From IMG/VR virus record IMGVR_UViG_3300027801_002517, positions 93,370 through 157,369 of that record: 64,000 nucleotides of DNA. One strand, written 5' to 3'. The stretch is from a virus. This document shows positions 1 to 64,000 of the stretch, in pieces. Numbering within the stretch: position 1 is the stretch's first letter; each line of letters begins with the position of its first letter. The translations under genes were made by a program, and so were the position numbers. The notes below the pieces were generated by a model, which saw nothing but the letters and a program-made list of their open reading frames with translations, did not search any database and was not told the origin of the DNA.

Positions 1-95
1 ATTGAAGCAGCTATCATGTCTATTAAAGGCGAATTTATTTGTTTCTCTAAAAGATCCTCATATTTTTGCCAACCAATTTTATTTTTTTTAGACAT
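1..95 (-). CDS. Hypothetical protein, runs off the left window edge (MSKKNKIGWQKYEDLL...)
   Basis: ATG at 95 with upstream AAGGTG; open frame to the edge; abuts the 108..494 gene. Confidence 0.5.
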   Translation of the reverse strand, partial: MSKKNKIGWQKYEDLLEKQINSPLIDMIAAS

Positions 96-107
96 AATAA
101 TCACCTT

Positions 108-494
108 TCATGGTAACATTTCAGAAGGATTTATGTATGGAGTACTATCTGCCTCCTTTCTATCTGTAAGCTCTTGAGCTTCATTTGTTTTGAGATCTAT
201 GTATAATTGTATAAAATCATCGTGTAACTGTTTTAGATCTTGATCTAACAAATTACTTTGAATTAATTCTAAAGTATCCATTTGACCACGAAAAGAACTA
301 ACATAATTAATCAATGTGGCTAATTCAACAGCTTCAAATGGTCTATTTGAATTTTCTAAATCAATAAATAAAGTACCTTGTGTAGTCAGTAGAAAATTAA
401 TATTAATTAGAGGTTTACCGTCTTCTGTATTCTCTTCTATTTGTTCTTCAGACTTTGTGTTATAATTAAAATAATTTTTTATAAATTTAAACAT
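108..494 (-). CDS. Hypothetical protein
   Basis: 128-aa ORF overlapping the stop of the upstream glycosyltransferase. Confidence 0.6.
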   Translation of the reverse strand: MFKFIKNYFNYNTKSEEQIEENTEDGKPLININFLLTTQGTLFIDLENSNRPFEAVELATLINYVSSFRGQMDTLELIQSNLLDQDLKQLHDDFIQLYIDLKTNEAQELTDRKEADSTPYINPSEMLP

Positions 495-1530
495 ACTTTA
501 TAATTTCTTGTGTTGTGTGTGACCAAGTGAATTTTTTAGAAGTTTCTATACCCGTTTGATTAAATGTGCGATGATCAGACAACGCAAAATCTTGCATGTA
601 TTTAGATAATATCTGTATGGTTGAATCTTCTATCTTACCCCAATTACCTTGACCAAAGAACCATTTATCATCAAATGCAGGCTCCATACTACTTATCGGG
701 ATTAAATCAGAGTTTTCTTTAGTACAAAATTCAGTATGAGCTGAATAATCTGTAGTTATAATATGCTTTCCACATGCCATCAACTCCAATACCTCTAAAT
801 TCCATCCTTCTGCCCTAGATGGAAAGACTCCACAATCCACTTCAGCCATAATATTATACACATCTACCTGCGTATTAACCCTTGGTATAAGTTTAACATT
901 AGGGCGATCATATAGATTTCTCCAATAATTCGCCTCATTAAGAGAATTAAAAGGATTCTCACACATCATCCATAATTCAACATTATCTTGATCTATCATA
1001 TCCCAAGCTTTGATTAGGATATCATGACCCTTACGAACTTCCCATTTACCACAGTTAAAGAAGATAGTTTTACTTCTATACTGATCTACTTTGGTTGGGA
1101 CAAATATATCTAAATCTACACCAAGTGGAGCTACACTGACTGGCACAGTGATACCATTCTGCTCCACAATTTCTTTAGCCCACTCTGAACATACTATAAG
1201 ATGATCAACTGAATTTAATTCATTAACTTCTTGATCTGTAAATGTATCCAACTCAAAAATTGGGAATCCAAATGTTTTACCAGTGAGAGCTTCAGGTATT
1301 CTCATATCATGCTGGTGCCAGATCTTTAAGACGGGAGCATCCTCAAAACCTGATTTATTCATATTGTTAGCAAGTTTTTTACATACCTCAAAATCCCCAA
1401 GATTACTACACTGAATTTCTCCAATAGGCCACAATGCTACATCAGCAATTTTATTAAATTCTTTTACAATATTTAATGAAGCAATGCCGTATCCTAATTG
1501 ATTGATAGGCCCGATGATATTTATCTTCAT
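487..1530 (-). CDS. Glycosyltransferase family 4 (GT-B fold)
   Basis: GKWEVRKG and PSRAEGWNLEVLELMACGKHIITT (EX7E) motifs. Confidence 0.9.
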   Translation of the reverse strand: MKINIIGPINQLGYGIASLNIVKEFNKIADVALWPIGEIQCSNLGDFEVCKKLANNMNKSGFEDAPVLKIWHQHDMRIPEALTGKTFGFPIFELDTFTDQEVNELNSVDHLIVCSEWAKEIVEQNGITVPVSVAPLGVDLDIFVPTKVDQYRSKTIFFNCGKWEVRKGHDILIKAWDMIDQDNVELWMMCENPFNSLNEANYWRNLYDRPNVKLIPRVNTQVDVYNIMAEVDCGVFPSRAEGWNLEVLELMACGKHIITTDYSAHTEFCTKENSDLIPISSMEPAFDDKWFFGQGNWGKIEDSTIQILSKYMQDFALSDHRTFNQTGIETSKKFTWSHTTQEIIKYV

Positions 1531-1751
1531 ATATCATTTCCTTATTCGCGTGGCACATCATGACTATAAAATAGCTTATGTCTTTGTGTACCATCAGTCT
1601 TACTAATTATTCTATCGTCTAAATATCCTTCTTGGATCAATTTTTTTGCAATAGTACTCTCAATTTCAGTTAAATCTTCTAAATCTTTTTTATTAAACTG
1701 TAAGGCAATCCATTCTGTTGTTGTATACCAAGTTAACATAAATAATCCCCT

Positions 1752-1997
1752 CTAATTATTATGGAGAGAAACCTCATCAGGTTTGTTTCTGAATCTCTTA
1801 AGTGTCTCCAGCCTATCTTCAGCATCTGCTAAATTTGCCAAGGATTCTTGTAGGTTGTTGTGTAGATCTCCTGTACTATGGTCACCAATACCTGCTGGAT
1901 GATCCAGCAACATATGTAGACTTGCTTCAGCCTTTACTTTGTCAGTAATAGCCTGATGGTACAAAGAATCTAATGCTAATTCACGATAACTACTCAT
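1752..1997 (-). CDS. Small hypothetical phage protein
   Basis: 81-aa ORF coupled to thyX; HPAGIGDHS motif. Confidence 0.6.
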   Translation of the reverse strand: MSSYRELALDSLYHQAITDKVKAEASLHMLLDHPAGIGDHSTGDLHNNLQESLANLADAEDRLETLKRFRNKPDEVSLHNN

Positions 1998-2674
1998 AGT
2001 TCAAATGCCTCCAAGGTTAATTTAAATGGATTTCCCTCTATACTTTTCACTTGCTCCAACATTGTAGCAGCAATCTCGCGAATTTCAAGTTGAGCATCAG
2101 GTTTATTTCGAAGATTTAAGAAATGTGCGAACGATCTCCAGTTGAACATGATATCAGCAGTAATTTGACTGTTGTATGTCTTGAAGAATCTGGCTGATTC
2201 TTTTGCTCTCTTGCGTCCCATCCAAGGTTCGAGGTCTGCTATACATTGATGGTAAAGTTCATTACCTAGATTCGTGTACTTCTCTAAAATGTCCACCCAT
2301 TCATCGTGAGGTTCAGCAAACGCTGTTGGAAAATCATCTGCGATATATGCAGTACATTCAGTCTCACCCCAATCTTCCGGTAGGTAATACTTATCTTCCT
2401 GCAATTCCTTATAACGAGCAGACTCAGCATTGACACTGACTCCCACTCTATGCTTTAAAATCTGAATATGTGAGGCAATATCCGTAGTTACTAAGAAATG
2501 TATAGAAGATTTCTCAAACGGAGTATGATGTCCCGCTTCAGCCAACATAGTAAGGAGCCTACCTATGCGTTTTTCCTTGTCTTCAGTAAATTCTCTGGAA
2601 GTAGAAGTCCAAGCAGAAAGTGCGTGACTTTTATCGCCACCATAATAACCAATCAATTCAACTTCGTTTTTCAT
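1994..2674 (-). CDS. thyX: FAD-dependent thymidylate synthase ThyX
   Basis: HHTPFE, QILKHR..SVNAESARY (RHRX7S variant), NWRSFAHFLNLR, AQLEIR motifs. Confidence 0.93.
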   Translation of the reverse strand: MKNEVELIGYYGGDKSHALSAWTSTSREFTEDKEKRIGRLLTMLAEAGHHTPFEKSSIHFLVTTDIASHIQILKHRVGVSVNAESARYKELQEDKYYLPEDWGETECTAYIADDFPTAFAEPHDEWVDILEKYTNLGNELYHQCIADLEPWMGRKRAKESARFFKTYNSQITADIMFNWRSFAHFLNLRNKPDAQLEIREIAATMLEQVKSIEGNPFKLTLEAFEL

Positions 2675-2690
2675 AACTATCCTTCAATAT

Positions 2691-3641
2691 CTACCAGTTT
2701 TTACAAGACCAATATCGAGCCTTCCACTTTGGACCCGGAGTTTCACATTTGTGTCTTGCCCTAAAGCTTTTTCGTCGTGCAGGATTATCCTTCTTGATCT
2801 CCATATTTGGATCACCAAAGTTTACCTTAACTACATTACCCTTTTCATTCTTAACATAGACTGAAAACTTCTTGGGACCATCTGGAGTTCTAAAAGGTTT
2901 ATTTATCTTGACCTTTCTGCCTTGATATTCCGATGCACGAACTGGGATAAGAGTTCTACCGCCCTTCTTGTAGATACCTTTTCTCTCGTACTCATATACT
3001 TCACCAGTCTTAGGGTCTTTGTATTTAAAGCTACCCTTACTATCTTCTCCTTCATGCTTTTTGTACCAAGTCTGGAATTCTTTCATATTTTTACCGGGCA
3101 TCCATAATGTTTTATTGTCTCCACTCTTGTGAGAATGAACACCAGATAGACCAATCTTTTCAGCCATTTTTTCAGCAGCTTCCTTAGAATCAAATACATA
3201 ATCTTGCATTGGGCCAGCTTTATGTGCTACTGATTCCTGAGCTTTTTTGTAAGATTCTGGATCTGGACGGTCAGGATCTCCGGGTTTAGCTGGCTTATAT
3301 TTCTTACCTTCACGTTCCTTCTTCTTACGGATATTTTCCCATAATCCCGGTCTATCGGCTGCAATATCCCATTCTTCAATATCTTCATCCGCCTCAATAT
3401 AATCATTTTCTTCTGGGACTACAAAATTATCTTCATTGATTTCTTCTTCAAAACCATAAGCTTCATATGAGAAACTAAAGTCAGCGGCTTCCATATAATC
3501 AAGAGATTCAGCGGCTTTACTTAAGCAAACAGCAGTTCTTTGTTTATTAGATGGATATTCTTCTTTTAACTGGTTATCACTCATACATCGTGACATAAAG
3601 TCATTGGGTTTTTCACCTTCTTTTTTACTTGGGATTGGCAT
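2691..3641 (-). CDS. Mosaic hypothetical phage protein with basic C-terminal domain
   Basis: C-terminal KKFSVYV...VNFGDPNM...RRKSFRARHKC...ARYWSC module; several short modules upstream. Confidence 0.65.
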   Translation of the reverse strand: MPIPSKKEGEKPNDFMSRCMSDNQLKEEYPSNKQRTAVCLSKAAESLDYMEAADFSFSYEAYGFEEEINEDNFVVPEENDYIEADEDIEEWDIAADRPGLWENIRKKKEREGKKYKPAKPGDPDRPDPESYKKAQESVAHKAGPMQDYVFDSKEAAEKMAEKIGLSGVHSHKSGDNKTLWMPGKNMKEFQTWYKKHEGEDSKGSFKYKDPKTGEVYEYERKGIYKKGGRTLIPVRASEYQGRKVKINKPFRTPDGPKKFSVYVKNEKGNVVKVNFGDPNMEIKKDNPARRKSFRARHKCETPGPKWKARYWSCKNW

Positions 3642-4050
3642 AAATAACTCCTAAAAAATGTTCTATAGATGTTATAGTGTGATTATTGAATATATCGTTA
3701 ACAAGTTTTTTCGCTTGTGTCTTTTTTTCTCCAAGGGAGGTTAAAGTTAAAATACAATCTTGTTGCAATTTAGAAGGTTGTTTTTTCTTCGTAACCTTCT
3801 TTTTAACTTTTTTCTTCTTGGGAGCAGCCTTATACTTAGGTTTAGGCTTAAGCTTAGGTTTAGGTTCAATATCTGTGACGACAACAGGGCTTTGAGGTAC
3901 TTCAGTTTCAAATTCTGCAATTTTTATTTCGCTAAAATTTGGAAGCCTAATAGATAGTACACCAAAACCATACAAAACACTTAAAATCATACAACCAACC
4001 GCAAAAATGATGGAGGTTTGATCAACTACTTCATCCCAATGCGTTATCAT
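3625..4050 (-). CDS. Membrane-anchored Lys-rich hypothetical protein
   Basis: N-terminal hydrophobic helix, PK/K-rich linker, small helical C-terminal domain. Confidence 0.6.
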   Translation of the reverse strand: MITHWDEVVDQTSIIFAVGCMILSVLYGFGVLSIRLPNFSEIKIAEFETEVPQSPVVVTDIEPKPKLKPKPKYKAAPKKKKVKKKVTKKKQPSKLQQDCILTLTSLGEKKTQAKKLVNDIFNNHTITSIEHFLGVIYANPK

Positions 4051-4061
4051 TTTTATATCCT

Positions 4062-4088
4062 AAAAGCCGGTTTTGGTGAGATCCGGCA
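4062..4088 (-). terminator. Probable intrinsic terminator after ssb
   Basis: GCCGG stem / CCGGC followed by TTTT on the minus strand. Confidence 0.5.
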
Positions 4089-4102
4089 ACTCATGTGAAA
4101 AT

Positions 4103-4420
4103 TTAATTAGGGCTTGGGCCTAAAGAAATCTTATCAGCAAAAATACTGCATGAGGTACGCATGTTGCTTTCGCTATCTTCATATTCTTCCACCTTAAGAG
4201 GACCAAGAACTGAAACAATACGACCCTTAGTCAGCTTATCATTCAGATTCTCTGCCATCTTACCAAAACACAACACATTTAGGAAGGTGGTTTCTTCCTC
4301 TTGTCCACGATAGCTATTAATAGCTATTCGAAATTTGGACATTGCAACACCCTTTTGAGTCTGAGAATACTCAGCGTCACGGGTCAACCGTCCACAACCA
4401 TTAAAACAATTTACATTCAT
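4103..4420 (-). CDS. ssb: Single-stranded DNA-binding protein (OB fold, no acidic tail)
   Basis: GRLTRDAE, FRIAIN, ETTFLNVLCFGKMAE, LTKGRIVSV motifs. Confidence 0.9.
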   Translation of the reverse strand: MNVNCFNGCGRLTRDAEYSQTQKGVAMSKFRIAINSYRGQEEETTFLNVLCFGKMAENLNDKLTKGRIVSVLGPLKVEEYEDSESNMRTSCSIFADKISLGPSPN

Positions 4421-4440
4421 TCCTAGCTCTCCTAATCAAT

Positions 4441-5005
4441 CTAGCGGCTATTAACATTCGACAAGATTCTACCACGGACAACCTGAGCATTACCACGATT
4501 GGTACGGCTATGCGTTGCATCATACACATGCTGAGTAAAACTTCGAGGAAGACCAAGTGCTGAACCAGCCTTCATGGTTTCCTTCTTGTTATTACTGAAA
4601 GTCCCAAGACCCTTCTTGTGAGCTACAGCAGTAACAGGATTAAAAGTTTCACCCCTATCATTACCACGAGTTTTCGTAGCAGTAATAGTTGAATCTTCCA
4701 TACCCCAACGATAACACTGAGGAAGATTGTTCAGTGTTTCATAAAAATCGCTTCTATCCATCTTAACTCTCCTAACAAAAAACATTAAAAACAAACTCCC
4801 ACAGTGGGAATTATCATTCAGACTCAGCACCTTCAACTACCTCCTCATTTGTTTGGTCAGCTTGCAAGGTCTGCAATCCTTCATTTAAGTATTCAACCAT
4901 TCTTTCTTTTTCTGAATTCAATTCAGCAATCTTCTGGTCAATTACTTGAACTTCTCTTTGCACATTCAACAGGTGGGCTTCCGCCATTTCTCGTTCGCTT
5001 GGCAT
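4441..5005 (-). other. Two hypothetical genes (4441..4836 and 4814..5005)
   Basis: Co-oriented ORFs with GGAG RBS, downstream of the promoter at 5034-5062. Confidence 0.6.
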
Positions 5006-5033
5006 TTCTTCTCCTTAGTGAGGTAGTATACTA

Positions 5034-5062
5034 ATTATAGCACACTGGAACAATAAAGTTAA
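5034..5062 (-). promoter_or_regulatory. sigma70-type promoter
   Basis: TTAACT-N17-TATAAT with TG extended -10. Confidence 0.6.
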
Positions 5063-5113
5063 GTACTTTATTTAAGATTATTTGTAATTTGATAAAATAT
5101 TCAACCATTGTGG

Positions 5114-5551
5114 TTAGGGTGATACATCATATTCTATGACATACACTTCTGCTTCTTCAAACATCTTGCGAGATATCTCAAAGTCTTCCTGCCATCTCTT
5201 GTTATCTGATTTAAAAGAAATCACCCTACTGATGCCAGATTGAATAATCATACCAGCACATACAGAACAAGGCAAGAAAGGATAAGTATAAATATGACAA
5301 TGTTTAACATCTGTATTAGCAAAAAGCAAGGCATTTCTTTCCGCATGTACAATCATTTTGTATTTTTCTTCTCGATCATCCAACCTTTCGTCGTCTGCTA
5401 CGCCTTTTGGGAAACCATTGTATCCCACAGATACAACACGTTTATCATCATCCACAATTATAGCACCAACTTTAGTCGAAGGATCTTTAGACCAAGTAGA
5501 AGCATTCTGAGCCATTTCTAAGAATCTCATATCCCATCTCTTAAGAATCAT
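5114..5551 (-). CDS. dCMP deaminase
   Basis: SKDPSTKVGA, GYNG, HAERNA and PCSVC Zn-binding motifs. Confidence 0.93.
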   Translation of the reverse strand: MILKRWDMRFLEMAQNASTWSKDPSTKVGAIIVDDDKRVVSVGYNGFPKGVADDERLDDREEKYKMIVHAERNALLFANTDVKHCHIYTYPFLPCSVCAGMIIQSGISRVISFKSDNKRWQEDFEISRKMFEEAEVYVIEYDVSP

Positions 5552-6051
5552 AGTTTAAATTCCTTGAGAACTTTATCAATTTTCTTAAGCTCATCTTGTG
5601 ACTCTCTTTGCATTTTTGCAGCATTGTTAATCAGAACACTGGATGACTCCGCCTTGCTTCCACCAACATTATACTCACTGGTTAACTGATGATTATTTTT
5701 AGAACAAAATTTTTCTTCTGGAGTATTGCTATCACCTCTGTCTCCACCATTACAAAACATGAAATGATTTCTACCATTTGCTTGATTTTGAATTATAACA
5801 TGCTTCAATGTTTCTAAAACACTGGAATCTTTATCACGAGATAAAACAACTTTATCAACACATCGTAAAGCAGAAACAATTCTAATTCTATCTTCTTCAC
5901 TCATAAATGGGGTGCTACGCTTGACTGCAACCTGATGATCATTATTTATAATAACAATTAACTTATCGGCTATTTTTTTCGCTGCCTCCATGTAATCTAA
6001 ATGACCAACATGTAAAGGATTAAAATACCCAGATATAATTGCTATTTTCAT
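5548..6051 (-). CDS. Cytidylyltransferase-like (HIGH superfamily; TagD/RfaE-II-like)
   Basis: SGYFNPLHVGH, NGGDR, SSS motifs. Confidence 0.88.
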   Translation of the reverse strand: MKIAIISGYFNPLHVGHLDYMEAAKKIADKLIVIINNDHQVAVKRSTPFMSEEDRIRIVSALRCVDKVVLSRDKDSSVLETLKHVIIQNQANGRNHFMFCNGGDRGDSNTPEEKFCSKNNHQLTSEYNVGGSKAESSSVLINNAAKMQRESQDELKKIDKVLKEFKL

Positions 6052-6686
6052 TTTTTCTTCTTTCTTTTACCAGATTGTTCAATCTTACCAATGAAACAAT
6101 AGTAACATAAAGGCTCAGGTAAGAAATCGAAAACTCTTTTAAAATGTCTTACAGTACCATTCCTATCTCTTAGCATATAATGTTCTACTTCTCTACCTTT
6201 AGCACCTAATTCAGAACCATGAGTAAAAATTTCTCCACCGTATCGAAGCTTAAGAATAAAAGCCCAACAATAACAATTCCCAACGCAGTACATCCTATGT
6301 ATCTCCATCCAAATATTCGTAGAATCGATCCATGAGTCTATCGTAAGTATTAGAGTTCCTCAAGCTCCCTGCTATAGTCTTGTAAAGTTTCTTAGGGAAT
6401 AAGATCATACCATGTTGCTCAAACTTGTCAATAGGTATTTGCTTTATTTCTTGAGAATCTTTACACACAACCATCTTTTTGATTTTTGGTTTTAGCTGAA
6501 CTGTCCAATCTTCAATGCTAACCTTAAATCCTTTAGCCATACACTCCCCTGTTAACCATATAAATAAGTAATTACCAATGCAATTCCACAAATAATAAAA
6601 GTAAATGTGATACCAATCCCCAACCCAAATATCATCATCATAATATATTGATCAAGTATTCTTTGTATCTTTTCTGGCTTTGGCAT
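6048..6686 (-). other. Three small hypothetical genes downstream of the tmRNA (the most upstream probably starts MPKPEK at about 6686 and has one TM helix)
   Basis: Overlapping co-oriented ORFs; the track ORF start at 6764 lies inside the tmRNA. Confidence 0.5.
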
Positions 6687-6705
6687 ATTAGGCTCCCGTA
6701 AAGAG

Positions 6706-6972
6706 TGGAGATGGGGGGAATCGAACCCCCGTCCTGTATAACCACAAATAATAATCTCATTCACATGTTTAGCCTCTAAGAGGCGATCTCAGCTTATACG
6801 ACAGTATATCCAGCTTGGGTTTACAGGGTGCTAGACAACCCCTACTGCTACGCAGCGAGTGCAAAACTAGTAGTTTTAGCATCTATTGTTTAGTCAGCTT
6901 TTTACGAGGCCCACTGACCAACCTCGACATGCGATCATTACCATTAATTATCAGTCAATTCCAGTCATCCCC
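6706..6972 (-). ncRNA. ssrA: tmRNA (SsrA), tag peptide (A)AKTTSFALAA
   Basis: Acceptor GGGGATG/CATCTCC-A with G3:U70; T-arm GGGGTTCGATTCCCC; PK1 CGAGG..GGTCAG..CCTCG..CTGACT; tag ORF 6880-6848 ending LAA-stop. Confidence 0.96.
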
Positions 6973-6973
6973 A

Positions 6974-7591
6974 TTATAATTGTTCTTGTTTAAACCATAA
7001 ATCAAAATCTTGTTGTTTTAAAATGATTCCGGGTTTTCCTCCCATATATGGAATCTTCTGGATATTTCCCATATCCATATTTGTCTGTAGGAATACATCT
7101 ACTGTATCAGGCCACATAATTCCCCATTTTAGTTGATTCGCTTTTGATTCAATCAACTCAATATAGTTTTCTAAATTATAATCTTTTGGTTTTTTAAGGT
7201 TTGTACCACAATTGACAGAATTATAAATAAAGAGAATAGCGGCATCTTCTTTAATGTATGCTTTTAGGTCATTAACCTTGAGCGTAAATTTCCCTGCCGT
7301 TGGAACCCACTTCATTTCTAAGGGTAAGTCTTTAACAGCAACGCGATTGAAATGATGAACCGCCAAATCGATATCAACCATGAAGTCAGCACCAGCAGTA
7401 TTGGTGCCTGTCTCTACATATTCACCATCATTACCGATACCATTATCTCTTACGTTAGATAATACAATATCATTGCGACTATTGCAAATAGAAACCCATT
7501 TATCGAAGAAATATTTTTCAACCATTGTACCAAACTTGATGTCCTTTTTGAAGGTACTCTTGGTTCTGTTATCAAATCTTTTATCTGTCAT
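6974..7591 (-). CDS. Putative PD-(D/E)XK-like nuclease or hypothetical
   Basis: G..E, ADF, LEMK pattern; likely start MTDKRF at 7591, just past the terminator. Confidence 0.45.
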   Translation of the reverse strand: MTDKRFDNRTKSTFKKDIKFGTMVEKYFFDKWVSICNSRNDIVLSNVRDNGIGNDGEYVETGTNTAGADFMVDIDLAVHHFNRVAVKDLPLEMKWVPTAGKFTLKVNDLKAYIKEDAAILFIYNSVNCGTNLKKPKDYNLENYIELIESKANQLKWGIMWPDTVDVFLQTNMDMGNIQKIPYMGGKPGIILKQQDFDLWFKQEQL

Positions 7592-7595
7592 AATC

Positions 7596-7618
7596 AAAAG
7601 CCGGGCCGAAGCCCGGCT
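7596..7618 (-). terminator. Intrinsic terminator
   Basis: AGCCGGGC-TTCG-GCCCGGCT followed by TTT. Confidence 0.8.
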
Positions 7619-7630
7619 CAACTCCTTTAA

Positions 7631-7981
7631 CTATCTAATACGGCGATAAAAACCAGGACGATAATACCAACGAGGTCGTCGGTATTCATAAGTACGAGGC
7701 TCTGGGAGACAAATGGGAGTCTTGAATGGAGCTGCTACAGCAGAACCGATTCCATGTACTATACCTGAAGTAGTATTGTACACATAATCTCCTGTCGCCC
7801 TAAAGATATCGCATGGAGCAATACAATGGAATCTCCTAACTCGTGGTCCACAACAATCCGTTGGTGCAGCAATTTCTGTAAATGCAGGATCTGGATATGG
7901 CTCTAGAGTCGGCTCTGCCGATTCTCCCGCCATAACTGATGACCCCACAACACAACACAACGCGAAAATACAGTTTCTCAT
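7631..7981 (-). CDS. Secreted Cys/Pro/Arg/Tyr-rich hypothetical protein
   Basis: Signal-peptide-like N-terminus; DCCGP and RWYYRPG segments. Confidence 0.6.
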   Translation of the reverse strand: MRNCIFALCCVVGSSVMAGESAEPTLEPYPDPAFTEIAAPTDCCGPRVRRFHCIAPCDIFRATGDYVYNTTSGIVHGIGSAVAAPFKTPICLPEPRTYEYRRPRWYYRPGFYRRIR

Positions 7982-8452
7982 TTACTTACCTTTCTTGGTC
8001 TTAGTAGCGAAACCTTCCTGTACCATAACTTCTGATACATTTTCTAATTTACCATCCCCATCCAGATCTTTCCAAAGGAAAGCAAGAACCCGTCCAAAGG
8101 TAAAGGAATCTTGAATTCTCTCTGTCATAGGAATTTCTATAATTATTTTATCGTCTTCGGCGAGCAAAGACTTTAGATATTCTTTAGATTTTAAACCAAG
8201 TTCCTTTTCTTCTATATCCTTGGTGCGTACCTCTGGTGCCCAACAGTCAAGCATTCGTACACGGATTTGTTTTTGAATACTAACCACTACTGTATCACCA
8301 TCATAAACTTCTTCAACTACAGCACTTGTAGTTAAATTTTGTTCAGGTTGATTACTCGCAGCAGCTATAACCCAAAATAAATTAGTTGCTACTAATGTAA
8401 TTAATATACTTAATTGATTTTTTCTATCAAAGAATTTTTTCATGATGTCCAA
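7982..8452 (-). CDS. Thermonuclease (SNase family) with N-terminal anchor
   Basis: VYDGDT, RVRMLDCWAPE, FGRVLA, MVQEGFA motifs. Confidence 0.9.
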   Translation of the reverse strand: MDIMKKFFDRKNQLSILITLVATNLFWVIAAASNQPEQNLTTSAVVEEVYDGDTVVVSIQKQIRVRMLDCWAPEVRTKDIEEKELGLKSKEYLKSLLAEDDKIIIEIPMTERIQDSFTFGRVLAFLWKDLDGDGKLENVSEVMVQEGFATKTKKGK

Positions 8453-8826
8453 TACTGATAATAAAAGTCTATAACTGATTTAAATATATTTGCTCGAAAG
8501 CCTCCTGCAGATGGACCCCCTGAATATGTTATATAGTAAAAGAGCCATAACTGAAAAAAGAAAATAAAAGGTATAACTACCCTGAATTTATTTTTGACCA
8601 AAAAACACATTAATAATACAGATAATAGCGTACCAATCATTTTAGCCTTGATGAAGCTATAAACACCATAATTATTGATTATATACAATCCCATAGGATT
8701 TTGTTCTGATTCAGGTAGTAACTCTGCGTGGATAAGACTTAAAGTATTATCATAAGCTGAAATTATACCTATAGCTAATATCATACTCAAATATACCAAC
8801 TTGGTGCTGGTATCGTTAGTATTCAT
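8440..8826 (-). CDS. Multi-TM membrane protein
   Basis: Three hydrophobic segments; D..EQNPMG motif. Confidence 0.6.
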   Translation of the reverse strand: MNTNDTSTKLVYLSMILAIGIISAYDNTLSLIHAELLPESEQNPMGLYIINNYGVYSFIKAKMIGTLLSVLLMCFLVKNKFRVVIPFIFFFQLWLFYYITYSGGPSAGGFRANIFKSVIDFYYQYWTS

Positions 8827-8874
8827 TATGTACCCCCAAGTGTTAAAAAATGATTTACACTTGGTTTATACACT

Positions 8875-9108
8875 TCATTCATCTTCCCAATCAAACTCTG
8901 CGAGCTGTTCATTACTAGCATTATATGTTTCAATAACATTAAAATCCTCTTCCTCCCACCACGATGTGTGTTCAGGATAGTAGTCCTCTGTGAGATCAAA
9001 ATCCTCAATCAACCCTTGTGGTTGGGGGAGTACAAACTTGCCCACTACGACATGAGAATCATTAATTGCATTAAAAGACATAAGTAAAAACTCTTCCTGT
9101 AAATTCAT
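8875..9108 (-). CDS. Acidic hypothetical protein
   Basis: ORF directly after tRNA-Arg. Confidence 0.5.
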   Translation of the reverse strand: MNLQEEFLLMSFNAINDSHVVVGKFVLPQPQGLIEDFDLTEDYYPEHTSWWEEEDFNVIETYNASNEQLAEFDWEDE

Positions 9109-9125
9109 TATAAAACCTAAAACAA

Positions 9126-9197
9126 TGGGAATGCCCAGATTCGAACTGGAATCAAATGTTTAGAAGACATTTATGTTATCCGTTACACTACATTCCC
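9126..9197 (-). tRNA. tRNA-Arg(TCT), CCA not encoded
   Basis: GGGAATG/CATTCCC acceptor, AATGT-CTTCTAA-ACATT anticodon arm, TTCGAAT T-loop. Confidence 0.9.
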
Positions 9198-9236
9198 CAA
9201 TTAATATTATAGTTGAGTCATTGGTAATGTGAAGGG

Positions 9237-10211
9237 TTATTCTGAAAAATCTCCATAAAATGTGGTAACATTTTTTTGCCAATATTGATTTAAACCAGTT
9301 ACATCACGGGAATCATCTAAGGGACAGTAAACATTCCCTAAAAAATTAATATATTCCTGAATATCTTCAGTGTCTCCACCGTGTTGTTCATATCTATCCC
9401 AGTTTTTCTGTACAGTGGCGGCACACCAACCAGCCTGAGATCTATATGTAGGATCTACATCGGGATGTAAAATACCATACTCTCTACCTTCAGCACCATT
9501 TTCTGCATACCTAATAGCCGCCACAAGAGGTGCTAATTTAGTATGGAGATCTGGTCTAATATTTGATTCAATAGCTTCACAGAAATCTCCTAAGCCATCT
9601 GTGCCATCCTTGTCTTGCAATTTTTGTTCAAATGTTACTAATATTGAATTTGGACTAGGAAGTTTTACTTTAGGTTTATCTTCTGTGCCTTCATCTTCAT
9701 CTGCATATCTCATCTTCAGTAATGTATATTTTAACTTGTCGTGCTGAATTGTTAGACCATAAGTAAGTCTTTTAATCTGCGTGGCAATTTCTTTTGCATC
9801 ATAAATAGCATCTGATATTTGATATACTGTATCCTCATCAGGTAAATCTATCCAATCAGGATTTTTTTCTCTTTCAAGAGGCCAAAGGGAAGTACACTCA
9901 GGACAAAGAAATCCCTGTTTGTCATCTGAGTTATGACTGTCTTGATAGTGGGTAAATCTCATAAGCAAATCTGAATTATAAAAAATCACATTAGTGGCAT
10001 TTTCAAGTTCTTTATAGATCTGTTCATTACCATCGTGTAAGGATTGCTGGTTAACATACCTGTCATCACATCTTTGTAAAAAGAGATAGAGATTTACAAG
10101 GATCATAATCAATAATGATAACTGCAAACATCTAAATTCAACTTTATGTCGGCCTGTTTTAGTTTCTTGTTCTTTAGTCATAATTCCTCTTTCTATATAA
10201 TTATCGTCCAT
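9237..10211 (-). CDS. Membrane-anchored protein with possible C-terminal lysozyme/SLT-like domain
   Basis: N-terminal TM; LVAAIRYAENG...EYGIL resembles a transglycosylase catalytic Glu motif. Confidence 0.5.
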   Translation of the reverse strand: MDDNYIERGIMTKEQETKTGRHKVEFRCLQLSLLIMILVNLYLFLQRCDDRYVNQQSLHDGNEQIYKELENATNVIFYNSDLLMRFTHYQDSHNSDDKQGFLCPECTSLWPLEREKNPDWIDLPDEDTVYQISDAIYDAKEIATQIKRLTYGLTIQHDKLKYTLLKMRYADEDEGTEDKPKVKLPSPNSILVTFEQKLQDKDGTDGLGDFCEAIESNIRPDLHTKLAPLVAAIRYAENGAEGREYGILHPDVDPTYRSQAGWCAATVQKNWDRYEQHGGDTEDIQEYINFLGNVYCPLDDSRDVTGLNQYWQKNVTTFYGDFSE

Positions 10212-10620
10212 ATTTATCTGAAAGTCTTACGATGTCCCCTTCGTCACATTTTCCTCCTTGTATTTCATAAATTTCAAGAGCTTCGTCTCCAGTATTCTTC
10301 ACCATGTGTGTTTCAGTGGGTAGAATAACAATGTGGTCACCTTCGGAAATAGATAGTTCGGAATTATCAATAGTAATAACACCTTCTCCCGATGCAATAA
10401 ACCAAAATTCCATACGTTCTTTATGATATTGTTCGGATAATTGCTGGTCGGGATCTACTATAATTCTTTTAAATACAACTTTTTTATGCTCTGGTCGATA
10501 AATATCAATATAATACCCCCAAGGCTTCTCAATTAACTTATGCGTTGGCACCTTACAACTCCTCAATACGTTTAGCCTTGTCATCAACAACAAGATCAAA
10601 ATGTGGCTTTTCATCACCAA
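10201..10620 (-). CDS. Mannose-6-phosphate isomerase type II-like cupin
   Basis: KPWGYY, LSEQYHKERMEFW, EIQ.G...EGDIVRLSDKYGR; true start probably near 10551. Confidence 0.88.
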   Translation of the reverse strand: MVMKSHILILLLMTRLNVLRSCKVPTHKLIEKPWGYYIDIYRPEHKKVVFKRIIVDPDQQLSEQYHKERMEFWFIASGEGVITIDNSELSISEGDHIVILPTETHMVKNTGDEALEIYEIQGGKCDEGDIVRLSDKYGR

Positions 10621-10894
10621 CTTTTAACTCATGAAACTTACAACCCCAACTGTTCAATTGAGTCAATGTGTGATTGCGATAATTCTTGCCAGAAGTTGAA
10701 CCACGAGCTGTCCAATAAATAATTTTCCATCCCTCATCATATAGATTATTAATTTTTGCTATATTATCATGACTTGGTTCTGATAAATCATAGCGACGTT
10801 CACCAGAATAAAAACAAATTGTTTCATCAATATCTATAAATGCAACTTTTTGTTTGCCTTCCGGGCTAAATCTTGCTGCCTCATGAAATTCCAT
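10553..10894 (-). CDS. HAD-superfamily phosphatase (capsule-biosynthesis type)
   Basis: DIDET, WTARG, KP, VDDK motifs. Confidence 0.85.
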   Translation of the reverse strand: MEFHEAARFSPEGKQKVAFIDIDETICFYSGERRYDLSEPSHDNIAKINNLYDEGWKIIYWTARGSTSGKNYRNHTLTQLNSWGCKFHELKVGDEKPHFDLVVDDKAKRIEEL

Positions 10895-10895
10895 A

Positions 10896-11976
10896 TTAAT
10901 CCCTTCTAATAGTTAAATCTATAATTTCTCCACTTTCAGTTAATTCCACGAAGAAAGAATCGCTTAAATTGATAGTGGGTACTACTTTATCTTCTTGAGT
11001 ATATAAAGTCCAAACATCTATTCTAAAATTATTCTGAAAAACATTTTTAGCGTCTATTTTGAATTTATTTTTAAGAATATTTTCAGATACATTGTTAGAA
11101 ATAAATTCATGCAACAATTCAGAATCTATATTCTTGTATACTTTTTCTGGTGTATTTTTTTTATTAATTGTCTTCTTAGGTTTTTTAGGATTCTTCAACA
11201 CTTTATTTCCTTTTTAAGATTTATTTTTTTTCCATGAAAAAAGATTGTTCAGATATTTTTTTCGTTTGGAACAATTACATTCTTGTAATCCAAACCAATT
11301 TTTAAATCTTTCCTCGGTAATTCCAAACCTCGTAAGAGTTTCCTCTAATGCATCACCCAGTCCTGTTACTTCATTCTCTTTAGAGTTAAACTTTACACCT
11401 TTAGCATTTAATTCATTTATAACTAAATCCATTTCGTGTCTAATTTGATTTTGGTCGCTCATTTATTCTCCAATCTTTATAGATTAGGATGGACAGTACT
11501 CTGTATTTTGCTGGTAAATTAATTCATAATACAGGACTTGGTTTTCCTCTTCAGAAAAAACAGCTTCTCCGTATAAATATCCTTCATCTATTAATCTATC
11601 AACAACTTCACGCTCAATATCATTTAAGTCACTGATATCCATACCTTCAAATCTCTTCGCTATCCAATCCAATGTCGTCATCATTTGTTATATTCCTATT
11701 CCTGAAGAAATCTAGTGCGTTTAGTATACCATCTACCGCTATGATTAAATCCCTGACTTGATTTGGAGTCATTTCAATGCCGTGTAGTGCAAAGAAATCC
11801 CTTGTTTCATATTCATCTCCACTATTATATCTTAATTGTTCCTCTGTATTAACCAAAAAAGATACCCAATCTAAAAAAGCCAGTTTTGTCCTCTCATTTT
11901 GTATTATTGACTGAAGTTCGTCATTTAATTTTTGAAAAAGATATTCATCTTCATCTTCATCTTCGGAATAACTCAT
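10896..11976 (-). other. Four small hypothetical genes (10896..11201, 11214..11462, 11484..11684, 11647..11976)
   Basis: Co-oriented ORFs with RBS; 11214..11462 has GLGD...ECNC..RK..LN. Confidence 0.55.
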
Positions 11977-12089
11977 ATTAAATCTTTCTCATAGAGTATG
12001 ATACTATGTAATTATACCCGAAATAGTATATTATGATGGAAAAATAAGGATATGCTGATGAATTAATAGCAACATATCCTTAATTTAGT

Positions 12090-12401
12090 TTATCTCCATA
12101 ATCTTAAACGATAAGTTCCATATTTTCCAGTAGCAACTGCGTCTGCTACTAATCTCATTCTTCTTCTGGGTATGCAGGTGCCTAATGTTTTTGGGTTTCG
12201 ACCCTTACGTCCCCATCCACATCCTTCAAATCTGGCTCCATGTTTCCACGGACTACAAACTGAATAAGGAGGATGCCACCTGTAATTTTTATCGGCCATA
12301 TACTGGACTCTGACTTGAGCTACCTCTTGTAAGGTCATTTCTTTCGGTTGATTTGCCAAGACAATTGATAGAACTAATGCAGTAAACACATATATCTCCA
12401 T
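12090..12401 (-). CDS. Secreted protein, CAP/SCP-like
   Basis: Signal peptide; AQ.R..YMA...H...EGCGW...C...G..Y pattern. Confidence 0.45.
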   Translation of the reverse strand: MEIYVFTALVLSIVLANQPKEMTLQEVAQVRVQYMADKNYRWHPPYSVCSPWKHGARFEGCGWGRKGRNPKTLGTCIPRRRMRLVADAVATGKYGTYRLRLWR

Positions 12402-12498
12402 ATAATGAAAAAAATATCATCCTGATATTAATACACTTATAACCCACACAAAAACAAAAGTCACAAGCAGTTCAATTGTAATAATTACTATGTCTTCT

Positions 12499-12729
12499 TT
12501 ATTTAACTTCATTATTGTCCATCATTATTAAAACTTGTTCTGCTCCGTACAAAGTAAACTCCTGACAGACATCACATCTACGTTCTTGAGCATCTGGTTC
12601 AATACCAAGGCTACTAGCCCCACAATCCACATTGATACAGAATCCCTCATTCATATCACGAGCTACTGCATCAAATACTTCTTCAAAATCAAGAGTCCAA
12701 TCTGGATGGTTTGGCTTAGACATTTCCAT
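12499..12729 (-). CDS. Small Zn-ribbon hypothetical protein
   Basis: GFC...C..EPDA..CDVC..LYGAE. Confidence 0.55.
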   Translation of the reverse strand: MEMSKPNHPDWTLDFEEVFDAVARDMNEGFCINVDCGASSLGIEPDAQERRCDVCQEFTLYGAEQVLIMMDNNEVK

Positions 12730-13291
12730 ATATATTCCGTTCTGTAATAATCTTATCCATATAAATATCGTGAGATGCTACTGGAATCTCTTCAAACATT
12801 TGACATTCAAACGCCAAGGCCACTAATGGTGTACCCTGTCGAGCATTCTCCAGCAGCTTATCATAGTATCCTTTACCGTGACCCATCCTCGCACCAGTAG
12901 CATCAAACCCTACGCCCGGCACCATTATAAGATCTAATTCTTTTATGTCAACCTGTTTCTGAGGAAGACCACGCAATTCTTGAGAAGGCTCTAAGATACC
13001 ATACATACCTGTTTCTAATTCGTCCATACTCTCAAGATGGAAAAGCTCTAGCTCTCCATCGTCATTACACCAAGGCACCACTATATTTTTGCCACTACTA
13101 AGTGCCTCTGGTAGAGCATGACGAGTCCTGACCTCACTCCTTACATCAATATAAAACATGACAGCAGATGCATCGGCATATTCATATAGAGACATGAAAG
13201 TATCTACAATCGAACGACTTAGTTTGTCTTTGTCTTCTTGTTTGTTTCGGTTGTCATGGGCAGTTCGCCTCAGTTCATTTTTATTTATCAT
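12716..13291 (-). CDS. 5-formyltetrahydrofolate cyclo-ligase
   Basis: K.ELR, SEVRT, YGILEP, DLIMVPGVGFD..G.RMGHGKGYYD, HDIYMD.IITE; likely start MINKNELR at 13291. Confidence 0.95.
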   Translation of the reverse strand: MINKNELRRTAHDNRNKQEDKDKLSRSIVDTFMSLYEYADASAVMFYIDVRSEVRTRHALPEALSSGKNIVVPWCNDDGELELFHLESMDELETGMYGILEPSQELRGLPQKQVDIKELDLIMVPGVGFDATGARMGHGKGYYDKLLENARQGTPLVALAFECQMFEEIPVASHDIYMDKIITERNIYGNV

Positions 13292-13316
13292 AGTATGGTA
13301 CTCTTTGAATTCCTGT

Positions 13317-14741
13317 TTATACCGTTTGTAAAACTTTATTTGTATATTGTTCTTCAAACAATAGTTTTTGAGAATAGGTTTTTTTGTGACACTCTTTACA
13401 CAACATTGTACAATTTTTCGGAACTGTTAATCCTCCCTTACCATGAGGGATTATATGATGAGCATCCATATCATCTATGTCAAATTGCTCATCACAATCA
13501 GAACAGTATCCATCTTGTTTGTGGTATTGTTTTTTTCTATCTACTTCAGAAAATTTTCGAGATGGATCTTTATCTGTTTTGTCAGTACAACAATCAAGGT
13601 GATCGTGTAAAATTTTATTTTGTAGCCCTCTATTGACTTTGGTATGCCCAGAAGTATTTACACGCAATGAGTATTCATCAAGATCATTTTTAACTTTGGT
13701 TGATTTTATCTCCGCTGCTGTCCTTATGTCTACACTTAAGTCTTTTAGATGGTTTAGTAATTTTTCTTTATCAATTTCTCGACCTTCTAGTATCCAGTCA
13801 ATAATTACAACATTTAATGCATAAAAATTTGAACCTTTTGCAAATCTAGTTGATTTAAGTCCTACTGTTTGATCAAAGAGAAATTTCATAATCTCTAAAC
13901 TTTTCTTGATATTTTTTATAAGTTTGAACATATCTATATCTTCTTCATTGTTTTTAAAATATTTAAACACGTTCGCAACAGCCCACCCATTTAAATGTTC
14001 TTGATTATGAATGTAATATAAAAGTGCTGTTAAATATCTACCATCCCACTGTCGAATAACCGAGGATGTTGATGAGGCTTTAATAAGCATATCGGAATAT
14101 GGTCCATCAACACCAGTAAATGGCCGGAGGAAATCCTTAACTAAGGGTGTATCTCTATATTTTGATCTTAGTTTTTCTTGATCATTAAGATTTTCGCTTT
14201 GATTATATGATTGAAATAAAGCATCGATAAGATTTTTAATCTCAATCTCATTCACCCCATATGTTTCATATATAATTACAGTTATCTGCTTATCAAGAAA
14301 ACTTTTTCGGTTCGACTCATTAACGTCTTCCCATTTCTTTGCTTCTAGTTTATCAATAAAAAGATCAGGTAGAGTCGATAACTCTTTAGATAAAGAATAA
14401 ATGTTATGTATATAATCTTTTATACTAGAAGCTCTCTGTAGTCCATCAATTACTTCATAGTAAACTTCGCAAGCTTCCGGTAAAAGATTTTTGCGTATAC
14501 CATACCAATTATCATCATATGGTTTTTTAGTTTCACTATCTCTATATCTTTTCACAAGATAAAGTGGGGGTATAGAAATTCCGCTCCAAATGGAGTTAAT
14601 GAAAGCAATCTTTCTGTCGGCTGCCCATACTTCATCTCTTTGGTGATCAGGATTAAGAACATAGTCACCGCTATCTATCTTCTTTAATAGATTTTCAATA
14701 GAAATTTTTTCGTCTGAAAAATCATAGTTTGGGAGTTGCAT
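13317..14741 (-). CDS. DUF262 (GmrS-like) domain fused to C-terminal HNH; GmrSD-like nuclease
   Basis: PDHQRDEVW, FINSI..GISIPP, VIDGLQR; C-terminal CSDC..AHHIIPH.KGG.T..NC..LCKECH. Confidence 0.85.
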   Translation of the reverse strand: MQLPNYDFSDEKISIENLLKKIDSGDYVLNPDHQRDEVWAADRKIAFINSIWSGISIPPLYLVKRYRDSETKKPYDDNWYGIRKNLLPEACEVYYEVIDGLQRASSIKDYIHNIYSLSKELSTLPDLFIDKLEAKKWEDVNESNRKSFLDKQITVIIYETYGVNEIEIKNLIDALFQSYNQSENLNDQEKLRSKYRDTPLVKDFLRPFTGVDGPYSDMLIKASSTSSVIRQWDGRYLTALLYYIHNQEHLNGWAVANVFKYFKNNEEDIDMFKLIKNIKKSLEIMKFLFDQTVGLKSTRFAKGSNFYALNVVIIDWILEGREIDKEKLLNHLKDLSVDIRTAAEIKSTKVKNDLDEYSLRVNTSGHTKVNRGLQNKILHDHLDCCTDKTDKDPSRKFSEVDRKKQYHKQDGYCSDCDEQFDIDDMDAHHIIPHGKGGLTVPKNCTMLCKECHKKTYSQKLLFEEQYTNKVLQTV

Positions 14742-14754
14742 AATTCATCCTTCC

Positions 14755-15831
14755 TTAATTTTTATTTCTTAACATCTTTAAACAAGATTTACCAATGGCG
14801 GTGCCGAGGCCACAAGGAACGGCATTACCTATCTGTTTGAACGCCTGTCCCTTTTTACACTTAAACATAAAAGTATCTGGAAAAGACTGTAGTCTAGCCA
14901 ATTCCCTGACAGTCATATGTCTTCCTTTTTCATAGTGGGTAAACACTGCACCATGATTTTCTTTAACTGTGTTACACGGTTTATCGGGATGACATTTCTG
15001 ATTGGCCTCACCATATCCAGAATAACTATCACCGTATTCAGTAGCCATAATTTTATCTGGGACCGATGGGTCAGTCTTATAAGCTCTGAACTCATGTGAA
15101 AATTCAATATCTTCCTCAATGTCTTTTAGGTCATCTATCGCATCTCTAACGGAAACCCATTTCTCCAAATCACCCGTACCAGACTCGTTGTGTGTCTCAT
15201 CTGGAAAAAGAACCTTGTTCTTAGACGCTATAATAATAACTCTCTCTCTGTGCTGCGGCACACCATAATTGGAAGCTTTTAATACTCTTGCTTCAGCGTT
15301 ATAGCCTAAATCAACAAATAGGTCAACCCATTTATCACAGACTGAGAATGTATATTCTTTATATTTTTTAAGTAACTTACCACTACTCAGCTTCTTTGAA
15401 TCTTTATTGATCTGTTTAAAAGTATCATCTGGAATATCAGATTCAAAATGATACATAGAAGCAAGACCTTTGACGTTTTCAATAACGCAAACATCTGGAT
15501 CTACTCTCTCCACAATATCAAAATAATCAAAATACAATTGTCCCCGATCATCAAATGGATCTCGCTTACCAGCATTGCTAAATGCCTGACAAGGAATTCC
15601 ACCAAGGATAACTTTTACTTCATTATCAATGCAGGCTTTTACAATAACATCTTTTATAGTTGGATCGGTAATACTTCCTTCGACTAAGTTACAATGAGGA
15701 TGATTGAACCTGAATGTTGAACATGCTGGCCCATCAAACTCATTAGCGACTCTGACCTGTAAACCATCTACCTTATCCATACCATAAGACATACCCCCAC
15801 AACCGGCGAATAAATCTAAAACGTTATACAT
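14755..15831 (-). CDS. DNA (cytosine-5)-methyltransferase
   Basis: DLFAGCGG, GGIPCQAFS, ENV, PQHRERV, RELARLQSFPD, QIGNAVP. Confidence 0.96.
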   Translation of the reverse strand: MYNVLDLFAGCGGMSYGMDKVDGLQVRVANEFDGPACSTFRFNHPHCNLVEGSITDPTIKDVIVKACIDNEVKVILGGIPCQAFSNAGKRDPFDDRGQLYFDYFDIVERVDPDVCVIENVKGLASMYHFESDIPDDTFKQINKDSKKLSSGKLLKKYKEYTFSVCDKWVDLFVDLGYNAEARVLKASNYGVPQHRERVIIIASKNKVLFPDETHNESGTGDLEKWVSVRDAIDDLKDIEEDIEFSHEFRAYKTDPSVPDKIMATEYGDSYSGYGEANQKCHPDKPCNTVKENHGAVFTHYEKGRHMTVRELARLQSFPDTFMFKCKKGQAFKQIGNAVPCGLGTAIGKSCLKMLRNKN

Positions 15832-15847
15832 AGTTAATCTTCCCCTT

Positions 15848-16579
15848 TTAAATTAATATCTTGATGTTAGGGTCACAAGCCCGACCATAAAAATAATCCT
15901 TTGGTAATTTTAGATCAGACTCAAGACGTCTTAGTTGTTCTAACCTCAGTGTGAATTCATTAAACGTCGGAACAATATTCTTTAATCTTGAATTACCAGC
16001 GTGTAGCATAATTCTACCAGTAATTTTTTTTGACTTTGTACTCCACTTTCTACCGTCTGTACGCACTGGCTCCATCAGTACATTATTCAAGCAGTAATAA
16101 TCAAATGATAAGAATACGATCTCTTCTTTATTATGATCAAGATCATATTCTATTGTATAGACATAGTAGAATACCGGCTTATCCTTGTTATGTTTTTCTA
16201 AGCAGTTCAATAGGTTGGAATAGGCAGCAATCCCACTCTCACCAGCATTCTTGCCATTCCGCCTGACTCTCCGTACCTTGAGATTGATGAGGATAATACA
16301 ATCCTCTGTTTCTATAGTAAAATCATAGGGAGATTTGTTGTTGGCTTCTCTGGTAATAGTTGCTTTCTCCGTGGCACCGGACTTGATCATAGCTGCCTCA
16401 AAAATACAACCGAAAACGGAAGCCGAATCAAGTGGAGTATCTTCAAATATTAAATCATAGGGGCCTAACTTCAAAGGCATTGGCTCATAAAAAGTAAGTT
16501 GGCAATATCCGTGAAGATCAGACATTCTGTCCATCGCATCTGCTTTGATTAACTCTTGATATTCCAAATCATCAGTCAT
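15848..16579 (-). CDS. Putative type II restriction endonuclease
   Basis: FE...SPYDF...INLKV resembles a PD-(D/E)XK variant; directly upstream of the C5 methyltransferase. Confidence 0.5.
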   Translation of the reverse strand: MTDDLEYQELIKADAMDRMSDLHGYCQLTFYEPMPLKLGPYDLIFEDTPLDSASVFGCIFEAAMIKSGATEKATITREANNKSPYDFTIETEDCIILINLKVRRVRRNGKNAGESGIAAYSNLLNCLEKHNKDKPVFYYVYTIEYDLDHNKEEIVFLSFDYYCLNNVLMEPVRTDGRKWSTKSKKITGRIMLHAGNSRLKNIVPTFNEFTLRLEQLRRLESDLKLPKDYFYGRACDPNIKILI

Positions 16580-17087
16580 TTGTCAACTCCCTCACGTTCA
16601 TTAACTTGAGCAATTACCAAAGCATCTAGCTCTGCAATAGAAAATTTTCCGTTTAGTTCAATACATTGTTCATTTTCTTTAGGGTTTGTTGTAATGATAG
16701 TCCTACCCATATGTTTTTCATGTAGAAACTTAATTAAATAATCAGTACACCACAAGTGTCGGCCAAACTTTTTTTGCATAGCGTTAATTAAAAAGTTACC
16801 ATCTCTCATTTGTCAAGAGCCTCCATAATCTTTTCTGCTAAAAATTCTCGACCTGTCTCGCTACCGAGATTTATCTCCTTGTCGGCAACATCTTCTAATA
16901 TTTTAATAATTCTATGATAGTAGGCCCAATCATAGGTACGACTACACCCTACTCCTTTATCTGCGTTCTCTCTTTTTCGGTAATTGATCACGTTTATGTC
17001 TGCTGGGTAATGCTCACACCCAGTAATATATCCACTAGGAGTATCATAACATATTGTTCCGCATTTTTCACATTCAAAGTTACTCAT
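16576..17087 (-). other. Two small hypothetical genes (16576..16809, 16806..17087)
   Basis: ATGA-coupled ORFs. Confidence 0.55.
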
Positions 17088-17482
17088 TCGTCAACTCCCT
17101 CAAAGATATTTCCTACAACCACTTTAGAATATCGCCAATTACGCTCTGCCCCACCGTGACGATCAGGATCTTTTTTACCTAGAAACATAGCATCTTCTTC
17201 GCAGTAGGTTATTGTGAATCTTTCTTTTCTGTCTCTGTATTGCCACTCTACAATATCCCCCTCATAAATCTCCTTACCATTCTTATCTTTCAATCCCGTA
17301 TATTGCTGCACAAAGACTGTGGCATCAAAAACATTTTCCCACAATGGCTTATCTTTTGTACCATAATTTTCATATACAGTTCCGTCAATGCCTATCATAT
17401 ACTTATCTGAATGTTCATCAGGATAGATTATAGTTTTATCAGAATTTGTTTCGTGACATATGCGAAATTTAATCTCTCTCAT
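17084..17482 (-). CDS. YopX family protein
   Basis: MREIKFR...QYTGLKDKNGKEIYEGDIV...VVGNIFE. Confidence 0.92.
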   Translation of the reverse strand: MREIKFRICHETNSDKTIIYPDEHSDKYMIGIDGTVYENYGTKDKPLWENVFDATVFVQQYTGLKDKNGKEIYEGDIVEWQYRDRKERFTITYCEEDAMFLGKKDPDRHGGAERNWRYSKVVVGNIFEGVDE

Positions 17483-17847
17483 TTGTCAAGTCCTATAAAG
17501 GTAAATAAGAGGGACTACTCACACCATGTGCTTCACATTCTTCAAGTAGTTCTTTCAATGCTAAATGGGCTTCAAGGTAAATCTGGTTTTCCATAGCAAT
17601 TTTAATTTGCTTAACACTCGCTGGCAAAAAGAAATTCCTGATATTCATCCTCGTATTGGGATCATTACTTTTAATGTATGTATTACTCATCTTCCCACTC
17701 CTCAGTTATAATAAGCTCTGCTTCGCCTCGTTGTAACATCTCAATAAACTCTTGTTTAGCGTCTTCAAGAGCCTTTGCTTCTGAATCAGCAATAACGGCC
17801 CGCATACTGTCAACGCTTATGACGTAAGTCTTACTCATCTTCAACTC

Positions 17848-18378
17848 CTAAGTAGTTAGACAAACAGAATCAAGTCTATTATACCACCAATCGGGTGCTT
17901 GTCTACCTTTAATCCACTCGCATTGGATATTTTCCCGTTTATCGTAGAAATAATAATCACGATAGGCAGCAATAGAACAAGAGTTCTTGTATTCGTCTGG
18001 CATAGCTTGAGCAAATGGAGTCAGCTTACCCTCTGGAATAAGAGGGAACAGACTGCCAAGTACAGTAATTTGCCGCAGGCACGCATGTTCTTTCTTAAAG
18101 CGGAACTCAAACTCTTGACACAGAGCAATCCCATGCCAGAAAGACCACATATAATTCTCTCTGCTATCACCAACCCAGAGAGTTACCGGATGACGGTGGT
18201 AGCCCCCTTTGTGCGGCGTACCTGACTTGGTCAATGGCACTTGACTGTCTGTAGCACCATGACGACGAGCAGCACTAACCAACATCTGTGTAGCCTCTAC
18301 ACACATCTTGGGTACATGTTTGTCGCAATGCATACGAGCAGCAATCTGAGGATCTTCATCTAATGCAAAGATGTTCAT
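17848..18378 (-). CDS. Pyrimidine-dimer DNA glycosylase / DenV-related family protein
   Basis: MNIFALD..P..AA..HCDKHV.KM..E..QML, HP.TLW, QAMPDEY, AYRDYY. Confidence 0.75.
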   Translation of the reverse strand: MNIFALDEDPQIAARMHCDKHVPKMCVEATQMLVSAARRHGATDSQVPLTKSGTPHKGGYHRHPVTLWVGDSRENYMWSFWHGIALCQEFEFRFKKEHACLRQITVLGSLFPLIPEGKLTPFAQAMPDEYKNSCSIAAYRDYYFYDKRENIQCEWIKGRQAPDWWYNRLDSVCLTT

Positions 18379-18877
18379 AGATCAAATTTTCCTAAATATG
18401 GATTTTTCTTCCAGTATTCAAAATCTTTGGCAGAGTCATCCCAAAGTTGTTTTTGTTTTTTGTCAGGACTATTTTTAACTTCATCCTGCTTCTTTGTCAA
18501 CCACTCTTTTACAACATTTTGAAAGTTTGGACTAAATCCACCTTGCTTGATCCAATCTGAGTAGTCGAAGACCGCATACTTTAAGTCCCACAACTCCTCA
18601 CCTAAATCCCGCTTATCTAAATCGGAATTACTCACTGCATCAAACAAATCAAGTATATTTTTCAAAGTTGCTTCAGGGTCCATTAGTTATTCTCCTGTAT
18701 TAGAGGATCAGTACGGTGATAATTTTGAATGCCAAGTGAAAATACACTTTGTTTAAACATCGGTTTTTCAAGGTTTTCAAGCTGTCGCTGTCTCCCTTCT
18801 TCAATGAGAGCAAGACCCATTAAAGAACACAGAACAATAAACATTATTGATAGAACCGTCTTTCCAATCTTATCCAT
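18375..18877 (-). other. Two small hypothetical genes (18375..18683, 18683..18877)
   Basis: Coupled ORFs with GGAG RBS. Confidence 0.55.
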
Positions 18878-18912
18878 TTGTCAACTCCTATTTATAATAA
18901 AACTTACTACAG

Positions 18913-18997
18913 TAGCCGAAGCGGGACTCGAACCCGCACGCCCATTACGGGCACAGGATTTTAAGTCCTGAGTGTCTGCCTATTCCACCATCCGGCC
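18913..18997 (-). tRNA. tRNA-Leu(TAA), long variable arm
   Basis: CAGGA-CTTAAAA-TCCTG anticodon arm; GCCCGTAATGGGC variable arm; GGTTCGAGTCC. Confidence 0.93.
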
Positions 18998-19026
18998 ATT
19001 CGATCCGATCACATTGGGTTAGACAT

Positions 19027-20506
19027 TCAGTCTTCAACTGAATCAAGAAAATGCCCAATACCCTGATGTAGACCAATCTCATAAAAATCATCGAAACTAC
19101 AATTTTTTCGGTGATGATATTCTTCACCAAGTTCATATCCTTCTGAGCCTGAATCCTCACAGATCCGTACTCCAAGAAATAAACCGCGACCATCACCATA
19201 ATTATTCATAACAAACACCGCTGTTCCATACTTAAACCAAGTATTCTTTTTAGCTATGTGCTGCCTGCCCCAGTGACTACTCATTGTAATCTACTCTATA
19301 GTCAGCGATAGCCTGAACTTCGCCGTTATCTTCAACTTTATATTTTGTTAACAGTTTATATTCCTCCCCGGAAATGTGATACTTTGTCAAATGTTGTAAG
19401 GCATCTTCTTTTGTGTTGCATCTAGGAGTTACAGCCTCACATAACCCTGTGCTATTACAAATTACACCCTGCCACATTGTACTACCCTCCCCTATAGCAT
19501 CACTAATTCAAAACCCTGATCTTTAATATATGTCAAACACTCTTCTTCAACAGCGTCGGCGGTATCAGGATCATAATCATCATCCGTGCCATCAATATGG
19601 CTATCTTCCCATCCAAGAGATTCAGCCTTACTTAAAACTTCTTCAAAACAACTATAGATAAAAGTTTGCATTAATTTTTCCAATGTTTAACCATTTCTTT
19701 TCGCCAGCGTTCCACGTCGGTATCTGGCATCTTATTCTTTTTCTTCTTTGGTTCTGGTTCTGGTCTTGATTTACACCATGCTATGGTAAACAGTAGTGCC
19801 ATTATTGTCAAGGACAATTTTATCATTGAGGAAAACAAACCTCCTGCCAATCCTGAAATTCTTTATCGTCTTCAGGCTCAACAAAGTATAGGCTATACTG
19901 ATTGCAAAGTTCCACATAAGCCTCTGACTTGTCCATACTGGGATAAGTGGAAACTTCGCTGTTGTCAGAAATCTCTTCTAGTAGATTCTTAATCGCGTCT
20001 CTCAAGTCTTTCATCTTAAATCTCCAAAAGGTTTGTTGTTTGTGTCTGTATCATATCATCGACATCAACCCTGTCAACCCTTAATTTGTTTTTTTAATAA
20101 ATCGCTGATTTAATAGATCTGTTAATGAAGATTCGTGATCAATAGGCTGACCATCCACACCATACAAGACCTCTACAATATCATATTCACTGCAAATCAC
20201 ATTCATTTTATCTGTCACCAACTCAACCATCTTTCTACCATCAAAATCCCCTGATGTCTCTAATAGCCAAATCTTTGCTATCTTTTTATCAGAGAAAATA
20301 GTAACAGCCATACATACTTCAAATCCACCATCACTAAACAACCACAATTCATTATTGTAAATATTCCTAGACAATTTATTCAACAACGTAGATCTGAATT
20401 TTATATCAGTCTGTCGCATCTTTGACAATGCTAATAGAAAACTATTTACACTATTCTTGTCAATTTTCTTCCACATTCTAACCTCCCTAATATATAGGTA
20501 TACCAC
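19027..20506 (-). other. Cluster of small hypothetical genes with sigma70 promoters near 19784-19812 and 20050-20077
   Basis: Co-oriented ORFs; TTGACA-N17-TACCAT and TTGACA-N16-TATGAT. Confidence 0.55.
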
Positions 20507-20519
20507 GGTTTATAGGGTC

Positions 20520-20860
20520 ATATTAGAGCATAGCCGTTAAGCTTACCCCTAAAGTCCCTTAGTAATTTATATAGATTAAAACTCAAGTAATAAAAATTTC
20601 AATTCGTCTTTCGACGTGACCCACCAAGTTACTCCTCAGTAGAGCTTGGATTCCCTTGAAAACTAATTACTTACGGCAAAGCTTGTGAAGCTATCCGGTC
20701 ATCCCTTAACATCTTTACAATGATAAGTTATTATTCTGTTTGGTTACAGAATGGGCCTGAGTTCTACGTTACTGTTATAACGCCCCTGATCAGATCTAAA
20801 TTCACATTAATGGCAAGGTGAAATCCAGACAGGCTCTTACGCTACTGCCCCGTACCCTTC
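20520..20860 (-). ncRNA. Candidate structured non-coding RNA, family unknown
   Basis: ORF-free; nested helices and hairpins including CGTC-GAAA-GACG; TATAAT upstream at about 20908-20913. Confidence 0.5.
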
Positions 20861-21488
20861 TTTATAATGATCCAAAAGGTGATCAATAAACTACATCTAT
20901 CCAATGTATTATAGCTGCCTATTCACAAGAGTGATGGATTTATTGGTTTTTTCTGTGGTTTTCTTTTTTAATATTTTAATTGTGGGTTTTTCTCCCAATA
21001 GTGAGAATAATAGAAAACATTTCTGGGGATTATTACCCAATATAGTTATACGTTTTATGGTTATTGTATGTCAAGGCTATCTTATCCTAAATATGCACTT
21101 TATCAATGAAAACAAAGCCCTAATAATACTACTAATATAATGACTAATACAAGGATTACTGTTGACATGAGGATTTTTTAAGTTGTGATAAGTTTATAAT
21201 TTCAACCACGACCCCATACAGCAAGCCAAAACCCAGTAAAAACATTGGTGGAATTGATATTTCGGCCTCACTCGACGCGGTCGAACCGTGTGCATGTGCG
21301 GCCCAAATACGGCCTCTAGACGGCTGATTCTGGTGATTCATAAGACTCAAAAATGGGGCAAAAGTGTTTTTTTTTACGGGGAAACACTTCAACATTCTCG
21401 AAAAAGCCAGTGTTTTTGTCATTTTTGGGAAATCGCTATATGAGACGATTAGCTGAGACACGGCCCAAATGAGGCGAAATGGCCCTTT

Positions 21489-21742
21489 TCGCTGACTATA
21501 CGTTATCGGGCGATGCTTATAGATTGACTGGGACATCACCCCCTTTTCGCTGACTGTCAAACAACTGGCGAGTATGATAGATTGGGCTTGACACAGCAAT
21601 GTAAAAATGCTATAATTCAAATAGTCCCAAATCTCGCTGACTGTTGAACACCTGGCGATGCTATAGGATCAGATGGGACAAATGGTCCAGTTTTCGCTGA
21701 CTGTCTAACAAGTGGCGATGCCCGAGGATCGGGCGGGACAAA
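21489..21742. repeat. Four degenerate repeats of about 50 bp, TCGCTGACT-N11-GGCGA...GAT-N5-(G)GGACA
   Basis: Copies start at 21489, 21547, 21634, 21694. Confidence 0.8.
21588..21616 (+). promoter_or_regulatory. Perfect sigma70 promoter, antisense to the region
   Basis: TTGACA-N17-TATAAT with TG extended -10. Confidence 0.75.
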
Positions 21743-21747
21743 CGAAA

Positions 21748-21820
21748 TGGGTCCAGTAGGACTCGAACCTACAACCAACGAATTATGAGTTCGCTGCTCT
21801 AACCATTGAGCTATGGACCC
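21748..21820 (-). tRNA. tRNA with CAT anticodon (probably Ile2/lysidine type, possibly elongator Met)
   Basis: GGGTCCA/TGGACCC acceptor; GCGAA-CTCATAA-TTCGT; no initiator features. Confidence 0.88.
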
Positions 21821-21829
21821 CAACCTGAA

Positions 21830-21904
21830 TGACCCTAGCGGGATTTGAACCCGCGTTGCTGGAATGAAAATCCAGTGTCCTAGACCTAACTAGACGATAG
21901 GGCC
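21830..21904 (-). tRNA. tRNA-Glu(TTC)
   Basis: CTGGA-TTTTCAT-TCCAG anticodon arm; GGTTCAAATCC. Confidence 0.92.
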
Positions 21905-21910
21905 GCATAA

Positions 21911-21984
<74 letters not shown>

Positions 21985-22028
21985 CGTGGCTTATTTGGTG
22001 ACCACCTCTTTTTCTAGCTGAACACCAT

Positions 22029-22552
22029 TCACCATCCCAACCAGTTAAGAATGTTCATCGCGAGGTAATTTCCATTACCGTCCGATTCCGCAATTATATC
22101 TTCTTCGTCTATGTCATACAACTCACCAGCCCCCAAAACTTCAACATTCTTGCGATGTGCTTCAAGTTCGGCAATTGCCTCGCCTTGTGATACTTCAGTT
22201 TCTTCGTCGATTTCGTCAAGTCTCATCTCAATTCTCCACAGGATAAGGGGGATTTTCAAACAACACTCTATCATTCTCTTTCTTCAATGTCTATTTCGAG
22301 ATAATCCCCGTCAAGGGAATCTCGTTGGGCATCGATCACATTATCAAGAATGTAATCCCCACGATCATCTTCGTCAAGTGCCAACCACTGTTTGCCGTCG
22401 ATAGTTTCCGGTCCTTCACTATCACCAATCTTGAAAAACAAAGTCTTGTCAGGATCTGCCACGACCCAACCAGAGAACTCAACCACAATGTTACTCATCT
22501 CAAAATCTCCAATAGGGGTAAAGGGATACTCCATTATATCATATATCGTCAA
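22029..22552 (-). other. Two small acidic hypothetical genes
   Basis: ORFs 22029..22274 and 22271..22552; probable true starts MRLDE and MSNIV after GGAG. Confidence 0.6.
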
Positions 22553-22601
22553 TAGAGCAAGCCCAACAGTACACTAATTAACAAGATAACACGAATTGAT
22601 G

Positions 22602-22679
22602 TAAGTCGTTTGGTGGTAAGGAGTTAGGGAAATCGGGGCGGGCCGCGTCGGCCCTAAGTCCTTTGGTGGCAAGGGTTTA
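22602..22679. repeat. Paired-palindrome element E1
   Basis: TAAGTCGTT-TGGTGGT-AAGGAGTTA, 28-bp GC linker, TAAGTCCTT-TGGTGGC-AAGGGTTTA. Confidence 0.92.
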
Positions 22680-22699
22680 GGTCAATTACTATTTTAAAG

Positions 22700-22740
22700 A
22701 AATAAGAAAACCCCGCCCGGCGAACGACAACCGGGCAGGG
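22700..22740 (-). terminator. Intrinsic terminator after the DUF932 gene
   Basis: CCCTGCCCGG-N10-CCGGGCGGGG-TTTTCTTATTT. Confidence 0.85.
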
Positions 22741-22755
22741 CACCCCTATTCTCAA

Positions 22756-23694
22756 CTATGCGATCAGTTCCAGAGCCAGTTTCTCAGCTTTGTGAACAGC
22801 CTGAGAATTCCCAGCTTTGAGAACCCTGTCGAAATCATTGTTGAATGACTTGCGTCGAGTTGCATCGTGCTGCTCGTATCCCTGCACGGCATTGTATGCA
22901 AGCCATGCGTTGGGATTCCGCAGGTCGAAATCGACGTTACTACGCCGCATCTCACCACTCAAACGCTTGAGAATCAATTCTGTACGATTCTTGTGAACCG
23001 TCACCGCACGTTTGCCAGCATCCTCGACAGGCTCTGGATAGATCTCATTCAAGAAATCTCGCATGTCAACTGTCTGTTGACTCATTTGCTTGATCATGGC
23101 AGTCAGATCGCACCACGATTCTTTGAGCATTGAGAATGCTCCGATCAGTTCATCCATTTGACCACGAAGACCAGAAGTGTGACGAATTGATCGAGAAAAC
23201 GACTCGACAGATTTCATCATTGACAGATTCAAACACATGTCACGGAAGAATCCAATCTCAGCTTTGAAGCCTCGACCATCATAACCACCGTTGACCATGA
23301 ATCGCGGGAAGATGTTGTCACCACCGGCAACATTGAACATATCACGACGATCCTCATTCGAAGGTGCAAATTGAACAAAATGACCATTGCGAAAGTGGCA
23401 ACGGACATTTGTATCACCGTCGAACGCTTCGGCAGCGGCTTCAGTGATTGCCAAAATGTCATCCGTATTGTGCGGAACATATCGGGCAGAAACTGATTTG
23501 CCAACACATTCGCTGTTGTCAGATCGGAACAATCCGAAATGAGGCGTTCGCATATTGTCGGGGCCGTACAGTGGAAACTTGTCAACCGAAAAGTTGAAAG
23601 TGTTCTGGACGGTTTCCAGTGCGGTGTCAGTTGTTAAAGTCGTCATTCTACGTTCTCCAAAAAAGGGGTTGTTTGCGACTCGTTGTCGCGTCAT
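22756..23694 (-). CDS. DUF932-family phage/plasmid protein
   Basis: FRSDN..CVG.VS.RY.P, NGGYDG, FRDMCLN, IRHT, WLAYNAVQGYEQH; probable start MTTLT at about 23646. Confidence 0.75.
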   Translation of the reverse strand: MTRQRVANNPFFGERRMTTLTTDTALETVQNTFNFSVDKFPLYGPDNMRTPHFGLFRSDNSECVGKSVSARYVPHNTDDILAITEAAAEAFDGDTNVRCHFRNGHFVQFAPSNEDRRDMFNVAGGDNIFPRFMVNGGYDGRGFKAEIGFFRDMCLNLSMMKSVESFSRSIRHTSGLRGQMDELIGAFSMLKESWCDLTAMIKQMSQQTVDMRDFLNEIYPEPVEDAGKRAVTVHKNRTELILKRLSGEMRRSNVDFDLRNPNAWLAYNAVQGYEQHDATRRKSFNNDFDRVLKAGNSQAVHKAEKLALELIA

Positions 23695-23700
23695 ACAGGT

Positions 23701-23729
23701 ATTATACCTTAATTATCGGCAGTTGTATA
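23701..23729 (-). promoter_or_regulatory. sigma70-type promoter with GCCGATAA in the spacer
   Basis: TATACA-N17-TATAAT. Confidence 0.7.
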
Positions 23730-23824
23730 GCTCAGCCTTAGTGATTAGGGCTTATTTCTCAAAGTTTTCCAAAGTATTTCGGCGGCAATCGGTAAAGATA
23801 GGGCAAGACATCCCAGAATCGTCG

Positions 23825-23902
23825 TAAGTCGTTGGTATCAAAGGAGTTACGACGCTCGCAGCCCGCCCCCGGCGTCCTAACCCCTTGCGGGGTAAGGACT
23901 TA
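23825..23902. repeat. Paired-palindrome element E2 (inverted relative to E1/E4/E5)
   Basis: TAAGTCGTT-GGTATCA-AAGGAGTTA, 28 bp, TAACCCCTT-GCGGGGT-AAGGACTTA. Confidence 0.92.
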
Positions 23903-23918
23903 CGGCGACGTTTTGCTG

Positions 23919-24191
23919 TCATTCCTCCCAGATTAAGTCATCGTCCGTAATTTCCCCATTCTCGTCATCCACCCCAAACAGAGTATCCCAACAATCCCCA
24001 CAAGTTCCCGAAATTAGTAATTCCCTCTCATCTTCAGTAAGATAATACAAAACATCCTGAATCAATTCACCCTCCTGCCATTCCTTGTAGTCCGATGGTT
24101 TTACCCGAATACTATGTGCATTCGAACATTTCCAACATTCTACTTTGACATTATCCATTGCATCACCTGTTTTATTCATTGTCAGAATCAT
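23919..24191 (-). CDS. Small Zn-finger hypothetical protein
   Basis: CWKC...LIQD...ERELLISGTCGDCWD. Confidence 0.65.
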   Translation of the reverse strand: MILTMNKTGDAMDNVKVECWKCSNAHSIRVKPSDYKEWQEGELIQDVLYYLTEDERELLISGTCGDCWDTLFGVDDENGEITDDDLIWEE

Positions 24192-24260
24192 TGTACTTTA
24201 CTCCAAAAATTACCACTGCGAACATAATAAAAATACACAAAAACAAATCACCGGCATTTT

Positions 24261-25031
24261 TCATGCGGTTTGTGCCTTCCCATAGCTAAACCTCTTTCCA
24301 TCTTTTTTGAGTTGCTTGATTGCGTCCGCTGCCTCAGATCCTTTCGGTTGAATGCCATGAATAATAAGGGCAAAATCATCATTTCCCCAAAACGGATTTG
24401 CTGCGTGTGTGTCATCGTGATCGACTTCCAAACCCAGCATATCGGCTTCCTCATAAGAGAACACTACTTTCGCAGATCGTAGACCATAGTCTACAATCAT
24501 ATCGTCACGGCGTCCACCATAACTTGCGGTAAGAATCAGATTATCGGGAATAATTTCCAGATTATCAACCCAATAAGGTAAAGACTTAGTATAAGCATAG
24601 AACAATCGGTCTGGATTCATGATTGCCGTTCTAATCCATGCTTCAAAGTATGCCGGGCTGAAGAAATCACCAGCAACGTGAATTCGGCAGATTCCCAGAT
24701 TCTTCGGCATCTGGTCACGAATAATCGAAACCATCTCACCAGCAGACTTACCACGCAAATTGTCAAAATTCTTCTTGCGAGAATTGTACACGTTCGTATA
24801 TGTGGCTTCCTGTGATGCACTGAAACAGCGAAATTCTGTTTTCTTGCCGTCCACAACTTTCCGCTTACCATCTACAATTTTTACCTTACTCAAACATTGT
24901 TCAGCAAACGGACACGAGTGACCAGACAATAGATCGAACGAATAAACTTTACGCTTATTCTCAAGATATACTTGCAGATCAGGATGATCGACCATTGCTT
25001 GCAATTTGTTGTTGGCTTTTGAGAATGACAT
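24261..25031 (-). CDS. Gp88-like phage protein
   Basis: GHSCP...C...CF, RIHVAGDFFS, FYAYTKS, NLILTAS motifs. Confidence 0.7.
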   Translation of the reverse strand: MSFSKANNKLQAMVDHPDLQVYLENKRKVYSFDLLSGHSCPFAEQCLSKVKIVDGKRKVVDGKKTEFRCFSASQEATYTNVYNSRKKNFDNLRGKSAGEMVSIIRDQMPKNLGICRIHVAGDFFSPAYFEAWIRTAIMNPDRLFYAYTKSLPYWVDNLEIIPDNLILTASYGGRRDDMIVDYGLRSAKVVFSYEEADMLGLEVDHDDTHAANPFWGNDDFALIIHGIQPKGSEAADAIKQLKKDGKRFSYGKAQTA

Positions 25032-25058
25032 AGTCGCTCCTCCAATAGGGGAAAAGTG

Positions 25059-25517
25059 TTACGCGGTGAATTGTACCACAACTTCGGAACCATAGCAATG
25101 GCCAATGGCCATATCCACGAATTTTGCACGTTCTATAGGTTCTCCGTTCGTATTTGCCAACACAAACGAATCGTATTTGTACGGGTTATAGGTGACTGGC
25201 TTGAAAGGTAGCGGCAACCGATTTTCCCACTGCTGTTTTGGATCACACCAAAAACCACGAACAAACGCATGAACATTCTTTTGAGCATTCTTCAACACTC
25301 GCAAACGTCCGGCTTGTGACACTATAAACTCAGCATCCTGCAAACAAATGTAATCTGTGTGAAATTGAACAATTCTGTTCTGCCGGATTGACCAGCAATC
25401 TTTGTGGAGATTTTTGTAAACTTCAATCGGTTTACTGAAATCCAGTTTGGTGCGACATAACTCAGCAAGTCTAGAATCCGTCTTATGAACATTAATACAA
25501 TGAGTTTTACGCGGCAT
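25059..25517 (-). CDS. Conserved-type hypothetical phage protein
   Basis: VYKNLHKDCWSIR, VSQAGR.RV...KNVHAFVRG, YNPYKYDSFV. Confidence 0.7.
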   Translation of the reverse strand: MPRKTHCINVHKTDSRLAELCRTKLDFSKPIEVYKNLHKDCWSIRQNRIVQFHTDYICLQDAEFIVSQAGRLRVLKNAQKNVHAFVRGFWCDPKQQWENRLPLPFKPVTYNPYKYDSFVLANTNGEPIERAKFVDMAIGHCYGSEVVVQFTA

Positions 25518-25549
25518 GGTCGTTCTCCGTTGAGGCTAAGATACTCCCC

Positions 25550-25578
25550 ATTATATCATATCGTCCATATGATGTCAA
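25550..25578 (-). promoter_or_regulatory. Perfect sigma70 promoter
   Basis: TTGACA-N17-TATAAT; GACGATA in the spacer. Confidence 0.85.
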
Positions 25579-25716
25579 GGACTTTAGTCAAAATTGGCTA
25601 ACTCGCTAACTCACTGGCTGTACTATAAAAACGCAACCCTTTAGGGTTAGATGGGACATCCCACACAATAGCAGGTGTGGTGCGAATGCCCAAGTTCTCA
25701 AAAATAACAATCGACG

Positions 25717-25794
25717 TAAGTGTATGGTATCAAAGGACTTACGACAAAACCGGCCCGCCCCGCCCGCCCTAACCCCTTACGGGGCAGGGACTTA
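25717..25794. repeat. Paired-palindrome element E3 (same orientation as E2)
   Basis: TAAGTGTAT-GGTATCA-AAGGACTTA, 28 bp, TAACCCCTT-ACGGGGC-AGGGACTTA. Confidence 0.92.
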
Positions 25795-25811
25795 CGGCGA
25801 CACAACACAAT

Positions 25812-27475
25812 TTACATGTCAACAATTTTCTTGGTCGAGAAACAGCGGGTGCCACCCCGAACCTCGTCAACGGTCAGATATGGACCATTCGGCCCCTTAC
25901 CCTTACCAACCACAACACCACTTACATTCCGAAGAATGTTAAACTTTCCATGTCGTGGATACATAAACTTTACAGTGCTACCAATTCGCTTGTGTGTCTT
26001 AATCATTAAACTTCTCTTTCTACGGTTTTAAAAGATACTTTAAACTCATTTCCTGCCTTCTTAATCATAACACCGTCGTGCAGGATTTTAACAACGGTGC
26101 CAATCTCTAGCTCAGTTCCTACTTTAATTATTGGTGTCTGATTCAAACTCACTCCTCATTAAAAATTGTGCTTGTTGTTCTTCCAATAACTCCATTGGAA
26201 TAAAGTCCGGAAACATTTTTACCGCCCAATTTGCAGCCTCTGAGTTATCGACGAATAACCTTTCATCAAATGAGTCGCAAGGTGGCTTTACAAGTATTTC
26301 ACTTCCCGTCGATGGTCGGATAAATTTGATATGTGTATACATTCTGTAACCTTAAAAGTATTGTGGCAAATCGCCTAACATCATAGTTTTCTTTGGTTGT
26401 TCTTTTATAATGATTGTTGGCCAAACGTAGTATGCTGGTCTGTGCATTCGGTATTGTGGAAAGTTAGTATAACCGCCGATCCAACTATAAAACACAGGCA
26501 CAGGTTGAACATAGATCTTTTCAGGTTCTGCTGATTCAGCAATTCCACCCATGATACAAAACAAAGCAATAGAAAGCAAGAGATTTTTCATGGTTCGCGG
26601 GTTTCTCTAATAATGTACAGGAATGCCACTAGTGGCAGAAGTGAAAGCAAAACGGTCATAATAATAATTATTCCTCATTTTCTTTTGCTTCAATCGCTTC
26701 CAAATCACTTTTCAGACTTTCCAACTCACGTTTCTTGTCGTTCTTGATTCGGTTCAGCAAACTATCAGCCAGAATCTGTTTGTCTGAAATTGACATAGGC
26801 ACGATGACTGTACTGCCGTCTTCACAACAAATCTCTAAGTTACTCCAACAAGTAATGTGCTTCACGTTTCCAACAGTGTACGTCGTTTCAATCTTCATCT
26901 TCTCAATCTCCAAAGTAAGGTTTGTGAGTGTGTATTGTAACACACTCAAAAGACAATGTCAAGTCTATTCCCAAAAGTTTCCAAGTTCAAATGAAAAACT
27001 AATCGAACCAAGAAAGACCCCCGAAGGGCGGGGTCTTAATTGTAACACATCCAATCTCAAAAGTCAAGTTCAGCGGCCATCAAATCCGCCAGATTGTCAA
27101 GTTCTTCCTGAAATTCTCTTTTCCGTCCGTCTTCCCATTCCTGCATGAATGCCATTTCTTCCATGTTGAAACAAAGTTGCTCGTTTGGGGTTTCTTCGCA
27201 CTGAATCTCATCAAAACTGTTCATCGTGTCAATCCTTCAAGTTGAAAAGTGTCTGAGTATTGTATCAGAACTCGCCTGATGTATCAAGCCCGATCTGTGT
27301 ATTTTTTCCAAACTTTCTTGATATATTTTTCAGAGCCGAAATGATGACATCCTACTGGCTCATCATTATGATTTATCCTGATGGCCCACTTTTTGCCGTA
27401 GTTGTAGAGTTTATAATCCCAGCCAGCGAGATGATCTGGAGCCGTTGCGACGATTTTGGTTGTGTTGTTTTTCAT
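25812..27475 (-). other. Cluster of small early-type genes with promoters at 26934-26962, 27039-27067, 27259-27287, 27482-27510
   Basis: TTGAC(A/T) or TTGATA-N17-TA(C/T)AAT; ORFs 25812..26006, 26124..26342, 26352..26591, 26588..26659, 26668..26949, 27284..27475. Confidence 0.65.
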
Positions 27476-27562
27476 AGTTGTATTATACTACTATTATCGT
27501 CCAAAGTCAATGCTGTTCATTACAAAAACACACAAATAATTAAAAGTTTTTAGATATTGACG

Positions 27563-27640
27563 TAAGTCGTTACTACCAAAGGACTTAGGAATTTTGGGGC
27601 CGGGCTTCCTCGCCGTAAGTCGTTTGATACCAAGGGTTTA
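27563..27640. repeat. Paired-palindrome element E4
   Basis: TAAGTCGTT-ACTACCA-AAGGACTTA, 28 bp, TAAGTCGTT-TGATACC-AAGGGTTTA. Confidence 0.92.
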
Positions 27641-27672
27641 CGTCAGCCGATCCGATTCCTTTAGGTGAGACA

Positions 27673-27786
27673 TTAGTGTAGGACAATTATTTCGAGAGCG
27701 ATTCCAGCCAGTGCGATTGTAGCACCAGTCAGGAAGAATCCAACCGCAACCGATACGGCAAATACTAGGTCAGGACTGTTTTTCAT
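27673..27786 (-). CDS. 37-aa single-TM peptide (not in ORF track)
   Basis: MKNSPDLVFAVSVAVGFFLTGATIALAGIALEIIVLH; AAGGA RBS. Confidence 0.6.
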   Translation of the reverse strand: MKNSPDLVFAVSVAVGFFLTGATIALAGIALEIIVLH

Positions 27787-27855
27787 TTTGTTTTTCCTTT
27801 GAGGGTGTGTGGGGTGCCATTGTTATCCTGTCTGGCTTCAGGTGTTGGTCGAATG

Positions 27856-28479
27856 CTATTCGCAACCGTATCGGTCACATTGTCGTTGTACCATGTCAGA
27901 GTATTTCTTGCGGCCTGCGACCCACTCGGGATCAGTACAACGCCAGCAACTAAACTCGTCATCGTAGGCGATTGCTTTAGCACCTTGCAGCCACATAAAA
28001 GCCAGCATTTCCCGAATGCTCAAGAAAACGCGGTTTCCGTCTTTGTTTGGGATTTCGCAGGAAAATCGGTCGTTCCAAGATACTCCAGCCATTGTTCTAC
28101 TTTCTGTTTTTCGTTCGTTGTTTGTGAGAGTGTATTGTACCAGATAAGAGGTGGAAAATGCAAGGTCAATTGCAGGCTAATTATAAACATGGTCAAGAGA
28201 ATCGGCGAATCCTGAGACTTCGTCGCCATCCTGATCGTTTCCGAAAAACTCGCCTGTAGTGGGATTGACTTCGTCAACGTGAATCCATCGGCCTTCGAAA
28301 ACCGCATCCTGTCCAGCTTCAATACCCCAGTTCGGTGTAACTTCTTCGTTGGCCGTTTCGGCCTTCTTCGCTGTCCAGCGTGCTTGGCGACGTGCCCATT
28401 TACGGGCGGTTGCTTCTTTGATTTTGATTGCTTGCTCTTGACTTGTCATCTTGTTTCCTTTTGTGTTGTTGTTTGTCAT
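27856..28479 (-). other. Two small early genes (27856..28092, 28177..28479) with promoters at about 28134-28163 and 28486-28514
   Basis: TACAAT -10 boxes, A/C-rich leaders, RBS. Confidence 0.6.
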
Positions 28480-28596
28480 ACGTGTATTGTACTATAATTA
28501 TCGACACACGTAAAGCCTGTCATCAGCATATGGGCGTTAATTTCCAAAGTATTCCAAAGTATTTATGGCATGGAATTTGCTTGCGGAAAATTGACA

Positions 28597-28674
28597 TAAC
28601 CCGTTGCTACCAAAGGACTTACGTCGCCGGGGGCGGGCCTTCCGTGTCGTAAGTCGTTACTGTGTAAGGGTTTA
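28597..28674. repeat. Paired-palindrome element E5
   Basis: TAACCCGTT-GCTACCA-AAGGACTTA, 28 bp, TAAGTCGTT-ACTGTGT-AAGGGTTTA. Confidence 0.92.
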
Positions 28675-28709
28675 CGTCGGCTTAGCTGATTCCTTTGGGT
28701 AGGACAGCT

Positions 28710-28796
28710 CTACCCTGTCGAGATAGTAGCGAAGATTATTGCAATTATTATTCCTGAGAATACAGCAATGGTTTCAATCCTGTTTTGCTTACTCAT
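28710..28796 (-). CDS. 28-aa single-TM peptide (not in ORF track)
   Basis: MSKQNRIETIAVFSGIIIAIIFATISTG, starting 3 nt after the upstream stop, GGAG RBS. Confidence 0.55.
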   Translation of the reverse strand: MSKQNRIETIAVFSGIIIAIIFATISTG

Positions 28797-28799
28797 ACC

Positions 28800-29459
28800 C
28801 TACTCCGCTGCTGTGCCGAATTGTTCACAGTAGCTGTCAAATGCTGCGAGGTATCCGGTGTCAACATTCTCAATGCTCTGGATTGGTTGAGCAGGATAAA
28901 AGGGATTGTAATTGAAAGTCTGATTGACAAAATCAATCTGATCTTCCCGAACACTTTGGTGATTCATTACCTGATCAGTGTCGAGATACTTAGCAATTAC
29001 GTTGAAGCGTTTCATGTTATTTCCTTTGGTGGTGTGTTGTGTGAGAGTGTATTCTACAGTTCAAAGCAGCGAATGTCAATCGCCTTGCCAAAAATCTTTG
29101 TGGTTTTTCGATGATGGTCGCGAGCGAAGATGATAGCGATTTCTTCATTCTCAGCAGAGATGATGCCTGATGTAGAAACTTCGCTGTTACCTGAAAGCGG
29201 TACGATTGTGAAAGAGTAGTGAAAGCGTTTCATTGTGTTGCCTTGTGTGTTGTTTGTTGTTTGTGATAGTGTATTGTACCATATGGTTCTGGTTGTTTCA
29301 ACCCTAATTCGTGTAGATTTCGTAAGTATTGCAGTTTTTGTGAGATTTCTTGTCTGATACGTTTACTGTGAGTTTGTGTGTTGGTTGGGGAAGAAACACA
29401 GGTTTGTCTGATGCATGTACTGTCAGTTTGTGTGTTGGTCGTGGTAGTGGATTGATCAT
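28800..29459 (-). other. Three tiny early genes (28800..29015, 29054..29233, 29304..29459), each with its own promoter
   Basis: Promoters 29051-29079 (TTGACA-N17-TAGAAT), 29273-29301 (TTGAAA-N17-TACAAT), 29503-29531 (TTGACA-N17-TATAAT). Confidence 0.7.
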
Positions 29460-29573
29460 TGTGTTTCCTTTGTTGTGTTGTCTTTGTCTTGTGTCTCTAA
29501 GTATTATATCGGCATCATTGCCGTTTGTCAATAGCTTTGCACAAGAAAATAAAAGATATTTCCCATATTGACC

Positions 29574-29651
29574 TAAGTCATTGCTATCAAACGACTTACG
29601 TCGCCGAAAGCCCACTAGTATCGCTCTAAGTCTATACTGTACAACGACTTA
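29574..29651. repeat. Paired-palindrome element E6
   Basis: TAAGTCATT-GCTATCA-AACGACTTA, 28 bp, TAAGTCTAT-ACTGTAC-AACGACTTA. Confidence 0.9.
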
Positions 29652-29799
29652 TACAAATATAGTGGTAGGGGTTTTATCTTCAAAGATAGAATGGTGTCTT
29701 GCTGTGGAAAAAGCCAGGGTGGTGCAAACATAATTCACCAGCACCAATATCAATGTCCTACCCAATCTTACCCCCTCGCCCCTATTTATTTCGCTTGGT

Positions 29800-30170
29800 G
29801 TTTAGGTAGAGTCAAGATACAACCCGAGCATATAGCTACAACTGGTTACTACCAGTAGCTATTAACTTACCATCTGTGAGCGAACTGCAAAAGGATCATG
29901 ATTACCACTTGATGTTTGGGAGGATGCTTAAACCTCAACTCCTGAATTTTCAGTAAGTCCTCTGTCGCCAGAGCCTGATCCATTCTGTCCGATTGTTACT
30001 CTTATCGAGCAACGCTCGTAATTCTAATATGAGTACGGGTAATACTCATGCTAAACTCCAGACCATTCAGGTAATTTCTTTAAGCATTGCAGCTCGCCGG
30101 TCACACAACTGATTCGTCCACAGGACGAGATATTTGCCGGACATGGTTCAAAAAGAAATTTCCCTCTTGA
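29800..30170 (-). ncRNA. Candidate large structured ncRNA, family unknown
   Basis: ORF-free; nested long-range helices of 11, 9 and 7 bp; five hairpins; GCGA tetraloop and G-U pairs favour the minus strand. Confidence 0.6.
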
Positions 30171-30269
30171 TAAGTCACTATCTATAATATCCACAAGTAA
30201 CAGTTTTACAATGATTTTTTATGAAAATTTACCATTTTAGAATCTTTTATCCATCAAAACTACCATTTC

Positions 30270-30279
30270 GTGTATATTA
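30270..30279 (+). promoter_or_regulatory. Late-promoter-like motif GTGTATA at the start of the plus-strand arm
   Basis: Same motif at 37775, 39827, 42921, 59202. Confidence 0.6.
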
Positions 30280-30296
30280 CTATTAGGAGGTACAAC

Positions 30297-31252
30297 ATGA
30301 AAAAAGACCCAGAAGAAATTACAACTATAAAAACCGTCGTTGTTGCGAGAGCCACTGCTGATCTCTGCGATGAAATTCTCGATGATTTACAAGTTCCTGA
30401 TCCACCAGATAAATCTATGGCTTCCCTAGTCGATGAGGCTGACGAATCCAAATTATCGAGGAGGAACGACGAGTGAAGAATAAACAAATCTATAATCATA
30501 GATCGCATTCACCAGCACGAGTCATTGATGACGGTATTGAACTCATGTCACCTAAGAATGCTAATGACATAGCACCATCAGATATTGATTTTTTAAATAA
30601 TTGTAATCTGTTAAGTGATACAATTCCTGCAGATACAAATTTTTTCTATTCGTTGCGATGTAATGATTCTACGACGGAAAAACTGCTTTTTCTTGAAACG
30701 GGCTTTGGGGAATTAAAACACAGAGACGGTAGAGTATTTCTACAACGAGAATATATTTTCACTGACTTTCACCCAGATTATAATGAAATCCCCGTCCCTA
30801 CTAAGAATCATTTGAAGCCCCTGCCTGATTTTGTTAAAAACTGCATAATTTCCACACATTCACCAGCAGAATATCAAGAATTACTCATTGAAGAGCATTC
30901 TGTTGTATGTTCTATAGATAAATTTATCCCAACAATAGTTCCCCTAGAGGAAGCCACCCTACTGGGTCGCCTTGATGGACGCATACAATCTATAGACAAA
31001 GATGAACTCAAGTTTATTCTGGGTGACAACATTAAAATCGCCGTCGAGGAATCAAAAAGTCCCCTAAAGTTACAAACGGATGAATTTTCTGTAAATGGTA
31101 AGAATTCTATTATAATGACTGACCAAATTCAGTTAAGACCTATGAGATCAAGGCCAAAGCGATTTTCCGTAGGTTCCCTATATTACAATAGGGGTAAAAA
31201 GACATTTGAGTTTCATGACGGGGACAAATGGAGAACATTACTAACAGAATGA
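30297..31252 (+). other. Two hypothetical genes (30297..30476, 30473..31252)
   Basis: AGGAGG RBS; coupled ORFs. Confidence 0.6.
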
Positions 31253-31276
31253 TTTTTATCGAGGAGTTTACGACGA

Positions 31277-31786
31277 GTGCAAGTACCGGAAAACATGACA
31301 GAAGAAGAAACCGTTGAAATTATTCAGCGGGTTGTTGATCGCACAGCCCCTAAGTATACATTTCACGCATATACTATTGCGGATCTGAAGCAGGAGGCAT
31401 TTATTATTTGTATGGAGGCATTGCCTCGTTATGACGGGCTTCGACCACTGGAAAACTTTCTGGCCGTTCATCTTTCTAACAGAATGAAGAATTTTGTGAG
31501 GGACAACCACTTTACCCAAAGTGACGATCCTGTTCGTATTAATATAACGCAACCGGCTCAACTTGATGAATCTTATTATATGGAGTTTGATAAGAATAAT
31601 ATTACATATGAGGACATCGATTACCGCGACATGGCAAAATTAATGGATATTCATATGCCGCCATCTATGCGGCTTGATTATCTAAAGATGATTAATGATG
31701 TCTATATTGCAAAGCCACGGCGGGATGAGATTCAAATGATGATTGAGGATATATTAGAGGAGAATGGTTACTATGAAGAGGGGTAG
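31277..31786 (+). CDS. Phage RNA polymerase sigma factor (sigma70 region 2-like)
   Basis: DLKQEAFIICMEALPRYD..RPLENFLAVHLSNRMKNFVRD. Confidence 0.75.
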   Translation: MQVPENMTEEETVEIIQRVVDRTAPKYTFHAYTIADLKQEAFIICMEALPRYDGLRPLENFLAVHLSNRMKNFVRDNHFTQSDDPVRINITQPAQLDESYYMEFDKNNITYEDIDYRDMAKLMDIHMPPSMRLDYLKMINDVYIAKPRRDEIQMMIEDILEENGYYEEG

Positions 31787-32558
31787 GATATCTAAAGAAG
31801 AAGAAAAATTTATAGAATCAAGTATGGGCGTTATGTCTATAGTTGATATCTCGGAAAAATTAGATAGAGACCCAGATAGTGTTCAGCAATTTATTAAGCG
31901 GAAATTCAAGGTCGGACTTTCTGATGAGGAAGAAGCGGCGTATGATTTGGAGGAGCGTCCTTATTGGCATGACCTAAAACAGCAATTTACCGATGATGAG
32001 TTGGTAATGTTTAAATATCACTGGTCAAGAATCATTTCTCAGTTTAAAGATGATGTAATACCCACGGAAGAATTACAGGTAATTGATTTAATTAAGCTCG
32101 ATTTGTTAATGAATAGGTCTTTGAAGGCAAATAAGGAAAATTTAAATCAAATCTCGGCTTTTGAGGCTTTAGTTCAAGAGGAGAGAGCTAAGGATTCTGA
32201 TCAGCAGGACAGAGATCATATTTTTAACTTAGAAAGACAGTGTGCTTCGCTAAAAGCGTCGATGGAGTCACTAAACCGCGATTACCGCGACCTTCAGGAT
32301 AAAAAGAACAAGATGTTGAAGGAGATGAAGGCTACTAGGGAGCAACGGGTCAAAAGATTAGAGGACAGTAGGCAATCTTTTACGGGTTGGCTAACATATC
32401 TTATTAGTAATCCCGAACTTAGTAGGCAATATGGTATTCAGATGGAAAAAATGAGACTTGCAATGTCAAAAGAGAAAGAAAGGTTAAGTTCATACCATAA
32501 ATATGGAGATGGGCAGGTAGATCAACCATTTTTAACACCGGATACCGTCAAGGAGTAA
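31764..32558 (+). CDS. HTH plus coiled-coil protein (possible terminase small subunit)
   Basis: N-terminal SIVDISEKLDRDPDSVQQF helix-turn-helix; long coiled coil; function inferred from position only. Confidence 0.4.
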   Translation: MVTMKRGRISKEEEKFIESSMGVMSIVDISEKLDRDPDSVQQFIKRKFKVGLSDEEEAAYDLEERPYWHDLKQQFTDDELVMFKYHWSRIISQFKDDVIPTEELQVIDLIKLDLLMNRSLKANKENLNQISAFEALVQEERAKDSDQQDRDHIFNLERQCASLKASMESLNRDYRDLQDKKNKMLKEMKATREQRVKRLEDSRQSFTGWLTYLISNPELSRQYGIQMEKMRLAMSKEKERLSSYHKYGDGQVDQPFLTPDTVKE

Positions 32559-32560
32559 TT

Positions 32561-33007
32561 ATGTTTGTTGTGTGGTTGATACTGTGGTACTTTGTAATGT
32601 CTGTGTTGGAATATTCTATCCATAGATATACGATGCATAATAAAAAGTGGTTCTTGCCATACTGGATATTCTTTGATCATGCTATTCTGCACCATAAAAA
32701 TGGTAGAGATGATATAAATATTGATTTGCCAATTTATAATCATATTATCGTGGGATTTCCGTTAATCGTCGGTGCTTATATGATTAGTTATTCCTCCTTG
32801 GCAGCATTATTATGTATTTTTGCTTTTCATTCATACACTTGGACCAAAGTCCACCGAGGGATTCATGGGTTGGAAAAAAATTGGCTAATGAAGACAAAAT
32901 ATTACAAAAAAGCTAAACAACACCATGAACTACATCACGACAGACCCGGAAAAAACTTTGGTGTAGTATTTTTATTTACTGATAGACTATTTGGAACAAA
33001 AGTTTAG
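32561..33007 (+). CDS. Fatty acid hydroxylase / sterol desaturase superfamily protein
   Basis: His boxes EYSIHRYTMH, HAILHH, HRGIH, HHELHH; NFGV; TM segments. Confidence 0.85.
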   Translation: MFVVWLILWYFVMSVLEYSIHRYTMHNKKWFLPYWIFFDHAILHHKNGRDDINIDLPIYNHIIVGFPLIVGAYMISYSSLAALLCIFAFHSYTWTKVHRGIHGLEKNWLMKTKYYKKAKQHHELHHDRPGKNFGVVFLFTDRLFGTKV

Positions 33008-33016
33008 GAAAACAAC

Positions 33017-34123
33017 ATGAAAGCTATTATTTTTGGAGTGACCGGACAGGATGGGAGCCATCTAGCGGACTTATTGCTTGAAAAAAATTATACGGTAATA
33101 GGTGTGACAAGAAGATGCAGTGTGGATAATACTGGCAGACTAAAGCATCTACTGAATTCTGATGGACTTAATCTGGTACACGGTGATATCACCGATGTAT
33201 TTAGTGTAATGAGTATTTTAAGAGATAACGAAGATGTAGATGAAATCTATAATCTCGCTGCACAGTCGCATGTGAAGGTATCTTTTAGCCAGCCAGCCTT
33301 AACTTGGGATATTACTGGTAAGGGGTGCTTAAATATCTTGCAAAGTATTGTAGATCTCGATTTGCATCCAAAATTCTATCAAGCTAGTTCAAGTGAAATG
33401 TTTGGGAAGAATTATGATATAACAATTAAAGACAAAGAACCGTTTGGTGATCCTTTTGAAGATACATTTGTTTCTACAAAATTTCAAAACGAAGATACTA
33501 AATTCTTACCACAGTCCCCATACGCTATTGCAAAATGTGCTGCCCACTATATGACGAGATTATTTAGGGAGGCTTATGGTGTTCATGCAAGTTCTGGAAT
33601 TTTATTCAACCATGAGGGGCCAAGACGGGGTGAGACTTTCGTTACACGGAAGATAACGAAGTGGATTGGGGAATTTGGTGGATGGCTAAACAAAATGGAA
33701 ATTAATCATACAGATATACTAAAAAGAGACTGTGATAGGTTATTTGCTTCTGGCGAGCAGTACTCTTTTCCTAAGCTCCGCTTAGGTAATTTAGATGCTT
33801 CAAGGGACTGGGGATATGCAGGAGATTATGTTGAGGCTATGTGGTTGATGTTGCAACAAGATAATCCAGACGATTACGTTGTCTGTACGGGAGAGACACA
33901 TACAATTAGAGAGTTTTTAGATGAGGCATTTGGTTATATCGGAATTACCAATTTCAACGATTATGTGGTTGTTGATCCAGAGTTTTATAGACCAGCAGAG
34001 GTTGATTACCTGAAGGGTGATGCTACTAAAGCAAATACTGTTTTAAATTGGAAACCTCAAACTTCATTCAGCGAATTAGTTAAAATGATGGTTGATGGTG
34101 ATATAGAAAATGAAAACATTTAA
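33017..34123 (+). CDS. gmd: GDP-mannose 4,6-dehydratase
   Basis: GVTGQDGS, NLAAQSHV, QASSSEMFG, SPYAIAK, GILFNHE, ETFVTRKIT, LGNLDASRDWG. Confidence 0.97.
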   Translation: MKAIIFGVTGQDGSHLADLLLEKNYTVIGVTRRCSVDNTGRLKHLLNSDGLNLVHGDITDVFSVMSILRDNEDVDEIYNLAAQSHVKVSFSQPALTWDITGKGCLNILQSIVDLDLHPKFYQASSSEMFGKNYDITIKDKEPFGDPFEDTFVSTKFQNEDTKFLPQSPYAIAKCAAHYMTRLFREAYGVHASSGILFNHEGPRRGETFVTRKITKWIGEFGGWLNKMEINHTDILKRDCDRLFASGEQYSFPKLRLGNLDASRDWGYAGDYVEAMWLMLQQDNPDDYVVCTGETHTIREFLDEAFGYIGITNFNDYVVVDPEFYRPAEVDYLKGDATKANTVLNWKPQTSFSELVKMMVDGDIENENI

Positions 34124-34394
34124 GGTTTATATGTGCTTAGACTTAGTTCTGGGTAGATTAAAAAAATATAAGTTAGATGAATATGGTTATGAAAATCCAA
34201 TCATTTTTGTTCACGCTAATGATCCAGACGATGCATGCCATCAAGCATATATAGGCTTATCAGAAAAAATTATCAAGCAAGGTCTATATAAAACTAATGG
34301 ATATTATGATGTTACTATTTTAGAGTTTACTAAAGATGTTTTAAATGACATAAGTATTATTTATGTAGGTATAGCTAATGAGAAGAAACTATGA
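34110..34394 (+). CDS. Hypothetical protein
   Basis: Coupled ORF. Confidence 0.55.
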   Translation: MKTFKVYMCLDLVLGRLKKYKLDEYGYENPIIFVHANDPDDACHQAYIGLSEKIIKQGLYKTNGYYDVTILEFTKDVLNDISIIYVGIANEKKL

Positions 34395-34641
34395 CGATCC
34401 ACTCTATAAAGAATGGCGACAACGAGTTAAAAAAAGAGATAAATATGAATGTCAAATGCCTTCTTGTTTTGCCACTAAACAGCTACAGGTCCATCACATT
34501 AGAAAATGGTCTTCAGCTTCAAATTTGAGGTATGATATAGATAATGGTATTACCCTATGTAAGCGGTGTCATAAAGATATCACTAAACATGAGGAATTAT
34601 ATGAATCTCTATTTATGGATTTAATAAGAAACAATGGCTAA
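34378..34641 (+). CDS. HNH endonuclease
   Basis: WR..V..RD.Y.CQ..C...LQVHHI...NGITLCKRCH. Confidence 0.9.
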   Translation: MRRNYDDPLYKEWRQRVKKRDKYECQMPSCFATKQLQVHHIRKWSSASNLRYDIDNGITLCKRCHKDITKHEELYESLFMDLIRNNG

Positions 34642-35146
34642 AAAATTTAAAAAACCCGATATTCCTGATTACTATGTTATTAAAGATACTAGAGAACAAA
34701 ACGGTTATTTCTTTAAAAAATTTAATAAATGTGCGGGTATGGTTACCCAAAAATTAGATACTGGTGATTATACCATTGAAGGTATGGAGGATAAGATTTG
34801 TGTAGAAAGAAAAGCCTCTGTTGAAGAAATTGCTATTAATCTTGGTAAACAAAAACATGCATTTATGAATGAAATTGAAAGGATGAAAGAGTTTCCTCAT
34901 AGATTTATAGTTTTAGAATTTAGTTTAGATGATTTGCTTAAATTTCCAGACGAAACCAGGATACCAGCAGATAAAATCAAGTCGGTAAAAATAACAGGAA
35001 AATATATTTTAAGATGCTTAATGCAATTTCAAGTACACGATGGAATACATATTGTGTTTGCAGATGATAAATACAATGCTTTTTTGTATATAAGTAGTCT
35101 CTTTAAGAGGATAAATGAACTATATACTATTGGGAGGCAAAAATAA
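34634..35146 (+). CDS. ERCC4-domain nuclease
   Basis: DTREQ, LDTGDY, VERK motifs. Confidence 0.85.
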   Translation: MAKKFKKPDIPDYYVIKDTREQNGYFFKKFNKCAGMVTQKLDTGDYTIEGMEDKICVERKASVEEIAINLGKQKHAFMNEIERMKEFPHRFIVLEFSLDDLLKFPDETRIPADKIKSVKITGKYILRCLMQFQVHDGIHIVFADDKYNAFLYISSLFKRINELYTIGRQK

Positions 35147-35796
35147 TGTATGAATTTCTAAATGATATACATAGCTACGGTGTAAATACCAAAACTAGAG
35201 AAATTTATATCAATTCTTTTATGTCCTCCAATGAAGAAGATCCCGGTGTAGATTTTAGAATGGCTACACAACTAATTAAAAATATCAACTACTTAGAATC
35301 ATTAAATGATAAGCCAATTTTAATACATATGTATTCAATAGGTGGTGATTGGGGTGCAGGAATGGCTATTTATGATGCTATAAATGCTTGTACTTCTTTT
35401 ATTACAATGGTTGCATATTCTCATGCGGAATCCATGAGTAGCATTATACTGCAATCTGCTGATTTTAGAGTAATGACTCCATATTCTTACTTTATGTCTC
35501 ACTATGGCTCAAGTGCTTATGAAGGTCATTATTTAAATGCACAAGCAAATGCTAAGTTTGATAAGAGGTGTTGCGATATAATGGTAGATATTTATTCAAA
35601 ATATCTTATTAAGTCTAAATTCTTTAAAGAAAACTATGAAGATGCAACACAAGAAAAAGCCAAAAATTATATTTTAAGAAAAATGAAGAATGGTGATTGG
35701 TATTTAGATGCAGATGAATGTTTATATTTCGGTTTTTGTGATGCATTACTTGGTGACAAAAAAGCTAAAGACATTGTGAGTTTAAGAAATGGTTGA
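35146..35796 (+). CDS. ClpP-like protease
   Basis: TREIYI, SIGG...GMAIYD, AESMSSIILQ (Ser), FMSHY (His), DWYLDADECLYFGFCD. Confidence 0.85.
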   Translation: MYEFLNDIHSYGVNTKTREIYINSFMSSNEEDPGVDFRMATQLIKNINYLESLNDKPILIHMYSIGGDWGAGMAIYDAINACTSFITMVAYSHAESMSSIILQSADFRVMTPYSYFMSHYGSSAYEGHYLNAQANAKFDKRCCDIMVDIYSKYLIKSKFFKENYEDATQEKAKNYILRKMKNGDWYLDADECLYFGFCDALLGDKKAKDIVSLRNG

Positions 35797-37771
35797 ATCA
35801 AATTTAAAAGTTATTAATGAAGCTTGGTTGAATATAGATATTGATGAAGATACAATATTCAATCCAATGTCTGTAGTGTCATTTAAGGAAGATGATTTCC
35901 ATCTTAGATTATCTTGGTTGATGACAAGACCAGAATATTTTTCTTTCTTATGTAAACATATCTTTAATGTCACAGTACTGCCTACTCAGGCACTTATTTT
36001 GCATGAAATGTGGAATCGTAAATTCCCTATGATAATTGCTAGTCGTGGGTTTGGCAAGTCTTTCATATTATCTCTATACGCTATGATGAGGTCTTTATTA
36101 CTACCAAAGAGAAAAGTAGTCGTAGTAGGTGCAGCTTTTCGTCAGTCTAAAGTCCTATTTGAATATATGGAGACTATCTGGAATAATTCTCCTATTCTTA
36201 GGGATATGTGCGATAGTGATAGCGGTCCTCGTAGAGATGTAGACCGATGTGTTATGAGAATCAATGATAGTCGTATTACTTGTTTACCTTTAGGTGATGG
36301 ACAAAAGATTCGTGGTCAACGTGCTAATGATATTATTAGTGACGAGTTTGCATCTATACCGCGTGATATTTTCGAAACGGTTGTTGCTGGTTTTGCCGCT
36401 GTAAGTTCTAATCCCATTGATAATGTTAAAAGGTTGGCTTCTGAAAAAAAAGCTCAATCACTTGGAATGGAACTTAACAAGTCAAAAGATGATATTGTAG
36501 AGAATAAAGATAACCAAATCATATTGTCCGGTACTGCGTATTATGACTTTAATCACTTTGCGGTATATTGGAAGAAATGGAAGTCTATTATAAAAAGTGG
36601 TGGTGATAAAAATAGACTTAGAGATGTGTTTGGTGGAGAAGATGTTCCAGATAATTTTGATTGGACCCAATATTCTGTTGTTAGAATACCATACGAACTT
36701 TTACCAGAGGGCTTTATGGATGCCGCACAGGTCGCTAGATCGAAAGCAACAGTACATGCTGGTATTTATCAAATGGAGTTCGGAGCTTGCTTTACGCGGG
36801 ACTCTCAGGGCTTCTTTAAGAGGACACTGATACAGTCCTGTGTATCTAATGATCAAGAGCCAATTAAAGACAATAAGGGGGATGATATAATCTTTGAGGC
36901 CCAACTGATGGGTGATCCTAACAAAAAATATGTATTTGGTGTTGACCCTGCTTCTGAAGTTGATAATTTTAGTATAATCGTTCTTGAGTTGAATCACGAC
37001 CACACAAGGATTGTTTACTCTTGGACTACTACGCGATCTGAACATAAACAAAAGGTTCAAAAGGGGTTTTCTTCTGAAACCGACTTCTATTCTTACTGTG
37101 CTAGAAAAATTAGAGATTTAATGAAATTGTTTCCATGTGTTCATATCGCTATGGACGCACAAGGGGGCGGAATTGCCGTGATGGAGTCTCTACATGATAA
37201 GGATAAAATTAAGAATGACGAGTTTCCAATTTGGCCCACAATTGATGATGATAAGCCCAAAGATACTGATGATGATCGTGGATTGCATATTTTAGAGATG
37301 TGTCAATTTGCTAGGTATGAATGGTTATCAGAAGCTAATCATGGTTTAAGAAAAGATCTTGAAGATAAAGCAATTATCTTTCCAAGATTTGATGCAATTA
37401 CAGTGGGACTATCTAATGCTGAAGATGGGTTAAAAGGGAGGATGTATGACACACTTGAAGAATGTGTTATGGAGATTGAAGAGTTAAAAGATGAACTTGC
37501 TATGATACAAATAACACAAACTGCTAATGGTAGAGATAGATGGGATACTCCTGAAGTTATTATAGGTGCTGGTAAGAAAAGTAAAATGAGGAAAGACCGT
37601 TATTCTTCCTTAATAATGGCTAATATGGCTGCTAGAAAAATATATAGAACACCAACACCTCGCGAATATCAATTCTATGGTGGGTTTGCCACAATTATGG
37701 ATGATAAGCCAAAGGGCGATATGTATACTGGTCCAAGTTGGTTTGTTGATAGTATGAAAGATATTTTATAA
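35789..37771 (+). CDS. terL: Terminase large subunit
   Basis: Walker A ASRGFGKS, IRGQRA, Walker B IISDEF, nuclease GVDPA and KDRYS. Confidence 0.92.
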   Translation: MVESNLKVINEAWLNIDIDEDTIFNPMSVVSFKEDDFHLRLSWLMTRPEYFSFLCKHIFNVTVLPTQALILHEMWNRKFPMIIASRGFGKSFILSLYAMMRSLLLPKRKVVVVGAAFRQSKVLFEYMETIWNNSPILRDMCDSDSGPRRDVDRCVMRINDSRITCLPLGDGQKIRGQRANDIISDEFASIPRDIFETVVAGFAAVSSNPIDNVKRLASEKKAQSLGMELNKSKDDIVENKDNQIILSGTAYYDFNHFAVYWKKWKSIIKSGGDKNRLRDVFGGEDVPDNFDWTQYSVVRIPYELLPEGFMDAAQVARSKATVHAGIYQMEFGACFTRDSQGFFKRTLIQSCVSNDQEPIKDNKGDDIIFEAQLMGDPNKKYVFGVDPASEVDNFSIIVLELNHDHTRIVYSWTTTRSEHKQKVQKGFSSETDFYSYCARKIRDLMKLFPCVHIAMDAQGGGIAVMESLHDKDKIKNDEFPIWPTIDDDKPKDTDDDRGLHILEMCQFARYEWLSEANHGLRKDLEDKAIIFPRFDAITVGLSNAEDGLKGRMYDTLEECVMEIEELKDELAMIQITQTANGRDRWDTPEVIIGAGKKSKMRKDRYSSLIMANMAARKIYRTPTPREYQFYGGFATIMDDKPKGDMYTGPSWFVDSMKDIL

Positions 37772-37842
37772 TTTGTGTATAATTAAGGTAGTTGAATTAA
37801 CAATCCAATTACACTTCTTTCAATTGAATTGCGGAGAATCAA

Positions 37843-39795
37843 ATGAGTAATAAAAATTCTATCATTACCTGGGAAGACGGAGATGCATCAAGTAAGTCTC
37901 GTGCTATGGAACAATTTTCTGAGTCTATTGATGCATATGATGGTATTTCTAAAGCAAACCGTAGATCATTTTTAGATATAGAACCAAATATCTCTACTAG
38001 ACCAGGTTATGGTAAAGATGACTATTATGCATTCCGTTCAAATGAAGAGGTTCCGCAGCAGAAGAAAAAAGCCATTAAGATGTGTATGGAGGCTTATGAT
38101 AAAGTTGGTATTATTAGGAATATTATTGATTTAATGGGTGATTTTGGCAGTCAAGGCATCGATATTGTACATGAGAATAAAAGTGTAGAAAAATTCTATA
38201 AGCAATGGTTTAAGAAAGTTGATGGAAAAGAACGGTCTGAAAGATTTTTGAATAATCTTTACAGGACTGGAAATGTATTTATTTATCGTAGTGATGCAAA
38301 AATTAGTCAAGATATTGTAAAATATATAAGATCTATGGGTAGTGATATAACGGTTAAGCTACCATCTGTTAAGGAGGATGTCGTTCCTTGGAGATATAAT
38401 TTTTTTAATCCTTTAACTATCAATGTTAAGGATGGTAATTTAAATCTATTTTTAGGCAGGAAAAATTTTGAAATTTCAAATAAGTCTTTTGTAGACAATT
38501 TTCAAAAAGATAATATTCCAGCAAAGGTATTAGAAACTTTACCTCCTGAGTTAAAGATGAAGATTAAAAATGGTGAAAGGTCAATTCCTTTAGATGAAAA
38601 CAAACTCAGTGTTTACTATTATAAAAAAGATGATTGGCAGCAGTGGGCTAATCCACTTACCTATGCTATTCTTGATGATATTATTATGTTGGAAAAAATG
38701 CGTCTTGCAGATTTATCCGCTCTTGATGGTGCTATTAGTAATATTAGACTATGGACGCTTGGAAGCCTTGACCATAAAATCTTACCAACAAAAGACGGAG
38801 TTAACAAGCTCAGAAATATTTTAGCAAGTAATGTTGGTGGTGGAACAATGGAATTAGTCTGGGGTCCAGACTTAAAATATACTGAATCTAACAGTCAGGT
38901 TTATAAATTCTTAGGTTCTGAGAAATATCAATCAGTTCTTAATAGTATTTATGCGGGGCTTGGCGTTCCTCCAACTTTAACTGGTATGGCATCTAATGGT
39001 GGTGGATTTACTAATAATTTCATTTCTCTAAAGACATTAGTTGAGAGATTACAATATGGTAGAGATCAATTAACTAAGTTTTGGACTAAAGAGTTAGAAT
39101 TAGTTCGGAGGGCTATGGGATTTAGGAAAGCTGCTCATATTGTTTATGATCAACTGAGTCTATCAGATGAGGCAGCAGAAAAAAATCTATTGATTCAATT
39201 GGCTGATAGAAATATTATTAGTCATGAGACTATACTTGATAGATTTAAAGAAATTCCTACTGTTGAAAAAGTCAGATTAAGCAGAGAAAATAAAGATAGA
39301 GATAAAGATAAACTTCCAGATAAGGTTGGTCCATTTCATCCTCCTACTGAAAAAGATGATCTACCAGAAAATGAAAACGGTAGACCTAAATTTAAGAAAG
39401 ATGAAGAACCAAGAAAGAAAAGGGTTGAAAAGCCTAAAAGCACTCCTGGTGTTGCTGATTTAATTGTCTGGGCTAATAAATCATTTGATTTAATATCTGA
39501 TGTCACAAACAAAGCATTTTTATCTGTTTCCAACAAGAAAAATATGAGAAAGCTAACAAAAGCAGAAGTTGGCTATTTAGAAACCCTTAAGGTAGATATA
39601 CTAACAAATTTACCAGTTATGTATGAAAATGTAGATGCAAACTATATTAGTGAGATTGTTAAATCAAACAAAAAGACCCCAAAAGAGTTTAACGCAATTA
39701 TGGTAAACAAGGATATAAATATCTTAAATATGTCTATGGATGAGTACAAAAAACAAGTAGTAGCAAGTTATACAGAATATGTTTTAGGTAGTTAA
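37843..39795 (+). CDS. Portal protein
   Basis: 650 aa after terL; IIRNIIDLMGDF, TGNVFIY, IYAGLGVP pattern. Confidence 0.8.
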   Translation: MSNKNSIITWEDGDASSKSRAMEQFSESIDAYDGISKANRRSFLDIEPNISTRPGYGKDDYYAFRSNEEVPQQKKKAIKMCMEAYDKVGIIRNIIDLMGDFGSQGIDIVHENKSVEKFYKQWFKKVDGKERSERFLNNLYRTGNVFIYRSDAKISQDIVKYIRSMGSDITVKLPSVKEDVVPWRYNFFNPLTINVKDGNLNLFLGRKNFEISNKSFVDNFQKDNIPAKVLETLPPELKMKIKNGERSIPLDENKLSVYYYKKDDWQQWANPLTYAILDDIIMLEKMRLADLSALDGAISNIRLWTLGSLDHKILPTKDGVNKLRNILASNVGGGTMELVWGPDLKYTESNSQVYKFLGSEKYQSVLNSIYAGLGVPPTLTGMASNGGGFTNNFISLKTLVERLQYGRDQLTKFWTKELELVRRAMGFRKAAHIVYDQLSLSDEAAEKNLLIQLADRNIISHETILDRFKEIPTVEKVRLSRENKDRDKDKLPDKVGPFHPPTEKDDLPENENGRPKFKKDEEPRKKRVEKPKSTPGVADLIVWANKSFDLISDVTNKAFLSVSNKKNMRKLTKAEVGYLETLKVDILTNLPVMYENVDANYISEIVKSNKKTPKEFNAIMVNKDINILNMSMDEYKKQVVASYTEYVLGS

Positions 39796-39854
39796 AACCC
39801 GTTTTATGTATGTTTTAATGTATCTTGTGTATAATTTAATACGAGGTGAAAATT

Positions 39855-41303
39855 ATGAATAAAATACAAATTTTTCAAAAAGAAATTGAAGATGGTATCT
39901 CTGATAAGGTTCAGAGTACTGCTTCAGTGGCTTATTTGTCTCCTTTTACTGTCAAGGCAGAAGAATTTACTTCTGAGATAGAAAAAAGTGAGATAGAAAA
40001 ACTTTTAGCCGATGAAAACAAGCAACACGATCTTTATTACTTAGAATCAGTGTTAGTTTCTACTAATTGGAATAGAAATGATGATGTATTTTTAGCAGAT
40101 GTCACATGGGCTGCGAGAAATACACCAGAAGACAAACCATTTAATTTTATGCATGATGAAAATGATATCATTGGGCATATTATAGGTAGTTATGTTACTG
40201 ATACTGAAGGAAATAAAATTTCTGACGATCAAGAAGAAACCCCTGCTAATTTTGATATTATTACTCGTGCGGTTCTTTATAATAGTTGGATGAATGAAGA
40301 AAATAAAGAGCGAATGGATAATATCATTGCGGAAATTGATGAAGATAAGTGGTTTGTTTCAATGGAATGTTTATTTGCTGGTTTCGACTATGCGGTTATT
40401 GACAAAACTGGTAGTCAACAGTTAGTAACTCGGAGTGATGATTCATCTTTCTTAACCAAGCATTTACGTGCTTATGGTGGAACTGGTGAATACGAAGGTT
40501 ATAAAGTTGGACGTGCATTACGTGATATTTCTTTTTCTGGGAAAGGATTGGTGTCAAATCCAGCAAACCCCAGGAGTATAATTTTAAACTCTAAAAGTAT
40601 TGCTTTTAGTGTTGATGGGTTTTCAACAATGAAGGAGACTAATATGTCTGAATCTCAGGTTCAAGAGGAGCAAGTGGTTAAAGAACCAGTTGTTGCTGAA
40701 GAACTAAATGAAGAGGTTGTTGAAACAGTAGAAGCTGATGCGGTAACAGATGATTCTACTACGGAAGCTACTGAAGTAGCTGAAGTAGCTGAAGAAGTAA
40801 TCGAAACTGCTGCAGAAGAAACTGTTGTAACAAATAGTGAGACAGATGAAGCTATTGCTTCTTTAGAAGAAGCTTTAAAATCTGCTGAGGTAAAAATTTC
40901 TGCATTAGAAGCAGTTGTTGCTAAATCAGCTAAGGATTTACAAGAAGCTGAATCTGAAATGTATGATATGAAGAAAAAGCAAAAAGAAGAAAAGAGAAAA
41001 GCTGCTTTAATTGAAGCTGGTGTTTCAGCAGATGAATTAGATGCTACTCTTGCTTCTTTTGGTTCTCTTGATGACGAAGCATTTGATGCTGTAGTCAATC
41101 TTTATGCTCGAAAGAGTATTGTAGCAACTGATTCTAAAGAAGAAGCTACAGAAGAAGCAGAAGCAGAAGTAACTGAAATTTTCGACGAAGTCGAAACATC
41201 AGAAGCAACTCTGGTAGAAGCTGAAACAGAAGAAGTAGATGAAATAGCAGCAACACGAGCAAGTATTGCTGATTACATCTCAAATTCAATTCTTAGTAAG
41301 TAA
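39855..41303 (+). CDS. Prohead protease / scaffolding fusion
   Basis: NRNDDVF, NFMH..IIGH, VSMEC, GKGLVSNPA; acidic coiled-coil C-terminus; position between portal and capsid. Confidence 0.7.
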   Translation: MNKIQIFQKEIEDGISDKVQSTASVAYLSPFTVKAEEFTSEIEKSEIEKLLADENKQHDLYYLESVLVSTNWNRNDDVFLADVTWAARNTPEDKPFNFMHDENDIIGHIIGSYVTDTEGNKISDDQEETPANFDIITRAVLYNSWMNEENKERMDNIIAEIDEDKWFVSMECLFAGFDYAVIDKTGSQQLVTRSDDSSFLTKHLRAYGGTGEYEGYKVGRALRDISFSGKGLVSNPANPRSIILNSKSIAFSVDGFSTMKETNMSESQVQEEQVVKEPVVAEELNEEVVETVEADAVTDDSTTEATEVAEVAEEVIETAAEETVVTNSETDEAIASLEEALKSAEVKISALEAVVAKSAKDLQEAESEMYDMKKKQKEEKRKAALIEAGVSADELDATLASFGSLDDEAFDAVVNLYARKSIVATDSKEEATEEAEAEVTEIFDEVETSEATLVEAETEEVDEIAATRASIADYISNSILSK

Positions 41304-41330
41304 TTCCTCTTTTCCTATAGGAGAAAAAAA

Positions 41331-41822
41331 ATGGCTCTTAAAGCAGATAGAAGTGTAGAGGCTACTGATATTAGCTTTTTCTACAACGCTGGCACAGCAA
41401 CCCGTGGGGGTGTGGCTGTGATCGAAAATAATAGTGCATCTGGTGCAGCAATGGACCAGGGTGCTAACTTGTGTGCTTATGCGACTGCAGCATCAACAGA
41501 TATTCCGGTTGGTATTCTGATGAATGATGTCGTTAATAAAGATTTAACGAGAACTCATTTAAATCAGCATAAAGACGAAATTCAGAAGGGTGGTAAGGTT
41601 ACCATTATGACTCGTGGTACTGTTACTACTAGCAATATCACTGGTACTCCAGCTCCAGGTAAGCTTGCCTATGCTGATAGTGCAAGTGCTGGTAATATTA
41701 CTGTAGAGCCAGTAGCAGCAGCTAATTCTGGATCTTTATGTGTAGGTCGTTGGATGTCTTATAAAGATAGTGATGGCTACGCTAAATTACAGGTCAATCT
41801 TCCACTCAACAACGGTGCATAA
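41331..41822 (+). CDS. Capsid decoration / cement protein
   Basis: 163 aa directly before the major capsid gene; strong RBS. Confidence 0.6.
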   Translation: MALKADRSVEATDISFFYNAGTATRGGVAVIENNSASGAAMDQGANLCAYATAASTDIPVGILMNDVVNKDLTRTHLNQHKDEIQKGGKVTIMTRGTVTTSNITGTPAPGKLAYADSASAGNITVEPVAAANSGSLCVGRWMSYKDSDGYAKLQVNLPLNNGA

Positions 41823-41851
41823 TCGCCCCCAACTAATAGGAGAATTTTAAT

Positions 41852-42859
41852 ATGTCATTTACTGAAAGACCAAGTGATGAATTTATTTCATTGCTTCGGA
41901 AAGCTGGCGATAGTGATCAAAACATCGCTATTGCAGCACAAAGAGAATTTGCTAAAGCATTGGAACTGCCTCTTCGTAAGGGAGTTTTGGCTGGCGATAT
42001 TCTTGGGAATATTTTCGAAGTAACCACAGTAGAATCTGGTGGAACAACTGAGTATCCACTCGACCTTATCTCTCCTGGACTTGAAGGTGAGCATATTGCT
42101 TACACTAATCCAGGTAATGGTAGAGTTCCTGAGCGTAGCGTAGAAGGTGACTATGTTGCGATTCCAACTTACAGTATCACAAGTTCTATCGACTTCTTGC
42201 TTCGATATGCTCGTGAAGCTCGTTGGGATATCGCTGCTCGTGCTATGCAGGTTATGGAAGCGGGCTTTACCAAGAAGATGAACGATGATGGTTGGCACAC
42301 AATGCTTGCGGCTGGTGTTGACAGAAACATCCTCGTATACGATGGTGATGCTACTGCCGGTATGTTCTCTAAGAGACTGGTATCTTTGATGCAGACTGTT
42401 ATGCGTCGTAATGCTGGCGGAAACACTGGTTCTGCTGGTCGCGGTCGTTTGACAGACCTGTATGTTTCTCCAGAAGCTCTGGAAGATATTCGTAACTGGG
42501 GTCTTGATCAGATTGATGAAGTTACCCGGCGTGAAATCTACAGTGCTTCTGAAGATGGTGCTCCAATTACCCGTGTATTTGGTGTTAATCTACATGATCT
42601 TGATGAACTTGGTGAAGGTCAAGAGTATCAGACATTCTTTACAGGTAGCTTAAGTGGTGCTGTTCAGGCTGCTGACCTTGAACTGGTCGTTGGTTTGGAT
42701 CAGTCATCTAATGACAGCTTTGTAATGCCTGTTCGTCAGACTCTTCAAGTCTTTGAAGATCCTACTCTTCATAGACAGCAGCGAGCTGGATTCTACGGTT
42801 GGGCTGAAATTGGATTTGGTGTCCTTGATAACCGTCGTGTTATCCTTGGCTCCTTCTAA
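41852..42859 (+). CDS. Major capsid protein
   Basis: 335 aa, strong RBS, followed by a terminator; C-terminal GFYGWAEIGFGVLD. Confidence 0.8.
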   Translation: MSFTERPSDEFISLLRKAGDSDQNIAIAAQREFAKALELPLRKGVLAGDILGNIFEVTTVESGGTTEYPLDLISPGLEGEHIAYTNPGNGRVPERSVEGDYVAIPTYSITSSIDFLLRYAREARWDIAARAMQVMEAGFTKKMNDDGWHTMLAAGVDRNILVYDGDATAGMFSKRLVSLMQTVMRRNAGGNTGSAGRGRLTDLYVSPEALEDIRNWGLDQIDEVTRREIYSASEDGAPITRVFGVNLHDLDELGEGQEYQTFFTGSLSGAVQAADLELVVGLDQSSNDSFVMPVRQTLQVFEDPTLHRQQRAGFYGWAEIGFGVLDNRRVILGSF

Positions 42860-42884
42860 TATTGTCAAAACGGTGAGTATAATA

Positions 42885-42920
42885 AGTCATCCTCGTACTT
42901 TGCGGGGATGGCTTTTTTTT
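42885..42920 (+). terminator. Intrinsic terminator after the capsid gene
   Basis: AGTCATCCTCGTA-CTT-TGCGGGGATGGCT followed by a T run. Confidence 0.88.
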
Positions 42921-42976
42921 GTGTATAATATGATATAAATTCTTTATTTCAAGGAAATTCCTACAAGGAGAATATA

Positions 42977-43441
42977 ATGGCTGCTCTTTCAGATTATTTA
43001 GAATCTGGTTTGCTTCACCATATTTTTAGGGGTGAAACTTTTGCTAAACCAGTACATGTTGCAGTTGCGTTGACGAGTGGTGTTATTGTTGATTCAGATA
43101 CTGGTGTAACAATTCAAGAATTATCTTCAGGTGACGGCGTTAATTCAACGGGATATGCTCGTATTAGCTTACATGCTCCAGCTACTAGTGGCAATGATAA
43201 GTGGAGTTATAATACTGCTGACCATTCCGCTGGTAGTGGTGTTATAAAAAATGGAGTTGATTTTGTGTTTGAACAAGCTTTACAAGATTGGGGATGGGTA
43301 TCTGGCATAGCCTTAGTTGATACTCAAGTCCACCAAGAAGGTAATTTGTTAATGCACGCACAGCTTGATAATCCAAGAATTATTTATACAGGTGATAGTG
43401 TCAAATTTAGCACAAGTACTTTACAAGTTTCCTTCAAGTAA
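42977..43441 (+). CDS. Virion structural protein (tail/fibre-associated)
   Basis: ALSDYLE..LL.HIFR, GYAR, WGWV...D...GNLL...L...I.TGD..KF pattern. Confidence 0.65.
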   Translation: MAALSDYLESGLLHHIFRGETFAKPVHVAVALTSGVIVDSDTGVTIQELSSGDGVNSTGYARISLHAPATSGNDKWSYNTADHSAGSGVIKNGVDFVFEQALQDWGWVSGIALVDTQVHQEGNLLMHAQLDNPRIIYTGDSVKFSTSTLQVSFK

Positions 43442-43452
43442 GGACTAGATAA

Positions 43453-46400
43453 ATGATTTTGAGTAAACAGGAGTTCATTAACTCCCTTACTAATTATCTT
43501 CCAGATAATGCCAATCAAGAGATTTCTCCGTTAGATCTTAGAACAGTTATAACAAATTTAGCTGATTCTATTCATCTAATGACCGTATCAAATAGTATTG
43601 ATGCAGATAACGTGGGGACAAAATCTACCAGAACTTCTATTCTCGGAGAACAAGCTCTTGGTAAGTTAGATTTAGCTGGCAGGTCAACTTCAGATAATTC
43701 CGTTTTTGGTTACAATGCCTTATATGGAAATTATGACGGAACTCATAATACGGCTATTGGTTCCCAATCAATTAGTTGTAATGTTTACGGAGATCATAAT
43801 GTTGGAGTAGGAGTCAGTGCTCTTGGTGGTAATACTACAGGTTCTGGCAATATAGGTATTGGTAACTATACTTTACATAGAGGCAGAACTGGAAGTTTTA
43901 ATATTGCAATAGGTCATGCTGCTGGTAATTACATTGGTGAAGCTGACAGTTATAAATTTTATGTTGGTGCCATTCCTATTGAGCAAGATGAAGATTGTGT
44001 AGTTGACACAACATCTCGTCTTCCTTTAATGTATGGTAATTTAGAGAATAATCGTTTAGCTGTAAATACAAATGGTTTACATGATTTTGGAAATTTTCAA
44101 GTTGCTGGAGATGCCTCTCCATCTGTAAATGCCTCTACAAACTTAGGTCATGGCTCTAAACATTGGAAAATGGCTTATATTTCTAGTGGTATTTCTTATC
44201 CTAATTCTGGAACACTTACTATTTTTAGTGATGCACCTAAAGGAGCAGGTTTTCCAGATCAATACAATCTTACTGTTAGACAGCATTTCGACGGCAATGG
44301 AAATATTGGATTTGGCACTAATGCCCCATCTGGTGATCACGGTTTAATTACTGTAGCTGGAAACATAGTACCGTCTAAGAGTGGCGTTTATTCTTTAGGT
44401 CATCCTTCTTTACCTTGGGATGGACACTTTAATGATGTTACGATTAGTGGGCAATTTTACGCTAACGATGTTACATATAACACGATAGGTGAATGCTTAT
44501 ATGAATGTAAAACATTACACTTAGGCTCAAGTGGGTTATGCGATGAGGGAGATGGATTTCATAATAGTGCTGTGTGTGGTTATTTAGCTGATGCCGCTCT
44601 TGAGGGTGCTGGGTTTGAAATACATGCTAGTGGTTCTGATTATGTTCGTGATTATAGGCTTATTTATAAACAGCCAGATGTTTCAATACAATCAGATGCA
44701 TTGTTAGCTGATAATTCTTTCTCTAGATCTCATTTTGAATCTAACATTAGTTTAAGTGTTGCGGAAGGTATGCACATAAGAACACAGAGAGTGCTTGGTA
44801 GAGATCAGACAAGTATTATTAATGAAAGTGGATACAATGGATTGATTATTGCAACTGATAAAAGTTTATCAATTGCGTCTGGTTCATATATGACTTTTGG
44901 TCAAGTCAACAATGCCTCTGGAAATTATCCTGGTAGAGGAAATGTTTCATTCTTTGCTGCTTCTGGTGATAATACATATGATTTAGCAATTGCCAGTGTT
45001 AATTCTGGTTCTTTAGATAATACCTCTTTATCTAATGCTGTGCGTGTTGGTTTAGATTTCACTACTGCTGTTGCAGATACTAACAGATCCAGATTTAGTT
45101 TAAGGCAATATAATTTTGGTCATCCTGATTATGATAGATTTGTAATTGGTTCTGAAGGGGGCAAATATAGAGAGCATGACCATACCAGAGTGTTTGAACC
45201 AATTACTATTGCTAAGTCTGGTATGTATGTTGGTATTTCTAATTATGAAAGAACAGAAGGTTCTGCCCCAGAAATGCCTCAAGCTCATCTGCATGTTCAA
45301 GGTGCCAATAATGGTCCGTTTGCAGCTAATACTGTTGTTAGAATTGGTACTCGTACTGGCGACACAAGTAAGGATAGTATTTTTGAATTAACTGGGAATG
45401 GTCCCGAAGGTGCTTCTGGTTTACGTGTCTCTTATGATACTTCTACAGATTATATTGATTTTTCAACAATTGCTACAGATTCTAATCACTTTGCTACTAC
45501 AAGTGGTTTTATGTCTGTCACAAATAATAATTATGTTGGTATTGGTTCCACTATAGTTGGAACTACTAGAAAATTCACACCAATTGAGCCTTTAACAATC
45601 AATCATTTTGATTCTGGTGCCAGCGGCACAATTGCTATGAAAGAGCAAGAGAAAAATCCGGGAAATACTGCTGATTATGGAAAAATTTACGTTAAACCTA
45701 AATCTGGAACAGGTCAAACTCAGGCATTGTTTTTCTTGGATGATGCTGGAAATGAATTTGACTTAGTATCTAATATTATTGATAACACCAGTACTGTATT
45801 TACAGATGAATATAGAAATACTTTTGCGGGTTCTGGTACACCTAATAGCCTTCCAGTCAGTTCAAATAACCCAGATAATGCTGGTTATGGTTCCGAGTCA
45901 TTAAATAGTATCAGTTCTTCTTCTGGCAATACTGTTGTTGGTAATAGATCATTAAATAAAATGACTACTGGTGATCTCAATACTATTGTTGGTAACGATA
46001 ATCTGCGATATCAAAGTGGAGGTATGAACAACAATGTCATAGTTGGTCAGCACAACCTCGATAGCGGTAACAGCTCTTCTTATAACAATGTCATTATTGG
46101 TAATAATAATTTCAATAGTATTGATACTGCAGCAGATAATTCAATTATTATTGGTAATAGTGTAGCGACAAATGGAGCCGATTGGTCTGATAAATTATTG
46201 ATTGGCTATGGTGCTGACCCATTAATTTCAGGTCAATTGACAGGTTCTAAGAGTCTAACTATTAATGAAGCAGATTTTTATGTGACAAATGGTAATATTG
46301 TAGCGGGTGGTAATATTGTAGCGGGTGGTAATATTGCATCAAGTGGTAATATTACAACAAATGGTGATTTTATTATACAAGATAATGATAAATCTATTGA

Positions 46401-47841
46401 ATATAATATCAAACCACAAACATTAAGTACCGTTGATTATCTTAATACTGAAATAAAAGATACCTTTAATAGTAGTGTGGCTAGTGTTGTTCATAGATTA
46501 GTATTTACCACTTCTAATAACACAACTGGTGTTTTAGTAGAAAATGACTTTAGAAATGGTACTATGTCTAATAGTGCTTCATATGCTTCTACTGCAAATC
46601 CCACGGTTACTATTAATGGAGATATAAATCTTAGAGGTAAAATTAATTATTCTGATGGCACTTCTGCTTCTAGCTTTATCGGTCAAAATGTTAGTGCTGG
46701 TTCTGGTATATCTGCATCATATCCTAATGCTAATACTGTTAAATTTGATTTAGATATTTTAGAATTACAAAATGTATCTGATGTTTCTGTAAATACATTA
46801 AGCACAAAAAGTTATGTTCCTGTGCATGTTGATGGTGGTACAGCACTTGGTGGCAATGTTTTAGGAAGGATGTCATTTACTGAGCTTACAGATTTTGTTG
46901 GCAGTGGTTACGCATCTGTTGTGGGCAATGAGAATCATTTCTTTGCTCCTCCTCAAGATGAGAAAAATATTAGTCAAGTTCAAAATAGCGGTAGTGTGTT
47001 CATTGGACCTGGAGTTGGCCATTTATCCAGTGGCTGGAAGCACTCTGTTATGATTGGTACGAATGCTGGTTATGGTGCCTCAGCAAATAATAGTAATTTA
47101 TCTATAGATACAGCATCTACATTTATTGGATATAATGCTGGACGAGAAGCGGATAACATTTCCAATGGTTTATTTATTGGCACAAATGCTGGTGATTATG
47201 CTAGAGGAGCTAATGGATCAATATTTATAGGGCAAAATGCTGGTTCGTATTCGGAAAATACTGAATCTATTGGTATTGGTAAAAATGCTTTAAGAGGTTC
47301 TGTTGATAGTAACGATGCTAGTGCTGGTAATATTGAAATTGTAGCAAATCTACAAGATAACCAAAGGTTGTTATACAATAAAGGTTCTTATTCTAATCTT
47401 CTGAATATTCAAAATACAATCGCTGGAGATACATCTCTAAGAAGAATTTCTATTGGAGATACTGTCATTGGTCCTGATGCTGTCCTCTCTGTAAGAAAAG
47501 ACAACACAATCACAGGACACTCCACTACAGATTATATTCAAACTTGGTGGCATAATGACACAAAAGTTGCTCATATCGATTGTAGTGGTAATTTTGAAAG
47601 TCTTGATTATCCACAAGTGATAGAGGGATTCACCACCACTCAAATCCTGGGACCAACTCAATATACCGCACCAGTTAGTGGTAAAATTGTAAAAAGAAAT
47701 TCTGATTTCTCAACTGGCTCAGAAACTTGGGTTGTAAATAGAGATTCCACTTTAGCTATAGATCAAGATTCATTTGTTGTAGCTTATCTGGTTAATGGTG
47801 AATATCGACCGATACACGTTGCTTGTTCTGGTTCAATATAA
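43453..47841 (+). CDS. Large fibre/adhesin-like virion protein
   Basis: N-x-x-(I/V)-G repeats (NTAIG, NVGVG, NIAIG, FIG.NAG); GNIGFGT..P repeats; SG-rich. Confidence 0.7.
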   Translation: MILSKQEFINSLTNYLPDNANQEISPLDLRTVITNLADSIHLMTVSNSIDADNVGTKSTRTSILGEQALGKLDLAGRSTSDNSVFGYNALYGNYDGTHNTAIGSQSISCNVYGDHNVGVGVSALGGNTTGSGNIGIGNYTLHRGRTGSFNIAIGHAAGNYIGEADSYKFYVGAIPIEQDEDCVVDTTSRLPLMYGNLENNRLAVNTNGLHDFGNFQVAGDASPSVNASTNLGHGSKHWKMAYISSGISYPNSGTLTIFSDAPKGAGFPDQYNLTVRQHFDGNGNIGFGTNAPSGDHGLITVAGNIVPSKSGVYSLGHPSLPWDGHFNDVTISGQFYANDVTYNTIGECLYECKTLHLGSSGLCDEGDGFHNSAVCGYLADAALEGAGFEIHASGSDYVRDYRLIYKQPDVSIQSDALLADNSFSRSHFESNISLSVAEGMHIRTQRVLGRDQTSIINESGYNGLIIATDKSLSIASGSYMTFGQVNNASGNYPGRGNVSFFAASGDNTYDLAIASVNSGSLDNTSLSNAVRVGLDFTTAVADTNRSRFSLRQYNFGHPDYDRFVIGSEGGKYREHDHTRVFEPITIAKSGMYVGISNYERTEGSAPEMPQAHLHVQGANNGPFAANTVVRIGTRTGDTSKDSIFELTGNGPEGASGLRVSYDTSTDYIDFSTIATDSNHFATTSGFMSVTNNNYVGIGSTIVGTTRKFTPIEPLTINHFDSGASGTIAMKEQEKNPGNTADYGKIYVKPKSGTGQTQALFFLDDAGNEFDLVSNIIDNTSTVFTDEYRNTFAGSGTPNSLPVSSNNPDNAGYGSESLNSISSSSGNTVVGNRSLNKMTTGDLNTIVGNDNLRYQSGGMNNNVIVGQHNLDSGNSSSYNNVIIGNNNFNSIDTAADNSIIIGNSVATNGADWSDKLLIGYGADPLISGQLTGSKSLTINEADFYVTNGNIVAGGNIVAGGNIASSGNITTNGDFIIQDNDKSIEYNIKPQTLSTVDYLNTEIKDTFNSSVASVVHRLVFTTSNNTTGVLVENDFRNGTMSNSASYASTANPTVTINGDINLRGKINYSDGTSASSFIGQNVSAGSGISASYPNANTVKFDLDILELQNVSDVSVNTLSTKSYVPVHVDGGTALGGNVLGRMSFTELTDFVGSGYASVVGNENHFFAPPQDEKNISQVQNSGSVFIGPGVGHLSSGWKHSVMIGTNAGYGASANNSNLSIDTASTFIGYNAGREADNISNGLFIGTNAGDYARGANGSIFIGQNAGSYSENTESIGIGKNALRGSVDSNDASAGNIEIVANLQDNQRLLYNKGSYSNLLNIQNTIAGDTSLRRISIGDTVIGPDAVLSVRKDNTITGHSTTDYIQTWWHNDTKVAHIDCSGNFESLDYPQVIEGFTTTQILGPTQYTAPVSGKIVKRNSDFSTGSETWVVNRDSTLAIDQDSFVVAYLVNGEYRPIHVACSGSI

Positions 47842-47853
47842 TAAGGACGAATT

Positions 47854-50800
47854 ATGCCAACTGTTACCGGGGTGTATCATCTCAGGCCCATCTCTAATAT
47901 CACCTCTAATATGGATGATTGTCCATTTGGTGCTATTGATGATAACATGTTTAAGGGATTTAATGCTGATAGTGAATCGGCTTTTGCTACTGAATATTGT
48001 TTGAATGATGGTGCAAAATCTGCATTCACCAGTGGAGTTCATAGGGTTAGTGATATTCCAGCTAATCCAGGGGCGGTTGTTAGTGGTGTCACACTTTGGT
48101 CTTATTCTTCAGGTATTAGTACTGGTAGTACTGGTAGTACTAGTATTTTTAAAGGTGGTGGCAGTGGGGTAGACCATCTGGTTTCAGGAAGTGTAAAGTT
48201 AGATAATCAGTGGTATCATGATGCATATGGTCCCGCTATGGCTACATCTGGTGCTCATGATGGTGCTTGGGCTGCATATAAATTCCCTGAATATGAAGGT
48301 TCTGGATTAAGAGATTCTGCCGTTTCTAATATGGCAATAAACTTAGTTTCTCCACCCCAACTTGAAGATGATGAGTTTCGAATATATGCTGCATATTTAG
48401 AAGTTACTTGGACTCAAGAAGTTGAGTTCGATCATTTCTTATGTAATTGTCCCGAGAAGACTGGTATTTTAGTGCCAAACTTTGATGGTACTACTGCTCA
48501 TAATACTTCTCCCAATACTGATGGTGATACTAATTTCGTCATAGTTGGTGGACCATCTCATCGATATGCTGCGATGAATAATGGTGTATTAACTCCCGAT
48601 GATAGTGATTATATTCGGCGGGCGGCACAGCAAGGTGATGGTCCAAGCACTGTAACGGCATTTTTTGGTTTTGAAGATATGCCATTTGATTTTGATATAT
48701 TGAGTTCTGGATCTTTAAGAATTAGAGATAAAGGGAAGTCGGACTTGGATGTTCCGAATGAAGGTTTAAAATATCAATTTTTTAAGATTGATGAAACAAC
48801 TCCTTTAACAAATGAGATTATACACTCAGGCCAAAAGCCTCCTGGTGATACAGATATTTTTGGTAGTTTTACTAATAGATTAATTAATTTCAATTTAACT
48901 GGAGATATTGATAAAACTTCTTGGGATAATGCATTACTTAAAGTCACCCACTTTGATCCTCCCGGAACACCAGGTGAAGATAAAGATTACAGAATCTCTG
49001 AAATGGAACTATTAGTAGGTTATATCCGTCAGCCAATACCTATTCCATTTCCTTTATCATCTGGTGCTTGTTGTTCTTATGCTGCTAAATTTGATGATAA
49101 TTTACTTACTCCTTGTGCAAATTCATTACCAGTTTACCCAATTCTTACAGAGACGAATACGGCAAGTGGTTTAAAAATTGCAAATAGTTTACCTGTTGCC
49201 AGCATTAATAATCATATTGCTACTAATGGTTCTGGTAACAGAGTTGTATTCTCTCGGCATTTAACCAATTCTACTTCTGATTGGCCGAGTGGCACTTACG
49301 CACAAGTATTTCAAGAAAATGCTTCTTCTTGGGATATACTTGGAACACCTATAAACAGTGGTTCTTATTTGACAGAGACATTAACTGATCACTTAGAAAT
49401 TGTATCTGTTGATATGAATACAAGTGGTAATATGTTTGCGGTTTGCTGGAAAGAGAACCAATATATAGACTATAATAGTTGTGATGAGACACCCATACCT
49501 TTAAATGATGATTATCATGTTGGTGTTTATTATTGGTCTGATTCAGATTCCAACTGGAAAAGACGTGGTAATTATATAAGTTCACCCATGAGTTCTTATG
49601 TTTATGCGAATGGCAATGGAGAATTAGTTAGAAATCCAGGTTCTTTTGGTGATCAAATCAAGATGACTTCATCGGCTGATCGCATATTTATAAAAAATAA
49701 TCCAGCAGATCCTAATAGTCAGCAAAGTGTAGAAGCTTATAATTGGGATGGTACTCAATGGAATTATTATAGTACAATAGAAGTTGGTAGATTAGATTAT
49801 AGCGATAGATATACTGATGGTATTTTTGACGTGCCTTTATCTGAATATCCTGTTGCCCCATCTGGTGATTATTGTCCTGCTCCAATTACTTCGGGTATCT
49901 ATAATTATACTTTAGCTTTTGAAAGTATCATTGATGGCAATCCAGATCCAGCTAATGAGTACAAACTTATACGATCTAATTTTGCAAGCGATGTCTCCAT
50001 TGATTCTAATGATCAATATATTATTATAGCCCATGCAAATGCCTATATACACAGATCAAATGACGGTGTAATCAAACTATTAAAAAAAATTGGATCTTCT
50101 TATTCTATACTTAATTCTTTTTTTGGTGAATTAATTTACCAAGATTCCAATAATAGTGATTTTCACGGTCCAACAGAATCTGCTAAGTTTGGATTTTCTG
50201 CTGACATATCTTCTGATGGCAAATTTATTATAGGTGGTGCTCCTGCGTATAATAGCAACAGAGGATATGTAAAAATACATTACCAAAAATCTGTACAAGG
50301 TTTAGATGAAAGTTGGCCACACCTTGGTCAAGAAATTATTGGAAACTATTCTTATTCTGCTGGGCGGTTTGGTTTTGATGTTGCTATAGCCACTGGTAAA
50401 TCTAGTGAAACATCGCTTGTATCTTATAGCCCAGTTGTAGTTATTGGTGCTCCATATGTAGACCAATCTGGCACAGATGCTGGAATGATAGCAATCTATA
50501 GATACAAAGATAAAACAGCAGCTACAGACCCTTGGGAGCTTGTTCAGGAAATTCAAGGTCCAATAGCTAATGGTAAATTTGGGTATTCAGTCGCAATAGA
50601 TGATCTTGGTGAAACTATAGCAGTTGGTATGCCACATACGACAGAAAAAGGTCGTGTTTATATTTATAAATACAATTCTACTACAGATCAGTATGAAATT
50701 AAAAAATCAATTTTAGAAGACTATCCTTATGAGTCTAGTTTTATTGAGGGTGACTGCGATGGAGATCTGTTTGGATTTTCTGTAGATATTAATGGCAATG

Positions 50801-51612
50801 ATGGAAACTATCTTATAGCTGGGGCACCCAATTTTAGTACTGGTATTGTCCCTCAAGCCAATCGTGGGTATGTTAAATCATTCATATATAAAAATAATAA
50901 ATGGGTTACCGTACAATCTGATATTGATTCAAGTAAAAGCGATGTATTTATTGGGGGTCATACAGGCAGACGATTAGGATATGCGGTATCCATATCAAAT
51001 GATGGTACTAGAATTGCGTTTAGTGCTTTAAATGCTAGTACTGGTAAAAGTTTTGTTCAAGTTTTTGATTTAATACAACCCGATGTTTCTTTACCCAAGT
51101 GGTATTATCCAGTTAATAGGACTGGTACAAATTCTGGATATATTACGGATGGAACTAGTGATTACGGAACTAATATATCTTTAGGTGGCGATAAAATAGT
51201 TATCTCCTCAGATGAGTTAGGAATTGATATTTTAGATTTAGTAAGAACTGATTCTAGTGTTACCATTTTAGCCAATCCTCATTTGCACGGTCCTTATGCG
51301 GATGTATTTAATAGTTCATCTGACACTAAGTTATCTACTTCTCTCAAGAAGAAAAGTAAAACCGCATATTGTTTAGCATTGCGTAAGCAGGGTTTTGATT
51401 CTGCGGGCACAAAATATTCATTTTTTGTTCCAGGTCAGAAATGGTTTTTAGATCCAGATTTATTAATTCAATATCCAGACGGTATATACAAATCAATTGG
51501 ACCTTCTGTCGGTACTTCTGAATTTGAAGAGGGTTGGGCTGAAATTTCTAATGGCGAAGTCATAAAGGGTGGCACACTTATGAGTTATGACTATCCTGCA
51601 GCAAATAAGTAA
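47854..51612 (+). CDS. FG-GAP repeat beta-propeller virion protein
   Basis: FGFSADIS.DG..IIGGAP, FGFDVAI..IGAP, FGYSVAI..AVGMP, FGFSVDI..AGAP. Confidence 0.75.
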   Translation: MPTVTGVYHLRPISNITSNMDDCPFGAIDDNMFKGFNADSESAFATEYCLNDGAKSAFTSGVHRVSDIPANPGAVVSGVTLWSYSSGISTGSTGSTSIFKGGGSGVDHLVSGSVKLDNQWYHDAYGPAMATSGAHDGAWAAYKFPEYEGSGLRDSAVSNMAINLVSPPQLEDDEFRIYAAYLEVTWTQEVEFDHFLCNCPEKTGILVPNFDGTTAHNTSPNTDGDTNFVIVGGPSHRYAAMNNGVLTPDDSDYIRRAAQQGDGPSTVTAFFGFEDMPFDFDILSSGSLRIRDKGKSDLDVPNEGLKYQFFKIDETTPLTNEIIHSGQKPPGDTDIFGSFTNRLINFNLTGDIDKTSWDNALLKVTHFDPPGTPGEDKDYRISEMELLVGYIRQPIPIPFPLSSGACCSYAAKFDDNLLTPCANSLPVYPILTETNTASGLKIANSLPVASINNHIATNGSGNRVVFSRHLTNSTSDWPSGTYAQVFQENASSWDILGTPINSGSYLTETLTDHLEIVSVDMNTSGNMFAVCWKENQYIDYNSCDETPIPLNDDYHVGVYYWSDSDSNWKRRGNYISSPMSSYVYANGNGELVRNPGSFGDQIKMTSSADRIFIKNNPADPNSQQSVEAYNWDGTQWNYYSTIEVGRLDYSDRYTDGIFDVPLSEYPVAPSGDYCPAPITSGIYNYTLAFESIIDGNPDPANEYKLIRSNFASDVSIDSNDQYIIIAHANAYIHRSNDGVIKLLKKIGSSYSILNSFFGELIYQDSNNSDFHGPTESAKFGFSADISSDGKFIIGGAPAYNSNRGYVKIHYQKSVQGLDESWPHLGQEIIGNYSYSAGRFGFDVAIATGKSSETSLVSYSPVVVIGAPYVDQSGTDAGMIAIYRYKDKTAATDPWELVQEIQGPIANGKFGYSVAIDDLGETIAVGMPHTTEKGRVYIYKYNSTTDQYEIKKSILEDYPYESSFIEGDCDGDLFGFSVDINGNDGNYLIAGAPNFSTGIVPQANRGYVKSFIYKNNKWVTVQSDIDSSKSDVFIGGHTGRRLGYAVSISNDGTRIAFSALNASTGKSFVQVFDLIQPDVSLPKWYYPVNRTGTNSGYITDGTSDYGTNISLGGDKIVISSDELGIDILDLVRTDSSVTILANPHLHGPYADVFNSSSDTKLSTSLKKKSKTAYCLALRKQGFDSAGTKYSFFVPGQKWFLDPDLLIQYPDGIYKSIGPSVGTSEFEEGWAEISNGEVIKGGTLMSYDYPAANK

Positions 51613-51621
51613 GGGAATAAA

Positions 51622-53241
51622 ATGGTTACACCCCTATTTACTAGGCAAACATTCAATTTTGATATAAATGATAGTGGCGATTTACTCGTTGTGGGATTGC
51701 CATATGCCGATATTGCATCTGGAACAGCACCTAATAGACAAGCACAAAGACAAGAGAATGGTGCTTTTATAACATTCACTGATAGACCATCTGGTGATTC
51801 AGTAACTGGCTCAGGGTTTATTTCTTCGTCATATTTTAGAAATAATTTAGATACGGATGTTTCTGGTATTTCTGGTAGTTCATTTGGTCATTCTGTTTCT
51901 TTAAATGGTAAAGGTGATAGATTAGCTGTCATTGCAGATCCAAACATATTTGGTTCTGGATTATTTCATGTGTTTGAGTCTGGATCTAATAATCTGGGAA
52001 GTTGTTTATATCCTAATTCGTGGGTTGATATTAGTGTCTCAGGCGTTTCAGGTGTTCGTATTCCAAGTTCTCACTCTGCAATACAACTTGATTCATCTGG
52101 CAATTCATTAATTACACACAGAAGTAAGTTTCAAAATTTTGATTCTTATGTATCAATTGATAAGATATATAGATATGAATACAAGTATGATACTTGCTCA
52201 AGTGATTATACTTGGTATAGAACTTCTATAATAGCTAAACACGAAAATGACACATATGATCGTATTGGCTTAGGTTCACAAGCAGCATTTTCTGATAATG
52301 GTTATAGAGTTGCCGCTACATATAATGTTTCGACACTTGAAAATGGTATTGGTACTTTTCATCAATACGGAGATGTATTTCTTGTTTATAATGAAACTGA
52401 TACTGGAACGTCTTTTACTGGTTTTGAGGGTAAACCTACATTTGGTTGTGAAGACTGGGTTTATGAGGGTGATTGTTTAACGAGACCATATTCCGTTTAC
52501 ACTTCTGGTCAATTATGCACTAATGTTACATGTCTGTCTGCTCTTCCTACTACTACAAGTACTTCCACATCATTACCTCCGGGTGTTGATCCTAATCCTA
52601 CATCAACTACGAATCCTCCCACAACAACTACTTCGACTACTATTGATCCTACGACTGAAAATCCAAGTGATCCTAAAGGAGCGTGTTGTTATACAAACGA
52701 TACTCAGACAAATCTATGTCAATATGTCACGGAGGCTAAATGTGCTGAAATAGGTAACGCTCCAGATGCACTTGGGAGTTTTACTTGGCAGAAAGGTGTA
52801 GCATGTTATCCCGATCCTTGTAATAATTGTGACTGTCCTGATAGTTTTAGTGGTCCAGTATTTTATCAGAATTTAAATACCATTGAATCGAATAAGTGCA
52901 ATTTTAATACTACTATTACTGCCTTAGCGGTTACAGAAACTACTGCTTATAAAATATATGAATTTGATGGAGTTTTAGAGTGTGGAGATCATTTTTATTA
53001 TAAAGCAAGATGTTTAAGGGGTGTTCCAGCTCCTGCCGAAGACGGAGATGCTCATAAGTGGGAAATTTTACAGGTACATATGGACTGTTTTAATAATTTT
53101 AAATGGAGACGTAGTACACAAGCTGATAAAGAACTTTTTAGTACATTCAATCATCATGGAACATGTACAGATCCTCCAACTTTTACTGTTACGCACACTT
53201 CAGATGGATATGATTATTGTAATTGTTGTGATAGTAAGTAG
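51622..53241 (+). CDS. FG-GAP-like blades, Thr/Pro linker and Cys-rich (GACC) domain
   Basis: FGHSVSLNGKGDRLAV, PTTTSTST linker, KGACC...C. Confidence 0.65.
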   Translation: MVTPLFTRQTFNFDINDSGDLLVVGLPYADIASGTAPNRQAQRQENGAFITFTDRPSGDSVTGSGFISSSYFRNNLDTDVSGISGSSFGHSVSLNGKGDRLAVIADPNIFGSGLFHVFESGSNNLGSCLYPNSWVDISVSGVSGVRIPSSHSAIQLDSSGNSLITHRSKFQNFDSYVSIDKIYRYEYKYDTCSSDYTWYRTSIIAKHENDTYDRIGLGSQAAFSDNGYRVAATYNVSTLENGIGTFHQYGDVFLVYNETDTGTSFTGFEGKPTFGCEDWVYEGDCLTRPYSVYTSGQLCTNVTCLSALPTTTSTSTSLPPGVDPNPTSTTNPPTTTTSTTIDPTTENPSDPKGACCYTNDTQTNLCQYVTEAKCAEIGNAPDALGSFTWQKGVACYPDPCNNCDCPDSFSGPVFYQNLNTIESNKCNFNTTITALAVTETTAYKIYEFDGVLECGDHFYYKARCLRGVPAPAEDGDAHKWEILQVHMDCFNNFKWRRSTQADKELFSTFNHHGTCTDPPTFTVTHTSDGYDYCNCCDSK

Positions 53242-53250
53242 GCAAAACTT

Positions 53251-54279
53251 ATGAAACTAACAATAGGAATGGCACACCACGATGATTTTCATGGTGCTTA
53301 TTTTACAATCCAAGATATAAGGAAAGAGTTATCTTTCAATGGTAGAGACGATATATTAAATAATATTGAATTTCTTGTTGTGGACAATAATCCTCATAGT
53401 AAGCATGGTCAAGCATTAAGTAGTTTTTTACGAAACCAGGTGCCTAATAGTAAGTATATTAGACATAGTTCTACTGTTGGTACTTCCGTATCAAGAAATA
53501 AGATAGTCGAAGAAGCAAGTGGCGATTTTGTATTAATTATGGATTGCCATGTTTTACTATGTCCATCAACTTATGTAATAACTAAGTTATTTAGATTTTT
53601 AGATAAGAATCCAAATACTAAAGATTTATATTCAGGGCCGCTTGTTTATGATAACCTCAAGAACAATTCAACACATTATAATGACGGTTGGGGAGCAGAG
53701 ATGTGGGGTAAATGGGGTTCTACATTTTCCTGTCAATGCGGTGAAAACTTTTCTTTGAGACAAAGGGGGGATTCTGGAAATTGTGACTATGTTCATCTTC
53801 TCTCGCAAGTTCCGTTAGAAAAGTGTATAAAATGTAATAAAGAATATCCCAAAATATCTTATTTTAGCAATGAAAAAACACTTAAAGATCTTGGCTATTA
53901 TCAACTTGGATTTAAAGATGATCCACCATTTGAGATTTTTGGTCAAGGTTTAGGTTTATTTTTAACAAAAAAAGATACTTGGTTAGGGTTTAACCCGCAC
54001 TGTAGAGGTTTTGGTGGAGAAGAAATTTATATTCATACCAAATACAGAAATTATGGTCGCAAAGCAATCTGTCTGCCTTTCTTAAGATGGCTTCATAGAT
54101 TTACTCGTCCAGATGGTGTTAGTTATCCCCTTACTTTAGAAAACAAAGCAAGAAATTATGTCTTAGAATTTGTCGAGCTTGGTTTAGATTTACAGCCAAT
54201 TTATGATAATTTCCATAGGCTACCAAAAGAAGTTATAGATTCTTTTGTTTATGAAGCAAAAAACATATATCATTCATAA
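53251..54279 (+). CDS. Glycosyltransferase family 2
   Basis: LTIGM, EFLVVDN, SRN...EASGDFVLIMDCH, GFGGEE; Cys-rich insertion. Confidence 0.85.
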   Translation: MKLTIGMAHHDDFHGAYFTIQDIRKELSFNGRDDILNNIEFLVVDNNPHSKHGQALSSFLRNQVPNSKYIRHSSTVGTSVSRNKIVEEASGDFVLIMDCHVLLCPSTYVITKLFRFLDKNPNTKDLYSGPLVYDNLKNNSTHYNDGWGAEMWGKWGSTFSCQCGENFSLRQRGDSGNCDYVHLLSQVPLEKCIKCNKEYPKISYFSNEKTLKDLGYYQLGFKDDPPFEIFGQGLGLFLTKKDTWLGFNPHCRGFGGEEIYIHTKYRNYGRKAICLPFLRWLHRFTRPDGVSYPLTLENKARNYVLEFVELGLDLQPIYDNFHRLPKEVIDSFVYEAKNIYHS

Positions 54280-54291
54280 TAGGAAAATATT

Positions 54292-57219
54292 ATGGCTCTT
54301 GTAATATCAGATAGAGTAAAAGAAACATCGGTTACTACTGGTACTGGTACTATTACTTTCAATGGTACGTATGGTGGTTTTCAATCATTCTTAAGTGGCA
54401 TTGGTGATGGTAACACCACTTATTATGCTATTGAAAATGATACATCTTGGGAGGTTGGTATTGGAACATATACTCAATCTTCTAATACATTATCACGAGA
54501 TACTATTTTAAAAAGTTCTGATAGCAACAGTGCTATTTCTCTTAATGGTGTGTCACGAGTTTTTTGCACTTATCCCGCAGATAGAGCAGTTTATTTAGAT
54601 GCTGATGGAAACATTGAATTTACTTCATCTGGAGTTTTTGAGCATATTTCTGTTACTAGTCTTGCACAACTTAGTAATGTAAACACGAGTGGCTTGCTTA
54701 CAGTCAGTGGTGATTTACTATTCAAGCCTAATGATCAAAACAATAATATATTTACTATGCAGAGAAGTTCTTCTGGTAATTTTTTCCATGCCTATGTTGA
54801 CGATACTTATGATAGAACTCTTGCTTTACATACAGATGGAGGCACATCTCCTACTTGGACATTAGGTTTAAAATCAAATCCAAACTCTGTGGTTGAAGCT
54901 CCAAACCATGCTTATATTTATGGTGTAGATGGTGATATGGGCATTGTTGCCAATTCACATAATGATGTGACAATTTCAAATACGACTGGATTTAACGTAA
55001 AACATAAAAATTCTACTATTCTAAAATCAAGCACTGTTACTGGCGTACACATAGATTCTGTTGCGACGGCTTACCCCGCTCTGACGATTAATGGAGGGGC
55101 AGCTCTCGCTACTAATATCCAAGAGTGGACAACATCTGCTGGTAGTGTATTATCTGTTGTCGATAAAGATGGAAATTTTGGCATTGGAAAAGATAATGCT
55201 GCTTATGAGCTTGATGTTGATGGTAGTGGCAAATTTGGTCAAATATGTTTAACTACTGGTATCATTTTTCCTGACGGTACGGCTCAAACTACTGGGTTTT
55301 CTGGAGTATTTAACTACAGTGCTGATATTGCAAATAATACTGCTTCTGGAGTTTCGGATTCTGGATATTTTGAGCATAGAATTAATACTCTTCCAGGTTC
55401 CATTGATTACTCGTCTCAGATTCTTGCTAATAGCCAGTCTGGAGTTGCTATTTCTGGATGGGCTTTTCAAACAATAATTAATAGTGGTGTAGCAGTTAGT
55501 GGTTGGGCTGGCTCTACAATGTCTATATTAGATACCGCTATAAGCGGTTGGGTTACTGAGACATTCATTACTAGTGATACCAATACTACATATACAGCCG
55601 GTTCTGGTTTAGAATTAGTAGGTACTGTTTTTCATTCTACAGATTCCAATAAAATATTATCTAATAGTGCTAGTGGTGTTGCTATATCTGGCTGGGCATC
55701 TGAAACGATTACAAATAGTGGTGTGGCTGTAAGCGGTTGGGCTGCTTATGGAATTTCTGCTAATACAACAAATATATCTGCAAACACAGCAAATATCACT
55801 CTTAATGATACCGATATTGCTACAAATAGTGCTTCAGGTGTTGCTATATCTGGTTGGGCTGCACAAACAATTACAAATAGCGGTGTCGCTGTGAGTGGAT
55901 GGGCAGCTTATGGGCTTTCCAATAACACAACAAACATATCTACCAATACGGCGAATATTTCTTCTAATAATGTAGATATTTCTGCCAATACCGCTTCAGG
56001 TGTTGCCATTTCTGGTTGGGCTACACAAACAATCATAAACAGCGGAGTTGCCGTAAGTGGCTGGGCAAACGCAACATTTAGTACCAATACTAATGTTGAT
56101 TCTGTTAGTGGTTGGGCAAATAGCACATTTGATACTAAAGCAAACACTGCCTCGATTAGTGGTTATGCAGAAGCAATTGCTGGAGCTGGTGCTAGTTATA
56201 GTTGGTCTATTAGTGATGGTACAGTTGCCGCAGATATTATATCAAATACTCAAACTGTAGTTATTAGTGGTATCAGTGGTATAAATACAGAGTATGTTGC
56301 TGGAGGTAATCTGTTAAAACTTTCGGGTGGTAGTCTTAGTGGTTGGGCGTCAGAAACTATAATTAATAGCGGAGTTGCCGTAAGTGGTTGGGCAAATTCG
56401 ACTATGTCTGCATTAGACACTACTGTGAGTGGTTGGGCAAGTGAAACTATAATTAATAGTGGTGTAGCAGTTAGTGGTTGGGCTAATGGTACATTTAGTA
56501 CAAGTTCTCATGTAAGTAATGTCAGTGGCTGGGCATTACAGACAATAATTAATAGTGGTGTTGCTGTGAGTGGTTGGGCAAACGAAACATTTGATACTAC
56601 ATCTAATACTACTGCAATCAGTGGTTGGGCAAGCGAAACCATCATTAATAGTGGTGTTGCTGTGAGTGGCTGGGCTAATTCTACTATGTCTTCGCTTGAT
56701 ACTGCGATTAGCGGTTGGGCATCAGAAACAATCATAAACAGCGGAGTTGCCGTAAGTGGCTGGGCTAATTCTACATTCATTACCTCAGATACTAATACAA
56801 CTTATACTGGTGGTAGTGGACTAACATTAATTGGAACTGAATTTAATGTTTCGTCTTTAGGTGGTAGTGGATCACTTGAAGGTTTGATCGTTGATAAAGC
56901 TATTAAAAGTATAATCAACACTGAAGCAGATGGTGCAACTATTACATTTGATATGAATGAGGCTAATACTCATATGGCCACATTGGGTGGCAATAGAATA
57001 ATTGCTATCTCTAATGCAGCTTCGGGTCAAAAGTTTATGTTGAGGCTTAAGCAAGATTCTTCTGGTAGTCGTACAGTAACATGGTTTAGCACTATCTATT
57101 GGGCAGAAGGCGGTTCTGCTCCTACTCTTACTACAACTGCTAATAAAGCAGATGTGCTTGGGTTTTTAAGCACTAGCGGCGGATATTATGATGGGTTCGT
57201 GATTGGTCAAAACATATAA
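54292..57219 (+). CDS. Tail fibre-like protein with NSGVAVSGWA repeats
   Basis: N-terminal DRVKETS.TTGTG module; more than 20 SGWA units; C-terminal QD.SGSRTVTW..W..G.APTLTT..DV module. Confidence 0.8.
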   Translation: MALVISDRVKETSVTTGTGTITFNGTYGGFQSFLSGIGDGNTTYYAIENDTSWEVGIGTYTQSSNTLSRDTILKSSDSNSAISLNGVSRVFCTYPADRAVYLDADGNIEFTSSGVFEHISVTSLAQLSNVNTSGLLTVSGDLLFKPNDQNNNIFTMQRSSSGNFFHAYVDDTYDRTLALHTDGGTSPTWTLGLKSNPNSVVEAPNHAYIYGVDGDMGIVANSHNDVTISNTTGFNVKHKNSTILKSSTVTGVHIDSVATAYPALTINGGAALATNIQEWTTSAGSVLSVVDKDGNFGIGKDNAAYELDVDGSGKFGQICLTTGIIFPDGTAQTTGFSGVFNYSADIANNTASGVSDSGYFEHRINTLPGSIDYSSQILANSQSGVAISGWAFQTIINSGVAVSGWAGSTMSILDTAISGWVTETFITSDTNTTYTAGSGLELVGTVFHSTDSNKILSNSASGVAISGWASETITNSGVAVSGWAAYGISANTTNISANTANITLNDTDIATNSASGVAISGWAAQTITNSGVAVSGWAAYGLSNNTTNISTNTANISSNNVDISANTASGVAISGWATQTIINSGVAVSGWANATFSTNTNVDSVSGWANSTFDTKANTASISGYAEAIAGAGASYSWSISDGTVAADIISNTQTVVISGISGINTEYVAGGNLLKLSGGSLSGWASETIINSGVAVSGWANSTMSALDTTVSGWASETIINSGVAVSGWANGTFSTSSHVSNVSGWALQTIINSGVAVSGWANETFDTTSNTTAISGWASETIINSGVAVSGWANSTMSSLDTAISGWASETIINSGVAVSGWANSTFITSDTNTTYTGGSGLTLIGTEFNVSSLGGSGSLEGLIVDKAIKSIINTEADGATITFDMNEANTHMATLGGNRIIAISNAASGQKFMLRLKQDSSGSRTVTWFSTIYWAEGGSAPTLTTTANKADVLGFLSTSGGYYDGFVIGQNI

Positions 57220-57949
57220 GGGAATAAAACAAATGCCAATGATGGAAAAATTTCTTGTTGTATGTTCTGTGCGGGTGCAAGATATACAAGAAGCCCGCAT
57301 AACTATTGAATCCATGTGTCGTCATACAATGAGAGGACATATTATTTCAGGATTTGGTGTAGAAGATAGTTTGCAGTATCTGTGTAATTCAACTGGTGCT
57401 GGTGATCCTACACATTGTCTTTGTTTTAGTAGTCATACAGATTTTTATATTAATAAATGGAGAGGATTAGAGTATGAGTATCGTATTAGAGACAAATGTC
57501 CCTCCTATTTTTGCGATAAAGTAGAATCAGAAGAAAGTTACTTGTCAGCCATGAATTTAAAAAAGATAGAAAAATAGGAGGATATGATGGCACTTTATGA
57601 TAGATTTAGAGGGCGTAATGATGATGGGGCGGATGTCCCAAAATTACCAATTTGGCCCACAATTACTACTGTGGCCGAGATTTTGTCTGGTGAAATAACA
57701 GACGCTGAAGCTATTGAAAGATTTAATCTTGATGCTGGTGATCAAGTTGAATTCGCTCAGATTAAAACCAAAGTTGTAGACGATATCACCGCGATGACAA
57801 CTTCGTTAGCTACTATTGGTTTAGATGTACCAACAGCTACTACAATTGCAAAAGCCGTGGCCCGTAATAGTTTTACCCAAACATTAATGAAGGCAGAACT
57901 GGGGTATGACACAAGAGTATCATTTAATACAGATATGGGGATTTCCTAA
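57203..57949 (+). other. Two hypothetical genes (57203..57577, 57584..57949)
   Basis: ORFs with RBS. Confidence 0.55.
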
Positions 57950-59193
57950 TGGCTCTGATAGCGGAAAGTAAAGGTTTTACTGTTCCAGATGAAGATACTA
58001 CAGATTGCGTAAGTCTTACTTCGTCTGTTTGGGGTTCGGAAGCTCCCAAGACACATTTACTGTTTGGTATGGGTAATAGTGCTGCTGCGGTAAACACCGA
58101 TATGAAGAACAGTATTGGTTGGTCTGATGGTACTGACAATGTTGCGATTGGTAACGGTAGTGCGAATGGGCAAGGTACGTCTATCTGCAATCGTACACAC
58201 CAAACTGCTTATACTGCCCATCCTTTAGGTCTTAATGGAGGGACTTACGAAAGGGCTGTACAAAGTTCATATTCTAATGCTCCCAGAGTTTGTCATACTT
58301 GGAGTAATTCGGCTAATGATGCTTATAATTATTGGCTTATGGCTTTAGGTGGCGACGATGTAGAAAACGTATCGATTGATGTAATTTCGTCTCCAACTAG
58401 TGCTGGAGATGTTAGTTATACTGGTCCCGGATTTGAGCCTGACTTTTTATTGGTTTTTGCTATGCAGGCACATACTACGGGACTACCTAATGAAGCGATT
58501 CATTCAGTCCAAAACTTTGGGTTTAGCGATGGTACTACGGATGCATGTAATTATAATGTGTCTTTAGATGGAGTGGCTACCAGCGTTACAAAATCAGTAC
58601 ATTCTGCAAAATTCATTCAAATTCAATCCGCAGGCACGGGGGCTGATATTAATGTGGCGACAGTAAAGAGTTTAGATAGCAGTGGTTATACTATCAATTG
58701 GAGTTCTGTGATTTCCACCGCCCTATATTACAGCATTGTTGCGGTCAAAGGTCCGGCAGCTAAAGTTGTCACAACTACACAACCCGCCAGCAACACAACT
58801 AATGATTTAGATGCTGGATTTGTTCCAAAAGCTGGAATTTGTATGGGGGCGATGAAGACCGCTTCTCAAACACCATCAGATCATAATAGGTTCACAATTG
58901 GTACTTGGGATGAACAAGACAATATGGATGCTGGTGGTTGGATGGATGAAAATGGCCAAAGCACCACAGATGTTGATAGGTATATTTCTAATGCTTACAG
59001 TATTGTGAATTATAATCATGCTCAAACTGTGGTGGGCAGAGCTACCGTAGCGGCAGAGGGTGATGGTATAAGGGAAACTTGGAGTTCTACAAATGGAACC
59101 CAGTATGCTCATTCGTGGTTATTGCTAGGTGATACGCCATCTGAAGCATCTACCTCTAAGCCGCAACTGTTTTCTTTATTTGTGGATTTGTAG
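57949..59193 (+). CDS. Putative virion protein with internally repeated beta domains
   Basis: GFEPD / GFVPK repeats; S/T/G-rich. Confidence 0.55.
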   Translation: MALIAESKGFTVPDEDTTDCVSLTSSVWGSEAPKTHLLFGMGNSAAAVNTDMKNSIGWSDGTDNVAIGNGSANGQGTSICNRTHQTAYTAHPLGLNGGTYERAVQSSYSNAPRVCHTWSNSANDAYNYWLMALGGDDVENVSIDVISSPTSAGDVSYTGPGFEPDFLLVFAMQAHTTGLPNEAIHSVQNFGFSDGTTDACNYNVSLDGVATSVTKSVHSAKFIQIQSAGTGADINVATVKSLDSSGYTINWSSVISTALYYSIVAVKGPAAKVVTTTQPASNTTNDLDAGFVPKAGICMGAMKTASQTPSDHNRFTIGTWDEQDNMDAGGWMDENGQSTTDVDRYISNAYSIVNYNHAQTVVGRATVAAEGDGIRETWSSTNGTQYAHSWLLLGDTPSEASTSKPQLFSLFVDL

Positions 59194-59241
59194 TAATTTA
59201 AGTGTATAAATATCTGTTAGATTTATTTTTGGGGGTTAGTC

Positions 59242-59538
59242 ATGGCACAGTTTTCCGTAGAAATTAATGATGCAGACGTGTCTAGAGTACTAGATGCTAT
59301 ATCTGCTAATTATAATAGGCCAGATACAGTTTCAAATCCTGGTTTTAATGCATCTCTTCCAGAAAGTGAATCGAACTCAAGAACTATTAGTAATCCAGAA
59401 AGTAAATCTGTATTTGCTAATAGAAAAGTTAGGGATTTTTTAAGTGAGCATGTAGATGCATATGAGGCTAAAGTAGCTAAGAAAGCAGCATTAGATGCAC
59501 TTCCCACAAGTATTACAATCTTAGATCCACAATTATAG
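59242..59538 (+). CDS. Hypothetical structural-region protein
   Basis: Follows the GTGTATAA motif at 59202. Confidence 0.6.
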   Translation: MAQFSVEINDADVSRVLDAISANYNRPDTVSNPGFNASLPESESNSRTISNPESKSVFANRKVRDFLSEHVDAYEAKVAKKAALDALPTSITILDPQL

Positions 59539-59546
59539 GAAATATA

Positions 59547-59743
59547 ATGAATTTTGGTGATACAACATTTAGTGAATTACCAATAGCATCCACTAAAGAG
59601 ATGTTTAATACACATAATGGTGAAGTATTTTCAATAGTTTTATCTATTCAAACTCATAAAGAAGTCAATTTGGATCTTAATTAATGATTATAGAATTTAT
59701 TTTAACAATAAATACTTCTGAGTCAATTGATTTGCTGAGGTAA
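59547..59743 (+). other. Two tiny ORFs (45 aa, 59547..59684; 19 aa, 59684..59743)
   Basis: MNFGDTTFSELPIA...; TAATG coupling; AGGA RBS. Confidence 0.45.
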
Positions 59744-59745
59744 TT

Positions 59746-60060
59746 ATGGCTAGTCAAATACATGTAGGCGATGTTGGTACTCGTTTTTTAGTCACTGTTA
59801 AAGATGACTCTTCAACAGTAGATCTGAGCGATTCTACATTAAAGCAGTTAAATTTTAGAAAACCAGATGATTCTGTTATATACCGGGATACATCTTTTAT
59901 TTCAGGTGGTAGTCAAGCATCTGGTGTTATGTATTATAATACAGTTGCTGGTGATTTAGATCAAGCTGGTAGTTATAAATTACAAGGAAAAGTTACAATA
60001 CCCAGTGGAACTTATTATACAGATATTCATACTTTTAAAGTGTACTGTAACTTGGAGTAA
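59746..60060 (+). CDS. BppU-N-like baseplate/adaptor domain protein
   Basis: GDVGT.F.VTVKD..VDLS...FRKPD...Y...GDLDQAG.Y.LQ. Confidence 0.6.
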   Translation: MASQIHVGDVGTRFLVTVKDDSSTVDLSDSTLKQLNFRKPDDSVIYRDTSFISGGSQASGVMYYNTVAGDLDQAGSYKLQGKVTIPSGTYYTDIHTFKVYCNLE

Positions 60061-60063
60061 AAT

Positions 60064-60576
60064 ATGTCTTGGCAAGGTCAAATGTCCACAATTGTTAGGC
60101 ATCTAATCAATGATGTGGATGCTACAAGCTATAAATTTTCAGCAGAAAGAATAGAAACTACTATTCTTGTGGCTGCACAGCTTACAACTATGAATGTGGA
60201 TTTTCCTAACACTTATACATTAAATGTAGAACAATGTAAATTATCACCAGATCCAACAGATGCTGACACATTAGATACAGCATTTATTGCTTTGATATCA
60301 TTGCGGTCTGCGTGTATTATCATTGGAAGTGAAATTAGAAGTGAATCTGGTAATGCTATTTCAATTAAGGATGGTCCATCTTCAATTGATTTGAGAGGTG
60401 TTACAAATACCTTAATTATTTTATATAAAGATGTGTGTGAAAAATATGAACATAATTTACTAGAATACAGGGCTGGTAATGCAGTTGCTGGACATGCAAT
60501 CCTTGGGCCTTACAGTCCTGGTTCTGATTTTGTTAGACATAATAATCTAGGTCATAGATCTGGTGGAAATTTTTAA
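60064..60576 (+). CDS. Putative head-tail adaptor
   Basis: VRHLIND...Y.FS pattern; size and position. Confidence 0.45.
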   Translation: MSWQGQMSTIVRHLINDVDATSYKFSAERIETTILVAAQLTTMNVDFPNTYTLNVEQCKLSPDPTDADTLDTAFIALISLRSACIIIGSEIRSESGNAISIKDGPSSIDLRGVTNTLIILYKDVCEKYEHNLLEYRAGNAVAGHAILGPYSPGSDFVRHNNLGHRSGGNF

Positions 60577-60588
60577 GGGAGAGTTATA

Positions 60589-61554
60589 ATGGCACCTACA
60601 ATGAGAACTTCTGGCGTTATACTTGGTAATATCGCCGAACAATTAGCTAACAATAATGCGGGTTTGATATCTGCTGAAGATGTTCGTGGTAATATGGAGG
60701 ATATAGCATTCTCGATTAACAGTATTGTAGCCAGTGGTGATACAGATGTTCAATTTCCTTTCTTTAATGATGTGAGATTTAAACATTTAGGGACTCCAGG
60801 GGTTGGTGGTCGTGTTATTGCGGAGTCTGGAATTTTGTTTCCTAATTCACCAAATTCACCAGGAACATTACAGCGAGAAGCATATCCTGGTGCTGGCCAA
60901 ATTGATCATAACGATTTAACTGGTTTAAGTACTGGTGATCCACATACACAGTATGTACCAATTGGCGGTTGGACTACTGCTAATCGGCAAATGACTGGAA
61001 ATCTTGCTCTTGGCAATCAATGGGTTGGTGCTTCTGGTGACAATGGTAGAGGAATTAAATTTGCAGCGTTAGATAATGGAAATAATGAAGTAGATATTTT
61101 AGTGTCTGGTGATTTTGTCTTTGATGACAATTCTAAGATAAGTACCGGGTTTTCTGCTGCTAAAGCATGGTTGAATTTTGATGCCTCTGGAGTTGGTACA
61201 AGTTCCCCGGTTATTAATTCTTGGTATAATGTTAGCGGTATTGCAAAAAATGCTGTTGGTAAATTTACTATTACATTTAATTCTGGGGTTTTCGCTAATA
61301 ATCATTATGTAGCCATTGGTACAAGTAATGCAACAACCACTTCAGGCTCTAAAGAAGACATGGATGTTAATACTGTAGCTTGTGTTCTTAGGCATGGCAA
61401 CGATGATAATGATGGATTAAGAACCTGTACTTTTGTAATTCAAAATGATGCTGGTGAATATGTCGATGGTAAGATTAATGATTTTGTAGCTTATGGATAT
61501 GAACCAAGTGCGATTTCCGGTGCTGTTCCTACTATAGTCGGTTACGGTGGTTAA
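60589..61554 (+). CDS. Short fibre-like virion protein
   Basis: DH..L.GL..GDPHTQY, AKAWLNFD, YNVS.I....G.FTITF modules. Confidence 0.65.
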   Translation: MAPTMRTSGVILGNIAEQLANNNAGLISAEDVRGNMEDIAFSINSIVASGDTDVQFPFFNDVRFKHLGTPGVGGRVIAESGILFPNSPNSPGTLQREAYPGAGQIDHNDLTGLSTGDPHTQYVPIGGWTTANRQMTGNLALGNQWVGASGDNGRGIKFAALDNGNNEVDILVSGDFVFDDNSKISTGFSAAKAWLNFDASGVGTSSPVINSWYNVSGIAKNAVGKFTITFNSGVFANNHYVAIGTSNATTTSGSKEDMDVNTVACVLRHGNDDNDGLRTCTFVIQNDAGEYVDGKINDFVAYGYEPSAISGAVPTIVGYGG

Positions 61555-61581
61555 TCATATATTATAATAAAGGTAAGATAA

Positions 61582-64000
61582 ATGGCTTTTCCAGATACAG
61601 TTTTTCTACATGATAGAATAAAAGAAATTAGTCACTCTACTGGAGCTGGCAATCTCTCGTTGGATGGTGCTGCTACAGGCTTTGGTTCTTTTAGTGGTGT
61701 TTACTCAAGTGGAGATGCTATATTCTATGCGATTACTGATGGTACAAACTATGAGGTTGGTTCTGGTTACTATATAAATGATGGTAGTACTGATTCTATC
61801 GCAAGATTTGCTTTCAATAGTTCTAATAGTAATAATAATGTTATTTTTAATCCTGGCATCAAAGAAGTATTTGTAAGCTATCCTGGAGAATTTGCTTTAT
61901 TCTCTGCTGGTGGAATGGATGGGTTCACCCAGCCAGATGTCAGTGGTATGGCATTTTTTGGTAGTCAGCAGACAGTCGATTATTCTTCTAATGTTATATT
62001 TGATAAAAATAATAACAGAATAGGTATTGTTCAACCTGCCCCTTTATATTCTATTGATATTGGTGGTACTCCTGAAAAATCTTTAATGAGATCTTCTGGG
62101 GTTATTGTTGCAGAGTCTGGAATTATTTTCTCTGGTGTAAGTCCAACTCATACTTCTGCGTATTCAGGTGGTATTCAGTTAGAACCATTTATGAGGAATG
62201 AGTTAGATCCTACAACTGGATCTAATGCCATATTTTCTTTAAGTGGATTAGTTGACCAAAGAATTTTATTGAATACTCAAGTAAAAGGTTCTGTTTTTGC
62301 TGGTCCAGCAAGTGGCTGTATTGGTGCTGGTTGCAGTCCAGATTATCCGACATTTAGATATTTAGCATCGGAAGATATCCCAGATTTATCGCATTTATAT
62401 ACTGAACAGTTTGTTGACGCAGTTGGGAATGTACCGTATCAAGGAGATATCACTTACTATAAAGAGAGTGGTGTTCTCGATCATGATCATTTCTTTACCT
62501 GGGATGCAAGTAACAATCGTATTGGTATTAATAGAACAGATCCAGGTTTTACTTTGGATGTTGATGGTGATGCTTCTATTAGTGGTAATATGTATATTCA
62601 AAGTGATGCTGATATTGAAGGTCATCTTCATGTTAGTGGTAATGTCGTTATCAGTGGCAATCTTGATGTTCAGGGTGATCTAACATATATTGATAGTAGT
62701 ACTGTTACAATTTGGGATAAGCAATTAGAACTTGCTTCTATGAGTGGAACGGCCCTTTATGCAGATTCAGCACTTGATGACGCTGGTATTGTCATTAAGT
62801 CTACAAATTCCGATAAGAAATGGACTTGGCATGATTCTAATGATTCTTGGAGAACAGATGAGGGTGTGGGTGCAAGTGGTCATTTAGAGGTAAGTGGTCA
62901 CGTATCATTCGGTAATGATTTATTGGTAGCTAATACTACTACTGTCAGTGGAAATTTGAATGTAAGTGGTATATCTAACTTTAAGGGAGATGCATATTTC
63001 GTTAATGATATTACTACAAGTGGCAAATTAAATGTAAGTGGTATATCTATTTTCAATGAAGATTCATACTTTACAAGTAACGCTCCAGTTGTAATGAGTG
63101 GTACATTAGGGGTCTCTGGTGCTGTTGATTTTGATTCTACATTAAATGTAGATGGTGTAAGCACTCTTAACAGCACACTTGATGTGGACGGAGCAACGAC
63201 TCTCAACAACATACTTGATGTAGACGGGACGACAGCTCTACATAGTGATTTATCTGTGGGTGGTGATGTCATTGTTAGTGGTAATCTTGATATCCAAGGT
63301 GATGTGACATATATTGATAGCAGTACCGTTACGATTTGGGACAAGCAATTAGAACTTGGTTCTATGAGCGGAACAGCTCTTTATGGAGATTCACAACTTG
63401 ATGATGCTGGGATTGCTATCAAGTCTACAAATTACGATAAAAAATGGACTTGGAGAGATTCCAATGATTCTTGGAGAACAGATGAGGGCATTGGGGCAAG
63501 CGGTCTTTTAGAAGTCAGTGGTCATGCAACACTTGGTAATGACTTATTAGTAACTAATGATGCCACTGTTAGTGGTCTCTTTAATGCTAGTGGAAACTCT
63601 ACTTTTGACAACAATGTATTTGTGAAGGACGATACCTATACCGTTGGTAATGCTACAACCAGTGGAACGCTTAATACCAGTGGCAATGTGTTCTCCAACA
63701 GCGATACCTACACCGCTGGTAATTCTACGACCAGTGGAACGCTTAACACCAGTGGAAATGTATTCTCCAACAGCGATACCTACACCGCTGGTAATTCTAC
63801 GACCAGTGGAACGCTTAATACCAGTGGAAATGTATTCTCCAATAGCGATACCTATACCGTTGGTAATGCTACGACCAGTGGAAATGTATTCTCTCATAGC
63901 GATACCTATACCGTGGGTCATGCGACGACCAGCGGAACGCTTAATACCAGTGGCAATGTGTTCTCCAACAGCGATACCTACACCGCTGGTAATTCTACGA
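61582..64000 (+). CDS. Long tail fibre-like protein, runs off the right edge (not in ORF track)
   Basis: ATG at 61582 (MAFPDTVFLHDRIKEISHSTGAG...); paralogous N-terminus to 54292; the repeats at 63679 onward are in the same frame. Confidence 0.8.
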   Translation, partial: MAFPDTVFLHDRIKEISHSTGAGNLSLDGAATGFGSFSGVYSSGDAIFYAITDGTNYEVGSGYYINDGSTDSIARFAFNSSNSNNNVIFNPGIKEVFVSYPGEFALFSAGGMDGFTQPDVSGMAFFGSQQTVDYSSNVIFDKNNNRIGIVQPAPLYSIDIGGTPEKSLMRSSGVIVAESGIIFSGVSPTHTSAYSGGIQLEPFMRNELDPTTGSNAIFSLSGLVDQRILLNTQVKGSVFAGPASGCIGAGCSPDYPTFRYLASEDIPDLSHLYTEQFVDAVGNVPYQGDITYYKESGVLDHDHFFTWDASNNRIGINRTDPGFTLDVDGDASISGNMYIQSDADIEGHLHVSGNVVISGNLDVQGDLTYIDSSTVTIWDKQLELASMSGTALYADSALDDAGIVIKSTNSDKKWTWHDSNDSWRTDEGVGASGHLEVSGHVSFGNDLLVANTTTVSGNLNVSGISNFKGDAYFVNDITTSGKLNVSGISIFNEDSYFTSNAPVVMSGTLGVSGAVDFDSTLNVDGVSTLNSTLDVDGATTLNNILDVDGTTALHSDLSVGGDVIVSGNLDIQGDVTYIDSSTVTIWDKQLELGSMSGTALYGDSQLDDAGIAIKSTNYDKKWTWRDSNDSWRTDEGIGASGLLEVSGHATLGNDLLVTNDATVSGLFNASGNSTFDNNVFVKDDTYTVGNATTSGTLNTSGNVFSNSDTYTAGNSTTSGTLNTSGNVFSNSDTYTAGNSTTSGTLNTSGNVFSNSDTYTVGNATTSGNVFSHSDTYTVGHATTSGTLNTSGNVFSNSDTYTAGNST
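63610..64000 (+). repeat. Near-identical 72-bp coding tandem repeat (SGNVFSNSDTYTAGNSTTSGTLNT)
   Basis: Units at 63679, 63751, 63823, 63877 (the unit before it is 18 bp shorter) and 63949. Confidence 0.9.

Follow-up and report, generated by a model that had tools for sequence, protein, structure and literature searches.

The DNA analysed here (the window) is a stretch of 64,000 nucleotides from an uncultured phage, positions 93,370 to 157,369 of IMG/VR record IMGVR_UViG_3300027801_002517. Early regions of large uncultured phages consist mostly of function-unassigned genes without known control logic. The early region of this 157-kb phage contains all 12 sites of a 25-bp palindrome, arranged as six pairs that form six 78-bp elements (e1 to e6). 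The elements and the signals beside them are listed below.

22533..22560, minus strand: predicted promoter below e1, -35 TTGCTC at 22560-22555, TATAAT after TG at 22538-22533
22602..22679: e1, promoter-proximal palindrome 22602-22626, GC-rich linker 22627-22654, distal palindrome 22655-22679
22710..22741, minus strand: intrinsic-terminator-like hairpin between the DUF932 gene and e1
23701..23729, minus strand: predicted promoter below e2, TATACA-17-TATAAT, 10/12
23825..23902: e2, proximal palindrome 23825-23849, distal 23878-23902
25550..25578, minus strand: predicted promoter below e3, TTGACA-17-TATAAT, 12/12, TG before the -10
25717..25794: e3, proximal palindrome 25717-25741, distal 25770-25794
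27482..27510, minus strand: predicted promoter below e4, TTGACT-17-TATAAT, 11/12
27563..27640: e4, proximal palindrome 27563-27587, distal 27616-27640
28486..28514, minus strand: predicted promoter below e5, TTTACG-17-TACAAT, 9/12, with the family CGATAAT spacer motif
28566..28581, plus strand: sigma-54-type -24/-12 motif TGGCATGGAATTTGCT, between e5 and its sigma-70 promoter, directed into e5
28597..28674: e5, proximal palindrome 28597-28621, distal 28650-28674
29503..29531, minus strand: predicted promoter below e6, TTGACA-17-TATAAT, 12/12
29574..29651: e6, proximal palindrome 29574-29598, distal 29627-29651

The pattern TAAGTCSTT-N7-AAGGACTTA, with up to three mismatches allowed, was used to search for the palindromes and returned the starts 22602/22655, 23825/23878, 25717/25770, 27563/27616, 28597/28650 and 29574/29627. 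In shuffled sequence 0.11 matches to this pattern were expected, and no shuffle reached 24. A weight-matrix scan of the full 157,369-bp record, which had been suggested by the first-pass annotation, found the same 12 sites and none elsewhere. The rigid architecture described in that annotation was confirmed, with start-to-start spacing of exactly 53 bp in 6/6 pairs and gap-free alignment of the six copies. The palindrome arms, 9 bp long or 13-15 bp counting flanks, enclose a 7-bp centre in which palindromic symmetry is not conserved. With flanks each half-site reaches about 15 bp (consensus TYGACG-TAAGTCSTT) and each palindrome 37 bp, in agreement with the earlier remark that the arms are extendable. 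The linkers between paired palindromes, likewise noted before as GC-rich, have 61-86% GC against 37% in the window. Their core GGGGCGGGC lies on the plus strand in e1 and e5 and on the minus strand in e2 and e3, its strand relative to the promoter thus differing among elements, and a variant, GGGGCCGGGC, is found on the plus strand in e4. The whole element lacks dyad symmetry, and all four arms have one common sequence. The longest identical run between two elements of the record is at most 15 bases (median 9).

Neighbouring elements are separated by 977-1892 bp, matching the 1.0-1.9 kb first reported. The most degenerate copy is e6, which is the first of the array and adjoins a strand switch, and e2 begins 16 bp past the stop codon of a 90-aa gene. 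The earlier statement that all copies are intergenic holds in part: mechanical ORFs overlap e2, e3 and e6, of which at least ORF 23752-23922 was rejected as a gene and considered an artefact because its tblastn matches fall on other copies of the element. Only e1 has a clear terminator upstream; for most elements no terminator separates them from the preceding stop codon.

Each element had been placed 40-140 bp upstream of a minus-strand promoter. The predicted sigma-70-like promoters are found at distances of 42, 96, 139, 53, 83 and 43 bp (e1 to e6, respectively, measured from the element edge). The range of distances stands, with two reservations: at e1 the -35 (TTGCTC) is weak and the -10 extended, and at e5 only 9/12 positions agree with the consensus. 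A strong sigma-70-type promoter directed away from the element was found within 250 bp in 89 of 131 cases (paired elements); this outward promoter is one-sided in 88 of the 89, and an inward promoter was found in only 11/131. The module as a whole has the order distal site, GC-rich linker, proximal site, A-tracts and near-consensus sigma-70 early promoter, the spacer of which carries a conserved CGATA motif. In addition, about 20 elements in relatives have a sigma-54-type motif in the same fixed geometry as at e5, placed such that transcription would start at the palindrome edge and run through the palindrome. A role of the palindromes as a sigma-54 enhancer (UAS), which would place paired activator sites 80-150 bp upstream of a -24/-12 promoter and call for an activator gene, was rejected: the array holds a single -24/-12 motif, directed into e5, with the palindromes downstream. 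No clear Sigma54_activat protein was detected in the phage's own genome.

The same element was identified in more than 120 IMG/VR phage stretches, all from uncultured phages. Relatives have one site cluster per genome, for example 12 sites in 11 kb (G003) or 5 in 9 kb (G007). Some element-bearing genomes have only about 24 proteins in common with the phage, at 21-45% identity, and the motif is near-identical among element-bearing phages though TerL identity is only 23-25%. The large terminase of the phage has its best cultured-phage matches in Microcystis and Bacillus phages (25-29% identity), and a nucleotide search against cultured phages gave no match. In bacteria (185,579 species genomes), the paired pattern was found only on 17 short metagenome-bin contigs and was absent from isolate genomes.

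In 77 non-redundant cassettes the distances from element to -35 cluster near 20, 32, 42, 53, 63, 74 and 95 bp. Their periodogram has its peak at 10.5-10.75 bp; R is about 0.5 over the full set and about 0.6 in the 62 cassettes of the 52/53 spacing class (p about 1e-10 in this class for helical periodicity, p-values here being rough because related sequences are not independent). The six distances in the window fall within -1 to +2.5 bp of a single phase (R = 0.80). The elements also keep a fixed polarity towards the downstream promoter: among 61 promoter-oriented elements, the promoter-side half-site has G at position 7 in 38/61 and C in 7/61, whereas the other three half-sites mostly have C there (52/61, 44/61 and 59/61), and the variants TAAACC and TAACCC are concentrated in the distal site. 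The first-pass annotation had held that variable spacing in relatives would contradict its proposal that paired sites occupy one DNA face. Pair spacing in the IMG/VR relatives does vary, being 53, 52, 50, 49 or about 41 bp (40, 41 and 42 bp). The 52/53 and 41/42 classes differ by one helical turn and are therefore compatible with phasing, whereas the 49/50-bp class corresponds to a non-integral number of turns and does not fit.

Cassette shuffling does occur in these phages. The order of the cassette genes (DUF932, GP88, gp82-like and the 90-aa protein) differs between relatives, with elements between them in some relatives and missing there in others, and in the single resolved case, a 258-bp gene present or absent between L038 and L096, the junctions map to two promoters, in their -10/start regions, which recalls PeSL cassettes. 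PeSLs of T4-type phages combine a strong sigma-70 promoter with stem-loops rich in G-runs then C-runs, located in hyperplastic regions, and the stem-loops are terminators (PMC2839356). PeSL cassettes (Arbiol et al. 2010, PMC2839356; Comeau et al. 2014, PMC4122927) are likewise repeated intergenic early-region modules, with a strong sigma-70-type promoter and a GC-rich dyad upstream of small function-unassigned genes, and are linked to gain, loss and reordering of cassettes. By contrast, in the present element two long palindromes of specific sequence keep a rigid 53-bp spacing, with promoter register and polarity, whereas the terminator stem-loops of PeSLs are variable in position, within or around the promoter; its linker is GC-rich, with its own dyad in some relatives and no T-run behind it. 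PeSL phages belong to the T4 superfamily, and the phage here is, judged from its sequence, not T4-like. The modules might nevertheless serve chiefly as homology with which the phage's recombination machinery shuffles, deletes or circularises early cassettes, protein binding being secondary. The reordered genes, the L038/L096 junctions, a RecA/UvsX-like protein encoded by the phage and an excess of blastn match ends within 100 bp of an element (17.8% vs 9.4% for random positions) are consistent with this, as is the likeness to PeSLs. However, the short identical runs between elements, the 10.5-bp register, the polarity of the four half-sites and the retention of the 25-bp palindrome among phages with such divergent proteins are left unexplained, and breakpoints are only marginally enriched at promoters (26% vs 19%, p = 0.057) and not at palindromes; we regard this explanation as rather unlikely. 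Recombination at the palindromes themselves, proposed at first as an integron/shufflon-like system, is disfavoured already. Arms of 9-13 bp around a 7-bp asymmetric centre have the layout of tyrosine-recombinase cores, the attC (59-base-element) plan also has two simple sites flanking a central region, there is one element per cassette, and gene order differs between relatives; the palindrome would then be a core site (integron/shufflon/Xer-like) with a 7-bp crossover, and the recombinase acting on it would come from the host or belong to a family not recognised so far. Against this, the lack of a recombinase gene first noted for the window extends to the whole genome, and the searches covered 20 element-bearing records, of which 7-8 in each search were at least 90% complete: Phage_integrase (PF00589) had no match at E <= 1 in the phage's own genome or at E <= 0.01 in 19 further records (7 at least 90% complete), Resolvase (PF00239) had none in its own genome or the 19 others, and Y1_Tnp (PF01797, RAYT-type transposase) was absent from all 20 (8 at least 90% complete for the three together). 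The breakpoint comparison among relatives likewise went against the proposal, with 5/144 indel/replacement breakpoints within 15 bp of a palindrome, which hold 3.0% of bases (p = 0.62, chance level). The two 7-bp centres within an element lack complementarity; the cassettes have their own promoters, unlike those of attC; the four arms of one sequence without overall dyad differ from attC R/L core pairs; the paired element is missing from isolate bacterial genomes; and promoter phasing and polarity would not be expected of crossover sites. Site-specific recombination is thus highly improbable, and recombinase-like sites between cassettes need not be recombination sites.

An element that acts as RNA or single strand, its transcript hairpins terminating or attenuating transcription, marking a processing site or forming a small RNA, with the sigma-54-type promoter driving some copies, would agree with the read-through expected where no terminator precedes the element, with the sigma-54-type motifs directed through the palindrome at e5 and in relatives, and with the terminator function of PeSL stem-loops. 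Pairing does not bear it out. At 446 sites, Watson-Crick pairing at mirrored positions equals the expectation from independent columns, and position 7 is often G·G or C·C, its commonest state being a mismatch such as G·G. Among the six copies of the window, the fraction of paired cells is 76.9% (78.0% after shuffling), and covariation falls short of the mean of the shuffles. Since the arms have no compensatory changes, selection acts on sequence and not on pairing. Moreover, no T-run follows the hairpins, no Rfam family matches at the elements, and wobble-compatible and incompatible variants are equally common on either strand, making this explanation very unlikely. The architecture also recalls BIMEs, in which paired palindromic units with a linker lie past gene ends, and a BIME/REP-like element could bind a host factor of DNA topology or of the nucleoid, for instance gyrase or an IHF-like bender, and form a topological barrier that separates very strong tandem promoters. 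Flexible TG and TA steps are preferred in the centres, and the IHF consensus WATCAA-N4-TTR fits about 40-60% of sites in the 40-42 and 50-bp classes. But it fits only about 6% of sites in the 52/53-bp class and 0/12 window sites, 4 of which fit only as N5 (a one-base shift); RAYT-type transposases are lacking in the 20 records, bacterial chromosomes do not contain the element, and a topological role needs no promoter polarity. We therefore give this reading little credence.

Because the elements share the promoter's helical face, they are most likely docking sites for a regulatory protein and not sites of cutting and rejoining. We consider the 78-bp element an oriented double operator, or an enhancer-like site, united with the early promoter in one module; the bound protein complex would control that promoter. 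We give this a probability of roughly 0.6. Tandem dimer-binding sites for transcription control had been the other option of the first-pass annotation, and it is the one favoured by the lack of stem covariation, the promoter register and the fixed polarity, with binding itself predicted. Each 25-bp palindrome probably binds one dimer on double-stranded DNA. Five helical turns separate the sites, so that both dimers would face one side and could join into a single complex, which would lie on RNA polymerase's helical face at the sigma-70 early promoter and control it. Negative control seems somewhat more likely than activation, as the promoters are near consensus already; it could mean early shut-off, or insulation of cassettes from read-through of the previous cassette. 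As a side effect, the repeated modules would provide short homologies where cassettes are gained, lost or reordered. It is a distinctly long shot that one conserved factor, possibly of the host, docks and, from a single helical face, controls two divergent promoters, the sigma-70 promoter and, in some cassettes, a sigma-54 promoter firing back across the element towards the late genes. If true, a single complex would act both as silencer of the cassette and as trigger of antisense or late-direction transcription, amounting to a phage-wide timing switch without a described counterpart.

The double-operator reading finds parallels in known systems. Dispersed operator arrays include the L5 gp71 stoperators, P1 C1 operators, SPbeta SPBRE and RK2 KorB OB sites, in which one protein reads many intergenic early-region sites, some acting away from promoters; the mycobacteriophage L5 stoperators are 13-bp asymmetric sites. 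The present elements are similar in being many copies of one specific intergenic site with a fixed relation to promoters, but differ in being always paired with a GC-rich linker and in lying 40-140 bp upstream of promoters and not over them. Palindromic phi29 p4 sites upstream of A2c/A3 and class I sites (CRP) act from the correct helical face, and the element resembles them in its upstream palindromes and in paired dimers that would be bridged into one complex. Unlike phi29 p4, it is present in six copies rather than one control region and has an unrelated site sequence, and its distances to the promoter reach well beyond the usual class I activation range.

No candidate for the cognate DNA-binding protein is common to all element-bearing genomes. 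The HTH and coiled-coil protein at 31764-32558, which adjoins the array, was found in only 13/24 element-bearing records and a gp82-like cargo protein in 7/24. A RuvB-like ATPase borders the arrays of another lineage and is missing from the phage's own genome. No HU/IHF gene was found in 20 element-bearing records. The HTH and coiled-coil protein has a weak likeness to small terminase. The binding protein may be host-encoded, since the motif is near-identical in phages with such dissimilar TerL; if so, the motif could help to link phages to hosts, and the 78-bp element can be used as bait for the regulator. Paired palindromes, GC-rich linker, A-tracts and a consensus promoter in helical register make up a cis-regulatory grammar that is both precise and widespread, and in metagenomic contigs the element marks early transcription units and cassette borders.

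A total of 12 matches to TAAGTCSTT-N7-AAGGACTTA (up to three mismatches) were found in the window, compared with 0.11 expected from shuffled sequences. They make up six elements, e1 to e6, in each of which the two palindromes start exactly 53 bp apart, and all six copies align without gaps, so that the rigid paired palindromes described in the first-pass annotation are real. The 28-bp linkers have a GC content of 61-86%, against 37% for the window, and the half-site with its flanks covers about 15 bp (TYGACG-TAAGTCSTT). Scanning the complete record (157,369 bp, about 94% complete by estimate, the window being its final 64 kb) with a weight matrix, as proposed in that annotation, recovered the same 12 sites and no further ones. 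The palindrome starts located by pattern search, the early promoters and the distances from element edge to first -35 base are as follows.

e1: 22602 and 22655, palindrome starts; 22533-22560, minus strand, early promoter; 42 bp
e2: 23825 and 23878, palindrome starts; 23701-23729, minus strand, early promoter; 96 bp
e3: 25717 and 25770, palindrome starts; 25550-25578, minus strand, early promoter; 139 bp
e4: 27563 and 27616, palindrome starts; 27482-27510, minus strand, early promoter; 53 bp
e5: 28597 and 28650, palindrome starts; 28486-28514, minus strand, early promoter; 83 bp
e6: 29574, start of the pair, which ends at 29651; 29503-29531, minus strand, early promoter; 43 bp

Three mechanically called ORFs, 23752-23922 (minus strand), 25720-26031 (plus strand) and 29304-29615 (minus strand), overlap elements; the first was rejected as a gene and attributed to conservation of the DNA repeat because its tblastn matches fall on other element copies. 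Three isolated strong 15-bp half-site matches at 56054, 56381 and 56753, all on the plus strand, lie within a 975-aa gene (ORF 54292-57219) and are probably a repeated coding motif.

Each of the six elements precedes a sigma-70-type promoter on the minus strand by 42-139 bp, where the earlier estimate had been 40-140 bp. Of the 131 paired elements of the family, 89 stand within 250 bp of a strong outward-pointing promoter, on one side only in 88, and just 11 have an inward-pointing one. The element-to-promoter distances of 77 non-redundant cassettes cluster near 20, 32, 42, 53, 63, 74 and 95 bp, and the maximum of their periodogram is at 10.5-10.75 bp (R about 0.5 for the full set; about 0.6, with p about 1e-10, for the 52/53 class); the six window distances all fall -1 to +2.5 bp from one phase (R = 0.80). 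Since 53 bp corresponds to five helical turns, the distal palindrome (farther from the promoter), the proximal one and the -35 hexamer all lie on one face of the helix. Orientation by linker G/C skew at first suggested that the elements were randomly oriented, whereas orientation by promoter gave a fixed half-site polarity: among 61 elements, three of the four half-sites mostly have C at position 7 (in 52, 44 and 59 elements), and the promoter-side one has G there in 38 elements and C in only 7. ACC and CCC variants are enriched in the distal site. The conserved stretch from element to promoter comprises CGTCAAT, A-tracts around AAAAACTTT, C-rich bases before TTGACA and CGATA in the spacer; besides the two hexamers the early promoters have a (G/C)(C/A)CGATA(A/T) spacer motif, and those of relatives have C-rich bases ahead of the -35 and GG after the -10. 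Conservation down to the promoter indicates that the unit spans about 190 bp as a composite module and is not a free-standing repeat.

The inverted arms might be maintained either as hairpins or as duplex half-sites. Across 446 sites the Watson-Crick fraction per mirrored position equals the expectation for independent columns, the variant half-sites TAAACC, TAACTC, TAACCC and TAAGTG are partnered by a canonical half-site and not by a compensating one, and position 7 is frequently G·G or C·C. Shuffling the six window copies raises the share of paired cells slightly, from 76.9% to 78.0%, and gives on average a higher covariation score than that of the real copies. The lack of excess pairing or covariation indicates selection on the sequence of each arm, not on pairing, and suggests that a protein reads the half-sites as duplex DNA. 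The first-pass annotation had offered two readings, integron/shufflon-like recombination sites or tandem dimer-binding sites. The former might draw on the gene order, which varies among relatives (gp82-GP88 here vs GP88-element-gp82 in the related loci L040 and L044), and on match ends, whose frequency within 100 bp of an element is roughly double that at random positions, an excess that intergenic position alone could cause.

Breakpoints between relatives, the comparison that the annotation had suggested, were taken from 36 indel or replacement events in loci at least 80% identical (144 breakpoints); a palindrome lies within 15 bp of 5 of these, which is the chance level of 3.0%, and promoter matches coincide with 37 (26% vs 19% expected, p = 0.057). 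The clearest case is a 258-bp gene of the 90-aa family that only one of the loci L038 and L096 (92% identical) contains; its junctions fall in the -10/start regions of two promoters, and one of these promoters lies within the gene's own end. No recombinase gene had been seen in the window, and domain searches of the whole genome and 19 other element-bearing records for tyrosine recombinase (PF00589), serine recombinase (PF00239) and Y1 transposase (PF01797) were likewise empty, 7 or 8 records per search being at least 90% complete and two having terminal repeats. With no recombinase, chance-level breakpoints at palindromes and, in the clearest case, junctions at promoters, the recombination reading is not supported; the cassette shuffling is real and looks like the exchange between promoter modules of the promoter-early stem-loop (PeSL) cassettes of T4-type phages (PMC2839356), not like crossover at the palindromes. 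The binding-site reading is sharpened by the absence of covariation, the promoter phasing and the half-site polarity, and these sequence patterns support the element as a putative oriented double operator, phased to its promoter and part of a conserved early-promoter module.

An exact motif search of IMG/VR returned at least 120 stretches. Among the matches listed, a looser scan found the paired plan repeated every 1-2 kb, with pair spacings of 53 bp (37 cases), 52 bp (24), 50 bp (12), 49 bp (6) and 40-42 bp (10); within one contig the spacing is usually constant or takes two values 1 bp apart. Relatives with 50-78% identity in the large terminase subunit (TerL) have their array beside the same conserved block (sigma factor, HTH protein, GDP-mannose dehydratase, on to TerL). 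Two complete genomes, each with one element cluster of 9-11 kb, keep a near-identical half-site though they have about 24 proteins in common with this phage at 21-45% identity, and a TerL 23-25% identical. No nucleotide match was found among 50,697 cultured phage records, where the closest large-terminase matches are 25-29% identical, and a full-text literature search found no published description of the element. A search with the GP88 protein for nearer relatives gave nothing above 63% identity and the top match among the related loci is 66% (L025), so that no recent event in this phage's own array was traced. In a search of 185,579 bacterial and archaeal species genomes, just 17 contigs carried the paired pattern, and it has no other counterpart there; all 17 are short and belong to metagenome bins assigned to scattered phyla, so that mis-binning of phage DNA is the simplest explanation.

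The array adjoins the switch between leftward and rightward genes. Its small ORFs have no family match, and four cargo genes recur, encoding DUF932, GP88, an L5-gp82-like protein and a 90-aa protein with CxxC motifs. Rfam and ARAGORN gave no known RNA at the elements, and the stretch 29826-30151, which holds no ORF and separates e6 from the strand switch, has no Rfam match at the gathering threshold. A family of about 85 aa (window 23919-24191, minus strand, and 15 homologues), with CxxC...CxxC in many members, is present in the arrays of 15 contigs; in one member (L038:4921-5172) the gene end holds the complete sigma-70-type promoter of the next gene. The rightward block begins with three genes.

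30473-31252, plus strand, 259-aa gene
31277-31786, plus strand, sigma-70-family (ECF-type) sigma factor gene
31764-32558, plus strand, conserved 264-aa protein with an N-terminal HTH and long helices (coiled coil)

The HTH and coiled-coil protein was considered as the binder and rejected, being present in 13 of 24 records and having no counterpart in the distant lineages; its HTH likewise has none in G003 and G007, two other element-carrying genomes. Its model (pLDDT 82) most resembles the HK97 small terminase, weakly (E about 0.5), and a 100-aa paralogue of its HTH is encoded at G000:C1:79962-80264 (minus strand). Also rejected were the gp82-like protein, which is cargo (7 of 24 records); the proteins common to three distant genomes, which are metabolic, replication or structural; and IHF, whose consensus fits 0 of the 12 window sites, no HU/IHF gene being found in the 20 element-bearing records. 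A RuvB-like ATPase gene borders arrays of another lineage but was rejected too, as this genome lacks it. Because the motif is constant across distant phages and no shared phage regulator was found, a host factor is a plausible binder. In the second lineage that has these elements, the gene adjoining the first element reads towards the array and encodes a RuvB-like AAA+ protein with a C-terminal winged helix, at these and other loci.

L014:1612-2586, RuvB-like AAA+ gene
L057:6474-7445, RuvB-like AAA+ gene
L033:7135-8061, RuvB-like AAA+ gene
L023:6689-7618, RuvB-like AAA+ gene

The sigma-54-type -24/-12 motif TGGCAC-N5-TTGCW is about fivefold over-represented in the related loci (72 matches vs about 13 in shuffles), and 44 of the 72 are no more than 150 bp from a palindrome. 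Some 20 of these have a fixed offset, starting 30 bp outside the palindrome and pointing inward, mostly in the interval from proximal palindrome to sigma-70 promoter. Searches for Sigma54_activat gave weak general AAA+ matches only, none of them in this genome. The single window motif and examples from relatives are listed below; L124 has a tandem series with a 26-bp step, and some motifs stand face to face.

28566-28581, plus strand, sigma-54-type motif pointing into e5
L124:3350-3417, sigma-54-type motifs
L067:5436-5518, sigma-54-type motifs
L055:10477-10492, sigma-54-type motif

The phage also encodes a tmRNA (tag AKTTSFALAA) and five tRNAs (listed spans 6703-6972, minus strand; 9126-9197; 18912-18997; 21748-21984, minus strand), three of which, for Met, Glu and Asp, lie immediately left of the array. 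A GmrSD-N/HNH nuclease-like gene stands beside a C-5 cytosine methyltransferase gene at 13317-15831 (minus strand).

What the first reader, a model, noticed from the sequence alone, without database searches (positions are those of the whole stretch)
23825..27640. Spacer code and mixed orientation of the elements predict specific excision and inversion events
Seen: the twelve 7-bp spacers are TGGTGGT, TGGTGGC, GGTATCA, GCGGGGT, GGTATCA, ACGGGGC, ACTACCA, TGATACC, GCTACCA, ACTGTGT, GCTATCA, ACTGTAC. The left sites of E2 and E3 share GGTATCA in direct orientation, and the right site of E4 carries its exact reverse complement TGATACC. The linker motif reads GGGGCGGGC on + in E1 and E5 (GGGGCCGGGC in E4) but GCCCGCCCC in E2 and E3. 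So E2 and E3 are flipped although all surrounding genes keep one orientation. Known: tyrosine recombinases need spacer identity. Inference: E2 x E3 would excise the 1892-bp cassette carrying the Gp88-like gene, E2/E3 x E4 would invert, and other pairs would be largely orthogonal.
Basis: partly seen in the sequence, partly recalled or inferred. Interest (0 to 1): 0.75.

Follow-up and report, generated by a model that had tools for sequence, protein, structure and literature searches.

The report
Paired-palindrome boundary elements of phage early cassettes
The six repeats are real members of a widespread, apparently undescribed family of double-palindrome elements. They sit in a fixed helical register upstream of early promoters in a clade of uncultured phages. 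Gene cassettes are swapped at them by ordinary homology-driven recombination, not by a spacer-coded tyrosine recombinase.

Summary
The "spacer code" does not hold.

- **Spacers are semi-conserved.** GGTATCA is the fourth commonest spacer in the family. Twelve random draws from the family pool give an identical pair 34% of the time, and 10 of 13 large arrays share a spacer.
- **No recombinase found.** No tyrosine or serine recombinase, Y1 transposase or rve-type DDE transposase domain occurs in this genome or in four related element-bearing genomes.
- **Same polarity.** All six elements have the same orientation relative to transcription. Only the GC-rich linker and distal site are inverted in E2 and E3.
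- **DNA sites, not hairpins.** In 420 sites from 47 arrays the arms show no base-pair covariation.
- **Tied to promoters.** 59% of elements have an outward sigma70-like promoter on one side only. The distance to the -35 clusters at 20, 31, 41, 52 and 62 bp.
- **Cassettes are exchanged at the elements.** A relative with 86-87% identical late genes keeps the elements but shares only three array genes. In another pair a cassette is present or absent between two elements, and the crossover lies in a conserved arm although the adjoining spacers differ at 5 of 7 positions.

Best reading: a PeSL-like regulatory boundary module, with a protein-binding double operator joined to an early promoter. The binding protein is unidentified.

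The parts
22594..22686 (-). Element E1. Sites at 22602-22626 and 22655-22679; spacers TGGTGGT and TGGTGGC. It is preceded on the coding strand by an intrinsic-terminator-like hairpin at 22741-22710. No strong promoter lies next to it.
23817..23909 (-). Element E2. Sites at 23825-23849 and 23878-23902; spacers GGTATCA and GCGGGGT. The linker is C-rich on +, which is G-rich on the coding strand.
25709..25801 (-). Element E3. Sites at 25717-25741 and 25770-25794; spacers GGTATCA and ACGGGGC. It is 81% identical to E2.
27555..27647 (-). Element E4. Sites at 27563-27587 and 27616-27640; spacers ACTACCA and TGATACC. It is the orthologue of L191 element X2: the sites match at 49 of 50 positions, the linker at 15 of 28.
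28589..28681 (-). Element E5. Sites at 28597-28621 and 28650-28674; spacers GCTACCA and ACTGTGT. It is a chimera relative to L191. The left flank and site 1 resemble X3. The linker, site 2 and right flank match X5 (53 of 53 over linker and site 2).
29566..29658 (-). Element E6. Sites at 29574-29598 and 29627-29651; spacers GCTATCA and ACTGTAC. It is the orthologue of L191 element X6 (76 of 78 positions).
29503..29531 (-). Early promoter TTGACA-17-TATAAT with a GCCGATAT box. The -35 lies 42 bp from the edge of E6.
28486..28514 (-). Promoter TTTACG-17-TACAAT with a GTCGATAA box, about 82 bp from the edge of E5.
27482..27510 (-). Promoter TTGACT-17-TATAAT with a GACGATAA box, 52 bp from the edge of E4.
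25550..25578 (-). Promoter TTGACA-17-TATAAT with a GACGATAT box, 138 bp from the edge of E3.
23701..23729 (-). Promoter TATACA-17-TATAAT with a GCCGATAA box, 95 bp from the edge of E2.
23919..25517 (-). Cassette between E3 and E2. It holds an L5 gp82-like gene (25059-25517), a GP88-family gene (24261-25031) and a 90-aa zinc-ribbon-like gene (23919-24191).
22756..23694 (-). Cassette between E2 and E1: a DUF932 protein.
31277..31786 (+). Phage sigma factor (Sigma70_r2) at the start of the divergently transcribed late module. It is the conserved anchor next to which the arrays lie in relatives.

Best explanation
Each element is the upstream half of a composite regulatory boundary module in the phage's hyperplastic early region.

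**The sites are double-stranded DNA recognition sites.** The two 25-bp palindromes have half-sites of the form gNCgTAAGTCsTT. I infer that a dimeric DNA-binding protein, not yet identified and of phage or host origin, binds each one. The two sites lie on the same helical face, mostly 52-53 bp apart and in some subfamilies 41-42 or 64 bp. They flank a linker that is about 80% G+C.

**The module is tied to a promoter.** The complex sits just after the stop codon of one cassette. It lies a whole number of helical turns upstream of the -35 of the next strong sigma70-like early promoter, across A/T-tract DNA. There it most likely modulates that promoter and/or blocks read-through from the cassette upstream. 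This regulatory step is inferred.

**Recombination is a consequence of repetition.** The same conserved sequence recurs every 1-2 kb, so the elements and the adjacent promoter modules offer short homology patches. The phage's own RecA-type machinery uses these to delete, insert and replace cassettes. This behaviour matches that described for PeSLs in T4-like phages.

**Shown here:** family membership, DNA-level conservation without covariation, the promoter link and its phasing, and mosaic recombinants. **Inferred:** the existence of the binding protein, the regulatory effect, and which recombination enzymes act.
For: **A family, not a local oddity.**
- A pattern scan of viral contigs found at least 120 loci. 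Eighty-two have two or more sites, in pairs at 41-42, 47-53, 58 or 64 bp, recurring every 0.3-2 kb.
- Five whole genomes each carry one array of 7-21 kb.
- 26 of 29 sigma-anchored loci with at least 5 kb upstream have an array, always on the side away from the late genes.

**DNA sites, not hairpins.**
- In 420 unique sites the mirrored arm positions pair no more often than base frequencies predict. At position 7/19 the counts are CG 95, CC 89, GG 77 and GC 56. The same holds across the two sites of an element.
- RNAalifold on 12 elements gives -4.95 kcal/mol with a covariation term of +0.06.
- Rfam finds nothing.
- The linker is 80% GC but folds no better than shuffles (mean z -0.21).

**Link to promoters.**
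- 95 of 162 elements have a promoter scoring at least 10 of 12 that fires outward. In 94 it is on one side only. Only 14 have an inward promoter. The background is 0.108 per 220-bp window on one strand.
- The distance to the -35 clusters at 20, 31, 41, 52 and 62 bp: 8, 17, 19, 11 and 7 elements from 5-12 arrays each, with 1-3 in the troughs. Rayleigh p is about 1e-6, and a jitter control reached the observed value 0 times in 5000.
- The proximal site has a fixed polarity. Its outer half is TAAGTCG or TAAGTTG in 50 elements and TAAGTCC in 5.
- Element-linked promoters carry a KNCGAT box in 52 of 94 cases, against 43 of 349 other promoter-like hits.

**Selection on the elements.**
- Against L191, whose late genes are 86-87% identical at the nucleotide level, E6 matches at 76 of 78 positions and the E5 linker plus site 2 at 53 of 53.
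- Only 3 array genes are shared between the two phages.

**Homology-driven exchange.**
- E5 is a chimera.
- The L247/L269 cassette indel has its crossover in an identical arm, although the adjoining spacers differ.
- The L251 crossover lies in a flanking repeat outside the element.
- Gene order is permuted around the elements in L033, L052 and L057.
- A RecA-like protein and an ERCC4 nuclease are core genes of the clade.
- No known recombinase was found.

**Precedent.** PeSLs are described in PMC2839356 and PMC4122927.
Against: - No binding protein was identified. The one candidate examined, the 264-aa HTH and coiled-coil protein next to the sigma gene, looks like a small terminase. It is present whether or not arrays are present.
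- The 10-11-bp periodicity could arise from phased A/T-tract units between element and promoter, rather than from contact with RNA polymerase. Copies within an array are also not independent.
- An 80% GC linker is unusual between cooperating operator sites.
- Subclades with the same promoters and cassette genes lack the TAAGTC sites: L186, L187, L212, L218 and L246. The elements are therefore not needed for promoter activity as such.
- E1 has no adjacent promoter.
- Only 59% of elements have a promoter at the chosen threshold.
- Mosaics between metagenome contigs could in principle include assembly chimeras formed at identical stretches.
Confidence: 0.55

Rival explanations
1. The sites are core sites of a site-specific recombinase, either of an unrecognised family or supplied by the host. 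Arms bind the enzyme, exchange happens at the 7-bp spacer, and spacer identity decides which elements can recombine.
For: - The 9-13-bp inverted arms around a 7-bp variable centre have the size of lox, FRT, dif or att core sites.
- A one-cassette-plus-one-element indel exists between relatives.
- Spacers are kept between orthologous elements of the window and L191, with 2 differences in 42 bp.
- Adjacent elements share spacers slightly more often than non-adjacent ones (19.5% against 12.4%, p=0.087).
Against: - Five genomes contain no tyrosine or serine recombinase, Y1 transposase or rve-type DDE domain.
- The natural recombinant joined sites whose spacers differ at 5 of 7 positions, and its crossover lies in the arm.
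- Crossovers fall at different places, including outside the element.
- Many arrays hold several direct copies with identical sites, for example three identical left sites in L085. An active enzyme would make such arrays unstable.
- Helical phasing with promoters and a fixed polarity relative to transcription have no role in this model.
Confidence: 0.1
2. The elements act as RNA. Transcribed as the 3' end of the upstream cassette, the palindromes and GC-rich core fold into stable hairpins. These terminate or attenuate transcription, stabilise the mRNA, or serve as processing or antitermination sites.
For: - The elements lie directly after stop codons.
- On the coding strand the elements fold at about -19 to -45 kcal/mol, and at about -17 to -42 kcal/mol on the + strand.
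- For E2, E4, E5 and E6 no other terminator-like site lies between the upstream gene and the next promoter.
- PeSL stem-loops with GGGG...CCCC tracts are proven terminators (PMC2839356).
- Half-site variants such as AAGGGTTTA give G.U pairs on one strand only.
Against: - There is no covariation in any arm pairing, within sites or between sites.
- Systematic mismatches are tolerated at position 7/19.
- No U-tract follows the hairpins.
- Fold z-scores are mostly unremarkable, and the linker folds no better than shuffles.
- E1 is preceded by a canonical terminator.
- The phased spacing to the promoter is a property of DNA, not RNA.
Confidence: 0.15
3. The elements are selfish, MITE- or REP/BIME-like mobile repeats that have colonised intergenic spots in the early region and have no function for the phage.
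For: - They are discrete 93-bp units with terminal inverted symmetry.
- Their positions between orthologous genes differ among relatives.
- They are absent from some subclades, which carry other GC-rich repeats in the same places.
Against: - No transposase or RAYT was found in five genomes.
- No target-site duplications are visible at E2-E5 (reading).
- The elements are confined to one array per genome.
- Polarity and phased distance relative to promoters are fixed.
- Between the window and L191 the elements are conserved above the level of the flanking DNA and of the late genes.
- A scan of 185,579 species genomes found them only on short MAG contigs of mixed taxonomy.
Confidence: 0.08

Closest known systems
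PeSLs (promoter-early stem-loops) of T4-like phages (Arbiol et al. 2010, PMC2839356; Comeau et al. 2014, PMC4122927)
   Same: - Both are short conserved composite modules in hyperplastic early regions.
- Both combine a GC-rich palindromic part, an AT-rich stretch and a strong sigma70-like early promoter.
- Both flank small genes of unknown function.
- In both, differences between close relatives are insertions, deletions and replacements bounded by the modules.
- In both, crossovers fall at various points of the shared sequence.
- Neither system has a dedicated recombinase.
- PeSLs are predicted, and shown, to form cassette circles.
   Different: - The phage clade is different: uncultured, with a split Pol III alpha, its own sigma factor and a tmRNA.
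- The conserved part here is not a simple GGGG...CCCC stem-loop. It is two sequence-specific 25-bp palindromes with a GC-rich linker.
- These palindromes lack pairing covariation and lie in helical phase with the promoter. That points to protein recognition of duplex DNA.
- Terminator activity and mini-circles have not been tested here.
Tyrosine-recombinase core sites (loxP, FRT, dif, lambda att core) and integron attC cassettes
   Same: Inverted arms around a 6-8-bp centre. Arrays of single-function cassettes in one orientation separated by imperfect palindromes.
   Different: - No recombinase is encoded.
- Exchange is not tied to the spacer.
- Each cassette carries its own promoter.
- The sites come in phased pairs linked to promoters.
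- There are no attC-type R/L boxes or extrahelical bases.
Multi-copy operator sets of phage regulators: L5 gp71 stoperators, the conserved 17-bp palindromes of cluster O mycobacteriophages, phi29 p4 sites (recalled from memory, not tested here)
   Same: Many copies of one conserved protein-binding motif in intergenic regions, oriented relative to transcription. They control or insulate early transcription.
   Different: The sequence and architecture differ: a double palindrome plus a GC clamp, at 53-bp spacing. No cognate protein is known.
The repeat and palindrome region of the phage T5 injection stop signal (bioRxiv 10.1101/866236)
   Same: Non-coding repeats and palindromes in the first-expressed region that are conserved far better than the neighbouring genes.
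   Different: T5 has one complex locus with DnaA boxes in the terminal repeat. It does not have a unit repeated before each promoter.

Membership tests
Tyrosine-recombinase recombination sites (lox/FRT/dif/att type) | Two inverted recombinase-binding arms around a 6-8-bp asymmetric overlap region | tested here: met
   The form is TAAGTCNTT-N7-AANGACTTA. The arms are conserved in 420 sites.
Tyrosine-recombinase recombination sites (lox/FRT/dif/att type) | A cognate recombinase is encoded by the element or genome | tested here: not met
   PF00589 gives no hit in G000-G004. PF00239 gives nothing above cut-off; the one sub-threshold hit is 12.5 bits in G001. A host enzyme cannot be excluded.
Tyrosine-recombinase recombination sites (lox/FRT/dif/att type) | Exchange occurs at the overlap region and needs identical overlaps in the two partners | tested here: not met
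   The L269 chimeric element joins L247 e6626 and e7531. Their adjoining spacers differ at 5 of 7 positions, and the crossover lies in the identical arm. Other crossovers fall elsewhere.
PeSL-type regulatory cassette modules | A composite of a GC-rich palindromic element, an AT-rich stretch and a sigma70-like early promoter, repeated through a hyperplastic early region | tested here: met
   95 of 162 elements have an outward promoter scoring at least 10 of 12, and the DNA between is rich in A/T tracts. Each genome has one array next to the late module.
PeSL-type regulatory cassette modules | Indels and replacements between close relatives are bounded by the modules, with variable crossover points | tested here: met
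   Shown for the window against L191, L247 against L269, and L251 against L253.
PeSL-type regulatory cassette modules | The stem-loop acts as a transcription terminator, and mini-circles form during infection | not testable with these tools
   This needs reporter assays, inverse PCR or reads.
PeSL-type regulatory cassette modules | Occurrence in T4-like myoviruses | tested here: not met
   The best match of the large terminase among cultured phages is 25-27% identical, to Microcystis and Bacillus phages. The replication core is Pol III alpha, DnaB and DnaG.
Structured RNA or intrinsic terminator | Base pairs are maintained by compensatory change, and a U-tract follows the stem | tested here: not met
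   Observed Watson-Crick pairing equals the expected level. The covariation term is +0.06. Rfam has no hit. No U-tract follows.
REP/BIME-RAYT or MITE elements | A cognate HUH (Y1) or DDE transposase, spread through a chromosome, and target-site duplications | tested here: not met
   PF01797 and PF00665 are absent. Each genome has a single array. Among species genomes, only mis-binned short MAG contigs carry the elements.
Operator sites of a dimeric transcription regulator | Half-site sequence is conserved without pairing covariation, and position and helical phase relative to a promoter are fixed | tested here: met
   
Operator sites of a dimeric transcription regulator | An identified cognate DNA-binding protein | tested here: inconclusive
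   The one candidate (264 aa) is fold-similar to a small terminase and does not track the presence of arrays. No other candidate was found.

The most novel reading that the evidence does not exclude
The double palindromes may be synapsis sites for an as yet unrecognised phage protein. This protein would pair elements and stimulate exchange next to the bound arms. The array would then be a recombinase-assisted, integron-like cassette exchange system of lytic phages. Each cassette would carry its own promoter, and the same protein would couple cassette boundaries to early-promoter control.
Probability: 0.12. Interest if true: 0.8.

Novelty: new variant of a known kind. Interest (0 to 1): 0.55.

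Why it matters
Early regions of large lytic phages hold the fast-changing host-takeover and anti-defence genes. How these genes are shuffled without breaking regulation is known in detail only for PeSLs of T4-like phages.

This work finds an analogous but structurally different module in a large uncultured clade. The module is a sequence-specific double palindrome, phased with a particular promoter class. Natural recombinants are caught at it.

The finding offers three things:
- a marker for locating the early regions of these phages in metagenomes;
- a defined DNA bait for finding the protein that binds it;
- a testable case for whether conserved regulatory joints are a general route of modular phage evolution.

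Tried and rejected
- **Close relatives in cultured phages.** Megablast and blastn of the region and of one element against GenBank phages gave no meaningful match. No cultured relative carries the elements.
- **Rfam.** No hit at E up to 5.
- **Single-sequence folds.** They gave ambiguous long-hairpin or local-hairpin structures with weak z-scores.
- **Coding strand.** Calling it by ORF coverage or GC skew was too noisy to orient the elements. The adjacent promoter was used instead.
- **The 264-aa protein next to sigma as the binder.** PHROG gave a weak 'D5-like regulator' hit. The AlphaFold model (pLDDT 80.5) gave only weak Foldseek matches to the HK97 small terminase and MarR folds. The protein is present in loci without arrays. 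Rejected.
- **The 82-aa ORF at 30260-30508(-).** It looks like the shadow of a + strand gene at about 30297-30476.
- **An array-free whole genome for gene-content subtraction.** L219 is not held, and L212 and L246 are fragments rated 17-19% complete.
- **IHF consensus (WATCAANNNNTTR).** It fits the half-sites of some subfamilies but is one base out of register in the window. Rejected on reading.
- **Half-sites as promoters of the phage sigma.** TAAGTCSTT occurs only in the array, not upstream of late genes. Rejected.
- **GP88-anchored search.** It found only relatives 59-63% identical, with few or no elements.

Full report
**Setting.** The window is the last 64 kb of a 157,369-bp viral record that CheckV rates 94% complete. 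From about 30.2 kb downwards all genes lie on the minus strand. From about 30.3 kb upwards a late module runs on the plus strand. It begins with a small sigma factor at 31277-31786, followed by an ERCC4 nuclease, the large terminase and structural genes. The region in question is therefore the promoter-rich early region.

**The observation.** Six elements of about 93 bp start at 22594, 23817, 25709, 27555, 28589 and 29566.
- Each holds two 25-bp sites of the form TAAGTCNTT-N7-AANGACTTA, exactly 53 bp apart, joined by a GC-rich linker.
- These are the only such sites in the whole genome.
- The cassette between E3 and E2 holds an L5 gp82-like gene, a GP88-family gene and a 90-aa gene. The next cassette holds a DUF932 gene.

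- Eighty-two loci hold two or more sites, nearly always in pairs at 41-42, 47-53, 58 or 64 bp, recurring every 0.3-2 kb.
- Four related genomes of 109-233 kb were fetched whole. Each carries a single array of 7-21 kb.
- They share a core with this phage: split Pol III alpha, DnaB, DnaG, a RecA-like protein, SSB, PhoH, RNR, an ERCC4 nuclease, sigma and terminase.
- In 26 of 29 sigma-anchored loci with at least 5 kb of upstream DNA, an array lies on the side away from the late genes.
- No cultured phage has the elements.
- Among 185,579 species genomes, only 26 short MAG contigs of mixed taxonomy have them.

**DNA sites or hairpins?** I collected 420 unique sites from 47 arrays.
- Mirrored arm positions pair no more often than base frequencies predict. 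At position 7/19 the counts are CG 95, CC 89, GG 77 and GC 56. Mutual information in arm positions 1-9 is at most 0.06 bit.
- The same holds for pairings between the two sites of an element.
- RNAalifold on the twelve elements of the window and its nearest relative gives -4.95 kcal/mol with no covariation.
- Rfam finds nothing.
- The linker is 80% GC in genomes of about 35% GC, but it folds no better than shuffles.

The arms are therefore conserved as sequence, half-site by half-site. This is what a dimeric protein reading duplex DNA would produce.

**Link to promoters.**
- Of 162 elements with full flanks, 95 have a sigma70-like promoter scoring at least 10 of 12 that fires away from the element. 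In 94 it is on one side only. Only 14 have an inward promoter. The background is 0.108 per 220-bp window on one strand.
- The distance from the element edge to the -35 clusters at 20, 31, 41, 52 and 62 bp, with almost empty troughs. Several arrays contribute to every peak. Rayleigh p is about 1e-6 at periods of 10-11 bp, and 0 of 5000 jittered sets reach the observed value.
- The window's own distances fit the same series: 42, 52, about 82 and 95 bp, and less closely 138 bp (about 2.5 bp off).
- The DNA between element and promoter is rich in A/T tracts.
- Once oriented by the promoter, the proximal site is asymmetric. Its inner half is TAAGTCC. Its outer half is TAAGTCG or TAAGTTG in 50 elements against 5 with TAAGTCC, and a CGNCRAT flank follows.
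- By this criterion all six elements of the window point the same way. Only the linker and the variant half-site of the distal site are inverted in E2 and E3. Family-wide the linker occurs in both orientations: 46 G-rich on the coding strand, 16 C-rich and 32 neutral.
- Element-linked promoters belong to a class with a GCCGATA-like box in the spacer (52 of 94 against 43 of 349).

**The spacer code.**
- Spacers are semi-conserved. There are 184 types among 350 spacers, and GGTATCA ranks fourth.
- Twelve draws from the pool give an identical pair in 34% of trials, a reverse-complement pair in 33%, and both in 11%. Ten of 13 large arrays share a spacer.
- Adjacent elements share a direct spacer in 25 of 128 cases, against 27 of 217 for non-adjacent pairs (p=0.087).
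- No tyrosine or serine recombinase, Y1 transposase or rve-type DDE domain is found in this genome or in the four related genomes.

**Recombination that did happen.** L191 is collinear with the window and 86-87% identical through more than 11 kb of late genes. Its array also has six elements, yet only three small array genes are shared.
- Orthologous elements are better conserved than anything around them. E6 against X6 matches at 76 of 78 positions. The E5 linker plus site 2 matches X5 at 53 of 53. The E4 sites match X2 at 49 of 50, though the linker matches at only 15 of 28.
- E5 is a chimera. Its promoter flank and site 1 match X3. Its linker, site 2 and other flank match X5. The crossover lies in the right arm of site 1.

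In a second set of relatives, 90-93% identical in late genes, L247 has two elements flanking a cassette of about 810 bp where L269 has one element.
- That single element is L247-e6626 up to the left arm of site 2, and L247-e7531 from the spacer onwards.
- The crossover lies in 13-15 identical bases, although the two spacers differ at 5 of 7 positions.
- L251 has a similar single element, but its crossover lies further out, in a flanking repeat.
- More distant relatives have the same gene families in permuted order around the elements.

Variable crossover points inside shared sequence, regardless of spacer identity, are the signature of homology-driven exchange. The clade encodes a RecA-like protein.

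**Comparison with what is known.** The closest described system is the PeSL of T4-like phages. A PeSL is a composite of a GC-rich stem-loop, an AT-rich stretch and an early promoter. PeSLs bound indels between close relatives, recombine at variable points without a dedicated recombinase, and yield cassette mini-circles (PMC2839356, PMC4122927). The present modules behave the same way in evolution, but they differ in three respects:
- they belong to an unrelated phage clade;
- their conserved part is a sequence-specific double palindrome without pairing covariation;
- they are phased with a particular promoter class.

Some subclades with the same promoters and cassette genes lack the TAAGTC sites and carry other GC-rich repeats instead. 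The module is therefore replaceable.

**What remains open.** The binding protein is unknown. The one candidate examined is fold-similar to a small terminase and does not track the arrays. The periodicity may partly reflect phased A/T tracts. Whether the elements also stop transcription from upstream is untested. Reads could not be examined. Metagenome mosaics should be confirmed with long reads.

**Verdict.** The sequence observation is sound. The tyrosine-recombinase spacer code is not supported. The elements are best read as a new variant of PeSL-like regulatory cassette boundaries. The earlier first-stage notes of this scan on the same stretch agree on the elements (e1-5660724, e1-5660712) and on the promoter box (e1-5660726).

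Noticed in passing
window 23701-23729, 25550-25578, 27482-27510, 28486-28514, 29503-29531 (minus strand): Promoters next to elements carry a sigma28-like GNCGATA(A/T) box between the -35 and the -10. Family-wide the box occurs in 52 of 94 element-linked promoters, against 43 of 349 other promoter-like hits. In relatives without elements (L186, L187) the same promoters read TAAAGTTT-N13-GCCGATAA overlapping TTGACA-N17-TATAAT. This suggests dual sigma70 and sigma28-like promoters, perhaps read by the phage's own sigma.
   Followed up: partly
window 26934-26962, 27259-27287, 28105-28145, 29244-29301 (minus strand): A second early promoter class has an extended -10 (TGGTACAAT) followed by ACACTCTCACAAAC. 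It has no adjacent element and no CGATA box.
   Followed up: no
window 29700-30180 (minus strand): An ORF-free stretch of about 450-480 nt lies between the first leftward promoter (about 30184-30211) and E6. Other first-stage notes flag it as a candidate structured RNA. The nearest relative L191 keeps the part at 30035-30487, which also spans the first + strand gene, at 86% nucleotide identity.
   Followed up: no
window 30260-30508: The listed 82-aa minus-strand ORF has a low-complexity translation and is probably spurious. A plus-strand gene with an AGGAGG ribosome-binding site starts at about 30297. The strand switch therefore lies between about 30211 and 30290.
   Followed up: partly
window 21483-21742: There are four iteron-like repeats (TTTTCGCTGACTGTC). 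The same motif, read as GACAGCCAGCGAAAA, recurs in the relative L186. It is therefore conserved in the clade, consistent with the origin-like locus noted by the first stage.
   Followed up: partly
window 6705-6972, 9126-9197, 18912-18997, 21748-21984: The phage encodes a tmRNA (tag AKTTSFALAA) and five tRNAs (Arg-tct, Leu-taa, Met, Glu, Asp), all on the minus strand.
   Followed up: no
L218:1-10000, L187:1-10731: Subclades without TAAGTC elements have other repeated GC-rich intergenic elements in the same positions. One example is AAAATCG-CGGCGGCCC-CGATTTT flanked by CCCC...GGGG hairpins. This suggests that the inter-cassette slot is regularly filled by interchangeable element families.
   Followed up: partly
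window 28177-28479 (minus strand): This 100-aa early protein has an arginine-rich N-terminal helix (ATARKWARRQARWTAKKAE) that recalls the RNA-binding motif of lambda N. It has no homologue in L191.
   Followed up: no
G000:C1:68457-72328 (L183:8457-12328, minus strand): DNA polymerase III alpha is split into two ORFs, one with the PHP and NTPase domains and one with the finger domain. An RNase T-like exonuclease gene lies between them. The same arrangement is conserved in all five genomes compared.
   Followed up: no
G000:C1:1-200 and 157170-157369 (window 63801-64000): Both contig ends consist of copies of the same repeat unit of about 67-70 bp, inside a long open frame. The assembly probably broke in a tandem-repeat gene, and the record is likely a permuted circle rather than a true linear end.
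   Followed up: no
window 31764-32558: This 264-aa protein after the sigma gene has an N-terminal HTH and long coiled coils. Its weak fold matches are to the HK97 small terminase. It is 55-90% identical across the sigma-anchored loci examined, which is better conserved than sigma.
   Followed up: yes
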